Assembly: GCF_963921235.1 (NCBI RefSeq)
Contig: NC_086107.1
Location: 101,558,001 to 101,622,000, forward strand
Reading direction: 5' to 3'
From: Mobula hypostoma
Lineage: Eukaryota
Length of the DNA: 64,000 nt
How positions within the stretch are numbered: the stretch's first letter is position 1; each line of letters begins with the position of its first letter. The notes below the pieces were generated by a model. The model saw nothing but the letters and a program-made list of their open reading frames with translations, made no database searches and was not told the DNA's origin. A program made the position numbers and the translations under genes. Shown here piece after piece: positions 1 to 64,000 of this stretch.

Positions 1-2560
1 CAACAAAGCCGCATTCCCCAGATTAACATAACAAAGACGCCATTTTAATTAGCCTCCGCAGTAACATAAAAGTCGAAACCCCCTTACATTTAAATAAATC
101 CAAAAAGAATTAATACCTTTATTTTTCTAAAGTAAAAAAAGTGGATCACTCAAAGAAGGCTTAAAAAAGTAATTTTGTTAAATTAAGCTCCAAAGTTTAG
201 ATTTTTTAAGATTAAAAAAATTGCGGAACTGGAGCCAAATTTGTAAAGAATGCTTAATCACAGGGTACAGGTTTAAATTAGCAACTTTGGATAATTGTAT
301 AGGTAAAGCAACTCCCAATAACGAGGTTAAGTAAAACTGTTTCACAGCTTTCAATTCCAGGTCTACCCAAACTGGCCGATCGTTCTTATCAACCCAATAA
401 AACCAAAAGGTCATGTATCGCACATTAACAGCCCAGTAATACATTCTTAAATTAGGCAAAGCAAGACCTCCATCCTTTTTCAACTTTTGCAAGTGACATT
501 TACTAATTCTTGGTCTTTTATTATTCCAAATAAAAGATAAAATAATAGAATCAATCCGATCAAAAAAACTTCTTAGTCAAAAAAACAGTGATATTCTGAA
601 ATAAATATAAAAATTTTGGTAAAATCATCACTTTAACTATATGGATACGACCGACAAGTGAAAATGTTAAGTGGACTCCATCTGCTAAATAAATACTTCA
701 CAGAGTCTACCAAGGGAACGAAATTGGCTTTATAAAGATCCTTATATTTTTTTTAGTAATTATAACACCTAAATATCTAAAAGAATCCGTGACTTTAAAA
801 GGAGTATTATCATGTTCATTTAAAGGAAACAATTCACTTTTACTAAAATTTATTTTATATCCTGAAAAATTTCCAAATTCATTGAATAATTTTAGCAAGG
901 CAGGAATAGATTCTTGGGGATTAGATATATAAATCAATAAATCATCAGCGTAAAGAGAAATCTTATGAATGGTCTCATTCACAAAAATCCCATGAATATT
1001 TTTAGCTTCACGAAGAGCAAGGGGTTCTACTATTAAGTTAAATAACAAAGGACTTAATGGACAACCTTGTCTTGTCCCCCGTGAAAGCTGAAAAAAGGAG
1101 ACCTACAGTTGTTAGAAACATAGAAAATAGGTGCAGGAGTAGGCCATTTGGCCCTTCAAGCCTGCACCGCCATTTATTATGATCATGGCTGATCATCCAA
1201 CTCAGAACCCTGCCCCAGCCTTCCCTCCATACCCCCTGACCCCCGTAGCCACAAGGGCCATATCTAACTCCCTCTTAAATATAGCCAATGAACTGGCCTC
1301 AACTGTTTCCTGTGGCAGAGAATTCCACAGATTCACCACTCTCTGTGTGAAGAAGTTTTTCCTAATCTCGGTCCTAAAAGGCTTCCCCTCTATCCTCAAA
1401 CTGTGGCCCCTCGTTCTGGACTTCCCCAACATCGGGAACAATCTTCCTGCATCTAGCCTGTCCAATCCCTTTAGGATCTTATACGTTTCAATCAGATCCC
1501 CCCTCAATCTTCTAAATTCCAACGAGTACAAGCCCAGTTCATCCAGTCTTTCTTCATATGAAAGTCCTGCCATCCCAGGAATCAATCTGGTGAACCTTCT
1601 TTGTACTCCCTCTATGGCAAGGATGTCTTTCCTCAGATTAGGGGATCAAAACTGCACACAATACTCCAGGTGTGGTCTCACCAAGGCCTTGTACAACTGC
1701 AGTAGTACCTCCCTGCTCCTGTACTCGAATCCTCTCGCTATAAATGCCAGCATACCATTCACCTTTTTCACCGCCTGCTGTACCTGCATGCCCACTTTCA
1801 ATGACTGGTGTATAGTGACACCCAGGTCTCGTTGCACCTCCCCTTTTCCTAATCGGCCACCATTCAGATAATAATCTGTTTTCCTATTTTTGCCACCAAA
1901 GTGGATAACTTCACATTTATCCACATTAAATTGCATCTGCCATGAATTTGCCCACTCACCCAACCTATCCAAGTCACTCTGCATCCTCTTAGCATCCTCC
2001 TCACAGCTAACACTGCCACCCAGCTTCGTGTCATCCACAAACTTGGAGATGCTGCATTTAATTCCCTCATCCAAGTCATTAATATATATTGTAAACAACT
2101 GGGGTCCCAGCACTGAGCCTTGCAGTACCCCACTAGTCACCGCCTGCCATTCTGAAAAGGTCCCGTTTATTCCCACTCTTTGCTTCCTGTCTGCTAACCA
2201 ATTCTCCACCCACACCAATACCTTACCTCCAATACCTTGTGCTTTAAGTTTGCACACTAATCTCCTGTGTTGGACCTTGTCAAAAGCCTTTTGAAAATCC
2301 AAATATACCACATCCACTGGTTCTCCCCTATCCACTCTACTAGTTACATCCTCAAAAAATTCTATGAGATTCGTCAGACATGATTTTCCTTTCACAAATC
2401 CATGCTGACTTTGTCCGTAACAACAGTAGCAGTAGGAGCTTTATATATCATTCTAATCCAATTATTAAAATTAACACAAAAGCCAAATTTCTCTGAAGCA
2501 TTAAATAAATATTTCCATTCAACTTGGTCGAACACTTTTTCAGCATCCAAAGAAATGACA
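1..2560 (-). mobile_element. L1/Tx1-clade LINE ORF2 fragment (RT and downstream region), degraded, interrupted by a CR1 at 1115-2416
   Basis: ISLDAEKVFDQVEW, RGTRQGCPLSPLLF, ISLYADDLLIY, FSGYKINFSKSE and GGLALPN motifs; frameshifts and stops. Confidence 0.88.
1115..2416 (-). mobile_element. Young 5'-truncated CR1 LINE (RT and C-terminus)
   Basis: ORFs 1646..2395 and 1202..1585 (YLDFQKAFD, QGSVLGP, FVDD, LVRPHLEYCVQF) in frame across one TGA; short CR1 3' tail; removing it restores the L1 codons ACT GTT GTT ACT AAC AAC. Confidence 0.95.
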
Positions 2561-2935
2561 ATTAGAAGTCAAACCTTTGAACCTTTATTTGATTTTGAGA
2601 AAAGATGGGGTTCATTTGCTCGTTATTATCATTGAGTTAATTGATAGATTTTCTCCACGATCTAGTTGTAAATTTCTGGTATTTTTTTCTTCTTGCTGGT
2701 AGTTTGATGTTTATCTTTAGAAGCTTTTTGTATGACGTATGGCTCCGGGATTGTACACCTAGTGGGGTTTTCTCCCCTCACTTTTCTGCTTAGTAGGGTT
2801 TTTTAAAATTATCACAAAAATTTTTCAATCCTTAAAATAATGTTTTTTTTCCTTGAGACATTATAAATGTTGCTTACTTCTATGTACTCGTGGTATTTTT
2901 TGAATAATAATAATAAAAAGATTTGAAAAGAAAGA
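2560..2935 (+). mobile_element. L1 3' end (ORF2 C-terminus, 3' UTR, A-rich tail), opposite in orientation to the adjacent L1 RT
   Basis: IRSQTFEPLFDFEKRWGSFARYYH* followed by a T-rich UTR and aataaaaagatttgaaaagaaag. Confidence 0.7.
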
Positions 2936-4155
2936 GAATTATATACAGGCCTACAAACAATAGCCAGGATATGGGGTACAATGGGAAATAGAAGAGGCAT
3001 AAAAAGGGCAATGTTATGACAGTCATGAGGGATTTCAATATGTAGGTAGATACAGAAAATCAGGTAGGTGCTGGGTTGCAGGAAAGGGAATTTGTTGAAT
3101 GCCTGTGAGTTTGCTTTTTAGAGCAGCTTGTGTTTGAGCCCACTAGGAAAAAAACAACTCTGGATTTGGAGCTGTGTAATGAAACAGATTTGGTTAGGGA
3201 CCTTAAGGTGAAGGAACAATTAGTGATCATAATATGACAGAATTCATCCAGCAGTTTGAGAGGGAGAAGGTAAAGTTCAGATGTATCAGTATTACAGTAG
3301 AGTAAAGAGAATTACAGAAGCATGAGAGAGGAGCTGGCCGAAGTTGATTGCAAGGGGACACTAGCAGGGATGATGGCAGAACAGCAGCAATTGCTGGAGT
3401 TTCTGGGAGCAATTCAGAAGGTGCAAGACAAATACATCCCAAGGAAGAAGTAATATTCTAAAGGGAGGACGAGGCAACCGTAGCTGCCAAGGGAAGTCAA
3501 AGACAGCATAAAAGCAAAAGAGAGGACATAATATAGCAAAAATTAGCAGGAGTTCACAAGATTGGTAAGTTTTTTAAAAAAACAACAGAAGGCAACTAAA
3601 AAAAGATATGAAGACAAAAAAGATGAAATATAAAGGCAAGCCAGTCAATAATATAAAGGATGATATGAAAAGATTTTTTCAGCTATACAGTATAAAGAGT
3701 AAAGGAGAGGTGAGAGAGGATATTAAACTGCTGAACAATTTCACTGGAGAGGTAGTAATGGAGGACAAACTTAATAAGTATTGTGTGTCAGTCTTCACTG
3801 TGGAAGACACTAGCAGTATGCCTGAAATTTTAGAATTTCAAGGAGCAGGAGTGTAGTTGTTGTTACTAAGGGGAGGGTGCTTGGGCAGCTAAAGGTTCTG
3901 AAGGAGATAAGTCACCTGGACCAGATGGACTACACCATAGGGCTCTGAAAAAGGTAAATGACGAGAATGTGGAGGCATTAGCATTGATCTTTCAAGATTC
4001 ACTAGATTCTGGAATGGTTCCAGAGGATTGGGAACTTGTAAATATCCCTCCATTCTTTCAGAAGGGAGGGAGGCAAAAGAAAGGAAATTACAGGCTAATT
4101 AGCCTGACCAGTGGGTGGGAAGATGTTGTGGAGTCCATTATTAAGGATGAGATTA
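2936..4155 (+). mobile_element. Degraded CR1 ORF2 (endonuclease to RT N-terminus)
   Basis: IYRP, DFNM, KSPGPDG and GNYRLISLTS remnants. Confidence 0.85.
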
Positions 4156-5301
4156 TACATTTAATTTACAAAGTTTGTAAAATCTTTGATCTTTACTTTC
4201 ATGTGTAGCTAACATGGGTCTCCCGCAAAGATTTGCTCAACCACAAGCTTCTGTTATTTTCTATTGCTGGTTCTTAGATGTTAACTTCTTTTCCCCAAGT
4301 TCCATTGGAGGCACAGGAACATGACAGTGACATGTTCTTAGGTTGAACATCTTCATATTGCTGGAATTTGCAATGTGGTGCTATATAATACTCTTAAGCT
4401 TAAGACTATTATTAATATTATGTAACAATTAATTAATATTATTTAATGCCTTGAAAGGGAGGGATATGACAGGTGACAGAAGGAGATTTCAAGTGATTGG
4501 GGATTGAGGAGTATCAAGCAAGTCTCTGCAAGAACTCTTTGATGGGCTAGTGTCAGTCATCTTTTCTACCACAGTTATCTTCTTTATTAGTTAAATTCAC
4601 AAACCAAAGACTGGTGAATATTGTCAACTAGGAACTAATGAAAGGAACACTAGTAACAATGTTCATTTTGTAAGGATGTCACAAGTAGATATTACTAACA
4701 TGACAGAAGAGTTATATCATGACATTGCCCATTCTCACTGTAAGAAAATAGTTCTTTTCATGGTCTTGTACACAATATATTTCAGGCTTGGGACAATACC
4801 TATAGCTTGTTTTAGGTGCATGTCCTGCTGAAAAGATCAGGTGAAGTCTAGCAACTGAATGGAAACAGTAGTGAATTCAATTCTTCTGCTGGTTCTACCT
4901 CACACCAACTCCTCTTCAATCATCACATGTGCTCTCTGATTCACACTAGGATCCAGTTAAAAAAGCCACATCCTTGATTCCAATCTCTCTGAAATTTTCT
5001 TCAGCCTTGCAACCTTTCAGGGTATCCATGATCTCCCAGTTCTTGGTTTTTCAACATTCCCAACTCTAACTACTTTAACTGCCTTAGGAAATTTTACTAG
5101 GCCAAGAATGATGTGTATAATTGTGACTTATTATTGGTATAACAGCATATTTTGACAATTTTAGACAGTTCACCTGTGTAGAATATATAGAGGGATCTAC
5201 ATCATTTGTCACAGTGTATTTCAGTATTTGCAGAAAGGCCATCTGCAGAACAATAATTGGAATTGTGAATCTTTGTAAAAGAGCAGTCAGTGAAATTCCA
5301 T

Positions 5302-5322
5302 CAACACACATCAAAGTTGCTG
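5302..5322 (-). mobile_element. 21-bp Penelope-like terminal micro-insertion with 12-bp TSD
   Basis: caacacacatcaaagttgctg matches the PLE end at about 7901; flanked by gtgaaattccat at 5290-5301 and 5323-5334. Confidence 0.7.
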
Positions 5323-6044
5323 GTGAAATTCCATTTAGGGATTTGCGAAGTACACTAATTACAAGTCAATAATCCTATGAATAAGAATATAATTTTATGT
5401 AGATAATTAAATAAGTTTTGTGCAATAAAACATCCTGCGCAATGTAAATCACTTCACTACCGAAATCTTTAGAAGCCAATTTCAAAGAAACATTTCTGAA
5501 TCCTTTATAGATGTCATAGTACATACATCTTGAAATTAAAATTATGAGAAATTTATCTTTAGTCAATTGTAGTAAACATATGAAAGATCTTTGACCACCA
5601 GATATACTCATCTCTGAATATTTGGCTTCACTGACTTACAGTGGAACCAAGAGTTCCATATAATTGCCAGCCAAATCTCTCTTGCAAATCTCCTTTGTTA
5701 CTTAGTATGTAATCAAAGAAATTCCACCATCCCCCTCAGCCCCCACAACTCCCTTTCATTTCTTACAATGTAGGAACAGAGATACAGCTTGCAGCACTAA
5801 CATTTTTCATTTTTTACATAAAATCTCCAAGATATTATCTAATAGACAAGAAGCTTCAAATTTGCTCAGAGGTAATGAAATCTTATACGGTTTTATAAAT
5901 AAAATATTTTGTGTAATAGCAAACTAGCATTTCCACATTAATTTACCTCTCATATATCAAGAGGTTCATCTAGCTTTTATTATTGCTTTCCATTTGGGAA
6001 AAAAAATGAAGAAAGAAGATAGGTTCATAACTCCTTTAAAACAT

Positions 6045-6050
6045 TTTATT
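6045..6050 (-). terminator. Candidate MEI1 polyadenylation signal AATAAA (second candidate at 5976-5981)
   Basis: TTTATT on the plus strand about 550 nt downstream of the stop, in non-repetitive sequence; AT-rich context makes chance hits common. Confidence 0.35.
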
Positions 6051-6595
6051 TGAGAAGATCCTAATCAAACAAGTTATTTGTCAAAATATGCTTTTCTGTC
6101 TTTTCAACTAACAAATATTTTCTTACTTCTCAATGCATGCAACTTAAGTCCAGTCTTCGGTTATGCCACTTTGTTCAGAAATTCAAATGAAAAGTTTAGG
6201 ATTCTCACTGTTGATATCAGCAAGATCTTTCTCTTTGTTTATCATTGTACCAAAACATCCTGCTTAAAGAAGTTATCAAGTATAATTTAAAGAGAACACA
6301 AAGTAACCAAGGTCAGTAAACAATATTCTAGATGATCAGGATGAGTCTGAAAATCAAAATACTTTCTTGCCTTCTACTTATTCTGTTTACATCTGTAGTT
6401 TGCCAAGAGAAACATGTTTTTTTTGCAGGATCAGACAGAATTAAATAAGTAACTGTGATAGAATGATTACTTATCTATTTATCTAAGTTTGTTCAAGCAG
6501 CAGTTATTTTCGCCAACACTAAGAGCCAAATGTCCTTTGGGAAGAAGTTTATCTAATCTGTGTAAGAATGGAAATGTAGTCTTGATTCAATTTCC

Positions 6596-6653
6596 CTATT
6601 CCCTGTTGCAGCTAAAGACATCAGACAAACAGATTGCCAGTCTGCCAAAAAAT
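6596..6653 (-). CDS. MEI1: MEI1 terminal coding exon (V-FFGRLAICLSDVFSCNRE*)
   Basis: Acceptor catcacag preceded by U12-like branch site TTTCCATTAAC; phase 2 fits the upstream exon; peptide resembles recalled human end CLGGVAVSLSHIRN; TAG at 6596-6598. Confidence 0.75.
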
Positions 6654-7867
6654 CTGTGATGCATGGTTAATGGAAATGCCCAAATGACTAATGAAATAAA
6701 TGCCAGTTCAAAGTAATACGTAGTTTGTTAAATGTTTTTCTCACCTATTTCATACCTTCCTTTCAATGATGCAGAATCATTGCAAATCATCTAAATGTGA
6801 AGAGAAAGGACAAGTCCTCTTCAGGTTACAGCATGTTTCTGTTCCTGTGCGCTGTTTGTAAACCAGCTTACAAATTGGAATTGTGCTGCAAACTAGTTAC
6901 TAAGAGGCTGAAGATGGCTGATGCCCCGCAGCAGTCAGAAAATTCATACTGTTGTAGTTTTGGGAATGAGTTCTTAGAATATATTAAGAGGCAGATTTTT
7001 AGAACAAAGGTTTGTAGAACAAACCATGGAACAGATTATATTAGATCCCATTCTGTGTAATTAGATGTTTAATTAAGCAAGGGATCCTGACGATGAATAA
7101 TAAAAACATTGAATTTCATATTCAGTTTGAGTGAGAACCTTTGACTTTAAACTAATTATATTAAACTTAATTAAAGCAATTCATAAAACAAGGCAGTTAG
7201 CTAATGTGGTGTAAGAAAACAAATTGAAAAGTAAGAATATAAATATGTTATGGTAGATTTGTAAGGAAATGTAATTTTCAACAAAGCTGAAGTATGTTAG
7301 AAATAAAGTCCATACAAGAAGGTTGATCCATACTTGATAACTATGGAAGTTAAGAATGATATCAAATTAATGACCTATAACATTGCACAGATCTGTGGTA
7401 GGTCAGAAGACTGGAGAAGTTTTATATTCTGGAAATGATTATTCAAGACACACTACAGATAGAAGAATGATTATGAGAGTTCGCTAATATTGAAAATAGA
7501 GTAGTACATAGCTAAAGACTAATTAAGGTAAATATTGTTGCATCACAGGATGAGTGGGGAATTCATATGGTAAATAAGAAACTGTGGATACCACTAAAAC
7601 ATCCTAATAATAGTTTTAAAAAAAGATGGAGTCGAGAGAGCAACTTAAATCAATCACTATCACCATGGAAAAAGATCCAAACAAATATATATGCCTAAAG
7701 ACTAAGGAGACATTAACCTAATGGCCTCTTTTCCAGAATATTAAAAGTATCTGCAAAATATTAGACCAATTGATTATGATCTTCCAATTTTTTTTGGGAT
7801 TTTGCGGAGCCCCCCCGGAGTTGTATTGCCCATCTTCAAGAAAGAGAAAGAAAGCACAACACTATAG

Positions 7868-8010
7868 CACAAGGAATTCTGCAGATGCTGAAAATTCAAG
7901 CAATACACATCAAAGTTGCTGGTGAACGCAGCAAGCCAGGCAGCATCTCTAGGAAGAGGTACAGTCGACGTTTCGGGCCGAGACCCTTCGTCCTGACTTT
8001 GATGTGTGTT
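7868..8010 (-). mobile_element. Penelope-like terminal fragment with partial fold-back, inserted in an old CR1
   Basis: tctgcagatgctg...gtcgacgtttcgggccgagacccttcgtc, then inverted tttgatgtgtgttgc; near-TSD gcacaa(c/a)actatag at 7854-7867 and 8011-8024. Confidence 0.75.
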
Positions 8011-8391
8011 GCACAAAACTATAGACCAGTTTCATGACACAAGAGAGACTGACCAGTTAGGATGACATCTGTCATTGCAAAATAGAGATAATCTACTACT
8101 AACAAAGTAGTTGCAGGAGGTTCAGAAATGTAATTAAGCAGAAACAGTATAGTTTTATCCAAGGAAAAACTTATTTAGCAATAAAGGTATTTGAGGAGTA
8201 TTTGAGGATATAATGGACAAAGTGAATAAAGGAGTATCAGTGGATGCAGCTGAGGCATATTTAGCCGTTACAGAGACTTGACTGTCATAGGGTGCAGGGA
8301 GAGAGGTAAAAGAGGTGGGGAGTGACATTGCTAATCATGGATAGCATCACAGCTGCAGAAAAAACTCTGCATTTTCTACTTAGTCAGTGCT

Positions 8392-8632
8392 GGTAGCATG
8401 GTAACATTGCGGTTAATGTAACATTTTACAGAGCCAGTGACTTGAGTTTAATTCCAGCCACTGTGTGTAAGTTTGCACATTCTCCCTGTGACTATGTAGG
8501 TTTCTTATGGGTGCTCTGGTTTCCTCCCACATTCCAAAGAGATACCGGTTGCTAGGTTAATTAGTCACATGGGCATAATTGGGCCAGATGGGCCTATTGC
8601 TGTGTCATATTTCTAAATAATAACATAAATAA
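8392..8632 (+). mobile_element. tRNA-derived V-SINE (HE1-like) inserted in a CR1
   Basis: V-domain core gtttgcacattctccctgtg...gggtgctctggtttcctcccacattccaaaga; tRNA-like head; (aaat)n tail. Confidence 0.8.
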
Positions 8633-10025
8633 AAGTTAGAAACAGGTAGGGAACAACCATTCTACTGGGAATATTCTATAGACCCACCAATAGCAACAGG
8701 GAGATACTGAGGAGCAGATCGGGAGGCAGATTTTAGAAAGGTGCAAAATAACAGGGTTGTTGTCATGGATGACTTCAACTTCCCTAATATTGATTGGCAC
8801 CTCCTTAGTGCAAAAGATCTAGATGACACAGAATTTGTTAAGTGTGTCCAGAAAGGATTCCTGACACAATATGTGGACATGCTAACTAGACAGACTGTAC
8901 TGGATCTAGTACGATCCAATGAGCCTGGCAGGTGACAGATCTCTCACATCTGCAGTTTAGCCTTGGAAAAGGATAGGAGCAGAGATTATGGAAAAGTATT
9001 TAATTGGGAGAGGGTGAATTATGATCCTATTAGGCAGGAACTTAAGAGCATAAATTGGACACAAATGTACTCAGGGAGCAACAACAGAAATGTGGAGTTT
9101 GTTCAGGGGGTTCTGGATAGGTCTGTCATATTGAGGCAGGAAAAGGTGAAGAAACCATGGTTGATAAGAGAAGTGAACATCTAGTCCAGAGGAAGAAGAA
9201 AGTATATTTAAGGTTTAGGAAGCAAGGCTCAGACAGGGCTCGAGGGTTATAAAGCAGCCAGGAAGGAGCTTAAGAGGGGACTGAAGAGAGCTAGAGGTGG
9301 ACATGAGAAAGCCGCGGCGAGTAAAACACCAACGCATTCAATATGCACATGAAGAACAGGAGGATGACTAGAGTGAGGGCAGGACTGATCATAGGCAAAA
9401 GGGGAAACGTGCCTGGAGTTGCACAGAGTAGGAATGATCTTTAATGAATACTTTGTTTCAGTATTCACCAGTGAGAGAGACCTTGATGAATGTGAGGATA
9501 GAATAGAACAGTCTAATGCATTGGATAATGTTAGGGGATGTGATACAAAAAATCCCCAGTGATGGATGGAATATACCCAAGGTTACTACGCAAAGTGAGG
9601 GAAGTGATTGTTGTGCCTTTGGTGATGATCGTTGGATCCTCAATGGCCACAGGAATCATACCAGATGATACTACCAATCGATGGAGAGTATTCTGCCTGA
9701 AAGTCTGTGACTAGTGGTGTTTCACAGGGATCTGTTCTGTGACCCCTGCTCTTTGGATGAGGAAGCCGAAGGGTGGGTTAGTAAGTTTGTAGATGACACA
9801 AAGATTGGTAGTGCTGTGGATAGTGTAGAATGTTGTCGTAGGTTAAATAGGGCTCAGAGTATGCAGAGCAGGGATGAAAAGTGGCAGATGGCATTCAATC
9901 TGGAGAATTGTAAAGTGATACAAATTGGGAGGTCAAACTTGAAGGGAGAGTACAAACTTAATGGCTTGATTCTTGGCAGTATGGAGGAACAAAGGGATCT
10001 TGAGGACCACATCCAAAGATCCCTC

Positions 10026-11116
10026 AAAGGCTTATTCAGAAAGTCAGAAGGCATGGGTTCCAAGGAAGTTTGGCCAGGTGGATTCAGAATTGGCTTGCCT
10101 GCAGAAAGCAGAGGGTCCTGGTGGAGGGAGTACATTCGGATTGGAGGGTTGTAACTAGTGGTGTCCCACAAGGATTGGTTCTGGGACCTCTACTTTTCGT
10201 GATTCTTATTCATGACCTGGATGTGGGGGTAGAAGGGTGGGTTGGCAAGTTTGCAGACGACACAAAGGTTGGTGGTGTTGTAGATAGTATAGAGGATTGA
10301 TAGGATGCAGAAGTGGGCTGAGAAGTGGCAGATGGAGTTCAACCCCGAGAAGTGTGAGGTGGTACACTTTGGAAGGACAAATTCCAAGGACAAACTACAA
10401 AGTAAATGGCAGGATACTTGGTAGTGTGGAGGAGCAGAGGGATCTGGGGGTACATGTCCACAGATCCCTGAAAGTTGCCTCACAGGTAGATAGGGTAGTT
10501 AAGAAAGCTTATGGGGTGTTAGCTTTCATAAGTTGAGGGATAGAGTTTAAGAGTGGCGAGGGAATGATGCAGCTCTATAAAACTCTGGTTAGGCCACATT
10601 TGGAGTACTGTGTCCAGTTCTGGTCACCTCACTACAGGAAGGATGTGGAAGCATTGGAAAGGGTACAGAGGAGATTTACCAGAATGCTGCCTGGTTTAGA
10701 GAGTATGCATTATGATCAGAGATTCAGGGAGCTAGGGCTTTACTCTTTGGAGAGGAGGAGGATGAGAGGAGACATGATAGAGGTATACAAGATATTAAGT
10801 AGAACAGATAGAGTGGACAGCCAGCGCCTCTTCCCCAGGGCACCACTGCTCAATACAAGAGGACATGGCTTTAAGGTAAGGGATGGGAAGTTCAAGGGGG
10901 ATATTAGAGGAAGGTTTTTTACTCAGAGTGGTTGGAGCTTGGAATGCACTGCCTGAGTCAGTGGTGGAGGCAGATACACTGGTGAAATTTAAGAGACTAC
11001 TAGACAGGTATATGGAGAAATTTAAGGTGGGGGTTATATGGGAGGCAGGGTTTGAGGGTCGGCACAACATTGTGGGCTGAAGGGCCTGTACTGTGCTGTA
11101 CTATTCTATGTTCTAT
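10026..11116 (+). mobile_element. Younger 5'-truncated CR1 nested in the older CR1
   Basis: [33 protein letters not shown]; tail tattctatgttctatt; the host sequence resumes after it. Confidence 0.9.
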
Positions 11117-12129
11117 TAAAGTTTGCAGGGTGTTAAGAAGGAATATGATTATTGGCTTTTATTAATTGTGGGATTAAATTCAAGAGCCACAAGATATTGT
11201 TGTAGCTCTATAAACTCTGCTTAGACTACAGTTGGAGTATAATGTTTAGTTCTGGTTACCTCGTTATAGGAAGGATGTGGAAGCTTTAGAGAGGGTACAG
11301 AGACGATTTACCAGGATGCTGCCTGGATTAAAGAATGTCTAATGAGGAAAGGTTGAGTGACCAAGCACTTTTTTCTGGAGCAAAGGAGGATGAGAAGTGA
11401 CTTGATAGAGGCATAGTGTGGATAGCCAGTGTCTGTTTTGCAGGTGGCAACAGCTAATACAAGAGGGCATAATTTATAAGGTGAGTGGAGGAAAGTATTG
11501 GGGTAATTTCAGAGCTGTGTTTTACACAGAGTGGTAAATGCATGAAACACACTGCTAGAGTTGGTGGTAGAAGCAGATACATTAGGAACATTTAAGAGAC
11601 ACTTAGATAGGCACACAGTTGAAAGAAAAATGAACGGTTATGTAGAAGGGAATTTTTAGATTTGTCTTGGATTAGTTTGGCACAACATTGTGGGATGAAG
11701 GGCCTGTACTGTTCTGTGTTCTATAGTGTATTCTATTTGGATTTCCAGAAAGTATTCAATGAGGTTCTATGCAAAAAGGTTATTATCCAAAGTAAGATGT
11801 CATAGCACTGAAGATAGCATGCACAATGGATTGGTCAACAAATGGGTTATTTTAAGGCTGGCAAGTTGTAGTTTATGAAATGCCACAGAGATCAATGCTC
11901 AGCCCTTAACTATTTACAAGCTATGTAAATGACTTTGATGAAGGGAATAAGAGTAGTATTTGATGATAAAAGGTGGGTGGGAGAGACAGTCGCGAGAGGG
12001 GTACAAATGGTCTGAAATAAGATATGGATTAGCTAAAGGACTGAGCAAAAAAATGGCAGAAGAAATATAATCCAGGACAGGAGGGGTTATCTACTTTGTT
12101 AGAAAGAACAGAAAAGAAAAATATTGTTC

Positions 12130-13040
12130 AGAAGCTAGAACAGCACCACACAGGAACAAGCCCTTTGGCCAATGTCTGTGCTGAGTACAATGCCAAAATA
12201 AACTAAATCTCTTCTGTCTGCACATGATCCATGTGCCTCCATCTCTTACATTTTTGTGTGTCTATCTGCTTCCACCACTTTCCCTGGTAGCCTACTGCAG
12301 ACACTATTTCCTATGTAAAAAAATTGTCCCATACATCTCCTTGAAACCTCCCCTCCTCAACTTTAAATGAATGCTCTCTAGTATTTGTCATACCTACCTC
12401 GGGATAAAGATTTTGACTGTCAACCCTCTCTATGGGTTTCATAAACTTCTATCATGTCTTCCCTCATGCTCCAACATTCCAGAGAAATCAATGTTTGTCC
12501 AACCTCTCCTTATACCTCATACCCTCTAAACCACGCAGCATCCCAGCGCTGATCCCTGTGGAATACTACTGGTCAAAGACATTCATGCCAGAATAAAACT
12601 GTTCCACTACTACCCTTTTTTTAAAAAAAAGTGGGTAAGAAAATTCTGAGTCCAAACTACCAAGTCACCATGGATCCCATGCATCTTAATTTTCTGGATC
12701 AACCTACCAAGAGGAATTTTGGCAGAAGCTTTACTGAAGTTTATGTCCTATCAATCAATCACTTTTGTCTCTGCTTATAAGACTCACTCAGTTTGTCAGA
12801 CAAGACCTGCTCCCCATAGACATGCTCACTGCCCCTAATGAGGCCATGATTTTTGAAATACATGTAAATCTTAACCTTAAGAATCCTCTCAAAAAACTTC
12901 CCTAACACTGATGTGAAGTTCGCTGCCTTATAATTTCCTGGATAATTCCTATTTTCGTTCTTGAAAAAAAAGCATTAATATTTGGTACTTTCCAGTTTTC
13001 CAGAACCTTGCCTGTTGTTAATGAGGATGCAAAGACAGTT
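12130..13040 (-). mobile_element. Degraded CR1 fragment
   Basis: CR1 3' UTR and RT remnants on the minus strand. Confidence 0.65.
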
Positions 13041-15084
13041 TTATAAAGCTGGGGAATTTAAATGCACAGATATTGCAGAAGCATGTAGGTGCCTTTGTAT
13101 ATGAAACACAAGAATCAAGTCCAACAAATAAATAAGAGGCAAGGCATTAACAGCAAAAGGGATAGGGTATAAAACTAAAGATATTCTATTGCATCTGTAC
13201 AAGGCGTCGTGAAACCACTCATGGAGTAATACATACAATAGAGAGATATACTTGCATTGACAGCAGTTCAGAGAAAGTTCACTGGTAGATTATTGGGATG
13301 AATGCATTATATTTTGAGTAAATATTGAACGAGTTTGAACTTGAAAGAATGAGAGGTGATTTTAAAACAAGTAAGATTCTAAGGAGAATTGACTAAGAAG
13401 ATGTTGAGAGGATGTTTCCTCTTGTGTAGGATTCCTGAACTAGGAGGCCTAGTTTCTGAATAAGATGTCACCCACTCAAGAAAAAAAATATATAGTGTTG
13501 TGAATGTTTGGCATTCTTCACCCAGAGTGTTGTAGAGACCAAAAGATTGATATACATAAGGCTGATACAGGCGTACTTTTGATCAATAAGGCAATAATGG
13601 ATTAAGGGGAAAAGGGAGAAAAATGGAGCTAAAACCATGAGTTTAGTGAATTACAAAAATGGCTCACGTGCACATATGGTTGTCTACTTACTTTACTTCT
13701 TATGTTTGTATCAAACACTATCCGCAGATTTAAAACTGGAATGAAAACAGGAAATAATGGAGACATGCAGTGGGTCAAGCAGAATTCCACTGGGGTGAAA
13801 TTAAAAACTTGAATTACATTAGTAATATCCTCTGGTGTATCACTTGATTTGTTAACAAATTTGCACAGTATTTATATGCATTGCTCAAAGTTTAGTTTTA
13901 GAGAAGTAGGTATCAATCTATGGGCCAATGTCCTCACTTTTGGAGGAAAAGAGTGCTCTTTTGAGAATACTGTATAACTAGTCTAACTGATAAGGGAAAC
14001 ACTGTTCATGTAGTGAATTAGATTTTTAGAAGGACTTTGATTGCTTCTAGCAAGAAGTTAGTGTGCAAAATTAAAGCGTATTAATTGGGATAATATTCTG
14101 ACATTGATTATAAACTGGCTGACAGTGAACAGAGTAGAAATAAATGGCATTTTTCTAGATGAGAAGTTATCGTTATGTACTACAGGAATGAATGCTTGAT
14201 TTCTGGCTACTCACAATATATATTAATGATTGGGATGAGGGATGAGTAGGATTGTGAGTTATGAAAAACCAAAGAAACTTGAAGATTATTTAGACATATT
14301 AAGTGGACAGGCAAATGTAAGGACAATGCAGTAGATACATAGACAACATAGATAAATGTGAAATTATAATTTTAATACGAAAAATCAGAAAGGCAGCTTT
14401 AATGCTCGTAGATTGGGAAATATTGATGCACAAAGGGAGTTGGGTATCTTTCTATACAAGTTACAGAAAGCAACATGCATGTTCTCCAAGCAGTTAAGCC
14501 AATTGCTCTCACTGTAAAAAGTTTTGAGTGCAAAAGAAAGAATGCCTTACTACAATTATACAGGGTCCTGGTTTGACCTCACTTCAAATGAGTACTGTGT
14601 ACAATTTGGTATCCTTGTCTAAGGAAGAATATAATTGCCACAGGAAGTTCAACAAAGATTCATCTGACTGATTCCTTGAGGAGCTGGAATGTTGTTTGGT
14701 GAGAGATTCAGTTGACTTAACCTGTACTCAATCAGATTATTAGTATGAGGGGAATCTCATTAAAAAGTATAAAATTATGACGTCCATACAGACTGAATGC
14801 AGAAATGAAAAATCAACATTTTGGTATGAGATCCTTCAACGGTCTAGATGAAGAGTTTTGACCTGAAACCTTGATTGTCCATTTCTCCCCGCAAATGCTG
14901 CCTGACCCAGTAAGTCCTTCCAGTGCCTTGTGTGCAGGAATATGGCTTTGAGCTAGAGGATTAGACATGATCATGTTGAATATCAGAAAAAAACAAGAAG
15001 GGTTTTTAGAAAGTCAGAAATTGGAGGTGCAAAGGGCTTGGGAGTCCTAGTGCAGGATTCTCAAAAGGTTAACTTGTAGGTTGA

Positions 15085-16380
15085 AGCAACACTCACAACA
15101 TGCTGGAGGAACTCAGCAGGTCGGGCAGCATCCATGGAAAAGATCGGTTAACGTTTCAGGCCAGAACCCTTCGTCAGGACTGTAGGGGGAAAGGGCAGAG
15201 GCCCTATAAAGCAGGTAGGGGGAGGGTGGGAAGGAGAAGGCTGGTAGGTTCCAGGTAAAAAACCAGTAAGGGGAAAGATAAAGGGGTGGGGGAAGGGAGG
15301 CAGGGAGGTGATAGGCAAGAAAGGTGAAGAAAGAATAGGGGAAAACACAATGGGTAGTAGAAGGAGGCAGAACCAAGAGGGAGGTGGTAGGCAGCTGGGG
15401 GAGGGGGCAGAGTGACATAGGGATAGGGGAAGGGAGGGGGAGGGAATTACCGGAAGTTGGAGAATTCTATGTTCATACCAAGGGGCTGGAGAATACCTAG
15501 ACGGTATATGAGGTGTTGCTCCTCCAACCTGAGTTTAGCCTCATCATGGCAGTGGAGGAGGCTATGTATGGACATATCTGAATGGGAGTGGGAAGCAGAG
15601 TTGAAGTGGGTGGCTACTGGGAGATCCTGTCTGTTTTGGCGGACGGAGCGGAGGTGCTCGACGAAGTGGTCCCCCAATCTGCATCGGGTTTCACCGATGT
15701 AGAGGAGGCCGCACCGAGATCACCGGATGCAATAGATGACCCCAACAGACTTACAAGTGAAGTGTTGCCTCACTTGGAAGTACTGTTTGGGGCCCTGAAT
15801 GGTGGCAAGAGAGGAGGTGTAGGGACAGGTGTAGCACCTGCGCTTACAGGGATAAGTGCCAGGTGGGAGATCCGTTGGGAGGGACGTATTACCAGGGAGT
15901 CGCAGAGGGACCGATCCCTGTGGAAGGTGGAGAGGGGTGGAGAGGGAAAGATGTGCTTAGTGGTGGGGTCCTGTTGAAGGTGGCGGAAGTTGCGGAGGAT
16001 AATGTGTTGGATCCGGAGGCTAGTGGGGTGGTAGGTGAGGACAAGGGGAACTCTGTCCCTGTTGTGGTGGCGGGAGGATGGGGTGAGAGCCGAAGTGTGG
16101 GAAATGGAGGAGATGCAGGTGAGGGCATCATTGATGACAGCGGAAGGGAAACCACGATCCTTAAAGAAAGAGGACATTTGAGATCTCCTGGAATGGAAAA
16201 CCTCATCCTCGGAGCAGATGCAGCGGAGACGGAGGAACTGGGAATAGGGAATGGCATTTTTGCATGTGGCGGGGTGGGAAGAAGTATAGTTGAGGTAGTT
16301 ATGACAGTCAGTGGGCTTGTAGAAGATGTCAGTGGACAGTCTATCTCTAGAGATGGAGACAGAGAGTGTTTTGTGTTTAC
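15085..16380 (-). mobile_element. Penelope-like element, 5'-truncated: RT thumb, GIY-YIG endonuclease, pyrimidine-rich UTR and hammerhead motif
   Basis: TDIFYKPTDCHNYLNYTSSHP...IPYSQFLRL; VIYCI...CGLLYIGET...HLRSVRQ...VATHFNS; 14-bp TSD aacttgtaggttga at 15071-15084 and 16381-16394, within a CR1. Confidence 0.93.
15145..15182 (-). ncRNA. Minimal type I hammerhead ribozyme motif with damaged stem I
   Basis: CAGTC-CTGACGA-A-GGG ttctgg CCT-GAAAC-GTT-AACCG; core intact, stem I mismatched. Confidence 0.55.
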
Positions 16381-16394
16381 AACTTGTAGGTTGA

Positions 16395-17100
16395 GTTGGT
16401 AGTAAGGAAGACAACTACAATGTTAGCATTCATTTCCAGAGGACTAGAATGTAAAAGCAAGGATGTAATTCTGAGGCTTTATAAAGCATTGGTCAGACCA
16501 CACCTGGAGTATTGAGAATAGTTTTGGGCCCTGAATCTAAGAAAAGATGTGTAAGGGTCCAGAGGAGGTTTACAAGAATGATCTTGGGATTGAAAAGACT
16601 AACATGCAAGCAGTGTTTGATGGCTCTCGGCCTGTACCCATAGGAGTTTAGAAAAAATGGGAGGTGGTGGTGGGGGAATCTCATTGAAACATATCAAATA
16701 TTGAAAGGCGTAGACAGAGTGGTCATGAAGAGGATGTTTCCAATAGTGAAAGAATCTAGGACAAAGGGCACAGCCTCAAAATAGAAGCCTGTCCTTTTAG
16801 AACAAGATGAAGAGGAATTTCTTTCGTCAGAGGGTGGTGAATTTGTGGAATTCATTGTCACGGATGGATGTGGAGGCCAAGACAATAGGCATATTTAAAG
16901 CAGAGGTGGATAGGTTTTTGATTAGTAAGAGTGTTAAAGATTATAGGGAGAAAGCAGGATAATGGAATTGAGAAGGAAAATTAATTCACCATGACTGAAT
17001 GGTGCAGCAGATGTGATAGGCTGAATAGTCTAATTTGCTCCTATGTCTTATGGTCTAAGGGCTGAATGAACTTATTCCTACTTTTATATGCTATGTTATG
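16395..17100 (+). mobile_element. CR1 3' part; its upstream continuation lies before the PLE at about 15000-15084
   Basis: LVRPHLEY remnants and tail ttgctcctatgtcttatggtct. Confidence 0.85.
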
Positions 17101-17381
17101 TTTCTGTTTAAAACTGTCTCACTTCTACAGTTCTGAAGGAGAGTCATTGAGTAGGAACATTAATTATTTCTCTTTACACAGATCCCCAACACTTCCAGAT
17201 TTTATTTCAACTGTCTAATCCCTGCAATTTTTAGTTTTAATTTACAGTTATTTAAAATTGGATTCATTTTCCTAATGCAAGCACCCTGAACAACAGAATA
17301 AATGGGTAAACAGCATATAGCAGGCTTTAAAAAAAAATCAAACTGCTAGCCACTTGTCAATGTGCATTAAGCAAAGGATAC

Positions 17382-17500
17382 ACAATTTTCATGGCACTGG
17401 GTTGAGTTGAGGTTCTGCCTTCCAGCTCCTTCAACAAGGAATTAATAACCTCCATGTCTTTCTGTCCTATATTGAGCAGTTTGCCACTTTGCAGATTCAA
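17382..17500 (-). CDS. MEI1: MEI1 penultimate coding exon (LNLQSGKLLNIGQKDMEVINSLLKELEGRTSTQPSAMKI)
   Basis: Acceptor tttactttttag; ends GT|gtatcctttgc (U12-type donor); 119 nt, phase 0 to 2. Confidence 0.8.
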
Positions 17501-17759
17501 CTAAAAAGTAAATAAAAAAATCATAAGTTGGACATCAGTAAGAGCTATATACACAATGTATCTCAAGTGTGATTGGATATAGATACACTTACATGGCGCA
17601 CTGTACCTCACAGATGGAATTAACACAAATCTTACGTGACTTAGCCTGGGTGGAAACCCTGGCTCAAAGAGTTTGTACAGGTCAATACCATTGATATCTC
17701 TGTAGGTATTCTTTCTTCTTTGAGCCATTTACTTGTGTGTTCTCTCTGGAGATCAAAAG

Positions 17760-17947
17760 TACTATGTAGACTGATACCTCAGCATAGTATTATGAGAGTG
17801 CTGTGCTGCTGATGATGGTAAGAAATTAAACCATGGCTCCAGTTGTGTACTCAGGTAGTTGCTAAAAAATAAATCTGTGGCACTATTCTGACTAAGAGCA
17901 CAGGTGCCCTGTCTGGTGTCCTGGCCAATACATCTTAGCTAATGTCA
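17760..17947 (+). mobile_element. Deu-domain SINE remnant (SacSINE1/AmnSINE1-like)
   Basis: gactgatacctcagcatagtattatgagagtgctgtgctg...ttaaaccatggctcc...tggcactatt...ggtgtcctggccaata resembles the recalled Deu core. Confidence 0.55.
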
Positions 17948-19754
17948 TTAGATCTGATTCTGGTAATTATTCAGAGTCAGATTTATTTGTCGCATGTACA
18001 TTGAAACATAGTGAAATGTGTTGTTTGTGTTAGCAACTAACACACCCAAGGATATTCTGGGCCAGCCCGCAAGTGTCGCCACACATTCTGGCGCCAACAT
18101 AGTAATGCCTACCAAGAAAAACAACAACAGAAGAAAACAAGACAACAAGAGCATAACAAGTCCCTTTCCTATCTTCTCAACCCCCCAACCCAGACAGACA
18201 GAAAGGTCTCTGACCAGGGCAGGCCACCACTTGGCCCCTCAGACTAGCAGACATCAGGCCTCCAGCCTCCAGACTTTGGGCTTGACTCACAGATTCAACA
18301 TTCTGGTCTCTATCTCCAGACTCACTGACTTCAGTCTTCAACCTCCATGGCATATTGGTACTCTGTTTCCAAGATTAGAGGTATTACCATTTTTAAAAAT
18401 ACTTTATAGTAAAAAAAAACTTTGTTGCTGTAAAACGTATGATATAAAAGCAAAATTTTCTGACCATTACAAATGAGACAGGCTAACTCAGAACACTGCA
18501 GTTCACAAACTTGTGATCTTAATGCTCATTCTATCTACAATATCAAAACAATCAAAGCAGACAAACAGTAGGCAAAATTTAACCTGTCTATATGGTGGAA
18601 ATGAACAAAAACACTGTTAAAATGGTTACAAAGTCTAATCCATAGGGGCCCTACTTTTCTTTTTGATGGCAAGTTATATACCTTGCAGAATAATGTCTTT
18701 GAGGAAACAAAATCCTCCTCCCATTTTCTTAAAAAGCAGAATGTTACAGATGCTGAAAATGTGCACATTTTGAAGGTCAGGCAGCATTCTAGAGAAAAAT
18801 TAGTCATCTGACACATTAATTCTCTTCCTCAATTAACAGATGCTGAGTGTCCCTAGCATTTTTGTTTTTATTACCAAACATTTCCGGCTGGATCTGGGAA
18901 AGAGGCTGGAATGAGCCACAACATCAAGGCTACAAGTTACAATCTAGGAGATTTTACATTCAAAAGGCCAATTTATTCTTTGCCCAGTTGTGTCTTGTAT
19001 AAACCTCAACAAAAACTAAAATTTAAGCTAATGTATTTCCTGTCTCACTTGATACTCTCTGAAAATATCTAATTAGGATAGCAATATAATACAGATGCAA
19101 GGGTAGATCCTTTGGAGTAGGTACTCAAGAGCAGATCACTAAATGCAACAGTGGAAAGGGTTTTAAAATTTACCAAAGGATTTTGATTTTTTTCTACATA
19201 TGCAGTGTTAAAATTATTTGTAAAAGAGTTGATCACCTTTGAAAGTTAGTTTAACTAGTTTGTCAGTTATTCTCTTTATACAGTAATTCTACTAAATTAT
19301 ACCGAATTGTTACACAATAACTCTTATAATATCAGAGTGATAACCCGTAACCTCTTACTATACAGCTTGTTGAGCACACTATTTAAATTGCATTGATGAC
19401 AAGCGCAGGCTCTTCATTTTAAAAAAAGGATAAACTACCCAAGTTATAAATACCATCATTGTCTTTCATATCTGCAGGTTACATATTAATCATTTTCCTG
19501 AGTGAGTAAAGAACCAACTGAGCAAGAAAATAATTAATTAATTTTTGCTAACTGTCAATTAACTAGTGTGGAGGAATACACTGGTTGAGGTGAGTAATTT
19601 TTACAGATGCAATAAGGGCTGTTTTCTCTCCAACATAAAACGAAGGAGCTTCACCATCTTTATTAGATTGACTGACATAAGTTCTATTGTAGTATTTTTT
19701 AAAAAAAAGGTCAACCAAGAAACAGTAAAACAGAATTATCAGGGTGTGGGTATT

Positions 19755-20470
19755 ATTTATCACTAGTACTTGCCCTTGAGAAAGTGGTGATGAGGAATCT
19801 TTTCAAACTTCTGAAATTGTAAAATTCAGGTACTTCTAAAGTGCTGATGGATGTGGAATTGCCAGGTTAATAGGAAAGATGGAAACTGAGCACTGGGGCT
19901 CTATTGTTCAGGACTGACTGGTGTAGGATGTGCACATATTGCATAAATATAACATTAATGACCTGCTTAAGCCTTAATTCTTGCTAATGTAGGAATGGAA
20001 TGCTTCAGTATTTAAGGAATTTAATTTGCGTTGAGCACCATATAACCACCAGAGAACATCTTCATATATGATCTTTGGATGTGGAGTAGACTGTTGAGAA
20101 GCAGTTGAATTTCTTTGAGCTAAATGCAAGCCCTGAGAATCTCCTTACTAATGTTCTGGTCTGAGATAACCAGTTGTCTAATAACCACAATCAACAATTT
20201 TTATGATAGCTACAAATCCAGGAAGTACAGTGTTTCCTCATGAACCCTTCTGAATTCATTGCCACTAAGACTAATTAGTTGAACAGCTAGTCAAAACTGA
20301 CTTGATTGTCAAAGACCGTAACTCATATCAATTCTGGAAACGTGCTGTAATGAGCACCAGTGAGCAGCTAAATCATGAGTAACAGACAATTGATAGCAGC
20401 GATGAAGACTCTCTTCCATCATTGTTCTGATGACCATGAGAATGCTGAAGGAAATAATGAGGTGATAGTG
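19755..20470 (-). mobile_element. Old CR1/L2-group LINE fragment, same family as 59380-60590
   Basis: Degraded reverse complement of the RT region seen at 59450-59800. Confidence 0.5.
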
Positions 20471-20973
20471 AATAACTTAGCCATTTATAATTAATAGGCT
20501 TTATAACTGGTTTTCCATTCTATAGTTCAATAAATTAAGTACAAATAAATCAGGGGGTTGGTTTTGCCACCATACTTCAGTATAATAATTGAACAATGTT
20601 GATAGATATTTTTTAATTATCTAATTTGTAACAAATTGAAAATGACAACTGTTCGTAGATTTTTGATAATAGAAACTCGCTAAATTCTCACCCTATACCA
20701 TCTTTATATTTTTATTAAATACATAACAGTTGATTCTAGTTATATTGTTTGTTGGTAGCAGCTAGATTGATATTCAGCCCTTATCTATGTCATTCTCTTA
20801 AAAACAAATTTCCGTCAGCAAACCTACGTAATTCTGATTCATAAGGTTCCATCACGACTTTATCTTTGTTAGCTTTGTTTAGTTAGTAACGTAATTTCCA
20901 GTGCAAAGCCTACTTGACATAAATGCCTGCTGCAAAAAAAGTACTGCATACTGTACACCAGAATATACTTTAC

Positions 20974-21105
20974 CTGTTTTAGAAAATTAATCAAAGCTTC
21001 AGCAGCCTCACTGCTCAATTCCTCCAACTTTAGCTGTGCTGCCATCTGTAGGACTCGCTTTACATCAGATGCAGAAACAATGTTCTTAGTGTGGTACTTC
21101 AGAAA
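20974..21105 (-). CDS. MEI1: MEI1 coding exon (FLKYHTKNIVSASDVKRVLQMAAQLKLEELSSEAAEALINFLKQ)
   Basis: Acceptor tttttcaacag, donor CAG|gtaaag; 132 nt, phase 0 to 0; within ORF 20869..21225. Confidence 0.9.
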
Positions 21106-21989
21106 CTGTTGAAAAACACAAAATATCCATAGTTGATAAAACATAATAGTATTAAAGAGTAGCATTAAAAACTTGCAGGACCAACTGGCAAAGTAATAAC
21201 CAAAGAGTAGAATTATTGCGATCACAGCCTACAGATAGGGCTCTGAATACCTTATTGGGTATTTACTGTTAGGTAAATGCTCTGATGTAAAGCAATTAAC
21301 CTAGAAGCCTCAGACAAGTAAGAAGAGGGAGTAAAAGGGAAAGCGGTATTGCACTGCAAGTGAAAAGTTGCATTCTTTAAGTACTGAGGCAGGATATCCA
21401 AGGTGGTTTCTCAAACAAGCACATATGGATAGAGATTGGAAACAAAATGTGTGTTATTACTTTTCTGGGGTGTATTATAGACTTCCCCACAGTCAACAAG
21501 AGACAGAGAATATGTTGGCAGATATCAGAGAGAGGCAATAACAAAAAAAAAGAAGGCATTGTACTAAGGAATTTTAATTCCCCAATTGTTAACTGGAATC
21601 ACCTCAGCACAAAAGGCTCTGAAGGGGAAGAATTTTGAGAAGTGCCCAAAGGAGCTTTTTGAATTAGTACAGTATGTAACTAGATCAGCATAGGATGGAA
21701 CATTACTAGAACTTATCTTGGGTAATGTAGCTTGTAAGTGGAGAGAATTTCAGTGAAGGAATACTTTGAAGATACTGACTATAATTCCATATATTTTAAA
21801 ATGGATATAGAAAAAGATAGTGATGGGCTAGTAATCAAGGTCTTAAATTAGTTGAAGGCCAATTTCATTAACATAAGGAGGACCTGGTAAAAGTAGATTG
21901 GGAGTAACTACTTGCAGGTAAATCTGTATTTGCACAGTGGGAAGTATTCAAAGGACAAACAGCAAGAGTTCAAGGCAAACATGTTCCTA

Positions 21990-23340
21990 CAACTGGGTGA
22001 CTGTCAGGAGAAACAGGGAAAATGCACAGCCAATGCAGAGTACACCTGTGGACATTCCCCTCAAAAATAAAAATATAACTTTAGAGATTATTGGGGAGGG
22101 GCAGTGACTGTGGCTCAGGAGAGCAAAGAGGTGAAGAGAACTGCAATGTTGATACAAGATTCCTTAGTCAGAGGAACAGAGATGAGGTTTTGTGGGGGCA
22201 ATAGAGACACCCAGATGGTGTGTTGCCTCCCTGGTGCCAGGATCAGGGATGTCTTGGATTGTGTCCATGACATTCTCAAGGGGGAGGGTGAGCAGCCAGA
22301 AGTCTTTGTACATATTGGCACCAATATCATAGATAGACAAGATGAGGAGGTCCTGAAGAAAGATTTTAGGGAGCTAGGTAGCAAGCAGGGTAGTAATCGC
22401 TGGATTGCTGCCTGTGCCATACGCCAGTAAGGGTAAGAATAGGATGAGTCGGCTGAGGAACTGGTGCGGGGACAGAGGTTCAGATTTATAGATCATTGGG
22501 ATCTCTTCTGGGGAAGATATGACCTGTGCAAAAGATGAGCTCGAGGGAGTCCAATATCCTCACAGGCAGGTTGGCTGGAGTTGTTCGGCTAGGTTTAAAC
22601 TTGGTTTACAAAAAGAGACTCCTAGCAAGGAGAGGCTGATGTTAGGGCAAAGTTGCAGTCAACAGGATGAGTTGCAAGGTAAAAGGTGGACAAAATCAAA
22701 AAATTGTGAATACAGGATGAAAGGTGTTACATTTGAATTCGTGCAGTATATGGCTTAAGGTCGATGAACCTGTAGCACAGTTACAGATTGGCAAGTATGA
22801 TGTTGTAGGTATCTTTGAATCACGGCTGAAAGAAGATTATAGCTGGGAGCTTAATGTCCAAGGATACACATTGTATCGAAAGGATAGACAGGAAGGCAGA
22901 GGGGGTGGCATGGCTCTCTTGGTAAAAACAATTGAATTATATCAAATCATTAGAAAGAGGTGACATAGAGTCGGAAGGTGTTGAACCGTTGTGGAGACAG
23001 CCAAGGAACTGCAAGGGTAAAAGGACCCTGATGGGAGTTATATACTGACCCCCAAACTGTAGGAAGTGTATGGTCATGCACTTTGGTAGAAGAAATGGAA
23101 GGGTTGACTATTTTCTAAATGGAGAGAAAATACAAAAATCTGAGGCACTAAGGGATTTGGGAGTCCTTGTGCAGGATTCTCTAGAGGTGAGGAAGGCAAA
23201 TGCAGTGTTAGTATTCATTTCAAGAGGACTAGAATATAAAAGAAAGGATGTAATGTTGAAACTTTATGAAGCACAGGTGAGGCCTCACTTGGAGTATTAT
23301 GAGCAGTTTTGGACCCTTTATCTTAGAAAGGATTTGCTGA
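21990..23340 (+). mobile_element. CR1 with ORF1 SGNH-esterase remnant, endonuclease start and internally deleted ORF2
   Basis: DSLVRGTE...CCLPGARIRDV...VHIGTN; YTLYRKDRQEGRGGG; jumps to VMHFGRRN...VRPHLEY. Confidence 0.85.
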
Positions 23341-23344
23341 CAGT

Positions 23345-23570
23345 AATATGGAGGTATCAACATTAGTGTACCAGTTCACAGAAATGGAGGGAGTTCGGGT
23401 GGAAAAACCTGATAAGACCTTTTATTACACCCTCTCAGAAATCCCATTATGATAGTAACCTCCCTGTTTGCTGGAGAAATTGTGGAAATCAAAATGCAAA
23501 CCATTATCATATTTTCTGGGAATGCCCCGTTATCAAAGACTATTGGAGTGGGATACATAATGCCCATGAT
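23345..23570 (+). mobile_element. L1-clade ORF2 cysteine-rich fragment
   Basis: CWRNCGNQNANHYHIFWECPVIKDYWSGIHNA. Confidence 0.7.
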
Positions 23571-23796
23571 GCAAAGATCATCTATCGCCAAATATGCAGC
23601 AATCTCTTCCCTCGCTTTCTATAGTAAACTAGGATATATCCCGTGTGGTCCTGGGGACTTATCTATCCTGATGGCTGAGTTCATACGATAATTAGGAATA
23701 GACAACAAATGCTAGATTTGCAATTCCCCTCCTGCGAATAAGTTAAAAAAATCTTTTTATGTGAAACCTGCTGTAACCCATGTTAATGATCCTTAC

Positions 23797-23903
23797 CATA
23801 GCAAGAAGACTGAGGACGCCAGAACTGAGAAGGCATCTCTGTGCAGAATTCACCAATGTAAAAAGAAGGAATCGACTCCAGGGCTGTGACATCACATGAC
23901 AGA
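23797..23903 (-). CDS. MEI1: MEI1 coding exon (VCHVMSQPWSRFLLFTLVNSAQRCLLSSGVLSLLAM)
   Basis: Acceptor tttctttag, donor ATG|gtaagg; 107 nt, phase 1 to 0; SQPW.RFLLFTL motif. Confidence 0.92.
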
Positions 23904-24639
23904 CTAAAGAAATGACATATGGTTTAGTGGACTCAAAGCAAGCCTTTAATATAATGTACTTTCCTTCAGATTGCAGACCAAATTAACTTTCATTATAATC
24001 TGTTCAGAAGGTTGGCTTATTTCCACTGCATGATTAATTGACCAAAATGATAACATCGGGTCCAAATTCGCAGCATATTTTTAATAACAGATTTTACATA
24101 GGTTTTTATTGTACTACACTACTGAGTGGAATAGAAATTGTTTCTGGTTTTCCATCCGAAAGTCTGTCCTCCTGAATTCCCAGTTCTATGCTTACTGCAT
24201 ACTGATATCAGCAAGACTGAAATATGAGGTGTAGCTGCATCTGAGATCAGCTCATACGGATAAAGAGTCTGAAGAACAGAGAATTTGAATAGCAAATTTT
24301 CCCACTGAAAAGAAACCAGAGTGCATTTATTTTTATTCTGCTCAAAATGCTATGTCCTTGCTTCTTGATAACAACTGGGCAATCTTAATATCATCCTTTC
24401 CAGCTGGAGAAGCTTCTCAAGAAAGGACATCCCATATCCTTCTAGAATATCATTAAACCACAGTTACAGGTGAGGTAGAGGATGAAGTAAAGGAGAATGA
24501 AGTAGCACCCATCAGATATGAAATCAGATAACCTGCCTTATGAGAATCTTTGTCAGGTTCCATAGATGGCATGGTGACGCAGCAGTTAACACTTTGGCTT
24601 CAATATGTAAGTGGCAAATGAATCAAAAGTTATAGGGAT

Positions 24640-24855
24640 ACTTTATACTTCATTGTCGCCAAACAATTGATACTAGAACGTACAATCATCACAGTGATAT
24701 TTGATTCTGCGCTTCCCACTCCCTGGATTACAAATCGATAGTAAATCTTAAAAATGTAAATTATAAATCATAAATAGAAAAGAGAAAAATGGAAAGTAAG
24801 GTAGTGCAAAAAAACCGAGAGGCAGGTCCGGATATTTGGAGGGTACGGCCCAGAT
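24640..24855 (-). mobile_element. Rex1/Babar 3' UTR fragment
   Basis: Reverse complement of 25905-26120. Confidence 0.8.
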
Positions 24856-25411
24856 GAGAGAGAACAAGCTGAAGGGCTGTAGGGGAATAAGATGACAAGA
24901 AATTGGATTAATGAAATTATTCTGCTGTAGACTGGTGTGGAGACCAATAGGACAAATGGTATTTACCTTCTGTGTTACAATAAATGTTTGATAAGAACAT
25001 GACTTACACTTATTGAAGTAACAAGAAAGATAGAGATAGAAATTTACAGGATAGGTGCAGGCACTGTGACCCACCATGTCTGTACTGACAATGATGCAAA
25101 TTAAACAAATCCTATGATCCTATGTGCCTGCACGAAGTCCATACCTCTCTATGCCCTGCCTGTTCATATGTCTGCTTAAATGTCTCTTTTTGCTTCTACT
25201 GCCTCCCTTGGTAGACAGTTCCAGGCACCCACCACTCTTGTAATTCTTTAAACTTTCCCCTTCAAATCTTACCTATGTCATCTCATATTTGAATAGCCAT
25301 TAAAAACTCTATCTTCTCTATATATATTTCCAATAATTTAACTTAGTTCTTAGCAGGCCAGCTTTCAATACTACAGAGAAAACAACCTCTTCTTATAGGT
25401 AATACCTCTTC

Positions 25412-26125
25412 TTATTGTTGGTGCACAAGCGGAACAGGTCAAAAGCTTTAAGTTCCTCGGGGTCAATATCACAAATGACCTGACTTGGTCCAACCAAGCA
25501 GAGTCCACGGCCAAGAAAGCCCACCTGCGCCTTTACTTCCTGAGAAAACTAAAGAAATTTGGCCTGTCCCCTAAAACCTTCACTAATTTTTATAGATGCA
25601 CTGTAGAAAGCATTCTTCTAGGGTGCATCACAACCTGGTATGGAAGTTGTCCTGTCCAAGACCGGAAGAAGTTGCAGAAGATCGTGAACACAGCGCAGCA
25701 CATCACACAAACCAATTTTCCGTCCTTGGACCCACTTTACAGCACACGCTGTCGGAGCAGTGCTGCCAGGATAATCAAGGACAGGACCCACCCAGCTAAC
25801 ACACTTTTCGTCCCTCTTCCCTCGGGGAGAAGGCTTAGGAGCTTGAAGACTCATACGGCCAGAGTTAGGAACAGATTTTTCCAATTGTGATAATACTGAA
25901 CGAATCCTGACCGGGATCCGGACCGTACCCTCCAAATATCCGGACCTGTCTCTCATTTTTTTGCACTACTTTACTTTCCCTTTTCTATTTATGATTTATA
26001 ATTTAAATTTTTAATATTTACTATCGACTTGTAATCCAGGGAGCACGAAGCACAGAATCAAATATCGCTGTGATGATTGTACGCTGTAGTATCAATTGTT
26101 TGGCGGCAATAAAGTAAATAAATAA
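25412..26125 (+). mobile_element. Rex1/Babar LINE 3' end
   Basis: FKFLGVNITNDLTWS...RLYFLRKLKKFGL...FYRCTVESILLGCITTWYG; 3' UTR ending caataaagtaaataaa. Confidence 0.88.
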
Positions 26126-26576
26126 TACACTACAATTTTGGTAAGTCTCTTCTGCGCCTTTTCCAAAGCCGGTGTGGTGAACAAAACTGCACAGAGTACT
26201 CTAAATTGGCCTAATCAAAGTTTTATACAGCCTCAATATGACTTCCCAACTTCCATACTCAATACTTTGACCCAAGATGACAAGCATGCTGTATGCCTTT
26301 TTTGCCACACTATCCTCTCGTGTTGCTACTTTTAGGGAGCTATGGACTTGTACCCCAAGACCCATCAGGTTTCTGACTCATTTTATAGATTGGGAAAAAT
26401 TAATACCTTTGACATCAAAGCAAGGTAGCAGCAGATTAAATCTATCTAAATTAAGAGTTACTGCAATTTCCAAAGCGGAGGATACACTTTCCTGCTGCTC
26501 TTCTCAAATTTAAATCCACCTTAATTATACAACTAATATTATACTGAATGAATCACAACTGCCGCAAGTTCATCTC

Positions 26577-26715
26577 GACAATACACACAAAATGTTGGAG
26601 GAAGTCAGCAGGCCAAGCAGCATCTATGCAAAAGAGTACAGTTGGCATTTCGTGCCCAGACCCTTCATCAGCACTGGAAAAAAAATGAGGAGTCAAAGTA
26701 AGAATTGTGAAGGAA
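26577..26715 (-). mobile_element. Penelope-like terminal fragment with degenerate hammerhead motif
   Basis: caatacacacaaaatgttggaggaagtcagcaggcc...cccttcatcagcactg. Confidence 0.65.
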
Positions 26716-27930
26716 CAGCCCTTTTCAAGTTGAGTCACAAATTCTCAAGTAGATTGAGGTCTGGACTCTGACTTGGCCACTCAAGGACATTAACTTGTTT
26801 TTAAGCCCAATTTCTGTGTAGCTTTGGCTTTTTGCCTGGGGTCATTGTCTTTCTGGAAAATAAATTCTCTCCCAAGTCTAAGTTCTTTTACAGATTGCAT
26901 CAGGTTTTCCTCCAAGACTTCCCTGTATTTTGCTAAATTCATTTTACTCTCTACCTTCACAAGCCTTCCAGGGCCTGCTGCAGTGAAACATCCCCACAGC
27001 ATGATGCAGCCACCACCATGCTTCATGGTAGGGATGGTCTGTTTTTGATGAAGTGCGGTGTTTGGCTTACACCAAACATAGCGTTTAGTCTGATGGCCAA
27101 AAAGCTCAATTTTGCTTTCATCAAACTGTAGAGAACTTCTTCCAGTTGATTTTAGAGTCTCCCACATGCCTTCTGGCAAACTCTAGCAGTTTTTTTTCCC
27201 CAACAGTGGCCTTCGCTTTGCCACTCTCCCATAAAGCTGCGACTGGTGAAGCACCCTATGGGCAGTCTCTCCCATCTCAGCCACTGAAGCCTGTAACTCC
27301 TCCAGAGCTGACATAGGTCTCTTGGTGGTCTCCCTCACTAGTCTCCTTCTTGCAAGGTCACTCAGTTTTTGAGGACAGCCTGCTCCAGACTTACAGCAGT
27401 TTATTTATTTTTTCCATTTCTCGATGATTGACTTAACTGTACTCCAAGGGATATTCAGTAACTTGGAAATTTCCTTGTATCCATCTCCTGACTTGTGCTT
27501 TTCAGTACCCTTTTCACAGAGTTGCTTGAAGTGTTCTTTTGTCTTCATGGTACAGTTTTTGCCAGGACCCTAACTCACCAACAGTTAGATATAGGTGTAT
27601 TTTGACTACAATCAATTGAAACACCTTGATTGCACACAGGTGATCACCATTTAACTAATTATGTGACTTCTAAAACCAATTGGCTGCAACAGTGATGATT
27701 TGGTGTGTCATATTAAAGAGGGTGAATACTTATGCAACCAATTTACTTTGTGTTTTATATTTGTAATTCATTTAGATCACTTTGTAGAGATCCTTTTCCA
27801 CTATGACATGAAAGAGTCTTTTTCTGTTGATCAGTGTCAAAAAAGTCAAATTAAATCCACTCTGATTCGATGTTATAAAGCAATAAAACATGAAAACTTC
27901 CAAGGGGGAGAATATTTTTTATGGGCACAG
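26715..27930 (-). mobile_element. Tc1-like (IR/DR) transposon, 3'-truncated
   Basis: DESKIELFG, KHGGGCIMLWGCF and DNDPRQ; long TIR ending ...gggcacag|TA at 27931-27932. Confidence 0.92.
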
Positions 27931-28079
27931 TACATCAAATGTAACTACATCTTAAAAAAAAGCAAGTCATCAACATGGCTTTAGTGCTTAAACGCTGAAA
28001 CAGTGATGAGTATCTCCAAGATCTTCTGCTATTGTTTTATGATTTCAATGAACAATTTTTCTTTATACTTCAGCATTAC

Positions 28080-28161
28080 CTGTGGCCTGGTCTCTCATGT
28101 GCAAGTATTCCACCAGTGCTTCCAGACAGTTAGATGCAGCACAGAAAAGCAGGTCATTTCC
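28080..28161 (-). CDS. MEI1: MEI1 coding exon (GNDLLFCAASNCLEALVEYLHMRDQAT)
   Basis: Acceptor caattacag, donor G|gtaatg; 82 nt, phase 0 to 1. Confidence 0.9.
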
Positions 28162-29428
28162 CTGTAATTGAATGTAAAATGCATTGGTGTCTATTAATAT
28201 ACATTTTTTACTACATCATCAAGACAATGGATATGATATCTGCTCTAGATGGAAATTATGCTTACTGAACCATCATCACTCTTTGTCTTGCTTATTCCCA
28301 TTTGCAGTTAATTTCAGCAGACCAGATTCATCTTCAAGATTAGGATTTATCAACATAATTTGGATGACCAACAAAACTCTGCGAACAAGCCAAACCAGAG
28401 AGGAGGAAGAAAATGTCCCAATCAAAGTGGTATTTTTTCTAGGACTAAAAGGGATATTCTCTCGGTCTCAAAAATTTTCTACACCTTTTCAGCATGACCA
28501 TTTATGTTTCTCTCAGGAGATTGCATATCATCTTGAATTAGAAAGACTTGTATCATAAAACATTACAGTGCCTATAAAAAGCATTTACTCCCCCTTGGAA
28601 GTTTTCATGTTTTATTGTTTTACAACATTGAATCAGAGTGGATTTAATTTGACTTTTTTGACACTGATCAACAGAAAAAGACTCTTTCATGTCAAAGTAA
28701 AAACAGATCTCTGCAAAGTGATTTAAATTAATTACAAATATAAACACCAAATAATTGATTGCATAAGTATTCACCCCCTTTAATATGACACACCAAATCA
28801 TCACTGGGTGTAGCCAAATGGTTTTAGAAGTCACATAATTAGTTAAATGGAGATCACCTGTGCATAATCAAGGTGTTTTAATTGATTGTAGTTAAAATAC
28901 ACCTCTACCTGGAAGGTCCAACTGGCGGTAATGCACCATTAAGCTGGATGCCAACCGCTGTAAAACAAGATACAGGTCCAACTGCTGGTGAGTCAGAGAT
29001 CTAGTAAAAACTATACCATGAAGACAAAGGAACACTCTAAGCAACTCTACAAAAAGATTATTGAAAAATGCAAGTCAGGAGATAGATGCAAGAACATTTC
29101 CAAGTCACTGAATATCCCTTGGAGTACAGTTAAGTCAATCATAAAGAAATGGAAAGAATATTGCACAGCTGTAAAAAAAAATCTGCCTAGAGCTGGCCAT
29201 CCTCAAAAACTGAGTGATTGTGCAAGAAGGGGACTATTGAGGGAGGCCACTGAGAGACCTATGACCACTCTGGAGGAGTTACAAATTTCATTGGCTGAAA
29301 AGTGAGTGTGGCAAAGAGAAACCCACTGTTGGAAAAACTCTCATGAAATCTCATCTACAGTTGACCAGAAGGCATGTGGGAGAGTGTGAAATCAGCCGGA
29401 AGAAGCTTTTATGGTCTAATGAAACCAA

Positions 29429-31738
29429 TAAGAACATAAGAAATAGGAGCAGAAGTAGGCACCTAGCCCGTCGAGCCTGCTCAGCCTTTCAATAAAATCA
29501 TGGTTGATCTGATAATGGACTCATCTCCACCTACCTGCCTTTTCCCTATAATCCTTAATTCCCCTATGCAAAAATCTATCCAACCTTGTCTTAAATATAT
29601 TTGCTGAGGTAGCCTCCACCACTTCATTGGGCAGAGAGTTCCACAGATTCACCCCTCTCTGGGGAAAAGCAGTTCCTCCTTATCTCTGTCCTAAATCTAC
29701 TCCCCCAAATCTTGAAGCTATGTCCTCTAGTTCTAGTCTCCCCTATCCGTGGAAACAACTTTTCTGCCTCCACCTTATCTATCCCTTGCATAATTTTATA
29801 TGTTTCTATAAGATATCCTCTCATTCTTCTGAATTCCAGTGAGTATAGTGCCAGGCTAGACTCCTCATGGTCTAACCCCTTCATCTCTGGAATCAACCTG
29901 GTGAACCACCTCTACACTGCCTCCAAAGCCAGTATAACCTTTCTCAAGTAAGGAGACCAAAACTACATGTAGTACTCCAGGTGTGGCCTCACAAGTATCC
30001 TGTACATTTGGAGCATAACCCCTCTGCTCTTAAATTCAATCCCTTTAGCAATGAAGGTCAACATTCCATTTGCCGCCTTGATAGCCTGCTACACCTGCAA
30101 GCCAACCTCTGTGATTCATGCACAAGCACTCCCAAGTCCCTCTGCACAGCAGCATACTGCAATTTTTTTTTACCATTTAAATAATAACCTGCTCTTTCAT
30201 TTTTCCTTCCAAAGTAGATGACCTCACATTTACCAGCATTGTATTCCATCTGCTAGACCCTTGCCCACTCACTTAACTCTCTGCAGTCTCTCTACATCTC
30301 TCTGCTCAATTTGTTTTTCCGCTCAATTTGTTTTTCCACTCAATTTAGTATCAGCAAACTTAGATACATTACACTCGGTCTCCTTTTCCAGATTGTTAAT
30401 GAATATCATGAACAGTTGTGGGCCCAGCACTGACCTCTACAGCACACTAACACACATGTATCCGAACTCTCTGCTTTCTATAAGTTAACCAAGCCTCTAT
30501 CCATGCTAATACATCAAGCCTAACTCTATGCATCCCTACCTTATGAATAAATCTTCTATGCGGCACCTTATCGAATGCCTTCTGGAAATCCAAGTAAATA
30601 ATGTCTATCTGTTCCCCTCTATCCTCAAAGAACTCCAGTAAGCTTGTCAAACAGGACCTGCATTTGCTGAATCCATGCTGTGTCTGCCTGATGGATCCAT
30701 TTCTTTCCAGATGCCTCAGTATTTCTTCTTTAATGATAGCTTCAACTATTTTCCCAACTACAGATGTTAAACTAACCGGCCTATAGTTATCTGCCTTTTG
30801 CCTACATCCTTTTCTGAACAGTGGTGTCACATTCACCATCTTCCAATCGCTGGGACCTGCCCAGAGTCCAGAGAATTTTGGTAAGTTATCACCAAAGTCT
30901 CTACTATAACTTCTACCATCTCTTTCAGTACCCTGGGATGCATTCCATCAGGACCAGGGGACTTATCTATCTTCAGGTCCACAAGTTTCCTCAGCACTAC
31001 CTCATCAGAGATAGCTTTTGTATCAAGGTCCTCAGCTCCCATTGCATCCATAACATTTCTCTTTGGTATGTAAGATGTGTCCTCCACCATGAAGACCGAC
31101 ACAAATTAGTCATTCAAAGCCTCTGCCACTTCCTCATTACCCAATAGCAATTCCCCCTTCTCGTCCTCCAAGGCACCTACGTTCACTTTAGCCACCCTTT
31201 CCCACTTTATATAATTATAAAAACTTTTACTATTTTGTGCTAGTTTTTATATTTTGAGCTAGTTTATTTTCATAATCCACTTTCCCTTACTTTATTGTTC
31301 ACTTAGTGGTTTTTTTGTTGCTTTTTAAAGTTTTCCCAGTCTTCCAGTTTCTCACTACTCTTGGAGACTTTGTACGCACAAGCTTTTGGTTTGATGCTGT
31401 CTTTTATTTCCTTAGTTAACCAAGGCTGGCTCTCCCCACCTGTACTATCCTTGTTTTTAACTGGAATATACTTCTCTTGAGCACCGTGAAAAATCTCTTT
31501 GAAAGTCTTCCACTGTTACTCAACTATCCCACCATACAGCCTGTGTTTCCAGTCTACACTAGCCAAATCCTCCCTCATCTCAGTGTAGCCTCCATTGTTT
31601 AGGTACAATACACTGGTTTTCAATCCAACTACTGTACCCTCCATTTGTATGAGAAACTCAATCATACTGTGATCAGTCTTTCCAAGAGGATCCCTAACCA
31701 TAAGATCACTAATTTTACCTGTCTCATTGCACATAGCT
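29429..31738 (-). mobile_element. CR1 LINE (about 2.3 kb, degraded ORF2) inserted in the Tc1 transposase
   Basis: KSPGPDGMHPRVLKE, NYRPVSLTSVVGK, YLDFQKAFD; tail aagaacataagaaatagg on the plus strand. Confidence 0.93.
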
Positions 31739-32393
31739 CAAAATTGAACTTTTTGCCCATTAGACTAAATACCATGTTTGGCGTAAGCCAAACACCACAC
31801 ATCATCAAAAGCATACCATCTCTACCATGAAGCATGGTCGTGGCTGCATCATGCTGTGGGGATGTTTCACTGCAGCAGGCCCTGGAAGGCTTGTGAAGGT
31901 AGAGGGTAAAATGAATTCAGCAAAATACAAGAAAATCTTGGAGGAAAACCTGATGCAATCTGCAAAAGAATTTAGACTTGGGAGAGAATTTATTTTCCAG
32001 GAAGACAATGACCCCAAGCACAAAGCCAAATCTACACAGAAATTGGGCTTAAAAACAAGTTAATGTCCTAGAGTGGCCAAGTCAGAGTCCAGACCTCAAT
32101 CTAATTGAGAATTTGTGGCTCGACTTGAAAAGAGCTGTTCCCTCACGATTCCCAAGCAATCTGACAGAGCTTGAGCAGATTTGTAAAGAAGAATGGGGAA
32201 AAATTGCAGTGTCCAGATGTGCAAAGTTGATAGAGACCTATCCACACAGACTCAAGGGGGTGATTACATATGCAATTATTTTTTGTGTTTTATATTTGCA
32301 ATTAATTTAGATCACATTGTAGAGATCTGTTTTCACTTTGATATGAGTCATTTTCTGTTGATTGTGTCAAAAAAAAAAGCCAAATTAAATCCA

Positions 32394-32457
32394 AGCAACA
32401 TGCTTCAAATTTTGTGTGTGTTTTTTGGAGTTCCAGCATCTGCAGATTTTCTCGTTT
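32394..32457 (+). mobile_element. 64-bp Penelope-like terminal insertion in the Tc1 right TIR
   Basis: ttttgtgtgtg...ttccagcatctgcagattttctcgttt; 13-bp TSD caaattaaatcca at 32381-32393 and 32458-32470. Confidence 0.75.
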
Positions 32458-32967
32458 CAAATTAAATCCACTCTGATCTAATGTTGTAAAACAATAAAAC
32501 ATGAAAACTTCCATGGGGTGTGAATACGTAGGCACTGTATAAGCAGTCATTTGCCATATCATGCTTGTAATAGCCCTTGAATAAGCAATTAAATCAATCC
32601 CTTTCCTTATTTTTCTCCATAGTAGAGCACCTTTTATTGTTTTTCAAAATATAGCGATAATACTGTTACCTATCTGCTTCCACCACTCTCTCAAGCAGAG
32701 CATTCCAGTGTAACAACACATTCTGAATAATTTTTCCTCTTTGTACCTCTGGTGCTTTTGTCAATCACTTTAAATTTTGTACATGGTGACAGAATGCAGG
32801 CTGTGATTAAAAAAAACATCAGAAGTTGGCAATTTTTGGACTGAAGTGTGATAACTACTATAGCAGTCATTGTTTACAGATGTTTAATTATGACAACAGA
32901 TTATGTAAACAGATATCTAAAAATTATTTTCAGCATTTAGTACTTTTTGTTCAAGGAATGTATTTAC

Positions 32968-33146
32968 CTGAGCTAGAACGTTCTGTAGATGGAAAAAGAG
33001 CGACAAGACTTTTTGATAGGAGAATGGATATAGCGAGGCATCCTGATCTGATAGTGGTTGATTCTTGATGTTAGTTGCAGTAATAACAAGCAGAGGAGAT
33101 ATTAAGTTGTGTCTTAGAACTGTCTTCAAAAATTGAAGAATACATA
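32968..33146 (-). CDS. MEI1: MEI1 coding exon (VCILQFLKTVLRHNLISPLL...FHLQNVLAQ)
   Basis: Acceptor tttttttcccag, donor CAG|gtaaat; 179 nt, phase 1 to 0; overlaps ORF 32917..33129. Confidence 0.9.
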
Positions 33147-33482
33147 CTGGGAAAAAAAGTCAATAACATGGCGTAGTTGAAAAAATTCACAATATTTTAG
33201 CAGATAATTATATACAGTTTCAGATGAAATGTGTGATATTTTATCAAGTAACAATGGCAATACCTGTATCATAAAATAATACAAGCAATAGGAAGTTATT
33301 TGACATATGTTTGTAACAAATTTTTGAGTGACCTAAAAAATTAATCCAATTCCTCTGATCTTTCTCCATAGTTTACCATTTTAATTTTTTTCCAATTTAC
33401 ATCAATCTTCATGTGTAAAACATAGCATATTACTTATATTTAAAGGGAGGTAAGAGATAAAAAGGCAAATAAACAGTTGAAT

Positions 33483-33615
33483 CATAGACACATGATGTAT
33501 TGCAGATGATGGAATTCTACAGCAATACACACAACGTGCTGGAGGAGCTGAGCAGGTCAGGCAGCAGTTATGGATGGGACTAAACAGTCGACATTTTGGG
33601 CTGAGACCCTTCATC
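33483..33615 (-). mobile_element. Penelope-like terminal fragment with degenerate hammerhead motif
   Basis: tgcagatgatggaa...cagtcgacattttgggctgagacccttcatc; flanking direct repeat acagttgaat at 33473-33482 and 33616-33625. Confidence 0.7.
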
Positions 33616-34199
33616 ACAGTTGAATTAGTCACAGCCTTTAGACACATCCAGGTGAGCTTTGCTTGCAAGGCCAACATCTGTTCATTCATAATTGCTCTTG
33701 AGAGGGAAGTGGTAAGCCACCTTACTGAACAGCCACTATCGTTCTGAAGAAAGTACTTCCAACTGTGTGGTTGGGAACAGTAATCCAGGATTTAGACACA
33801 ACAACTGTGCTGCTGGGAAGGATGATTTGGAGTTAGGTCCAGCAACAATGAACATATGACAATATATTTCCAGGTCAAGATGATGTCTCAATTGGAAGGA
33901 GCCCAAGGAGGAGGCATTCTTGTTCACCTTCTAATCTTGCATTTCTTGATGGTAGACCTCAAACATTTAAGAAGTGCTATTGCAAAAGATTAGATAGTAA
34001 CTGCAGCACATTTTGTAGATATGGAATTGCCCTTTGCATTTTGCACATGTGAAGAGGCAATTCTGGACCAAATTTGAATCACAGAAGGACGTTTAACAGC
34101 TGTGGCAGGGCTTGAATGCAAAACCAAGCAATATTTATGATGAGGTTTTGTTCCAAGATTAGCTTAATGCCTGTTATACTCGCTTTGAACAAGAGCATG

Positions 34200-36215
34200 A
34201 AGGCACTTCATGAACTCCCACAACTCCCAATGACCCCGTTATTTTAGTCTCTGAGGCCAATGTGAGAGCATCCTTCAGGAGGGTGAACCTATAGAAAGTA
34301 CCTGGCCCAGACAGTGTACCTGGCCAAATTCAGAAGACTTGTGCTAATCCATTGGCTGGAGTGTTTAATGACATCTTTAACCTCTCACTTTGGCAGTCGA
34401 AGGCACCCACCTCCTTCAAGCAGGTTTCAATCATTTTGGTGCCCAAGAAGGTGGTAATTACCTGCCTTGATTTATGACTATCATCCAGTAGCACTTAAAT
34501 CCACTGTGATGGAGTTCTTTGAGAAACCGGTCATGAAGCGCTTGCCTGGGGAGTGACTTGGATCCACTCCAATTTGCCTACCGCCACAACAAGTCAACAG
34601 CAGATGCCATTTCATTGGACGGTGAGGATGCATACATCAGGATGCCCTTCATTGACTACAGGTCATCCCCCTCAAAAACTTTAATCACTATTGTACACCT
34701 GGATCTTTGATTTCTTAATTTACAGACCCCAGTCAGTTTGAATTGGCAACATCTCCTCAGCACAGGTACACCACAAGGTTGTGTGCTTATCCCCCTACTC
34801 TACTCGCTTTAAACTTATAACTTAGGCTAAACACAGCTCCAATGCCATATTTAAGCTTACTGATGACGCCACTGTTATTGGCCGAACAAGTGGTGATGAT
34901 TAGTATATATCAGGAAGATTGAAAATCTAGATGAATGGTGCCACAAGCCCTTAATCAAATTAGCGAAACAAAAGAGCAGGTTATTGACTACAGGGGGATG
35001 AAACTGAAAGTCCACCAGCCAGTCCTCATTAGGGGATTGGAGGTGGAGAGGTTCAGTAACTTTAAATTCCTAGGCTTTATGATATCAGAAGATCTGTCCT
35101 GGGACTAGCATGCAAGTCCTATCATGATTGAGAGTTTCTTAGAAGTTTGTGTAGCATGTCATCAAAAACTTTGACAAACTTCTATTGATGCACTGTAGAG
35201 AGCAACATTTCCTCTACATATTTTTACAGTTGTGAGGCTCTGAGCATGAAATTTTTACATGGTCTGAAAACTACATTGCACCTTAAATGTTTTTTTTCTC
35301 TCTGGAATAAGCATATTATGGCATCAGCGTTCAGCGGGCCGGTGGTTAATTAACAATGAGCATCTGACTTCCATTCTGTGTTTTAATGTTTCAATTTGTA
35401 ACCGTTGTAAGTTGAAACTGATAATGTAAAAGCTCTAAAATGTTTCAAAGTAAAGGTTGTGGTACATTTATTATTCAGAAAATTTATGGATTATATTCAT
35501 TAACACATAATTACTGTATATTTCACAATTATATTAATATTTAAAAATCATATTAATATTATATAAAACAAAATTCCAGCTGTGCGGTGACAAAGGATAT
35601 GTGCACAGCAGCATTTTAGTTAGTGCAATGCCATGAACCTGTGCAGCTTTGAGGGAACACTGGTGGAGAATATCCTAACTGGTTGCATCACGGCCTGCTA
35701 GGGATACACCAATGGCTAGAAATGGAAAAGTTTACAGAAAGTGATGGATACAGTCCAGTCTCTCACAGGCACATCTATAAGAAGCAGTGCCACAAGAAAG
35801 TAGCATCCATCATCAAGAACACCCACCATTCAGGTCATGTTCTCTTCTAGCTGCTGCAGGAGGTACAGGAGACTTTAGGTTCCACACCACCAAGTTCAGG
35901 AACAGTCATTACCTCTCAACCATCAGCTCCTGAACCAGTGTGAATAACTACACTCACCTCAACTTGGAAGTGATTCCACAACCTGTGGACTCACTTTTAA
36001 GTACTGCACACCATTGCTCTCAGCATTATTTATTTATCATTTTTATTTGGATTTGCAGTTTGTCTTCTTTTGCACATTGGTTGTTTGTCAATCTTTGTGT
36101 ATAGCATTTAATTGTTTCTACTGTTCTACTATAAATGCCTGCAAGAAAATTAATCTCAAGGTAGCATATGGTGATATATACACATATTGAGAATAAATTT
36201 ACTTTAAACTTTGAT
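34200..36215 (+). mobile_element. Older Rex1/Babar LINE (RT to 3' UTR), split by a MITE
   Basis: DLDPLQFAYRHN, GTPQGCVL and FKFLG remnants; tail aataaatttactttaaactttg. Confidence 0.82.
35203..35662. mobile_element. hAT-like MITE (460 bp)
   Basis: Degenerate TIRs caacatttcctcta / tttgagggaacactg; 8-bp near-TSD gtagagag / gtggagaa; removing it rejoins the Rex ORF. Confidence 0.6.
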
Positions 36216-36499
36216 GGACCATGAATGGTGAAAGGAGTAAATTTTTAGACTAGTGAATAGTGTGTCAGTCAAGTAGCCAGCTGTGTGCTGAATGGTATCG
36301 AGTTTCTTGAGAGTTGGTGGACCAGCTAGACAAATGGAAAATATCAGACTGTAATACATAAGAGCAGAATTGGGCTGTTCAGCCCATTAAGCCTACTTGC
36401 CCATTTGATCATGGTTGATTTATCTTCCCTCACAACCCCATTCTCCTGTCTTCTCCCCACAACCTTTGATTCCCCTACTGATCAAAAACCTATCAACTC

Positions 36500-37015
36500 T
36501 TATAATTATAACTCAAAAATATAAAAACTAATTAAAAGAAAGACACAGGAGTCTGAAATGTGAGTCTCAGTTTTTAACTGAGGTGCACACATATCACTTG
36601 TTAGCGCCATGATGTATGCAGTTCACTTATTTTTACATATAACCCCCTAATGAATTAAAGAATGCTTAATCAACAACATATTTACAAGATTAGTCAAATA
36701 TTACTTAAATATTAAATACTTAACACTCTCCCTGCTTAGCTATAAAGTCCAACTCAATATAGAATGCATCTCAACCATATACACAGTATGGTACATAATA
36801 CAACTAACTACTATACAGACATCCACAGCATAGTAAATTTTAAATTGTCCAATTCAGGCCTAAAGACTTAATCGCTGTCGGGATTTCTTACTCTTGTGGG
36901 ATAACACCTTTCCTGACAAGGATGCACTTTACTTCACATGTGAGATTTGTGACTGCGAAACAATCTCAGGTTCTGGGGCCTCATCCATGTTGGTAGTAGG
37001 AGTTAATTATTTCTT
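36500..37015 (-). mobile_element. Gypsy 3' LTR, PPT and post-integrase remnant
   Basis: Similar to 39676-40200; PPT complement ctctccctgctta next to the LTR end ttaaca. Confidence 0.75.
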
Positions 37016-37169
37016 CTTCTTCTAGTTTGTGCATCTTCATCTTGGGAAGGTGCGTTTAGTTCACTGGAGTATTGTCTTATTAATCCTTCTATTGCTCCCT
37101 TTATGATCTGATCTCTCCTCTTGGTTTTCTCATCCACATCATCTGACGAGTCCTGTCATCATATCTCCA

Positions 37170-37780
37170 TTGACTCCTTTCTTTTTGTCCTTCTATTCAT
37201 CTAACTGTGCTGTGGTCTTTGCATCTACTTTTACAAGCCGGTTTTTGTCTCTCACTTTATCCTTAAAACAGAGAATTGTGTCTATTCCCCTGATTATACA
37301 ATCCCCAATTATAACTACTGTATATTTCTCTTCTCTCCACTGTTTTGAATAGCTCCCTGAATCACAGTGCCTTGGTTCAGTTGCACATCCTTCCATCAGC
37401 CCCCACACTCATCCTCACAGGGAGAAATGTTCTCAGACCTATTGGCCAAGCTCCTCCAGCACTACCTCTTGGATTTCCCCTAACTGCCTCATCCTCTTGT
37501 CTCTGACTGCATACCAAATTTGAAGTAATTAATCTAATGCATGTGACTGCCTCTTGAAACACCGTGCCCAGATAATTCTTCCCCTCCTTGATGCACTGCT
37601 GCATTTGAAACTCAGCTTTCAGGTCATCAGCTTTGAGTCTGAGTCTCTCAAGGAGCCAACACTTACTACAGATGTGGTCATCAGGAACCACAACGGGGTC
37701 CACCAGCTCTTACAAGCAGCCACAACACATCACCTGATGATGCTTTTTTTAATTGATTGTAATTTGTTTCCTTTTTTTAA
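37170..37780 (-). mobile_element. CR1 ORF1 remnant (zinc finger and esterase start)
   Basis: PDDHICSKCWLLERLRLK; VVIIGDCIIRGIDT. Confidence 0.7.
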
Positions 37781-38665
37781 AAACTGTTATATAAAAAAAG
37801 CCTTACTGTTCTTACTTGCTACTCACCTTTGTTTCCTTGCCAAAGCCTCAGACCCCTACACTGGCCTATCACACAATGGCTGCTCCAAAATGGTCTCTGA
37901 GACATTGGCTTCCATCTCTTGAGCCACAGCCTCAGTTTGCAACTTTAACTCTGTCCACAGCAAATATCTCCTCTTCTGAGGACCTGTTTTCCTGGGAGAG
38001 CTAGGAGGAAATTAAGGAGGATCATCATCTCAACACTTATGCCTAAACACAGTTCTAAATGCTTCAACCTTGTCTTCAGTGCTCACATGCTGGGCCCATC
38101 ATTATTAAGGTTAGAGATATTCTTGGAAAATCTTCCTTCCAGGAGCTGTTTAATTGTCCGCCACATACATAGCCATTCTATCCATTTGTGTTGCCACTTT
38201 CAGGAAGTTATAGACTTGTACTCTTAAGATCCTCTTGCACATCAATGCTCCTTACAGCATTTACTAGCTTATTTCATCCTGCATTTATTCTCCCAAAATG
38301 CAACGCCTCACAGTTAGCCAGATTACACTCCACTGACCATTTCTCCACATTGTTTGAATAACCTGTGGTATTCTTTGATATATCCTGTAGTATGCTTTGA
38401 TTTAAATTATTTTCCTGTTTTGTTTGAGTATAATCTTGGAATATTTATCTTTATTACAAAGAAAGTTATCTGAAGTGGTAAAAAATGTCATTCAACTTCA
38501 TTTTCAATTTTTAGGATAACAGTTGACTATGGAAATAGACATGATGGCAAAGGAATTGCTGGAGTATGGGGGTGAGGCAGTGGAGGCTGTAGGTCCTGTG
38601 TCAAAACCTCTGGCTTCAGAGATGGAAGCTCTAACATAGCAATTAAAACAAAGGGAAGAGCCTAC

Positions 38666-38744
38666 CTTGCAGCATTGAACTGTCCTTCCTGAAGCCGATG
38701 CAATGAACAATTTTACCCAAATTCACACCAACAGTTCTGTGAAC
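38666..38744 (-). CDS. MEI1: MEI1 coding exon (VHRTVGVNLGKIVHCIGFRKDSSMLQ)
   Basis: Acceptor ttatgtag, donor G|gtaggc; 79 nt, phase 0 to 1. Confidence 0.8.
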
Positions 38745-39179
38745 CTACATAATCCATGTCAAACACTTTAATAAATTACAGTTAAATCCAAGTGATTTAC
38801 TACAAAAGCAATTACTACAAGCAGTAACAGTGCAATAACCAAGGAAAGCTGATCAAAAATATATTTTTATGCAATTTATTGTAGCATCCCTGGGCATAAT
38901 TCTACAAGGTATTAAAAGTAGAGCTTTCATTATTTCATTTAAACATTCAGAAATAACTGTCATAAAGGTGCAATGGTTCATACCAAATATAGGAACGTTA
39001 GCATATTCCTTCTGTATATCTACTTTTAAGTTCATAAAATGCCTGAAATTATAAGGGATGTTAGAGCAATACATAGCAAATTCATACTTCTGCAAATTCA
39101 ATAGTTAATTTTAAAATTTTATTAATCTCTCTATGGACAATCTTGTTTTCTTATCGTATAGACAGAGAAGAATGTTGAT

Positions 39180-39675
39180 TAGAACATAGTACATCAAACA
39201 GTACAGCATAGGAATAGCCCCTTCGGCCCACTATGTTGTGTTGAACCAATTAATTAATAATCAAATGGCTAAGTACTATTGCCTACTGCCTACACAATGT
39301 CTATATCCTTCCATTTCCTTTCATTTATATGCCTTTCTAAACAGTTTACAAAAGTCCGTAATATTTCTGCCTCTACCAGCACCCCAGGCACCCACCACTC
39401 TCTGTGTAAAAAAATTTGCTCCTCACTACTCCTGTGAAATTACTCCCCTCTCACCTTAAGTACATGCACTCTGCCATTAGAAATTTCACCCCTGGGGAAA
39501 AAGATGCTGTCTGTCTATTCCACCCATGCCTCTTATGAACCCCTAGCAGATCTCCCTCAGCCTCTATTGCTCTAGAGAAAAAAAAACCCAAATTTGTCCA
39601 ACCACTTATTATACTACATGCCCTCTCATCCAGGCAATGTCTTCTACGCCCTCTCCAAAACCTTAATATCCTTCC
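39180..39675 (-). mobile_element. CR1 3' fragment
   Basis: agaacatag tail complement and CR1 C-terminal remnants. Confidence 0.7.
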
Positions 39676-42600
39676 TGTTATGTTTTGTAACTCCAAAACA
39701 TTAAACTAATTGAAAGGAAAAGACAGGAGTCTATCTTCATGTTTACTTTAAGTGAGGTGTTCGCGTATCACATGGCGGCATGAAGACGTATGGCATTTAC
39801 GTACTTTTACATATTGTATAACCCGCAATGCAGTCTGTAAATGGCAAAGAATGCTTAATCAAAACAACATATTTACAATAGTACTCAAATATTACTGAAA
39901 TATTAAATAGACAACACTCTTCCCTACTTAGATATAAACTCTAACTTGATATCCAATGCAGCTCAAGAATATACATAGTATACTATATAATACAACTACT
40001 ATATACACATCCACAGCAAAGTAAATTCTAAATTGTTCCATTCAGGCCGAAAGACTTAACCACTGTGGAGGTTTTTTTTACTCTTGTAACACAATGTCTT
40101 TCCTGACAAGAGGGATCAATCTGCTTGGCAGGTGAGACTTGAGGCTGTGAAACAATCTCAGCTCCTGGGTAATCCTCTGTGGTAGCTGTAGGAGTCAACT
40201 CTGGGGCTGCAGGAAGTAGCTCTGACAGCTCTGGTCACCTATCTTCCTTAACAATTGACTGTGCTCTCCTCAACTGATTTATGTGTTGTCTCCAAGTAAT
40301 ATCAAACGCAATCTCCACCATGTAGTTGGGTGGTCCAGTTCTCCTTAACCTTTCGGAGTACGCATTTTTGATTACCTCTATAGTCCCTCATCAAGATTGC
40401 TTGTCCAGGAGTGAAATACTGAACCTCCTTGCTTGACGAGCCATCAATTTGTCTCAGATGTTGGTCCTGTTTACTCCTTCTGAGATTTGGTTTGAGGAGA
40501 TCCAAGTGTGAATACCAGGAACAACATAGCTGGTGAGTTATTGATTGTGGAGTGTGCTGCACTTGCATAAACAAGAAGGAAATTGGCAAGTTTCTGATTC
40601 AGTATCACTGCAGCGTGTTCTACTGACTTTGCTCATAATGCGCCCTTTATACTCTGGACAAACCTTTCTGCCAAGCCACTCATAGCAGGTTGGTATGGTG
40701 CAGATATATGTCTTATTCCATTCATTTTCAAGAATGACTGAAACTGTAGTTCATTGTCACTGCTTAACTGTACTGGAGCACCAGTCCTTGTGAAGAGGCT
40801 TCTCAACACATCAACATTATGCAAGGCTGTAGTGGAAGTTATTGGGAACATATCTGCCCACTTTTAGCTGTATCTACTTCTACTAATAAATTTGTGCCCA
40901 TGAATGGTCCATCAAAATCCACATGAATTCTCTGCTAGGGCAATGGAAGCTATTCCCAGGGACGTAGAGGCGCTGCTCTTGGCATCTTCTGGATGTGTAG
41001 CCATCCCGAATAGTGCATGGCGAAATATTTAATCTGCTGATCTATCCCAGGCCACCAGTCAAAGCTTCAAACTAACACTTTCATTTTGACCATGCCTGGA
41101 TGACTGTCATGGAGCTCCTCTAACACTTCAGCTCTCAGCTTAGATGGTACAACAACCCCCAATCCCCACATAAGGCAACCTCCGTCAAAGGCAAGTTCAT
41201 CCTGGCACCAGTAAAAATGGGGTATCTGGGATTTATGCTGCACATTCTAGCCATTTGGGATGTCACGTAGACCTGAGACAGTGTGGGGTCTTTACTGGTT
41301 TCCCTTTGGATTATCTCTGCCGTAACAGGGAGATTTTTGATTTGCGTTAGGGGGAATACATCAAGAGGAGTGTCCTCTTCTGTAAATTTTGCAGGTATTT
41401 CCTTTTCCAAGGGTAAATGGGACAATCCATTAGCATTTCCATGATTAGTTGACCTCTTAAATTCACCACCTCATACTGCTGTGTCCATTGCCATTTCTTC
41501 CCAATCTGTCATCATGAGTTCAAGGGGTGGAGCACAGTAACCAACTTTGGCTGGAACCTGTTATAGTAATTAACAAAACCTAAAAAGAACTGCAACTGTG
41601 ACACGTTCTTCAGCCTTGGGGCATCTACCACTGATTGAATTTTCTCAACAGACTTGTGTAATTTTCGTGCATCAATAGTGTGACCACAGTAAGTGATGCT
41701 TGGTTTAAAGATTTCACACTTGTTGTTTCATGCTCTGAGCCAATAATCTTCTAATCTATTTAAGACTGTCTTGAGATTTTGGAGATATTCCTTATTGTCC
41801 TTGCCCCTTGCCGATAAAAATGATGTCATCCAGGTAACTGAGTGTCTGGGCAGCCGTGCAGCACCTGGCCCATTGCTTTCTGCCAGAGTGCAGGTGCAGA
41901 TTCTACTCCAAAATTAAGCCTATTGTAGCGATAACGGCCTTTGTGAGCATTTATGGTGAGAAACGCTTTGGACTCTTCTTCCATATCCATCTCTAGGTAG
42001 GCCTCAGGTAAGTCCACTTTGTTGAAGCATTTTCCTCCAGAAAGGATTGCAAAAATATCCTCTATCCTGGGCAGAGGGAATTGATCTTTTTTCAGTACTG
42101 AGTTGATGGTGACCTTAAAATCATCACAGATGCTGACAGACCCACTCTTCTTGGCTCCTGGGACCACTAGCATTGCCCATGCACTCTACTCAAACTTGGA
42201 AAGAATTTCTTCAGCCTCCATGTGATCTAGCTTACTGGCTACTTTATCACAGATGGTACAAGGAACTGGATGTGCTTTGTAAAGCTTGAGTGCAGCATTT
42301 TCAATTAACACTATTTTACCCTTGGTGTGGAACTCCATCCTTGAACACCGCTGTGGCATCATCCAGTACCTTTCTTAATTTGATTTCATTTGGCTTTATT
42401 GCCAGAGATGTGGCATGCAAATAAGGGATGGATCTCCAATCAAGTTGTAGTTGTCTCAGCCAATCACATTCCCACAATGCTGGCCCAATCTGTTTTTACT
42501 ACATACAAGCCTAATGTGGCTCGTTGATTGTTATACAGTATTTCACTGGTACAAATGTTATTCCCACAGGAATTATCTTTTCCCCAGTACATATTCTAAG

Positions 42601-43085
42601 TTGGATATCTACAGGCTTCTGTTCAGTTGCTTTGAAATGACATTCAAACTCATTTTGTAGAAGGAGTGAAACAGCTGAGCCAGTCATTTCATTTTATTTA
42701 CTGCTCACTTTTGGTGTAAGCCATATTGCTTGTCTATTGTTAGTTTTCACATTGTAAATTTCATAGCTGCCCAGTCCTGCATCGTTCTCATCATTATTAG
42801 ATTCTTCATCAACAGCATGCAGATAAGTGCTCTTTCTGAAACCGCACTTGACTTTTTGTCTTTTTCTCTTCCCTGTGCAGTCCATTTATTTTTGTCAACT
42901 GACATGCTCTGTATGTGTCCTACTTTGTGGTATTTTCTGTATACACAATGCAATTTTGTTCATGCTCACTTTCATTCTTGACTGCAACTCAATTGTGTTT
43001 CTGTCTGCTGTTTCATTTGATCCAGCTCTTTTAAATGTAAATTGTGCTTCAGTTACGAGCCTTTTTTGAATGCTTCCTCTGAAGA
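39676..43085 (-). mobile_element. Ty3/Gypsy LTR retrotransposon, degraded, 5' LTR missing
   Basis: 3' LTR 39676-39916 (TG...CA) with PPT taagtagggaagag; integrase (APYQPAMSGLAERFVQ); RT (FPLPRIEDIFAIL, YNRLNFGVESAP); protease and gag remnants. Confidence 0.92.
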
Positions 43086-43099
43086 ATACTGATACTAGC

Positions 43100-43230
43100 T
43101 GGGGTCACCCGTCACCCTAGAAGAAGGCAATGGCAAACCACTTCTGTCGAAAAATTTGCCAAGAACAATTATGGTCAAGGAAAGACCATGATCGCCCGCA
43201 TCATATAACACGGTATATAACGAACGAAAA
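43100..43230 (+). mobile_element. RTE-related SINE/LINE 3' fragment
   Basis: agaagaaggcaatggcaaaccacttctg resembles RTE/Bov-B 3' ends; tail aacgaacgaa. Confidence 0.45.
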
Positions 43231-43307
43231 ATTAACTCCATAAAAATATTTTAAAACAAGAATTTTTGGAAATCTCTTGGCTGCTGTAATGAATATAAAT
43301 TACTAAC

Positions 43308-43477
43308 CTCTGATGTGCTGTTGGTCTGGTTTTGGACTAAACAGGCTAATAACAACCAGACAGACCCAATCAGGTCATCAGGAAGAGATTCAAGGGTATA
43401 TTGCTCTGACCAGCTCAGCTCCATTATCTTCTCCAGCAACTCCATTAGAGAGAAATTAGACAGTAACACAGAAACAA
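43308..43477 (-). CDS. MEI1: MEI1 coding exon (VVSVLLSNFSLMELLEKIMELSW...QTNSTSE)
   Basis: Acceptor attttgtag, donor GAG|gttagt; 170 nt, phase 1 to 0; overlaps ORF 43251..43469. Confidence 0.9.
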
Positions 43478-44939
43478 CTACAAAATTAATATATGTAAAT
43501 GCTTACATCATATACAAATATGTTTAAAGACATATTTCTTCATTAATTGCCAAATTATCCTAAAAATGAGATATCAGAAGCCCATTGTGGTGATCCATGG
43601 CAAGCACTTAGCTATCACTGCATGTAGCCCGCTCTGCTTTGTGGTAGAACAGCAATACTGGGACGACGTAAAAGCAGTATGATTATTTTTGGTTTAATGT
43701 AGGGAGTAAATGCAGCGCATAGGTCATTTTAATCAATATCTGATCATTGCTGCTAGTCTGATGACATCAGGTAACAGGCTTTTCTCTCTTTCCACTGTTC
43801 ATCAGTAACTCTATTTGAAATGACTAATTTTACATATGGTCCTGAAGGCACTGTAGGGCTATTCTAGGTAGTAAGGTAGATAAAGGAGACCAGTGAGTGT
43901 ACTGCATCACAATTTTAGCATTTGATGAAGTATCACACAAAACTTTGTTATGTAAAATAAGGATAACAGTTGGGATAATATATTACCACAGACAGGCTAA
44001 TTAAAGGACACAGCAGAGTAGAAATTAAAGATGATTTAAAAAATGATCAGCTAGGTGTTGCGAGATTCAGTACTTGGCCCTTTGTCATTTACAATCTATG
44101 TTAATAATATTTATTCATTTTTCTAATTAGGTGACATAGTCAGATGTGAGGAAAATTTAGAGGAGTTTAATTAATAGCCAAAATAGGGTATTAATTAAAT
44201 TAAGAAAAACTGCAGCAAGTTGAAGCACAAAGTAATGTGGGGTTCTTTCTGCATGAAGAACAAAAAGCTAGTGTAGAACTGCAGCGGCTACTTGGGAAAA
44301 CTAAGAATTTTGGAGTTTCAAGTGGGGAAGTCCTACTTTGACTGTAGAAGGGACGAGTGAGACGACATCTAGAATATTGTGAACAATTTTGATTTCCGCT
44401 TTTAAGGACATTTAATTCACTGGAAGCTGCTCAGAAAATGTTCAGTAGGTTAATCCCAGAAATCAAGTTTTTAAAAAATGAGAGATGAACTTGTTGAAGC
44501 TACTAGATTTCCAGGGCACCAGACAGGGCAAGAGACCAGAACCCGATGCCATGGTCTCATTAAGAATGAAGATGGGGAAAAATTCTCCTCTCAAAGAGTT
44601 ATGAATCTTTGGAACTTATTGGCTAAGGGCATACATCATCCTTGTCCATATTTAAGGCTGAGATGGGTATATCTCAGGTATAAGTATATGACTCTATTGA
44701 ATGGCGGAGCAGGCTTGAGGAGTTGAAAGCCCTCAGGTCTCCTTTGCCATTCAATAGGTTCCTTGCTTCTGTTTTTATTTCTTAACAAATACATGATAAG
44801 TAGGAACAGAAGTAGGCCTTTTGACTTCTCAAGGCTGCTCAAGGTCAATGTAAGAAATGTTGCCACAAGAAAGCTGCTTCATCATCAAGGAGCCTGAAGT
44901 CCCACACTACTGGGTGGTAGTATCACCATATACTACTTT

Positions 44940-46235
44940 GAGATTCGTTTTTTTGCAGGGATTCACAGGAAAATAAAGAAAAAAATAGAATTTATGAAAC
45001 ACTATACATAAACAAACTGGCAAACAGCCAATGTGCAAAAGAAGACAAATTGTGCAGATAATAAATAAGTAATACTGAGAGATGAATTGTAGAGTTCTTC
45101 AAAATGAGTCTGTAGGTTGTGGTGTAAGTTCAGAGTTGAGGTGAGTGAAGTTATCCACATCAGTTGAGGAGCTTGATGATAAAAACTTCCTGAACCTGAT
45201 AGTATGGGACTTAAGGTTCCTTGATGATGAATGCAGCTTTCTTGTGGCAGGGCTAATTGTAAATGTGCTCAATAGTGGGGAGGTCTTTGCCTGTGATAGA
45301 CTGGGCTGTATCCATCACTTTCTGTAGACCTTTCTGTTCCTTTTCTGTATGGATTGGTGCTTCCATAGAGGGCCATGGTACAAGTAGTTAGGATACGTTC
45401 CACTGTGCGTCAGTGGAAGTTTATCAAAGTTTTTGATGACATGCTGAACCTAGGCAAACTTCTAAGAAAGTAGAGATGCCAGTGTATCTTCTCTGTGATG
45501 GGACTTACATGCTGGCCCCAGGGCAGATCCTTTGATATGATAATGCACAGGAATCTAAAGTTACTGATCCTTTCCAAGTCCGACTCCCTAATGAAGACTG
45601 GCTCATGGACCTCTGGGCTTCTACCTTATGTAATCAGCTCTTTGGTTTTGCTGCCATTGAATGAGAGGTTGTTGTTGTGGCACCATTGAACCATATTTTC
45701 AATATTGCTCCTTTATGCCAATTCACCTGCACCTTTGATTCAGCCAACAGCAGCAGTGCCATAGAATCATAGGCGTTAAACAAGTAGAGCAGGGGGAGTT
45801 AAGCACATGGCCTTGTGGTGCACCTGTGCTGATGGTAATTGTGGAAGAGATATTGTTGTGGATCTTTACTGACTGGCATCTGAAAGTGAGAAAATAAAGG
45901 ATCCAGTTGCAAAGGGAGGTATTGAGGCCTAGATCTTGGAGCTTAGTGATTAGTTTTGATGTGATTATAGTGTTGAATGCTGAGCTGTAGTCAATGAAGA
46001 GCATCCTGATGTATGCACCTTCCTTATCCAGAGGAAGATGCATACCTTATGCACCTTCCTGTTCCAGAGTTGAGTGATTGTCCAATGAAATGTCATTAAC
46101 TGTTCAACTGTTGCGACTATAGGTAAATTGGAGCAGATCCAGGTCACTCCTCTTGCAGGAGTTGATATGATTCACGGCCAACCTCTCAAAGCACTTCATC
46201 ATAATGGATGTAAGTGCTACAGGCCAATAGCCATT
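44940..46235 (-). mobile_element. Rex1/Babar LINE fragment
   Basis: [38 protein letters not shown]. Confidence 0.88.
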
Positions 46236-46710
46236 CCTCAAAGTCCACTTTCCATTCCTTATACCCAAACTGTTGCTGATCAGAAATTTACCTACTTCAG
46301 CCTTAAACAGAGACAAGGATGAGGCTCCTACAGCCAGTGGAATGGAAAAACAGATTACTAAATTGCAAAACAAGCTCAAGAAGCCATTTCTTATGGAGTT
46401 ATGACAGGAATGTCATTCCTAAGCCTCGTCTTTAACATCTGCCTTTTCTCTTTATCTTCAATAAATTTATCATGAACAGGAAAATATAGGTCACTGTCAG
46501 AAAGAATGTCAAACATTTCTCTCTATATTTATACTGTCCCACAATGATGGTCACCCAGGAAACCAAAGACAAAAGTAAAGAGGGATTGCTGATCATGAGA
46601 TGGTATTGTTAGATCCTGGCAAACGGCATACCCTTTTCAACTGAACCTAATTCCTTTTGAAAGTAAATGGTAAATCAAAGCATATATACTTATGATTTTT
46701 ATTTAATTAC

Positions 46711-46821
46711 CTTTGCTCCTGTTGTAGGTTGAAGTTTGTTTTAAACTGCAGTAGAAAAAATTAAAAGCCGGTTGTAAGATATCTGTGTCAAAGGCTTTGC
46801 ATTTTCCTGCCAAGTTACTCA
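46711..46821 (-). CDS. MEI1: MEI1 coding exon (VSNLAGKCKAFDTDILQPAFNFFYCSLKQTSTYNRSK)
   Basis: Acceptor tttttaaag, donor G|gtaatt; 111 nt, phase 1 to 1. Confidence 0.9.
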
Positions 46822-47349
46822 CTTTAAAAATATAAACAAAACATTTGCTTTTCAGTTTTGAATTATTTTCCACTTACAGAAGCATTTCAACATGTATGTA
46901 TTACACATTTACTGAATATAATTGAAGGATAAAATGCCTAGAATGTTTATTTTATTTTTGAAGTCATACATAATAGAAAAATTCAGAGTTGTAAGCTAAC
47001 AATGACCACAAAATAACTTCAGATTCAAGTTATTTTGCAACTTCTATCAGATCATAGATAAAAATAATTATTTTTTGAATTAGGTATATTTTTCGGTATG
47101 AGTAACATCACCCCAAACAGCAAAGGAATGAATGACTTGTTTCAGAAAATCTGGACATTATGGATTAAATGAAACATCTTAGGCAGTGATCGATACACAA
47201 AGAAACTTGGATCCCTTTTTTGAGTGCCTAATGAAGACGCTACCCTTCTGCTTTTCCTACCAATAACTGTGATTTATATGCATCTGCTTTATATTTCTCA
47301 TTTACTCAACTTGATTGGCTTACCTTGGAGCCTCCTTGCATCCTCTACA

Positions 47350-49860
47350 ACTCAAAGTTCAAAGTAAAGTTATTAACAAAGCATATATATTTCACCATAT
47401 ACAACCATAAAATTAATTTTCTTGTGGGCATACACAGCAAATCCAAGAACACAACAGAATCAATGAAAGACACACTCAACAGGATGGGCAAACAATCAAT
47501 GTGCATAAGACAATAAACTATGCAAATACAAAAGAAAGAAAGAAAGAAAGAAAGAAAAATAAATAGATAGATAGATAGATAAATAAATAAATAACAAGGA
47601 CATGAGATGAAGGGTGCTTGAAAGTGAGTTCATAGGTTGTGGAAACAGTTCAGTGATGGGGCATGTGAAGTTGAGAGAAGTTATCTCCTCTGATTCAAGA
47701 GCCTGATGGTTGAAGGGTAATAACTGTTCCTGAACCAAGTGGTGTGGGTCCTGACGCTCCTGTATCTGTTTTCTGATGGCAGCAGCGAGAGGAGAGCATG
47801 GCTGGGTGGTGGGAAGCCCTGATGTTGGATGCTGCCTCCCTTTGACAGCACTTCACGTGGATGTGCTCAATAGCCTTACCCATGATGGACTGGACCATAT
47901 CCACCACTTATTGCAGGAATTTCCATTCAAGGGCAATGGTGTTTAGATTATATTAGATTAGATTATGAGGACACTCAGTCCTCGTATATTGTCATTTAGA
48001 AATGCATGCATGCATTAAGAAATGATACAATGTTCCTCCAGAGTGATATCACAAAAAAAACAGGACCAAAGACCAACACTGACAAGACCACATAATTATA
48101 ACGTATAGTTACAGCAGTGCAAAGCAATACCATAATTTAATAAAGAGCAGACCATGGGAACGGTAAAAAAAAAGTCTCAAAGTTCCGATCGACTCCCGAT
48201 AGTCCGCGATAGCAGGCGGCAGAAGGAGAAAATCTCCCTGCCATAAACCCCCAGGCGCCAACAACTGTCGATGCATTGGAAACACCCGACCACAGACGGT
48301 CCTGAGTCCGTCCAAAAACTTCGAGCCTCCGACCAGCCCTTTGACACCCAGCACCAGCTCTGCCGAGCGCTTTGACCCCTTCCCGGCCGCCGAGCAACAA
48401 GCAAAGCTAAGGACCCGGGGCCTTTCCCTCCGGAGATTCTGGATCACACGGTAGCAGCGGCAGCGAAAAAGGCATTTCAGAAGTTTCTCCAGATGTTCCT
48501 CTGTTCTCTCCTGTCTGTCTCCATCAAATCAGGATTGTGCACGGCACCCTACTTGACAAATTACAGATATCATTCACCGGAGTGGCCGCGCAAGCTGCGT
48601 CGCACTGTTATCTTCTCCTCCTCCTAATACCAAGTTGAGTTGTAACCAGTCAATATACTCTCCACAACACATCTACAGAAGTTTGTCATAGTTTTAGACA
48701 TCATACTGAATGTTCACAAACTTTCAAGGAAGTACAAGCGCTGTGATGCTCTCTTCATAATGGCATTTATGTGCTGGACCTAGGACTGAAATGATAATGC
48801 CAAAGAATTTAAAGTTGCTGACTCTCTCCACCTCTGATCCCCCGATGAGAACTGGCATATGGACCTCCGGTTTACTCCTCAAGTCAATAAACAGCTCCTT
48901 GGTCTTACTGACATTGAGTGAGAGGTGTTGTTGTGGGACCACTCAGTCAGATTTTCAATCTATTCCTCTATGCTGATTTGTCACTACCTTTGATTCCACC
49001 ATCGTCGAATTACAGTGGTGTCATCAGCGAACTTGAATGTGTGGCATTGGACCTGCACTTAGCCACCCAGTCATAAATATAAAGCAACTAGAGCAGAGTG
49101 CCAAGCACACAATCATGTGGCGCACCAGTGCTGATGGAGATTGTGGAGATGGTTTTGTCAATCCAAACTGACTGGGATCAGCAAATGAGGAAATCGAGGT
49201 TCCAATTGCACAAGGAAGTATGGGGCTAAGATCTAGCAGTTTATTGATTAATTTTGGGGGGATGCTAATTTTAAATGCTAAGATGTAGTCGATAAAAAGC
49301 ATCCTGATGCATGAATCTTCGCTTCCAGATGTTTAACATTTTAATGAAGAGCCAAAGAAATGTCATCTATTGTGGACCTGTTCCGACAGTAGACAAACTG
49401 GAGCCGATCCAAGTCACTACTCAGGAAGGTGTTGATATGCTTCATTAGCAACCTCTCAAAATACTTCATCACAGTGGATGCAAGTGCCACTGGATGATGG
49501 TCATTGAGACAGGTTAGCACATTCTTCTAACACACCGGTATAACTGAAGTCAGCTTGTAGCAGGTGGATACCTCAGGTTGCCGGAGCAAGAGGTTACAGA
49601 TCTCACTGAACGCTCCAGTCAGTTGATCAGCACAGGTCTTTAGTACTCAGCCAGGTACTCAGATGCTTTTCATGGGTTTACCCTCCTTAAGGATGCTCTC
49701 ACTTTGGCCTCAGGGACTGAAATCTCAGGATCACTGGGGGTTGTGGGAGTTTGTAAAGATTCCTCCATGTTTTGATGCTCAAAGTGAGCATAGAAGACAT
49801 TGAGTTAATCTGGAAGCGAAGCCTTGTTGTCACTTATGCCGCTTGGTTTCACCTTGTAAG
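47350..49860 (-). mobile_element. Rex1/Babar LINE split by a CpG-rich element at 47943-48625; UTR carries (AAAG)n(ATAG)n(AAAT)n at about 47530-47595
   Basis: MLFIDY, LSLNVSKTKELFIDLR, VERVSNFKFFG. Confidence 0.85.
47943..48625 (-). mobile_element. Non-autonomous CpG-rich retroelement (about 680 bp) with (TCTAA)n-like tail
   Basis: Interrupts the Rex ORF cleanly; begins aggaggaggagaagat and ends ctcataatctaatctaat; no credible ORF. Confidence 0.55.
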
Positions 49861-50001
49861 GGGTAATAAGATTGAAGCTGTACTAATCCCATTTTATTCT
49901 TTCCATATTTCTATTAACTTTTCCAGATTTTACCAGTTAACCATGCATTAAATACAATTTACAGTGGCCAATTAATCTATCAATCAGCGCATCTCTGGGA
50001 A

Positions 50002-50382
50002 TGTTGGTTTAAAACATAATATTGTTTTATTTTTGTTATACTTTAACTTTCCCTATGCTCACTTTTATATTTACATAATCACCTATATACGTGTAATTGT
50101 AGTGTGCAGGATTCTGTATTTTTCTCCAAGTTTCTCTGCAGCAGGTGTCATGCTACTGAATCTGGCTACTTCATAAGTTATTCTTATCACTGAAATGCCT
50201 TGTTATCTACCTAGCCTGAGCTAGTTTTAGTATAAGATGACCACGGCTTCTATGTTCTTTGTCTTTTTTATTGTTCGTTCTTTGTTCTTAGACCACTTAA
50301 TAAACAGCCATAACCAACAAGCGTCAGGCCTTATTCTTGACTTCTGAAGAACCTTTGGATCGCAAAATCACTAGATCCAACA
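50002..50382 (+). mobile_element. Solo LTR (381 bp) inserted in a V-SINE remnant
   Basis: Termini TGTTGG...CCAACA; 4-bp TSD ggaa at 49998-50001 and 50383-50386; internal TATA-like motif and AATAAA. Confidence 0.75.
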
Positions 50383-52009
50383 GGAATGTGAGAAAGAGGA
50401 AGTACAATCATAGGGAGAAAGTTCAACCTTGACACAAACAGACCTAAAGCCAGGATTGAATCCAGAACTTTGGCACTGCACTGTCCATCCATCTCCCATC
50501 CAAAGTTGTGAGTTTTTGCTCCATTCTTAATATTTCTTCTACAGCAAACCTGCATCTCAGGAATCTGCACTCCATTCCTTCACATACACATACATACATA
50601 CATATTAGGAAGAGATGGAGCCCAAATACAGGTACTTAAAGTTCTCCACTAGTCTTTGTCTGCCACCTTGAGAAAGTCCCATTTGTTCCTATTTTGCTTA
50701 CTGTTTGACATTTATCAGTCCATGCCAGAACTTTATCAAAGGCCTTTCTACAAATACATATTCACACACATACTGCTTCTCTCTTACTTATTGTACTAGT
50801 TACATCCTCAAAATATACATTGGATTTGTCAAACACTATTTCATAAACATGATTTTGTCTCATTCTGTTGTTATTTTTCAATTGCCCTATTGTCATATCC
50901 CTTATAATAGACTCCAGCAATTTTCTTGCTTATGTTTTTAGGCTGTCCGGTCTTTATATTCCTCTCTCCTTTCTTTCTTTTAAATTTTGGGGTTACATTT
51001 TCGATACTCCGGGCTGCAGAAGCTGTTGCATAATCTACATAATTCTTGGTAATTAACAACCAATAAATCTACGATGTTAATGTCAACCCTTTTAGCAATC
51101 TGGGATGCAAATTATTAAATTTTGGAGATTATTTGTTTTCATTCCATTAATTTCATCACACATTTCCCCCCCCCCCCATACTGGTTTCCTTTAATTCCTT
51201 CTTTAGACTTTTAGTTTCTCTGGCATTCCTGGGACATTATTCATATCCTCTTTCCTGAGGTTGAAGCAAAGGATTTGGTCAATTGCTTTGCTGTTTCTTT
51301 GTTTCCCTGAAAAGCCTGCCCTTGGAGCATGGTGGTAGAAACAAGTGTTACCAATGAAGTACTACTGGCAAGCCCGATGAGTTCAATGAACATCAGAAGC
51401 CCTGCTCCTATCTTTTCTATTCAATGTCATGACCATTTCTTTCTTGACTCTTACAATGCCAATCTCCTGCTATCTGCTGAAGATTTATTTTAATATTTTA
51501 GTTATGCCTGCTGCCTCCACAGAATTTGCTGGCATTCTCTTTTTTTGTTTATAAATAATAACTTTTGAGTTTCTCTTTATGTTGACAGCTAATTTATTCT
51601 AAACACTATGATACCTTCTAGATCCCCTCTCCGTATTTGGAATGATTCTAAATTGTAGCATTATCCTTAAAATATAATATTCCTGTTGTTGTCATGTGTT
51701 AATATCTGTATTATTTCATGACTGAATTGCCTACACCTGTACTTATGCTTATCCTCAAGCTCTAACCTGAACCTACCCCTTAGACTCTTTTTGGGTAATC
51801 TCTCCTCATACTTCCTTTGGGCCAAAATCTGTTTTACCAGATTTGCCTCCATAACCACCTTTGGACACATCTCTACTTTAAAAGTGAACTGATATGGCTA
51901 GAGTTTGTTTATCTTGCTTGGATTTGCACCAGTATCCCAAGAACAACTAGTCTGCATATTACTTAGGGTACTTCATCTTATTAATGAAATAAAGCTATAA
52001 GAATGACTT

Positions 52010-52330
52010 CATTTATTTATAAGATTATGAGAGGCATAGGTGAAGTAGACAGACAGTATCTTTTTTCAAGGGTATGCACTTAAGGTGAGAGGGAGCAATT
52101 TCAAAGGAGATGTGATTGGCAAGTTTTTTTTTTACACAGGGAATGGTGGGTCCCTGGTGTGGTAGAGGCAGATACATTAGGGACTTTTAAAAGATGTTTA
52201 GATAGGCACATGAATGTGAGGAAAATGGAAGGATATGGACATTGTGTGGACAGAGGGGGTTAATTTAGTTGGCCATTTGATTACTAATTTAATTTGGTTT
52301 GGCATCACATTGTAGGTTGTAGGGTCTGTT
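52010..52330 (+). mobile_element. CR1 3' fragment
   Basis: aagattatgagaggcatag...cctgtgctgtagttctatgt. Confidence 0.75.
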
Positions 52331-53169
52331 CCTGTGCTGTAGTTCTATGTAATGGTTCTTTTGTCTATATATTTGTTAAACATGTTGGTTATTCTATTGC
52401 ATAAAGCGTTTTGAAAAATAAAACCTGGTATCTTTACAATATGAACTGCATGACAAAGAAATAATCTAACATAAATCATAAACTAAATTTAAGGGAATAT
52501 AACCACTAGTTCATAAAAAAGTAGCAAGTTTAAGTTATTATGCAAATATGGCAAATGCTGTCAGAATATACTTTCAAAATCAGTGAAATCATTAATAAAA
52601 TAAAAACCAGGAGTCAGGACTTATTTAGACATTCATATAATATGATTATAGTTGAAAATGAAAGGGTAATAATGAAGACATTTGCAGATGATTCAAAAAA
52701 ATTGCCAGTGGTTGAGATTGAGAAGTTAAGGTTCGGATTGTAGCTGTCACCTTTGAGTTTTGAAAGTTTGCCAGAATTCACAAGCCATTACTGAAAGAAA
52801 TTGAGATACAGATTGGAAATAGCTCTTATGGAATTTGTATGTAAGAAAAAATAAATATCAAACTTTTTTTCAACTTTCATTTCTTGACATGTGTAAATGG
52901 CCTGGTGTCATGTTACAGAAAATCACGATGTGGACGATTTTCTAAGAATACAAGCACCCCCCCCCCCCCGATTGCATGCCCTCGATTACATGGAGGTTGC
53001 CTGCACAGGACATCCAAATATTCAGTCAACTAGGCAAAAACTGGCCCTAATGCAGTTTTTCTTCTTAAGTTGTTTTTCAAGCTGTTGCTAGGTTCCAGAA
53101 ACCTCTGTTTTGATCAAGGTCACACAGCATAGAAACATAAAATCTTAGTATAATTTCTGGAGAAATCAG

Positions 53170-53568
53170 TGTCTGGGTAGTCTCCAGCCCCTTGGTATGA
53201 ACATTGAATTCTCCAACTTCCGGTAATTCCCTCCCCCTCCCGTCCCCCATCCCAGTTTCACTCTGCCCCCTCCCCCATTGCCTATCACCTCCCTCATGGT
53301 TCCGCCTCCTTCTACTATCCATTGAGCTTTCCCCTATTCCTTCTTCACCTTTCCTGCCTATCCCCTCCCCCACCCCTTTATCTTTCCCCTTACTGGTTTT
53401 TCACCTGGCACCTACCAGCCTTCTCCGTCCCACCCTCCCCCTACCTTCTTTATGGGACCTCTTCCCCCTCCCTCTCCAGTCCTGACGAAGGGTTCTGGCC
53501 CGAAACGTTGACTGATCGTTTCTACGGATGCTGCCCGACCTGCTGAGTTCCTCCAGCATGTTTTGAGT
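53170..53568 (+). mobile_element. Penelope-like element 3' end, same subfamily as 15085-16380
   Basis: LGSLQPLGMNIEFSNFR*, pyrimidine-rich UTR, hammerhead motif, gctgcccgacctgctgagttcctccagc. Confidence 0.9.
53477..53514 (+). ncRNA. Minimal type I hammerhead ribozyme motif (intact)
   Basis: Stem I CAGTC/GACTG, core CTGACGA with extra A, stem II GGG/CCC, GAAA, palindromic stem III AACGTT, predicted GUU cleavage triplet. Confidence 0.72.
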
Positions 53569-54789
53569 TATTCTCTTGTGCATCTTCCTAGACACATGTC
53601 CCTCAAACCTATTCTTCCCTTAGTGTGCTCTGGAATATCATGCTCAATGGTATACTGTATTCATCCACCACTATCCCCTATTTTCCCTCATCCTCCACGC
53701 GTTTGTTCAACCCACAGTTCTTTGCTACTTAGCAGAAAGGTAATAAGGTGTCCCTATCCTGCAGAAAAGGCTTGTTTGTTCAAGATCTGATCAATAACAC
53801 AAAATGCCTTGAACCTTGTGGAGCTTAAAATGTTCTCCCTTAAAAGATGTCCCTTAAAAAATATTGTTTGCTTACTGAGTTTACCTTCTTAATTCCATGG
53901 GTTTTGATTGTTCTATTTCGCCTAGCATATGGAACTGATCAATGAGCTGACGTTTGCTCATTTTAAGCACAGGGCCAGATTGAAAAGGTCAGAGTATCGG
54001 GGTCAGAAGTGAGGCATGGGCTGGGGTTCAACTCGCTGCTTGGCAAGGTTTACTTGTCACTGCGCTGAATTGAGGCTGTGGCCTGCAACTAATAAGCTCT
54101 TGGACTGGCTGCAGTGATGAACTCCCTTTGTGGTTGTGGACTCACATTTGAGAACTTTAGTTTAACTTTAACTTTAACTGAGTGTTACTGTTTTTTTAAA
54201 TTTTTTTTTACTGTTTTTTATCCTCTACATGATTTAGTCTTTTTTCGGTCTTTGGGTGTTTAACAGTCTTTTTTAATGGGTTCTATAGGGTTTCTTTGTT
54301 TTGTGGCTGCCTACAAGAACACGAATTTCAAGGTTGTACATAGTGTGCATACTTTAATAATAATTGTACTTTGAACATTGTCAAGAATCATTTTAAGGGC
54401 CATATTTGCATGATCAGCTGTATTTCCTTATTAGTGCTTTTGCCCACCTCATCAAAAAAATTTAATTTGCTTTTAACAAAATCTGCTGAACTTCCCTTAT
54501 GAATCTCTGCTTGGTTAAATATGGTGCTAGGTTATTGTTTATGGAAATTCCACCACGAAGCATCATTGTTTCTGGGGTTATCCTTATGTTCTTTTCAGAC
54601 TAGAGTGTCAAGTGCTTACAATCGTTCTAACACTTGTTCATTAACATTTTATAGATTATTCAGTATCTATCTGAATAACATCTCTGTGTACTATGACTCA
54701 CAATTGGAGAAAATTGTTATGAGTGCATTAGGAATTTGAGTACAATCTATTGATTTGCAGGACACAAATTAATTTCATATGTGGATGGC

Positions 54790-55170
54790 ACTTGCATGCA
54801 TATAGCTCCTTGCATAACCTTTGGGCATACCAAAGCATTTTACAACCAAAGAAACACTTCTGTTGTCACTGTTGCAATGTATGAAACATGGCAGGAACTT
54901 TCACAGATTAAATTACAATTACTGTACAATGTGATAATGACCTGTTAATTTGTACTGAGTAAGGTAGCAAATGTGATGTTGATGAAGAATAAATATCATC
55001 TGGGATACTGGCACTAATTCAACTGTTTTTTTAATGAAATAACATTGGATAATTCAGTCCACTGAAGAAAGCACACTGCACCTTACCTGAATGTTTCCTA
55101 GGTAAGGAGAAACTTTCGAAAATGAACTCCTAAGTTGTCTAGCTTCACCACTCACAGACTTGCCCTGAGT
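54790..55170 (-). mobile_element. Deu-domain SINE remnant
   Basis: Reverse-complement similarity to the recalled SacSINE1/AmnSINE consensus (ccaaagcattttacaacc...gtcactgttgcaatgta...gtgatgttgatgaagaataaatat). Confidence 0.5.
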
Positions 55171-55438
55171 CAAATATCAAATCCCAATTAAATAAAGACA
55201 CATCACACTGGGTAAAGATTGTATTCGTTCACTGGGGTGCAGAAACAGAATCTCTGCTTATTATAGACAGTGATAGGACTTACAGGCCCTGCCATCATCT
55301 CTGAAGCATTCCACAGAATGCTTCTTCTAAGCCTACCCATTACTCAATAACATGATCAAAAGGTTATTCATATTTTGTCACCAACTGGACATCTATAAAA
55401 TATTCTTGAGATTATATAAGATTAACAATTAATTATAC

Positions 55439-55543
55439 CGTGATATAGGAGCTTGAAGTCAGTACTAGTCATTTCCTTGTGATGTTCAATTTTTATCTGT
55501 ACCAGGGAAAGGAGATCCAATACCAAAGATAGGCTCCTCTTTC
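55439..55543 (-). CDS. MEI1: MEI1 coding exon (GKRSLSLVLDLLSLVQIKIEHHKEMTSTDFKLLYH)
   Basis: Acceptor ttaatcag, donor G|gtataa; 105 nt, phase 1 to 1. Confidence 0.85.
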
Positions 55544-55544
55544 C

Positions 55545-55632
55545 TGATTAATTAAAAAAGTGATTAGAACATGATGATTAATTTAAAAAGTGATTAGAAC
55601 ACGATGATTCTTATAAATTGATGATTCTTATA
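55545..55632. repeat. Local tandem duplications (2 x 30 bp, then 2 x about 17 bp) adjoining a MEI1 acceptor
   Basis: tgattaattaaaaaagtgattagaacatga / tgattaatttaaaaagtgattagaacacga; gatgattcttata twice. Confidence 0.85.
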
Positions 55633-56074
55633 TATTACAGTGTGATGAATATGAAATAAATGACTCCATCTAATGAAAACAAAGGTTAAAACATTTGATT
55701 GTTAAATGTGATCTACAACTCCTGTTTTAGGGAAATTCCAGTGTGTCTTACAATGCAATGTACAAATTACATCACATTTGTGATGTTCTATCTGTCTAGA
55801 GGGTTTAGGCTAGCTTTGGTGTTAGTAAAAGGATCTACATCTACCTAGCTGTATGTGGGGAATTCCACATTCAGGTAGGCCCTAGAACATTCAAGAATGA
55901 TTTCAATATTACACGTGTACCAGTGAGACAGTCCTCTTTCTTCTTTGTTTGAAGTACTAACTTCCCATGTCATTCGTTTGCTCGAGGTGTGTGACGCAAG
56001 TACCCATCACCCAATGACAACCTTAAGGTAAATCCATCTCAATGGAAGATCACACAATAAAGTTTGAAATGTCT

Positions 56075-58400
56075 TAAGACCGTGAGAAATAGGAACAGAA
56101 TTAGGCTATTTGGCACCTTGAATCTGCTCCACCATTTCATCACGGTTGATCCAATTTTCCTCTCAGAGCCAACCTCCTGGCTTATCCCCATATCCCTTCA
56201 TGCCATGACCAATCAAAAATCTATCAACCTCTGCCTTAAATATAGACTTGGCCTCCACAGCAGTTTGTGGCAAAGAATTCCACAGATTCACCACTCTCTG
56301 GTTAAAGAAATTTTTCAACTCTGTTCTAAAGGGATGCCCCTCTATTCTAAGGCTGTATCCTCTGGTCTTAAACACTCCCACAACAGATAACATTGTCTCC
56401 ATATCCACTCTATCAAGGCCTTTCACCAATTGATAAGTTTCAATGAAGTCACCTCTCACTCTTCTGAATTCTAGTGAATACAGGTCCAGAGCCATCAAAT
56501 GGTCTTCATATGACAAGTCATTCAATCCTGGATTTTCATGAACCTCCTTTGAACCCTCTTCATTTTAGCACACCCTTTCTAAGATAAGGGGCCCAACACT
56601 GCTCATAAATCTCCAAGTGAGGCCTCACTAGTGCTTTATAAGTCTCAACATTACATCCTTGCTTTTATATTCTAGTCCTCTTGAAATGAATGCTAACATC
56701 ACATTTGCCTTCCTCACTGTAGACTCAACCTGCAAACTAACCTTAAGGGAATCCTGCACAAGGACTCTCAAGTCCCTTTGCGCCCCAGATTTTTGTATTT
56801 TCTCTCCATTTAGAAAATAGTCAACCTTTTCATTTCTTCTACCGAAGTGCAATGCCATACACTTCCCGCCACTGTATTCCATTTACTACTTCTTTGCCCA
56901 TTCTCCTAATTTGTCAAAGTCCTTCTGTAGCCCCTTTACTTCCTCAAAACAACCTGCCCCTCCACCTATCTACATATTCTCTACCAACTTTGCAACTAAG
57001 CCATCAATTCTATCATCCAAATCATTGACATATAATGTATAAAAGATCAGTCCCACCACAGACCCCTATGGAACACCACTAGTCACCAGCAGCCAAACAG
57101 AAAAGGCTCCCTTTATTCCCACTCTTTGCCTTCTGCCAATCAGCCACTACTTTATCCATGCTAGAATCTTTCCTGAGTTACCCTGGACTCATAGCTTGTT
57201 AAGCAGCCTTGTGTGGCACCTTGTGAAAATCCAAGTACATAACATCAACCAATTCTTCTTTGTATATCCTGCTTGTTATTTCTTCAAAGAATTCCAATAA
57301 ATTTGTCAGGCAAGATTTTCCCTTGAAGAAACCATGCTCACTACAGCCCATTTTATCATGTGCTTCCAAGTACCCTGAAACCTCATCCTTAATAATCGAC
57401 TCAACATCTTCCCAACCACTGTGGTCAGACTAACTGGCCTACAGTTCCATTTATTCTCCCTCTCTTCCTTCTTGAAATGTGGAGTGATGTTTGCAATTTT
57501 CCAGTCTTCCAGTTTTCCAGCCACCACTTTCAGAACACTAGGGTGTATACCATCTGATCCAGATGACTTATCTACCTTCAGAACTTTCAGTTTTCTAAGA
57601 ACCTTCTCTCTAGTTACGGTAACTTCACACACTTCATGACCCCTGACACCTGGAACTTCCACCATACTGCCAGTGTTTTCCACACTGAAGACTGATGTAA
57701 AATATTTATACAGTTCGTCCGCCACTTCCTTGTCCCAATTACTACCTCTCCAGCGGTCCAATATCCTCTCTGGCCTCTCTTTTACACCTTATGTACCTGA
57801 AGAAACTTTTGGTATGCTCTTTAATATATTGGCTAGCTTACTTTCATATTCCATCTTTAACTTCTTAATGACTTTTTTAGTTGCCTTCTGTTGGTTTCTA
57901 AAACCTTCCCAATCCTCTAACTTCCCACAGAGGAGATAAAATAGATTTTCTCTATTATATCCCCTCTCTTTGGCTTTTATGTTGGCTTTGACTTCTCTTG
58001 AAGTCACGGATGTATCATTGTGCCCTTAGAATAATTCTTCCTCTTTGGGATGTATATATCCTCTGCCTTCCAAATTGCTTCCAGAAATTCCAGCCATTGC
58101 TGCTCTGCCACCAACCCTGCCAGGGTTGTTTTCCAATTATTTCTGGCCAACTCCCCTCTCATGCCTTTGTAATTCCTTTTACTCCACTATAATACTGATA
58201 CATCTGACTTTAGCTTCTCCTTCTCATAGTTCAGGGTGAAGTTGATCATATTATGATCACTTTCTCCTGAAGGTTCTTTTTCCTTAAGCTATCTAATTGA
58301 TTCCAGTTGCTTACTCAACACCCATCTAGAATAGCTGATCTCCTAGTGGACTCAGCCATGAGCTGCTCTAAAAAGCCATCTTGAAGGCATTTTAAAAATT
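56075..58400 (-). mobile_element. CR1 LINE ORF2, degraded, about 2.3 kb
   Basis: KSSGSDGIHP, CRPVSLTTVVGK, HFGRRNEK, LYSLEFRR, QRVVNLWNSLP. Confidence 0.92.
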
Positions 58401-58619
58401 CCTCGTGTCGAGACTTAACCAAAGGAGAGCAACGTCAACACTCCCTGCTTACCATTGTCCTGGTTTGGGGAAAGAAGAAAATGGTTTGAAATGATATTGT
58501 TAAGGAATGGTATTTATTATTAAGCTACTACTGCCAAGCTGCTGTATTGGTGAAACCTTTAGTTTGAAAGTTCTAAATAATGTCCCTGCTGGCCTAGCGT
58601 TTACTGTTTTTCCTTTATT

Positions 58620-59330
58620 TCTGCACAGTTCCTATTAAAAGTCAGTGAATTGTTGATGGTCTTCAGTGTCTCTCTCGCTCTCTCTCTCAGCACTTGGGTC
58701 ATAGTTGCATATTCCTGTCATTCAGGTGCAATGATGGTCCAGTCCATCAATTCAAAGCATTCCTGTAAATGCTCCTCGAACTCCCTTGATCATACCTTCG
58801 CCATCCTCACTACTGGTGCTGCAGTCCTCCGTCTCCGCTTATACGCCAGGAGTAGAAATGCAGTCAGCTGAAGTGTATTTTCGGGATGGCACGGTAATCA
58901 TTCCTGATGGTGGTGTAACAGTGATAGTGTGTTGGTTCTTCAGGTTCCACAATAGATTTCTTCAAGCTAGCCTAGTTGAAGTCCCCAGCAATGACTGGGA
59001 AGGCATCAGGGTGTGCAGTCTTATGACTTCTGATCACAGTGCTCAGCTCCTCCAGTGCAGCTTGATATTTCCCTCGGTAGTGGAACATACACCACTACCA
59101 AGATGATGGCAGAGAACTGCCTCAGCACATAGAACAGATAACACTTGACCACCAGATGTTCCAGGTCAGGAGAGCTGAACTGAGACAGAAACGCTACATC
59201 TGTGCATGATGAGTTAATCATGAAGCAAGCGCCTCTGCTTTTACCTTTGCCTGATGCTTCCATCCAGTCCATGCAGTGGGAGGTGAAGTCGTCTAGCTTG
59301 TGTCCAGAGTGCAGGAATTGAGCCACGTCA
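58620..59330 (-). mobile_element. Rex1-type endonuclease region remnant
   Basis: ASGKGKSRGACFMINSS, SPDLEHLVVKC, ILVVVYVP. Confidence 0.7.
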
Positions 59331-59379
59331 TTTTTTTATTCATCAAGCTCTCTAAAATAGATGCTCTGGAAGATCAAAA

Positions 59380-60590
59380 CAGACTGACGTTTTCTGATCA
59401 GTTTTAATTCAATATTTCATTCAGTATAAAAGCTTCATTGGAACTCCAGAAGGGAAGTGAGAGTAACTGCCCTTGACATCAAGGCAGCATTTAACTGAGC
59501 ATGCATTAAAGAGCCCTGGCAAACCTGGAATCAATGGGAATTGAGGACAAAATCTCTGCTGGTTAGAATCATACCTAGTACAAAGGAAGATGGTTGTGGT
59601 AGTTGGAGGCCAATCATCTCAGCCACAGGATACCTCTGCAGGAGTTCCTCAGGGAGGTATCCTACCTAGGCTCAGCCATCTTCAGCTGCTTCATCAATGA
59701 ATTTCCTTCAGTCACAGGGTCAGAGGTGGGATGTTTGGCTGATGTTCTGCACCATTTGCAACTTCTCAGGTAATGAAATGGTCCAAACCAAATGCAGCAA
59801 AACCTGGATAATATCCAGACTTGAACTGATAGGTACCAAGTAACATTCACACCACACAAGTGTCAGGTAATGATGATCTCCAACAAGAGAAAATCCAACT
59901 ACCATTCCCTGAGATTCAATGACTTTACTCTCTCTGAAATCCCCTTATTGATATGCTGAGGATTACCATTGAGTAGATATTGGAGTAGCCATATATAAAA
60001 TGGGGCTACAAGCGTAGGTCAGAAGCTACGAATTCTGTGCCAGGTCCCAAGTCACTCATCTCCTAACTGCTTAAAGTCTATTTGCCATCTACAAGGCTCA
60101 AGTCTAGTGTCTGCTGAAATACATTCCACCTGCAAGAATTGAAGGCTTCAACAACACTCAAATAAAATCAGCACCATACAGGACATAGCAGTCTGCTTAA
60201 TAGGCATCTCAGCCACATTCACTAACTCACTCTAACATTGATATACAGTAGCAGCAATTTAGACCATCTACTTGATCCACTGCAGAAACGCACTAAAACT
60301 CCTTATACAGGACCATCCAAGCCCATGGCCTCAACAAGCAAGAAGGACATGGGAAACAAAAACAATGGAACTCCACCATCCTGACTTGGAAATATATCAG
60401 CATTCCTCTGCTGTTACTTGGTCAAAATCCTGGAACATTTTCCTTTCCAGTTTTGTGGGCATAACAACACCTCAAGACTGCAAGGGTTCAAGAAGGTAAC
60501 TCAACATCACTTTGTTAAGGGCAACTAGGGACTAGCAATTAAATGCTAGCTCAGTCTGCAAAGCCCAGATCTTTTGAATGAATATAAAAC
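59380..60590 (+). mobile_element. CR1/L2-group LINE RT and 3' UTR, degraded
   Basis: VTALDIKAAF, WLESYLVQRKMVVVVGGQSS, AGVPQG and GMFG remnants. Confidence 0.75.
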
Positions 60591-60694
60591 TACAAACCTA
60601 AATTAATTAATATAATCTTCATTTAACAGGCAAATACTAATGGTGAAGATTACAGCTATTTAAAATCAACCATTAATTTAATATTACAACTTAC

Positions 60695-60863
60695 CTTTGG
60701 AAGCCTGTATATTATTTTCTATTGTGAACCGTTGAAGTATCTGGAGAAAGCGAGGTTGAAGCAAGTAAGAAGTAGGAACCATGTTGTCACTTTTCCTCAG
60801 GAATGATTTCAAAGTCAGCAATGCCTTTAAAGCTAACTCATTCTCTTCAGTATGGACTATATC
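60695..60863 (-). CDS. MEI1: MEI1 coding exon (DIVHTEENELALKALLTLKSFLRKSDNMVPTSYLLQPRFLQILQRFTIENNIQASK)
   Basis: Acceptor ttttctataag, donor G|gtaagt; 169 nt, phase 0 to 1; open frame. Confidence 0.85.
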
Positions 60864-61249
60864 CTTATAGAAAAGATACCATATTTTGTATTATAACATA
60901 GAAAATTCATAACCTTTACAAGCAGTCCCTAGGTTACATAAGGGTATTATTCCCCCATACCATCCTTAAGGCAATTTCTCCATTTCAGAAACACCCATTT
61001 CTCTTCTAAATGCACATGCTGTAATTCTTTCCCTTCTTTGAATAATTACCTTAATACTACCCATAATTAAACTAATGGAATATGTACTGCATCTAGTCAT
61101 TAAGGAATACCATAAAAACATTTCATCATTATTAAGCTTGAAACATATTTTTAAAATGTATTGCAAAAAAATTGCATAGCTGGAATTCCATAAGTCAGCT
61201 CACACAATTGTAACCCGGGGAGTCCCTATATGTGGAATCCCAAAGTTTA

Positions 61250-61545
61250 CAGCCAGATTTGGGAACAGCTTCTTTCCAATTGTGATAAGACTGCTGAATG
61301 GCTCCTGACCCAAATCTGGGCCATACCCTCCAAACATCAGGACCTGCCTCTCGGTTGTTTTGCACTACCTTACTTCCCATTTTTCGATTTTCTATTTATG
61401 ATTTATAATTTAAATTTATAATATTTACTTATTTTAACTATTTTTAATATTTGTAATCTAGGGAGTGGGAAGCGCAGAATCAAATATCACTGTGATGATT
61501 GTACGTTCTAGTACCAATTGTTTGGCGACAATAAAGTATAAAGTA
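61250..61545 (+). mobile_element. Rex1/Babar 3' UTR fragment
   Basis: Matches 25860-26120; tail caataaagtataaagta. Confidence 0.82.
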
Positions 61546-62127
61546 TCTTCATTTAAAAGTTGATCTATTTTGGATCCTTTTTATCAAGCACAGTGCAATG
61601 AAAATAAAAATCAAAAATACCAACCTTGAAGAAATTCTAATCTGCTCTCTGGTGGGAATTCATTCTGTTCCTCAAGTCTGTGCTTTTATGCACTAATACA
61701 ATAAGGCATAACTCAAGGTTGAGGACACCTCATCTTCTGTCAGGACAAGTTGCAGCCTTCTTTAAGATTAAATTCTTCATATAACTTGCTCTTTCCTTCT
61801 GCTATCATTATTTTGATTGTTTTTTATTCTATTCATATAATCTGCCCTCCGGCATTTTCCATAGACACGCTTATTAACAACACATTATACTGACAAAGAA
61901 ATTTAATATGCTTTTAACTGCCTTACCCATTTGGTCTCACCCTATCAGAGATATACCCTGTGTTCTATCTATCCCCACCAACTCCTCTGCTACCGAAAAC
62001 TAATTTGTTTTTCTCTCTTGACGACTTCTGATGAAGGGTTCTGGTCATGAATTGCTAACTGGTTTTCTTTTCAGATGATGTATTACTTGCTGTATGTTTC
62101 CTGCATTTTTAATTTTATTACGTTACA

Positions 62128-62428
62128 ATTTATTTATTTATATAGAGATACGGCATGGAGTAGGCCCTTCCAGCCATTTGAGCCACACTGCCCCAGCAAC
62201 TCCTGATTCAACTCTAGCCTAAACGTGGGACAATTTACAATGACCAATTAACCTACCAACCAGTACATCTTTGGACTGTGGGAGGAAACTGAAGTGCCTG
62301 GAGAAATCCCATGCATTCCACAGGAAGGACATACAGATTCTTTACAGATGACGTAGGAATTGAACTCTGAACTCAAACACTCCAGTTATAATGGCATTGC
62401 GCTGACTGCTACACTACCGTGGTGCCCC
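62128..62428 (-). mobile_element. tRNA-derived V-SINE
   Basis: Reverse complement reads gggcaccacggtagtgtagcagtcagcg (A box), gagttcaattcc (B box), V core tttcctcccacagtccaaaga, (aaat)n tail. Confidence 0.82.
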
Positions 62429-62689
62429 AATCACATCTGTAGATGAATCATATCTACTGTGCTGTGATCAGAAAAAGATCATGAAGAATCACGTAGTATC
62501 CAATAGACACATCTCGCCAAGTAGGTTAGGCAAAAGACTATTACTAATCAGTTTGTTACTTGTAGATATCAGTAAAAAGAAGCTAACCATATTATATGCT
62601 GCAAAATTGATCTCACTTAGTCCCTCAACACTACCCCTGTAGTCAAGAAACCACAGTAGCATCTTCACTTCCTGAGGAGATTGAGGCGA

Positions 62690-63305
62690 ATAAGGCTCCC
62701 CCAACCCACCCCCATTCTAGCCACTATTTTAACAGGAGCACCATTAAGAGTGTCTTAACCAGCCGCATCACCGTCTGGTATGGGAATTGCAAGGAATATG
62801 ACAGCCAGACCCTACAAAGGGTTGCAAAGACTGCTGAGAGGATCATTGGGGTCTCTCTTCCATCCATCAGAGATATTTATCAGGAGTGCTGCATATGCAG
62901 AACCCTTAGCACTGTCAAAGATCACTCTCATCTGTTCCACAATCTCTTTGAACCACTACCATCATGCAGTAGATACCATAATACTAGGACAAGAACACTT
63001 ACGATGGGAAACAACCTCTTTCCCCAGACCATGAGACCACTGATCTCCCTGCCACCACCCAGGGTTCATCACACATGAAGCGCCAGTAGCGTTCTGATGT
63101 TTACTTTTTGACGTGTCATAAATGTACCTTGTGCTAAATGTTAATCTTGTGGAATATGCTCTATTATTTATTAATTTATTTGAGGCAATATTCATTTATG
63201 TGTTGTATGTGAGTTATATGTCTCGTGCTGTGCCCATTGGTCTGGAGGAATGTTGTTTTGTTTGGCAGTATACTTTACATGGATACGGTTAAACTTGAAC
63301 TTTGT
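62690..63305 (+). mobile_element. Rex1-type 3' fragment
   Basis: TIKSVLTSRITVWYGNC remnant and tail ttaaacttgaac. Confidence 0.65.
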
Positions 63306-63442
63306 GCATTAAGGAAAACAGTACTTGGATGAATAATTCCTGAAAGGCTATGTAAATAAGATTATTTCTGACATAGGAAGACATTATTATTTTTCATTGT
63401 TAACTCATTCAATTAAATTAAGCTTAATTTGCCATACAAGAC

Positions 63443-63690
63443 CGTAAGACATAGAAACAGATTTAGTCGATTTGGCGCAATGAGTCTGCTCCACCATTTG
63501 ATCGTAGCTCATTTATTTTTCCTTTGAACCCCATTTTCCTGTCTTTTCTCTGTAACCTTTGATGCCCTTACTAATCAAGACCCGATCAACCTCCACTTTA
63601 AATATATCTAGTGATTTGGCCTCCACAGCCATCTGTGGCAATGAACTCCACAGATTCATCTGCTAAAGAAATTCCTCCTCATCTCTATAT
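63443..63690 (-). mobile_element. CR1 3' fragment
   Basis: aagaccgtaagacatag tail complement; ttggcctccacagccatctgtggcaatg. Confidence 0.75.
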
Positions 63691-64000
63691 AAGCCTTAGG
63701 AATTATTACTGAAAATATTAGGGGCAAAATACATGGATAACAAAATTTAGATACGTAACACACATTTTAGGTGGTTCAATAGTTCAACAGTTCCATTTAA
63801 TATCAGAGAATGTAAACAACTTACAACCTGAAATTCTGGTTCTTCACTGTCATCCATGAAAACAGAAGACTGCCCCAAAGAATAAGTGACAGTAAAAGCA
63901 TTAGAACCCAACACCCCCTTCCCATGCACCAGCAAAGCAACGATCCTCCCCCCTCCTGCTTACTTCAGCAAAAAAAGCTTTAGCACAGTCCACCCACCAA

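Follow-up and report, generated by a model that had tools for sequence, protein, structure and literature searches.

The window analysed here, a stretch of Mobula hypostoma DNA of 64 kb, carries on its minus strand 11 exons of MEI1 which form one open frame of 436 aa, and the product has 75-78% identity to MEI1 of skate and electric ray. The exons and the features of the last intron are located as follows.

60695..60863, minus strand: first MEI1 coding exon within the window (tblastn against Narcine MEI1 P0001 residues 846-907, E 3e-17; AG/GT ends, single ORF)
20974..55543, minus strand: span of eight further MEI1 exons, at 55543-55439, 46821-46711, 43477-43308, 38744-38666, 33146-32968, 28161-28080, 23903-23797 and 21105-20974
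17382..17500, minus strand: penultimate MEI1 exon, 119 nt, ending in phase 2 with the letters ATT GT (63% to Narcine P0001 1228-1268)
6654..17381, minus strand: last MEI1 intron, 10,728 nt, phase 2, GT-AG with U12-type signals
17371..17381, minus strand: U12-type GT donor GTATCCTTTGC (sequence; unique on the strand)
17357..17359, minus strand: in-frame TGA met upon intron retention, after 7 intron-coded residues that follow the junction codon (sequence)
17201..17206, minus strand: AATAAA about 150 nt past this stop, a possible intronic poly(A) signal (sequence)
6666..6676, minus strand: candidate branch site of U12 type, TTTCCATTAAC, its branch A being at 6667 (sequence; near-identical MIDB entry)
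6596..6653, minus strand: coding part of the last MEI1 exon, closing with TAG (70% to Narcine P0001 1268-1287)
5976..6050, minus strand: AATAAA twice (at 6050 and 5981), marking candidate MEI1 3' ends (sequence)

Upstream of the exon at 60695..60863 the gene extends past the window limit. The nine introns upstream of 17500 are all GT-AG and all have U2-type donors, and other U12 introns in this part of MEI1 were thus rejected. The last intron is the longest of the 10 MEI1 introns in the window. As the first-pass annotation had it, the exon that follows is in the correct phase: positions 6653-6596 continue the frame of the penultimate exon, encode FFGRLAICLSDVFSCNRE and end with TAG. The proposed relationship of this peptide to MEI1 C-termini was borne out as well, by the 70% match to the Narcine C-terminus and by a motif common to the protein models of jawed vertebrates. 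MEI1 conservation amounts to 0.82 in the last exon, 0.50 in the penultimate exon and 0.72 overall, the first value being biased upward and not taken as proof of function, since the 64 rows compared were picked for having that exon.

The 9-mer GTATCCTTT at 17381 occurs once among the 3,409 GTs of the minus strand, exactly at the exon end, where it agrees with RTATCCTTT, the donor of the GT-AG subtype of U12-type introns; both the coordinates of the exon ending in ATT GT and the perfect donor are as claimed earlier. Given GT, the chance of this 9-mer is 1.1e-4 under a dinucleotide model. The 12-mer of the ray donor has 17 occurrences in the MIDB table, with scores of 93.7-95.6 (top range), and each U12 score given here for the ray intron is that of a MIDB row whose sequence is identical or nearly so.

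In U12-type introns about 10-20 nt separate the branch A from the 3' end, and the spacer has no pyrimidine tract. In the ray intron the putative branch A at 6667 is found 13 nt before the intron-end CAG at 6654, with a spacer of mixed sequence. The site is close to TTCCTTAAC, the agreement being moderate and not strong, as the core reads CATTAAC instead of CCTTAAC (1 mismatch); hence, of the branch site first described, the position and the missing tract stand, but the core is imperfect. The 12-mer of the human BIVM-ERCC5 branch site in MIDB differs from that of the ray in its last letter only and scores 73.0, just below the 75 used, with different matrices, as minor-class seed by Olthof 2024. 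Of 2,014 YAG sites, 56 (2.8%) have a branch core with at most one mismatch 9-21 nt ahead of them, as do none of the 10 other MEI1 acceptors, whose boundaries are approximate by 1-3 nt. The same loose rule is satisfied by 9 sites inside the last intron, the candidate branch included, so that the choice of acceptor rests on homology and not on the motif. The pyrimidine share upstream of this acceptor is 0.64, within the range of the other MEI1 acceptors (0.41-0.77).

The intron contains retroelement remains.

8711..11117, plus strand (antisense to MEI1): decayed LINE, which we take to be CR1-like, with endonuclease and RT remains (Pfam; within-window tblastn/blastn)
11127-12071, 12299-12968, 13242-13534, 14412-14588, 15008-15084 and 16380-17076: further pieces, presumably also CR1-like (within-window tblastn/blastn)
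15085..16380, minus strand: Penelope-like remnant, 5'-truncated (Atlas 0.96, PF26215)

Within the LINE, Pfam RVT_1 is matched at 10004-10297 (E 7e-9), and Exo_endo_phos_2 at 8711-8932 is weak, below the Pfam cut-off. The Penelope-like remnant sits nested within a CR1-like 3' fragment and is framed by two copies of a 14-nt direct repeat (16394-16381 and 15084-15071). Its order is an HTH_animal-like region, a GIY-YIG-like region broken by a frame change and a stop, and a pyrimidine-rich tail; the PLE and GIY-YIG labels are our assumption from motif, and a Pfam search gave no match. The intron had been described as packed with CR1, PLE and SINE copies. The first two are present as CR1-like and PLE-like remains, but a SINE was not confirmed, ARAGORN returning 0 genes and Rfam 0 hits at gathering score, scans which the tRNA-, 5S- or 7SL-derived head of a SINE can escape once decayed. 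Also, the load is not unusual, this candidate peculiarity being rejected: the within-window repeat share, a lower bound that counts only repeats with a second copy inside the window, is 0.45 in the last intron, and the nine U2-type introns of the gene have a median of 0.45 as well (range 0.00-0.71). The remnant shares its putative GIY-YIG-like part with the Penelope-like elements carrying minimal hammerhead motifs described by Cervera and de la Pena 2014 (PMC4209133), and its tail likewise has a CTGACGA...GAAA core, although it is a single, truncated and decayed copy. For a single minimal motif that paper reports a lack of cleavage, and the core in the ray folds no better than shuffles (z +1.3); an active intronic ribozyme was rejected on these grounds.

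The position and size of the intron are equally ordinary. Terminal placement is common, since 122 of the 722 mouse minor introns in the source table sit in first or last position. Length as a class feature was rejected too, as minor-intron length follows major-intron length across species and human minor introns reach 7-9 kb; large as it is, the ray intron is near these (KANSL2 and CUL4A, among the matches listed). In fact, it does not differ in kind from vertebrate U12-type introns of the GT-AG subtype, such as those of BIVM-ERCC5 and of the meiotic genes Spo11 and Majin, with which it shares the donor class, a non-zero phase and the short branch-to-AG distance, the branch 12-mer being nearly that of BIVM-ERCC5.

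Looking up MIDB for an orthologous minor intron, as had been suggested, was productive. MEI1 is a minor-intron gene there in human and mouse (Olthof 2019, PMC6717393, supplementary files 1 and 8), with an exon end GCT followed by GTATCCTTT, lengths of 3,406 nt in human (chr22:41795848-41799253) and 1,348 nt in mouse, and branch scores of 40.9 and 67.4, respectively. The gene and the GT-subtype donor are thus the same as in the ray, whereas the ray intron is much longer, at 10,728 nt. The mammalian exon end appears compatible with the phase-2 codon split of the ray, judging from mammalian read-through models: those of ground squirrel (P0120) and pangolin (P0139) end in Asp-Met-Leu-Tyr-Pro-Phe, and the catalogued intron fits the ray junction because ATG CT plus GTATCCTTT encodes their ...Met-Leu-Tyr-Pro-Phe (the 120 models listed include no human MEI1 protein). 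We infer, on grounds that are indirect but strong and include the aligned junction, that the listed intron is the last one and that the ray intron is its orthologue. In the literature, the main texts searched gave no MEI1 together with U12-type or minor-intron wording, the intron being documented in supplementary tables instead; searches for Mei1 in the supplements of PMC8850803 (6 files) and PMC13087456 (2 files) and in the main text of PMC12956336 drew a blank. The MEI1 minor intron is therefore already known and not new, and the U12 call for the ray, though right, is ordinary, as this is likely the same intron. That the C-terminus should depend on minor splicing does not hold as a surprise.

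The reading that survives best next to a minor intron, itself quite improbable, is that of a hybrid or dual-use intron, with a U12 donor and a 3' end for whose recognition factors of the major spliceosome are partly responsible, a proposal made for the human orthologue. Olthof 2024 (PMC11347168) class the human intron as 'minor_hybrid' and see a response in 1 of 9 datasets, that of ZRSR2-mutant MDS, but none in the Roifman set; the mammalian branch scores are those given above, and the ray core is itself imperfect. Against this, one analysis (Cologne 2019, PMC6800510, supplementary files 2 and 3) has two datasets in which U4atac mutation affects the human intron, with retention PSI rising from 0.037 to 0.226 in TALS LCL of one RNU4ATAC patient (FDR 1.5e-12) and from 0.082 to 0.372 in RNU4ATAC Roifman blood cells (FDR 3.3e-9). 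In addition, the distance from the ray branch to the intron end is short, as is canonical, a pyrimidine tract does not follow, and the site agrees with one listed in MIDB for a minor intron. The ray branch site looks stronger than the mammalian one and is nearer to consensus (about 73, from the nearest MIDB entry, versus 40.9 and 67.4).

Clearly less probable is that the main ray mRNA ends inside the intron, at the stop at 17357 and the AATAAA at 17206, the distal exon being minor or unused. Both signals are present, and read-through models are common in other species, among them 13 of the 120 MEI1 models listed and 6 of the 8 members of an eel cluster. The distal exon, however, has no damage, keeps the frame and shows 70% identity to the C-terminus of Narcine MEI1, the read-through tails have nothing in common across species past Tyr-Pro-x, and the hexamer at 17206 is plausibly due to chance, as AATAAA is expected 0.92 times per kb on the minus strand. 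The warning that a naive gene model would stop at the TGA at 17357 was well founded, given that 24 of the 120 models listed either stop precisely where the exon ends (11) or run on into intron sequence (13). Judging from protein models that continue as Tyr-Pro, teleosts, coelacanth, amniotes and a sea cucumber have the donor as well. Finally, a chance U12-like motif at an ordinary U2 intron has next to nothing in its favour, the GT-AG ends and the 9 loose branch-like cores in the intron being outweighed by the donor probability of 1.1e-4, the departure from the U2 pattern of the nine other MEI1 donors and the recurrence of the Tyr-Pro signature across vertebrates.

In minor splicing, U11 and U6atac read the donor and U12 reads the branch site. 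By far the best-supported reading is that the terminal phase-2 GT-AG intron of ray MEI1, with its U12-type signals, is likely spliced by the minor spliceosome and is the likely orthologue of the MEI1 minor intron of human and mouse, its class being assigned from motifs and homology. Of nine cartilaginous-fish species, five (Narcine, Leucoraja, Amblyraja, Scyliorhinus and Callorhinchus) have annotated MEI1 proteins that span this junction, and the models of the other four lack the join. In such a scheme, GTATCCTTT would be read by U11 and U6atac, and the branch 13 nt from CAG by U12; splicing would add the conserved last 19 residues of MEI1, and retention would yield a protein that stops after 7 intron-coded residues. 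On this reading, growth of the intron came about through ordinary retroelement insertion, as in its U2-type neighbours, with the short splice signals kept.

As it stands, the last intron of ray MEI1 is an annotation point, the 24 of 120 database models dropping the conserved C-terminal peptide or carrying an insertion ahead of it. The apparently stronger ray branch site would fit a decay towards a hybrid intron in mammals, as one data point on minor-intron evolution. A broader scenario, which we regard as unlikely in its entirety, is that the terminal minor intron predates vertebrates (sea cucumber signature), is fully U12 in cartilaginous fish and decays to a hybrid in mammals, and that its splicing is left incomplete and combined with intronic polyadenylation, as a conserved switch to tail-less MEI1, tuning meiotic breaks together with the SPO11 and TOP6BL minor introns. 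A rate-limiting effect of the ray intron would be hypothetical, and according to PMC12956336 DSBs continue to be induced in the testes of U11-null mice. The same source links the break-forming meiotic genes Spo11 and Top6bl to minor splicing in the mouse testis. If retention in germ cells were regulated, MEI1 would join these break-forming genes, and this could have a bearing on infertility in minor-spliceosome disease.

At the end of MEI1 the first-pass annotation had placed an intron with U12-type (minor spliceosome) signals, and the positions it had given hold:

17500-17382, minus strand: penultimate exon of MEI1, ending ATT GT and followed by GTATCCTTTGC
17381-6654, minus strand: last MEI1 intron, 10,728 nt, up to the CAG at 6654
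6676-6666, minus strand: putative U12 branch site TTTCCATTAAC, whose candidate branch A is 13 nt short of the intron end
6596, minus strand: TAG, coding end of the last MEI1 exon, in frame with the preceding exon
17359-17357, minus strand: TGA, the stop reached on intron retention

In support of the U12-type donor, GTATCCTTT occurs once among the 3,409 GT dinucleotides of the minus strand, exactly at the exon end (probability 1.1e-4 under a dinucleotide model), and the last exon is indeed in phase, its frame being open up to the TAG. The branch site is present at the proposed distance from the intron end; its core has one mismatch to CCTTAAC, and with the same tolerance a core lies 9-21 nt before 56 of the 2,014 YAG sites in the window. 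Such a core is absent before all 10 other MEI1 acceptors in the window. Since nine sites within the last intron satisfy the loose branch rule, the one at 6676-6666 included, the acceptor is fixed by homology and not by the motif alone. Used as a protein query, the 61-residue exon translation matches MEI1 from the electric ray Narcine and from a sevengill shark. Using tblastn we located 11 MEI1 exons in the window, from 60.9 to 6.6 kb, which joined at exact AG/GT ends give a single open frame of 436 residues. Its identity with MEI1 is 75-78% for skate and electric ray and 70% for catshark, which marks the host as a ray-like cartilaginous fish. Of the 10 introns between these exons, the first nine carry donors of U2 type and are in phase 0 or 1; the last is in phase 2. 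Annotated proteins cross this same junction in five of nine cartilaginous-fish species (Narcine, Leucoraja, Amblyraja, Scyliorhinus and Callorhinchus) and do not in the other four (Pristiophorus, Heptranchias, Hypanus and Hemitrygon).

We have sorted by sequence pattern the best 120 of 510 MEI1 matches, which are models and isoforms rather than independent species: 82 are spliced, 13 (from 12 species) read from the penultimate exon into the intron, 11 end exactly at the junction and 14 are otherwise, one of the latter (quail) being spliced when judged by eye. Straight after the junction residue, 12 of these 13 read-through models have Tyr-Pro-(Phe/Leu/Ser) and one has Tyr-Leu. A phase-2 GTATCC donor translates as Tyr-Pro; were the donor of the U2 form GTAA or GTGA, a stop would stand there instead. 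Among these best 120 of 510, Tyr-Pro read-through is present in coelacanth, turtles, gharial, birds, opossums and ground squirrel, and in more distant relatives paired isoforms split at this junction (eel, dragonet and the sea cucumber Apostichopus). Because both patterns recur, these protein models indicate that the donor is probably common to jawed vertebrates and may be older. Of the two Apostichopus models, P0227 and P0284, which part where the junction aligns, one reads Tyr-Pro-Leu; this suggests the U12 donor in an echinoderm.

A probably orthologous intron is on record: the MIDB tables (Olthof 2019, PMC6717393) list MEI1 as a minor-intron gene in mouse and human, with a donor reading GCT then GTATCCTTT, lengths of 1,348 and 3,406 nt and branch scores of 67.4 and 40.9, respectively. 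In the same table a donor 12-mer identical to that of the ray is given 93.7-95.6, and a branch 12-mer unlike the ray's in the last letter only is given 73.0, so that the ray branch site appears stronger than the mammalian one. ATG CT plus the MIDB donor encodes Met-Leu-Tyr-Pro-Phe, the mammalian read-through sequence, and the catalogued intron is thus, as judged from sequence, very likely the counterpart of the ray one. The human intron was typed U12 in Cologne 2019 (PMC6800510), whose data report its increased retention in RNU4ATAC patients, with PSI up from 0.037 to 0.226 for one lymphoblastoid line (TALS) and from 0.082 to 0.372 for blood cells (Roifman). Against this simple reading, the tables of Olthof 2024 (PMC11347168) class it as minor_hybrid and responsive in one of nine datasets, the ZRSR2-mutant and not the Roifman one. 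PMC7507305 lists MEI1 as a minor-intron gene with a link to a Mendelian disorder; a full-text literature search found no main-text discussion of its intron as U12. The ray call is correct, and in all likelihood the minor intron was already catalogued in mammals.

None of the other nine MEI1 introns in the window, at 2.7-8.6 kb, is as long as the last one. The fraction of its sequence that has a further copy within the window comes to 0.45, equal to the median for those nine (range 0.00-0.71); for all ten introns these shares are lower bounds. Directly upstream of the penultimate exon, the intron at 17501-20973 has a share of 0.00, unlike the other nine. The description of the last intron as filled with CR1, Penelope-like and SINE copies stands for the first two: it contains a decayed LINE, with a reverse transcriptase match and a weak endonuclease match, and several further LINE pieces, all CR1-like, together with Penelope-like remains; no SINE was confirmed in it. 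The Penelope-type features of the window are:

15071-16394, minus strand: truncated Penelope-like remnant in a CR1-like 3' fragment, nested between two copies of a 14-nt direct repeat
15177, minus strand: minimal hammerhead-like core, within the minor intron and in the sense of the pre-mRNA
26671, minus strand: minimal hammerhead-like core
53482, plus strand: minimal hammerhead-like core
near 7995, minus strand: hammerhead-like sequence with a changed core

Elsewhere in the window the 14-nt repeat is absent, and the remnant is a clean nested insertion; the core at 15177 looks decayed and single. By eye from translations, Tc1-like transposase remains were noted in several MEI1 introns, as were LTR-element-like reverse transcriptase/integrase remains at ~40-42 kb; the two kinds together fall in 26793-32307 and 39454-42185. 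Neither the size, the filling nor the position of the last intron is surprising, given its median repeat share, the tracking of major-intron length by minor-intron length across species (rho 0.903 as reported in PMC10639083), the human U12 introns of 7-9 kb on record, and the 122 of 722 mouse minor introns in first or last position.

Removal of the intron would most likely proceed by the established minor-spliceosome mechanism, the donor being read by U11/U6atac and the branch by U12. Splicing is predicted to add the conserved last 19 residues to MEI1; should it fail, the protein would run 7 residues into the intron and stop. About 150 nt past the read-through stop there is an AATAAA (hexamer background 0.92 per kb). 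No relationship is seen among the read-through tails of different species, evidence against a second protein being conserved. For U11-null mouse testes, the main text of PMC12956336 discusses Spo11 and Top6bl and does not name Mei1; it reports successful break induction and fewer BRME1 foci at leptotene.

Eleven 'partial' bird models (P0045, P0048, P0060, P0062, P0063, P0066, P0072, P0074, P0083, P0096 and P0117) stop exactly at the junction, the last exon being systematically lost from their annotation. Four others (P0028, P0056, P0070 and P0126; three bird, one unnamed) end in a common unrelated basic tail, with Pfam PF15002 in the three bird ones, and look like MEI1 joined to a neighbouring gene through annotation. 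The C-terminal end of MEI1 is frequently mis-annotated, a modest addition of this analysis alongside the wide conservation of the junction seen through read-through models and the apparently stronger branch site of the ray.
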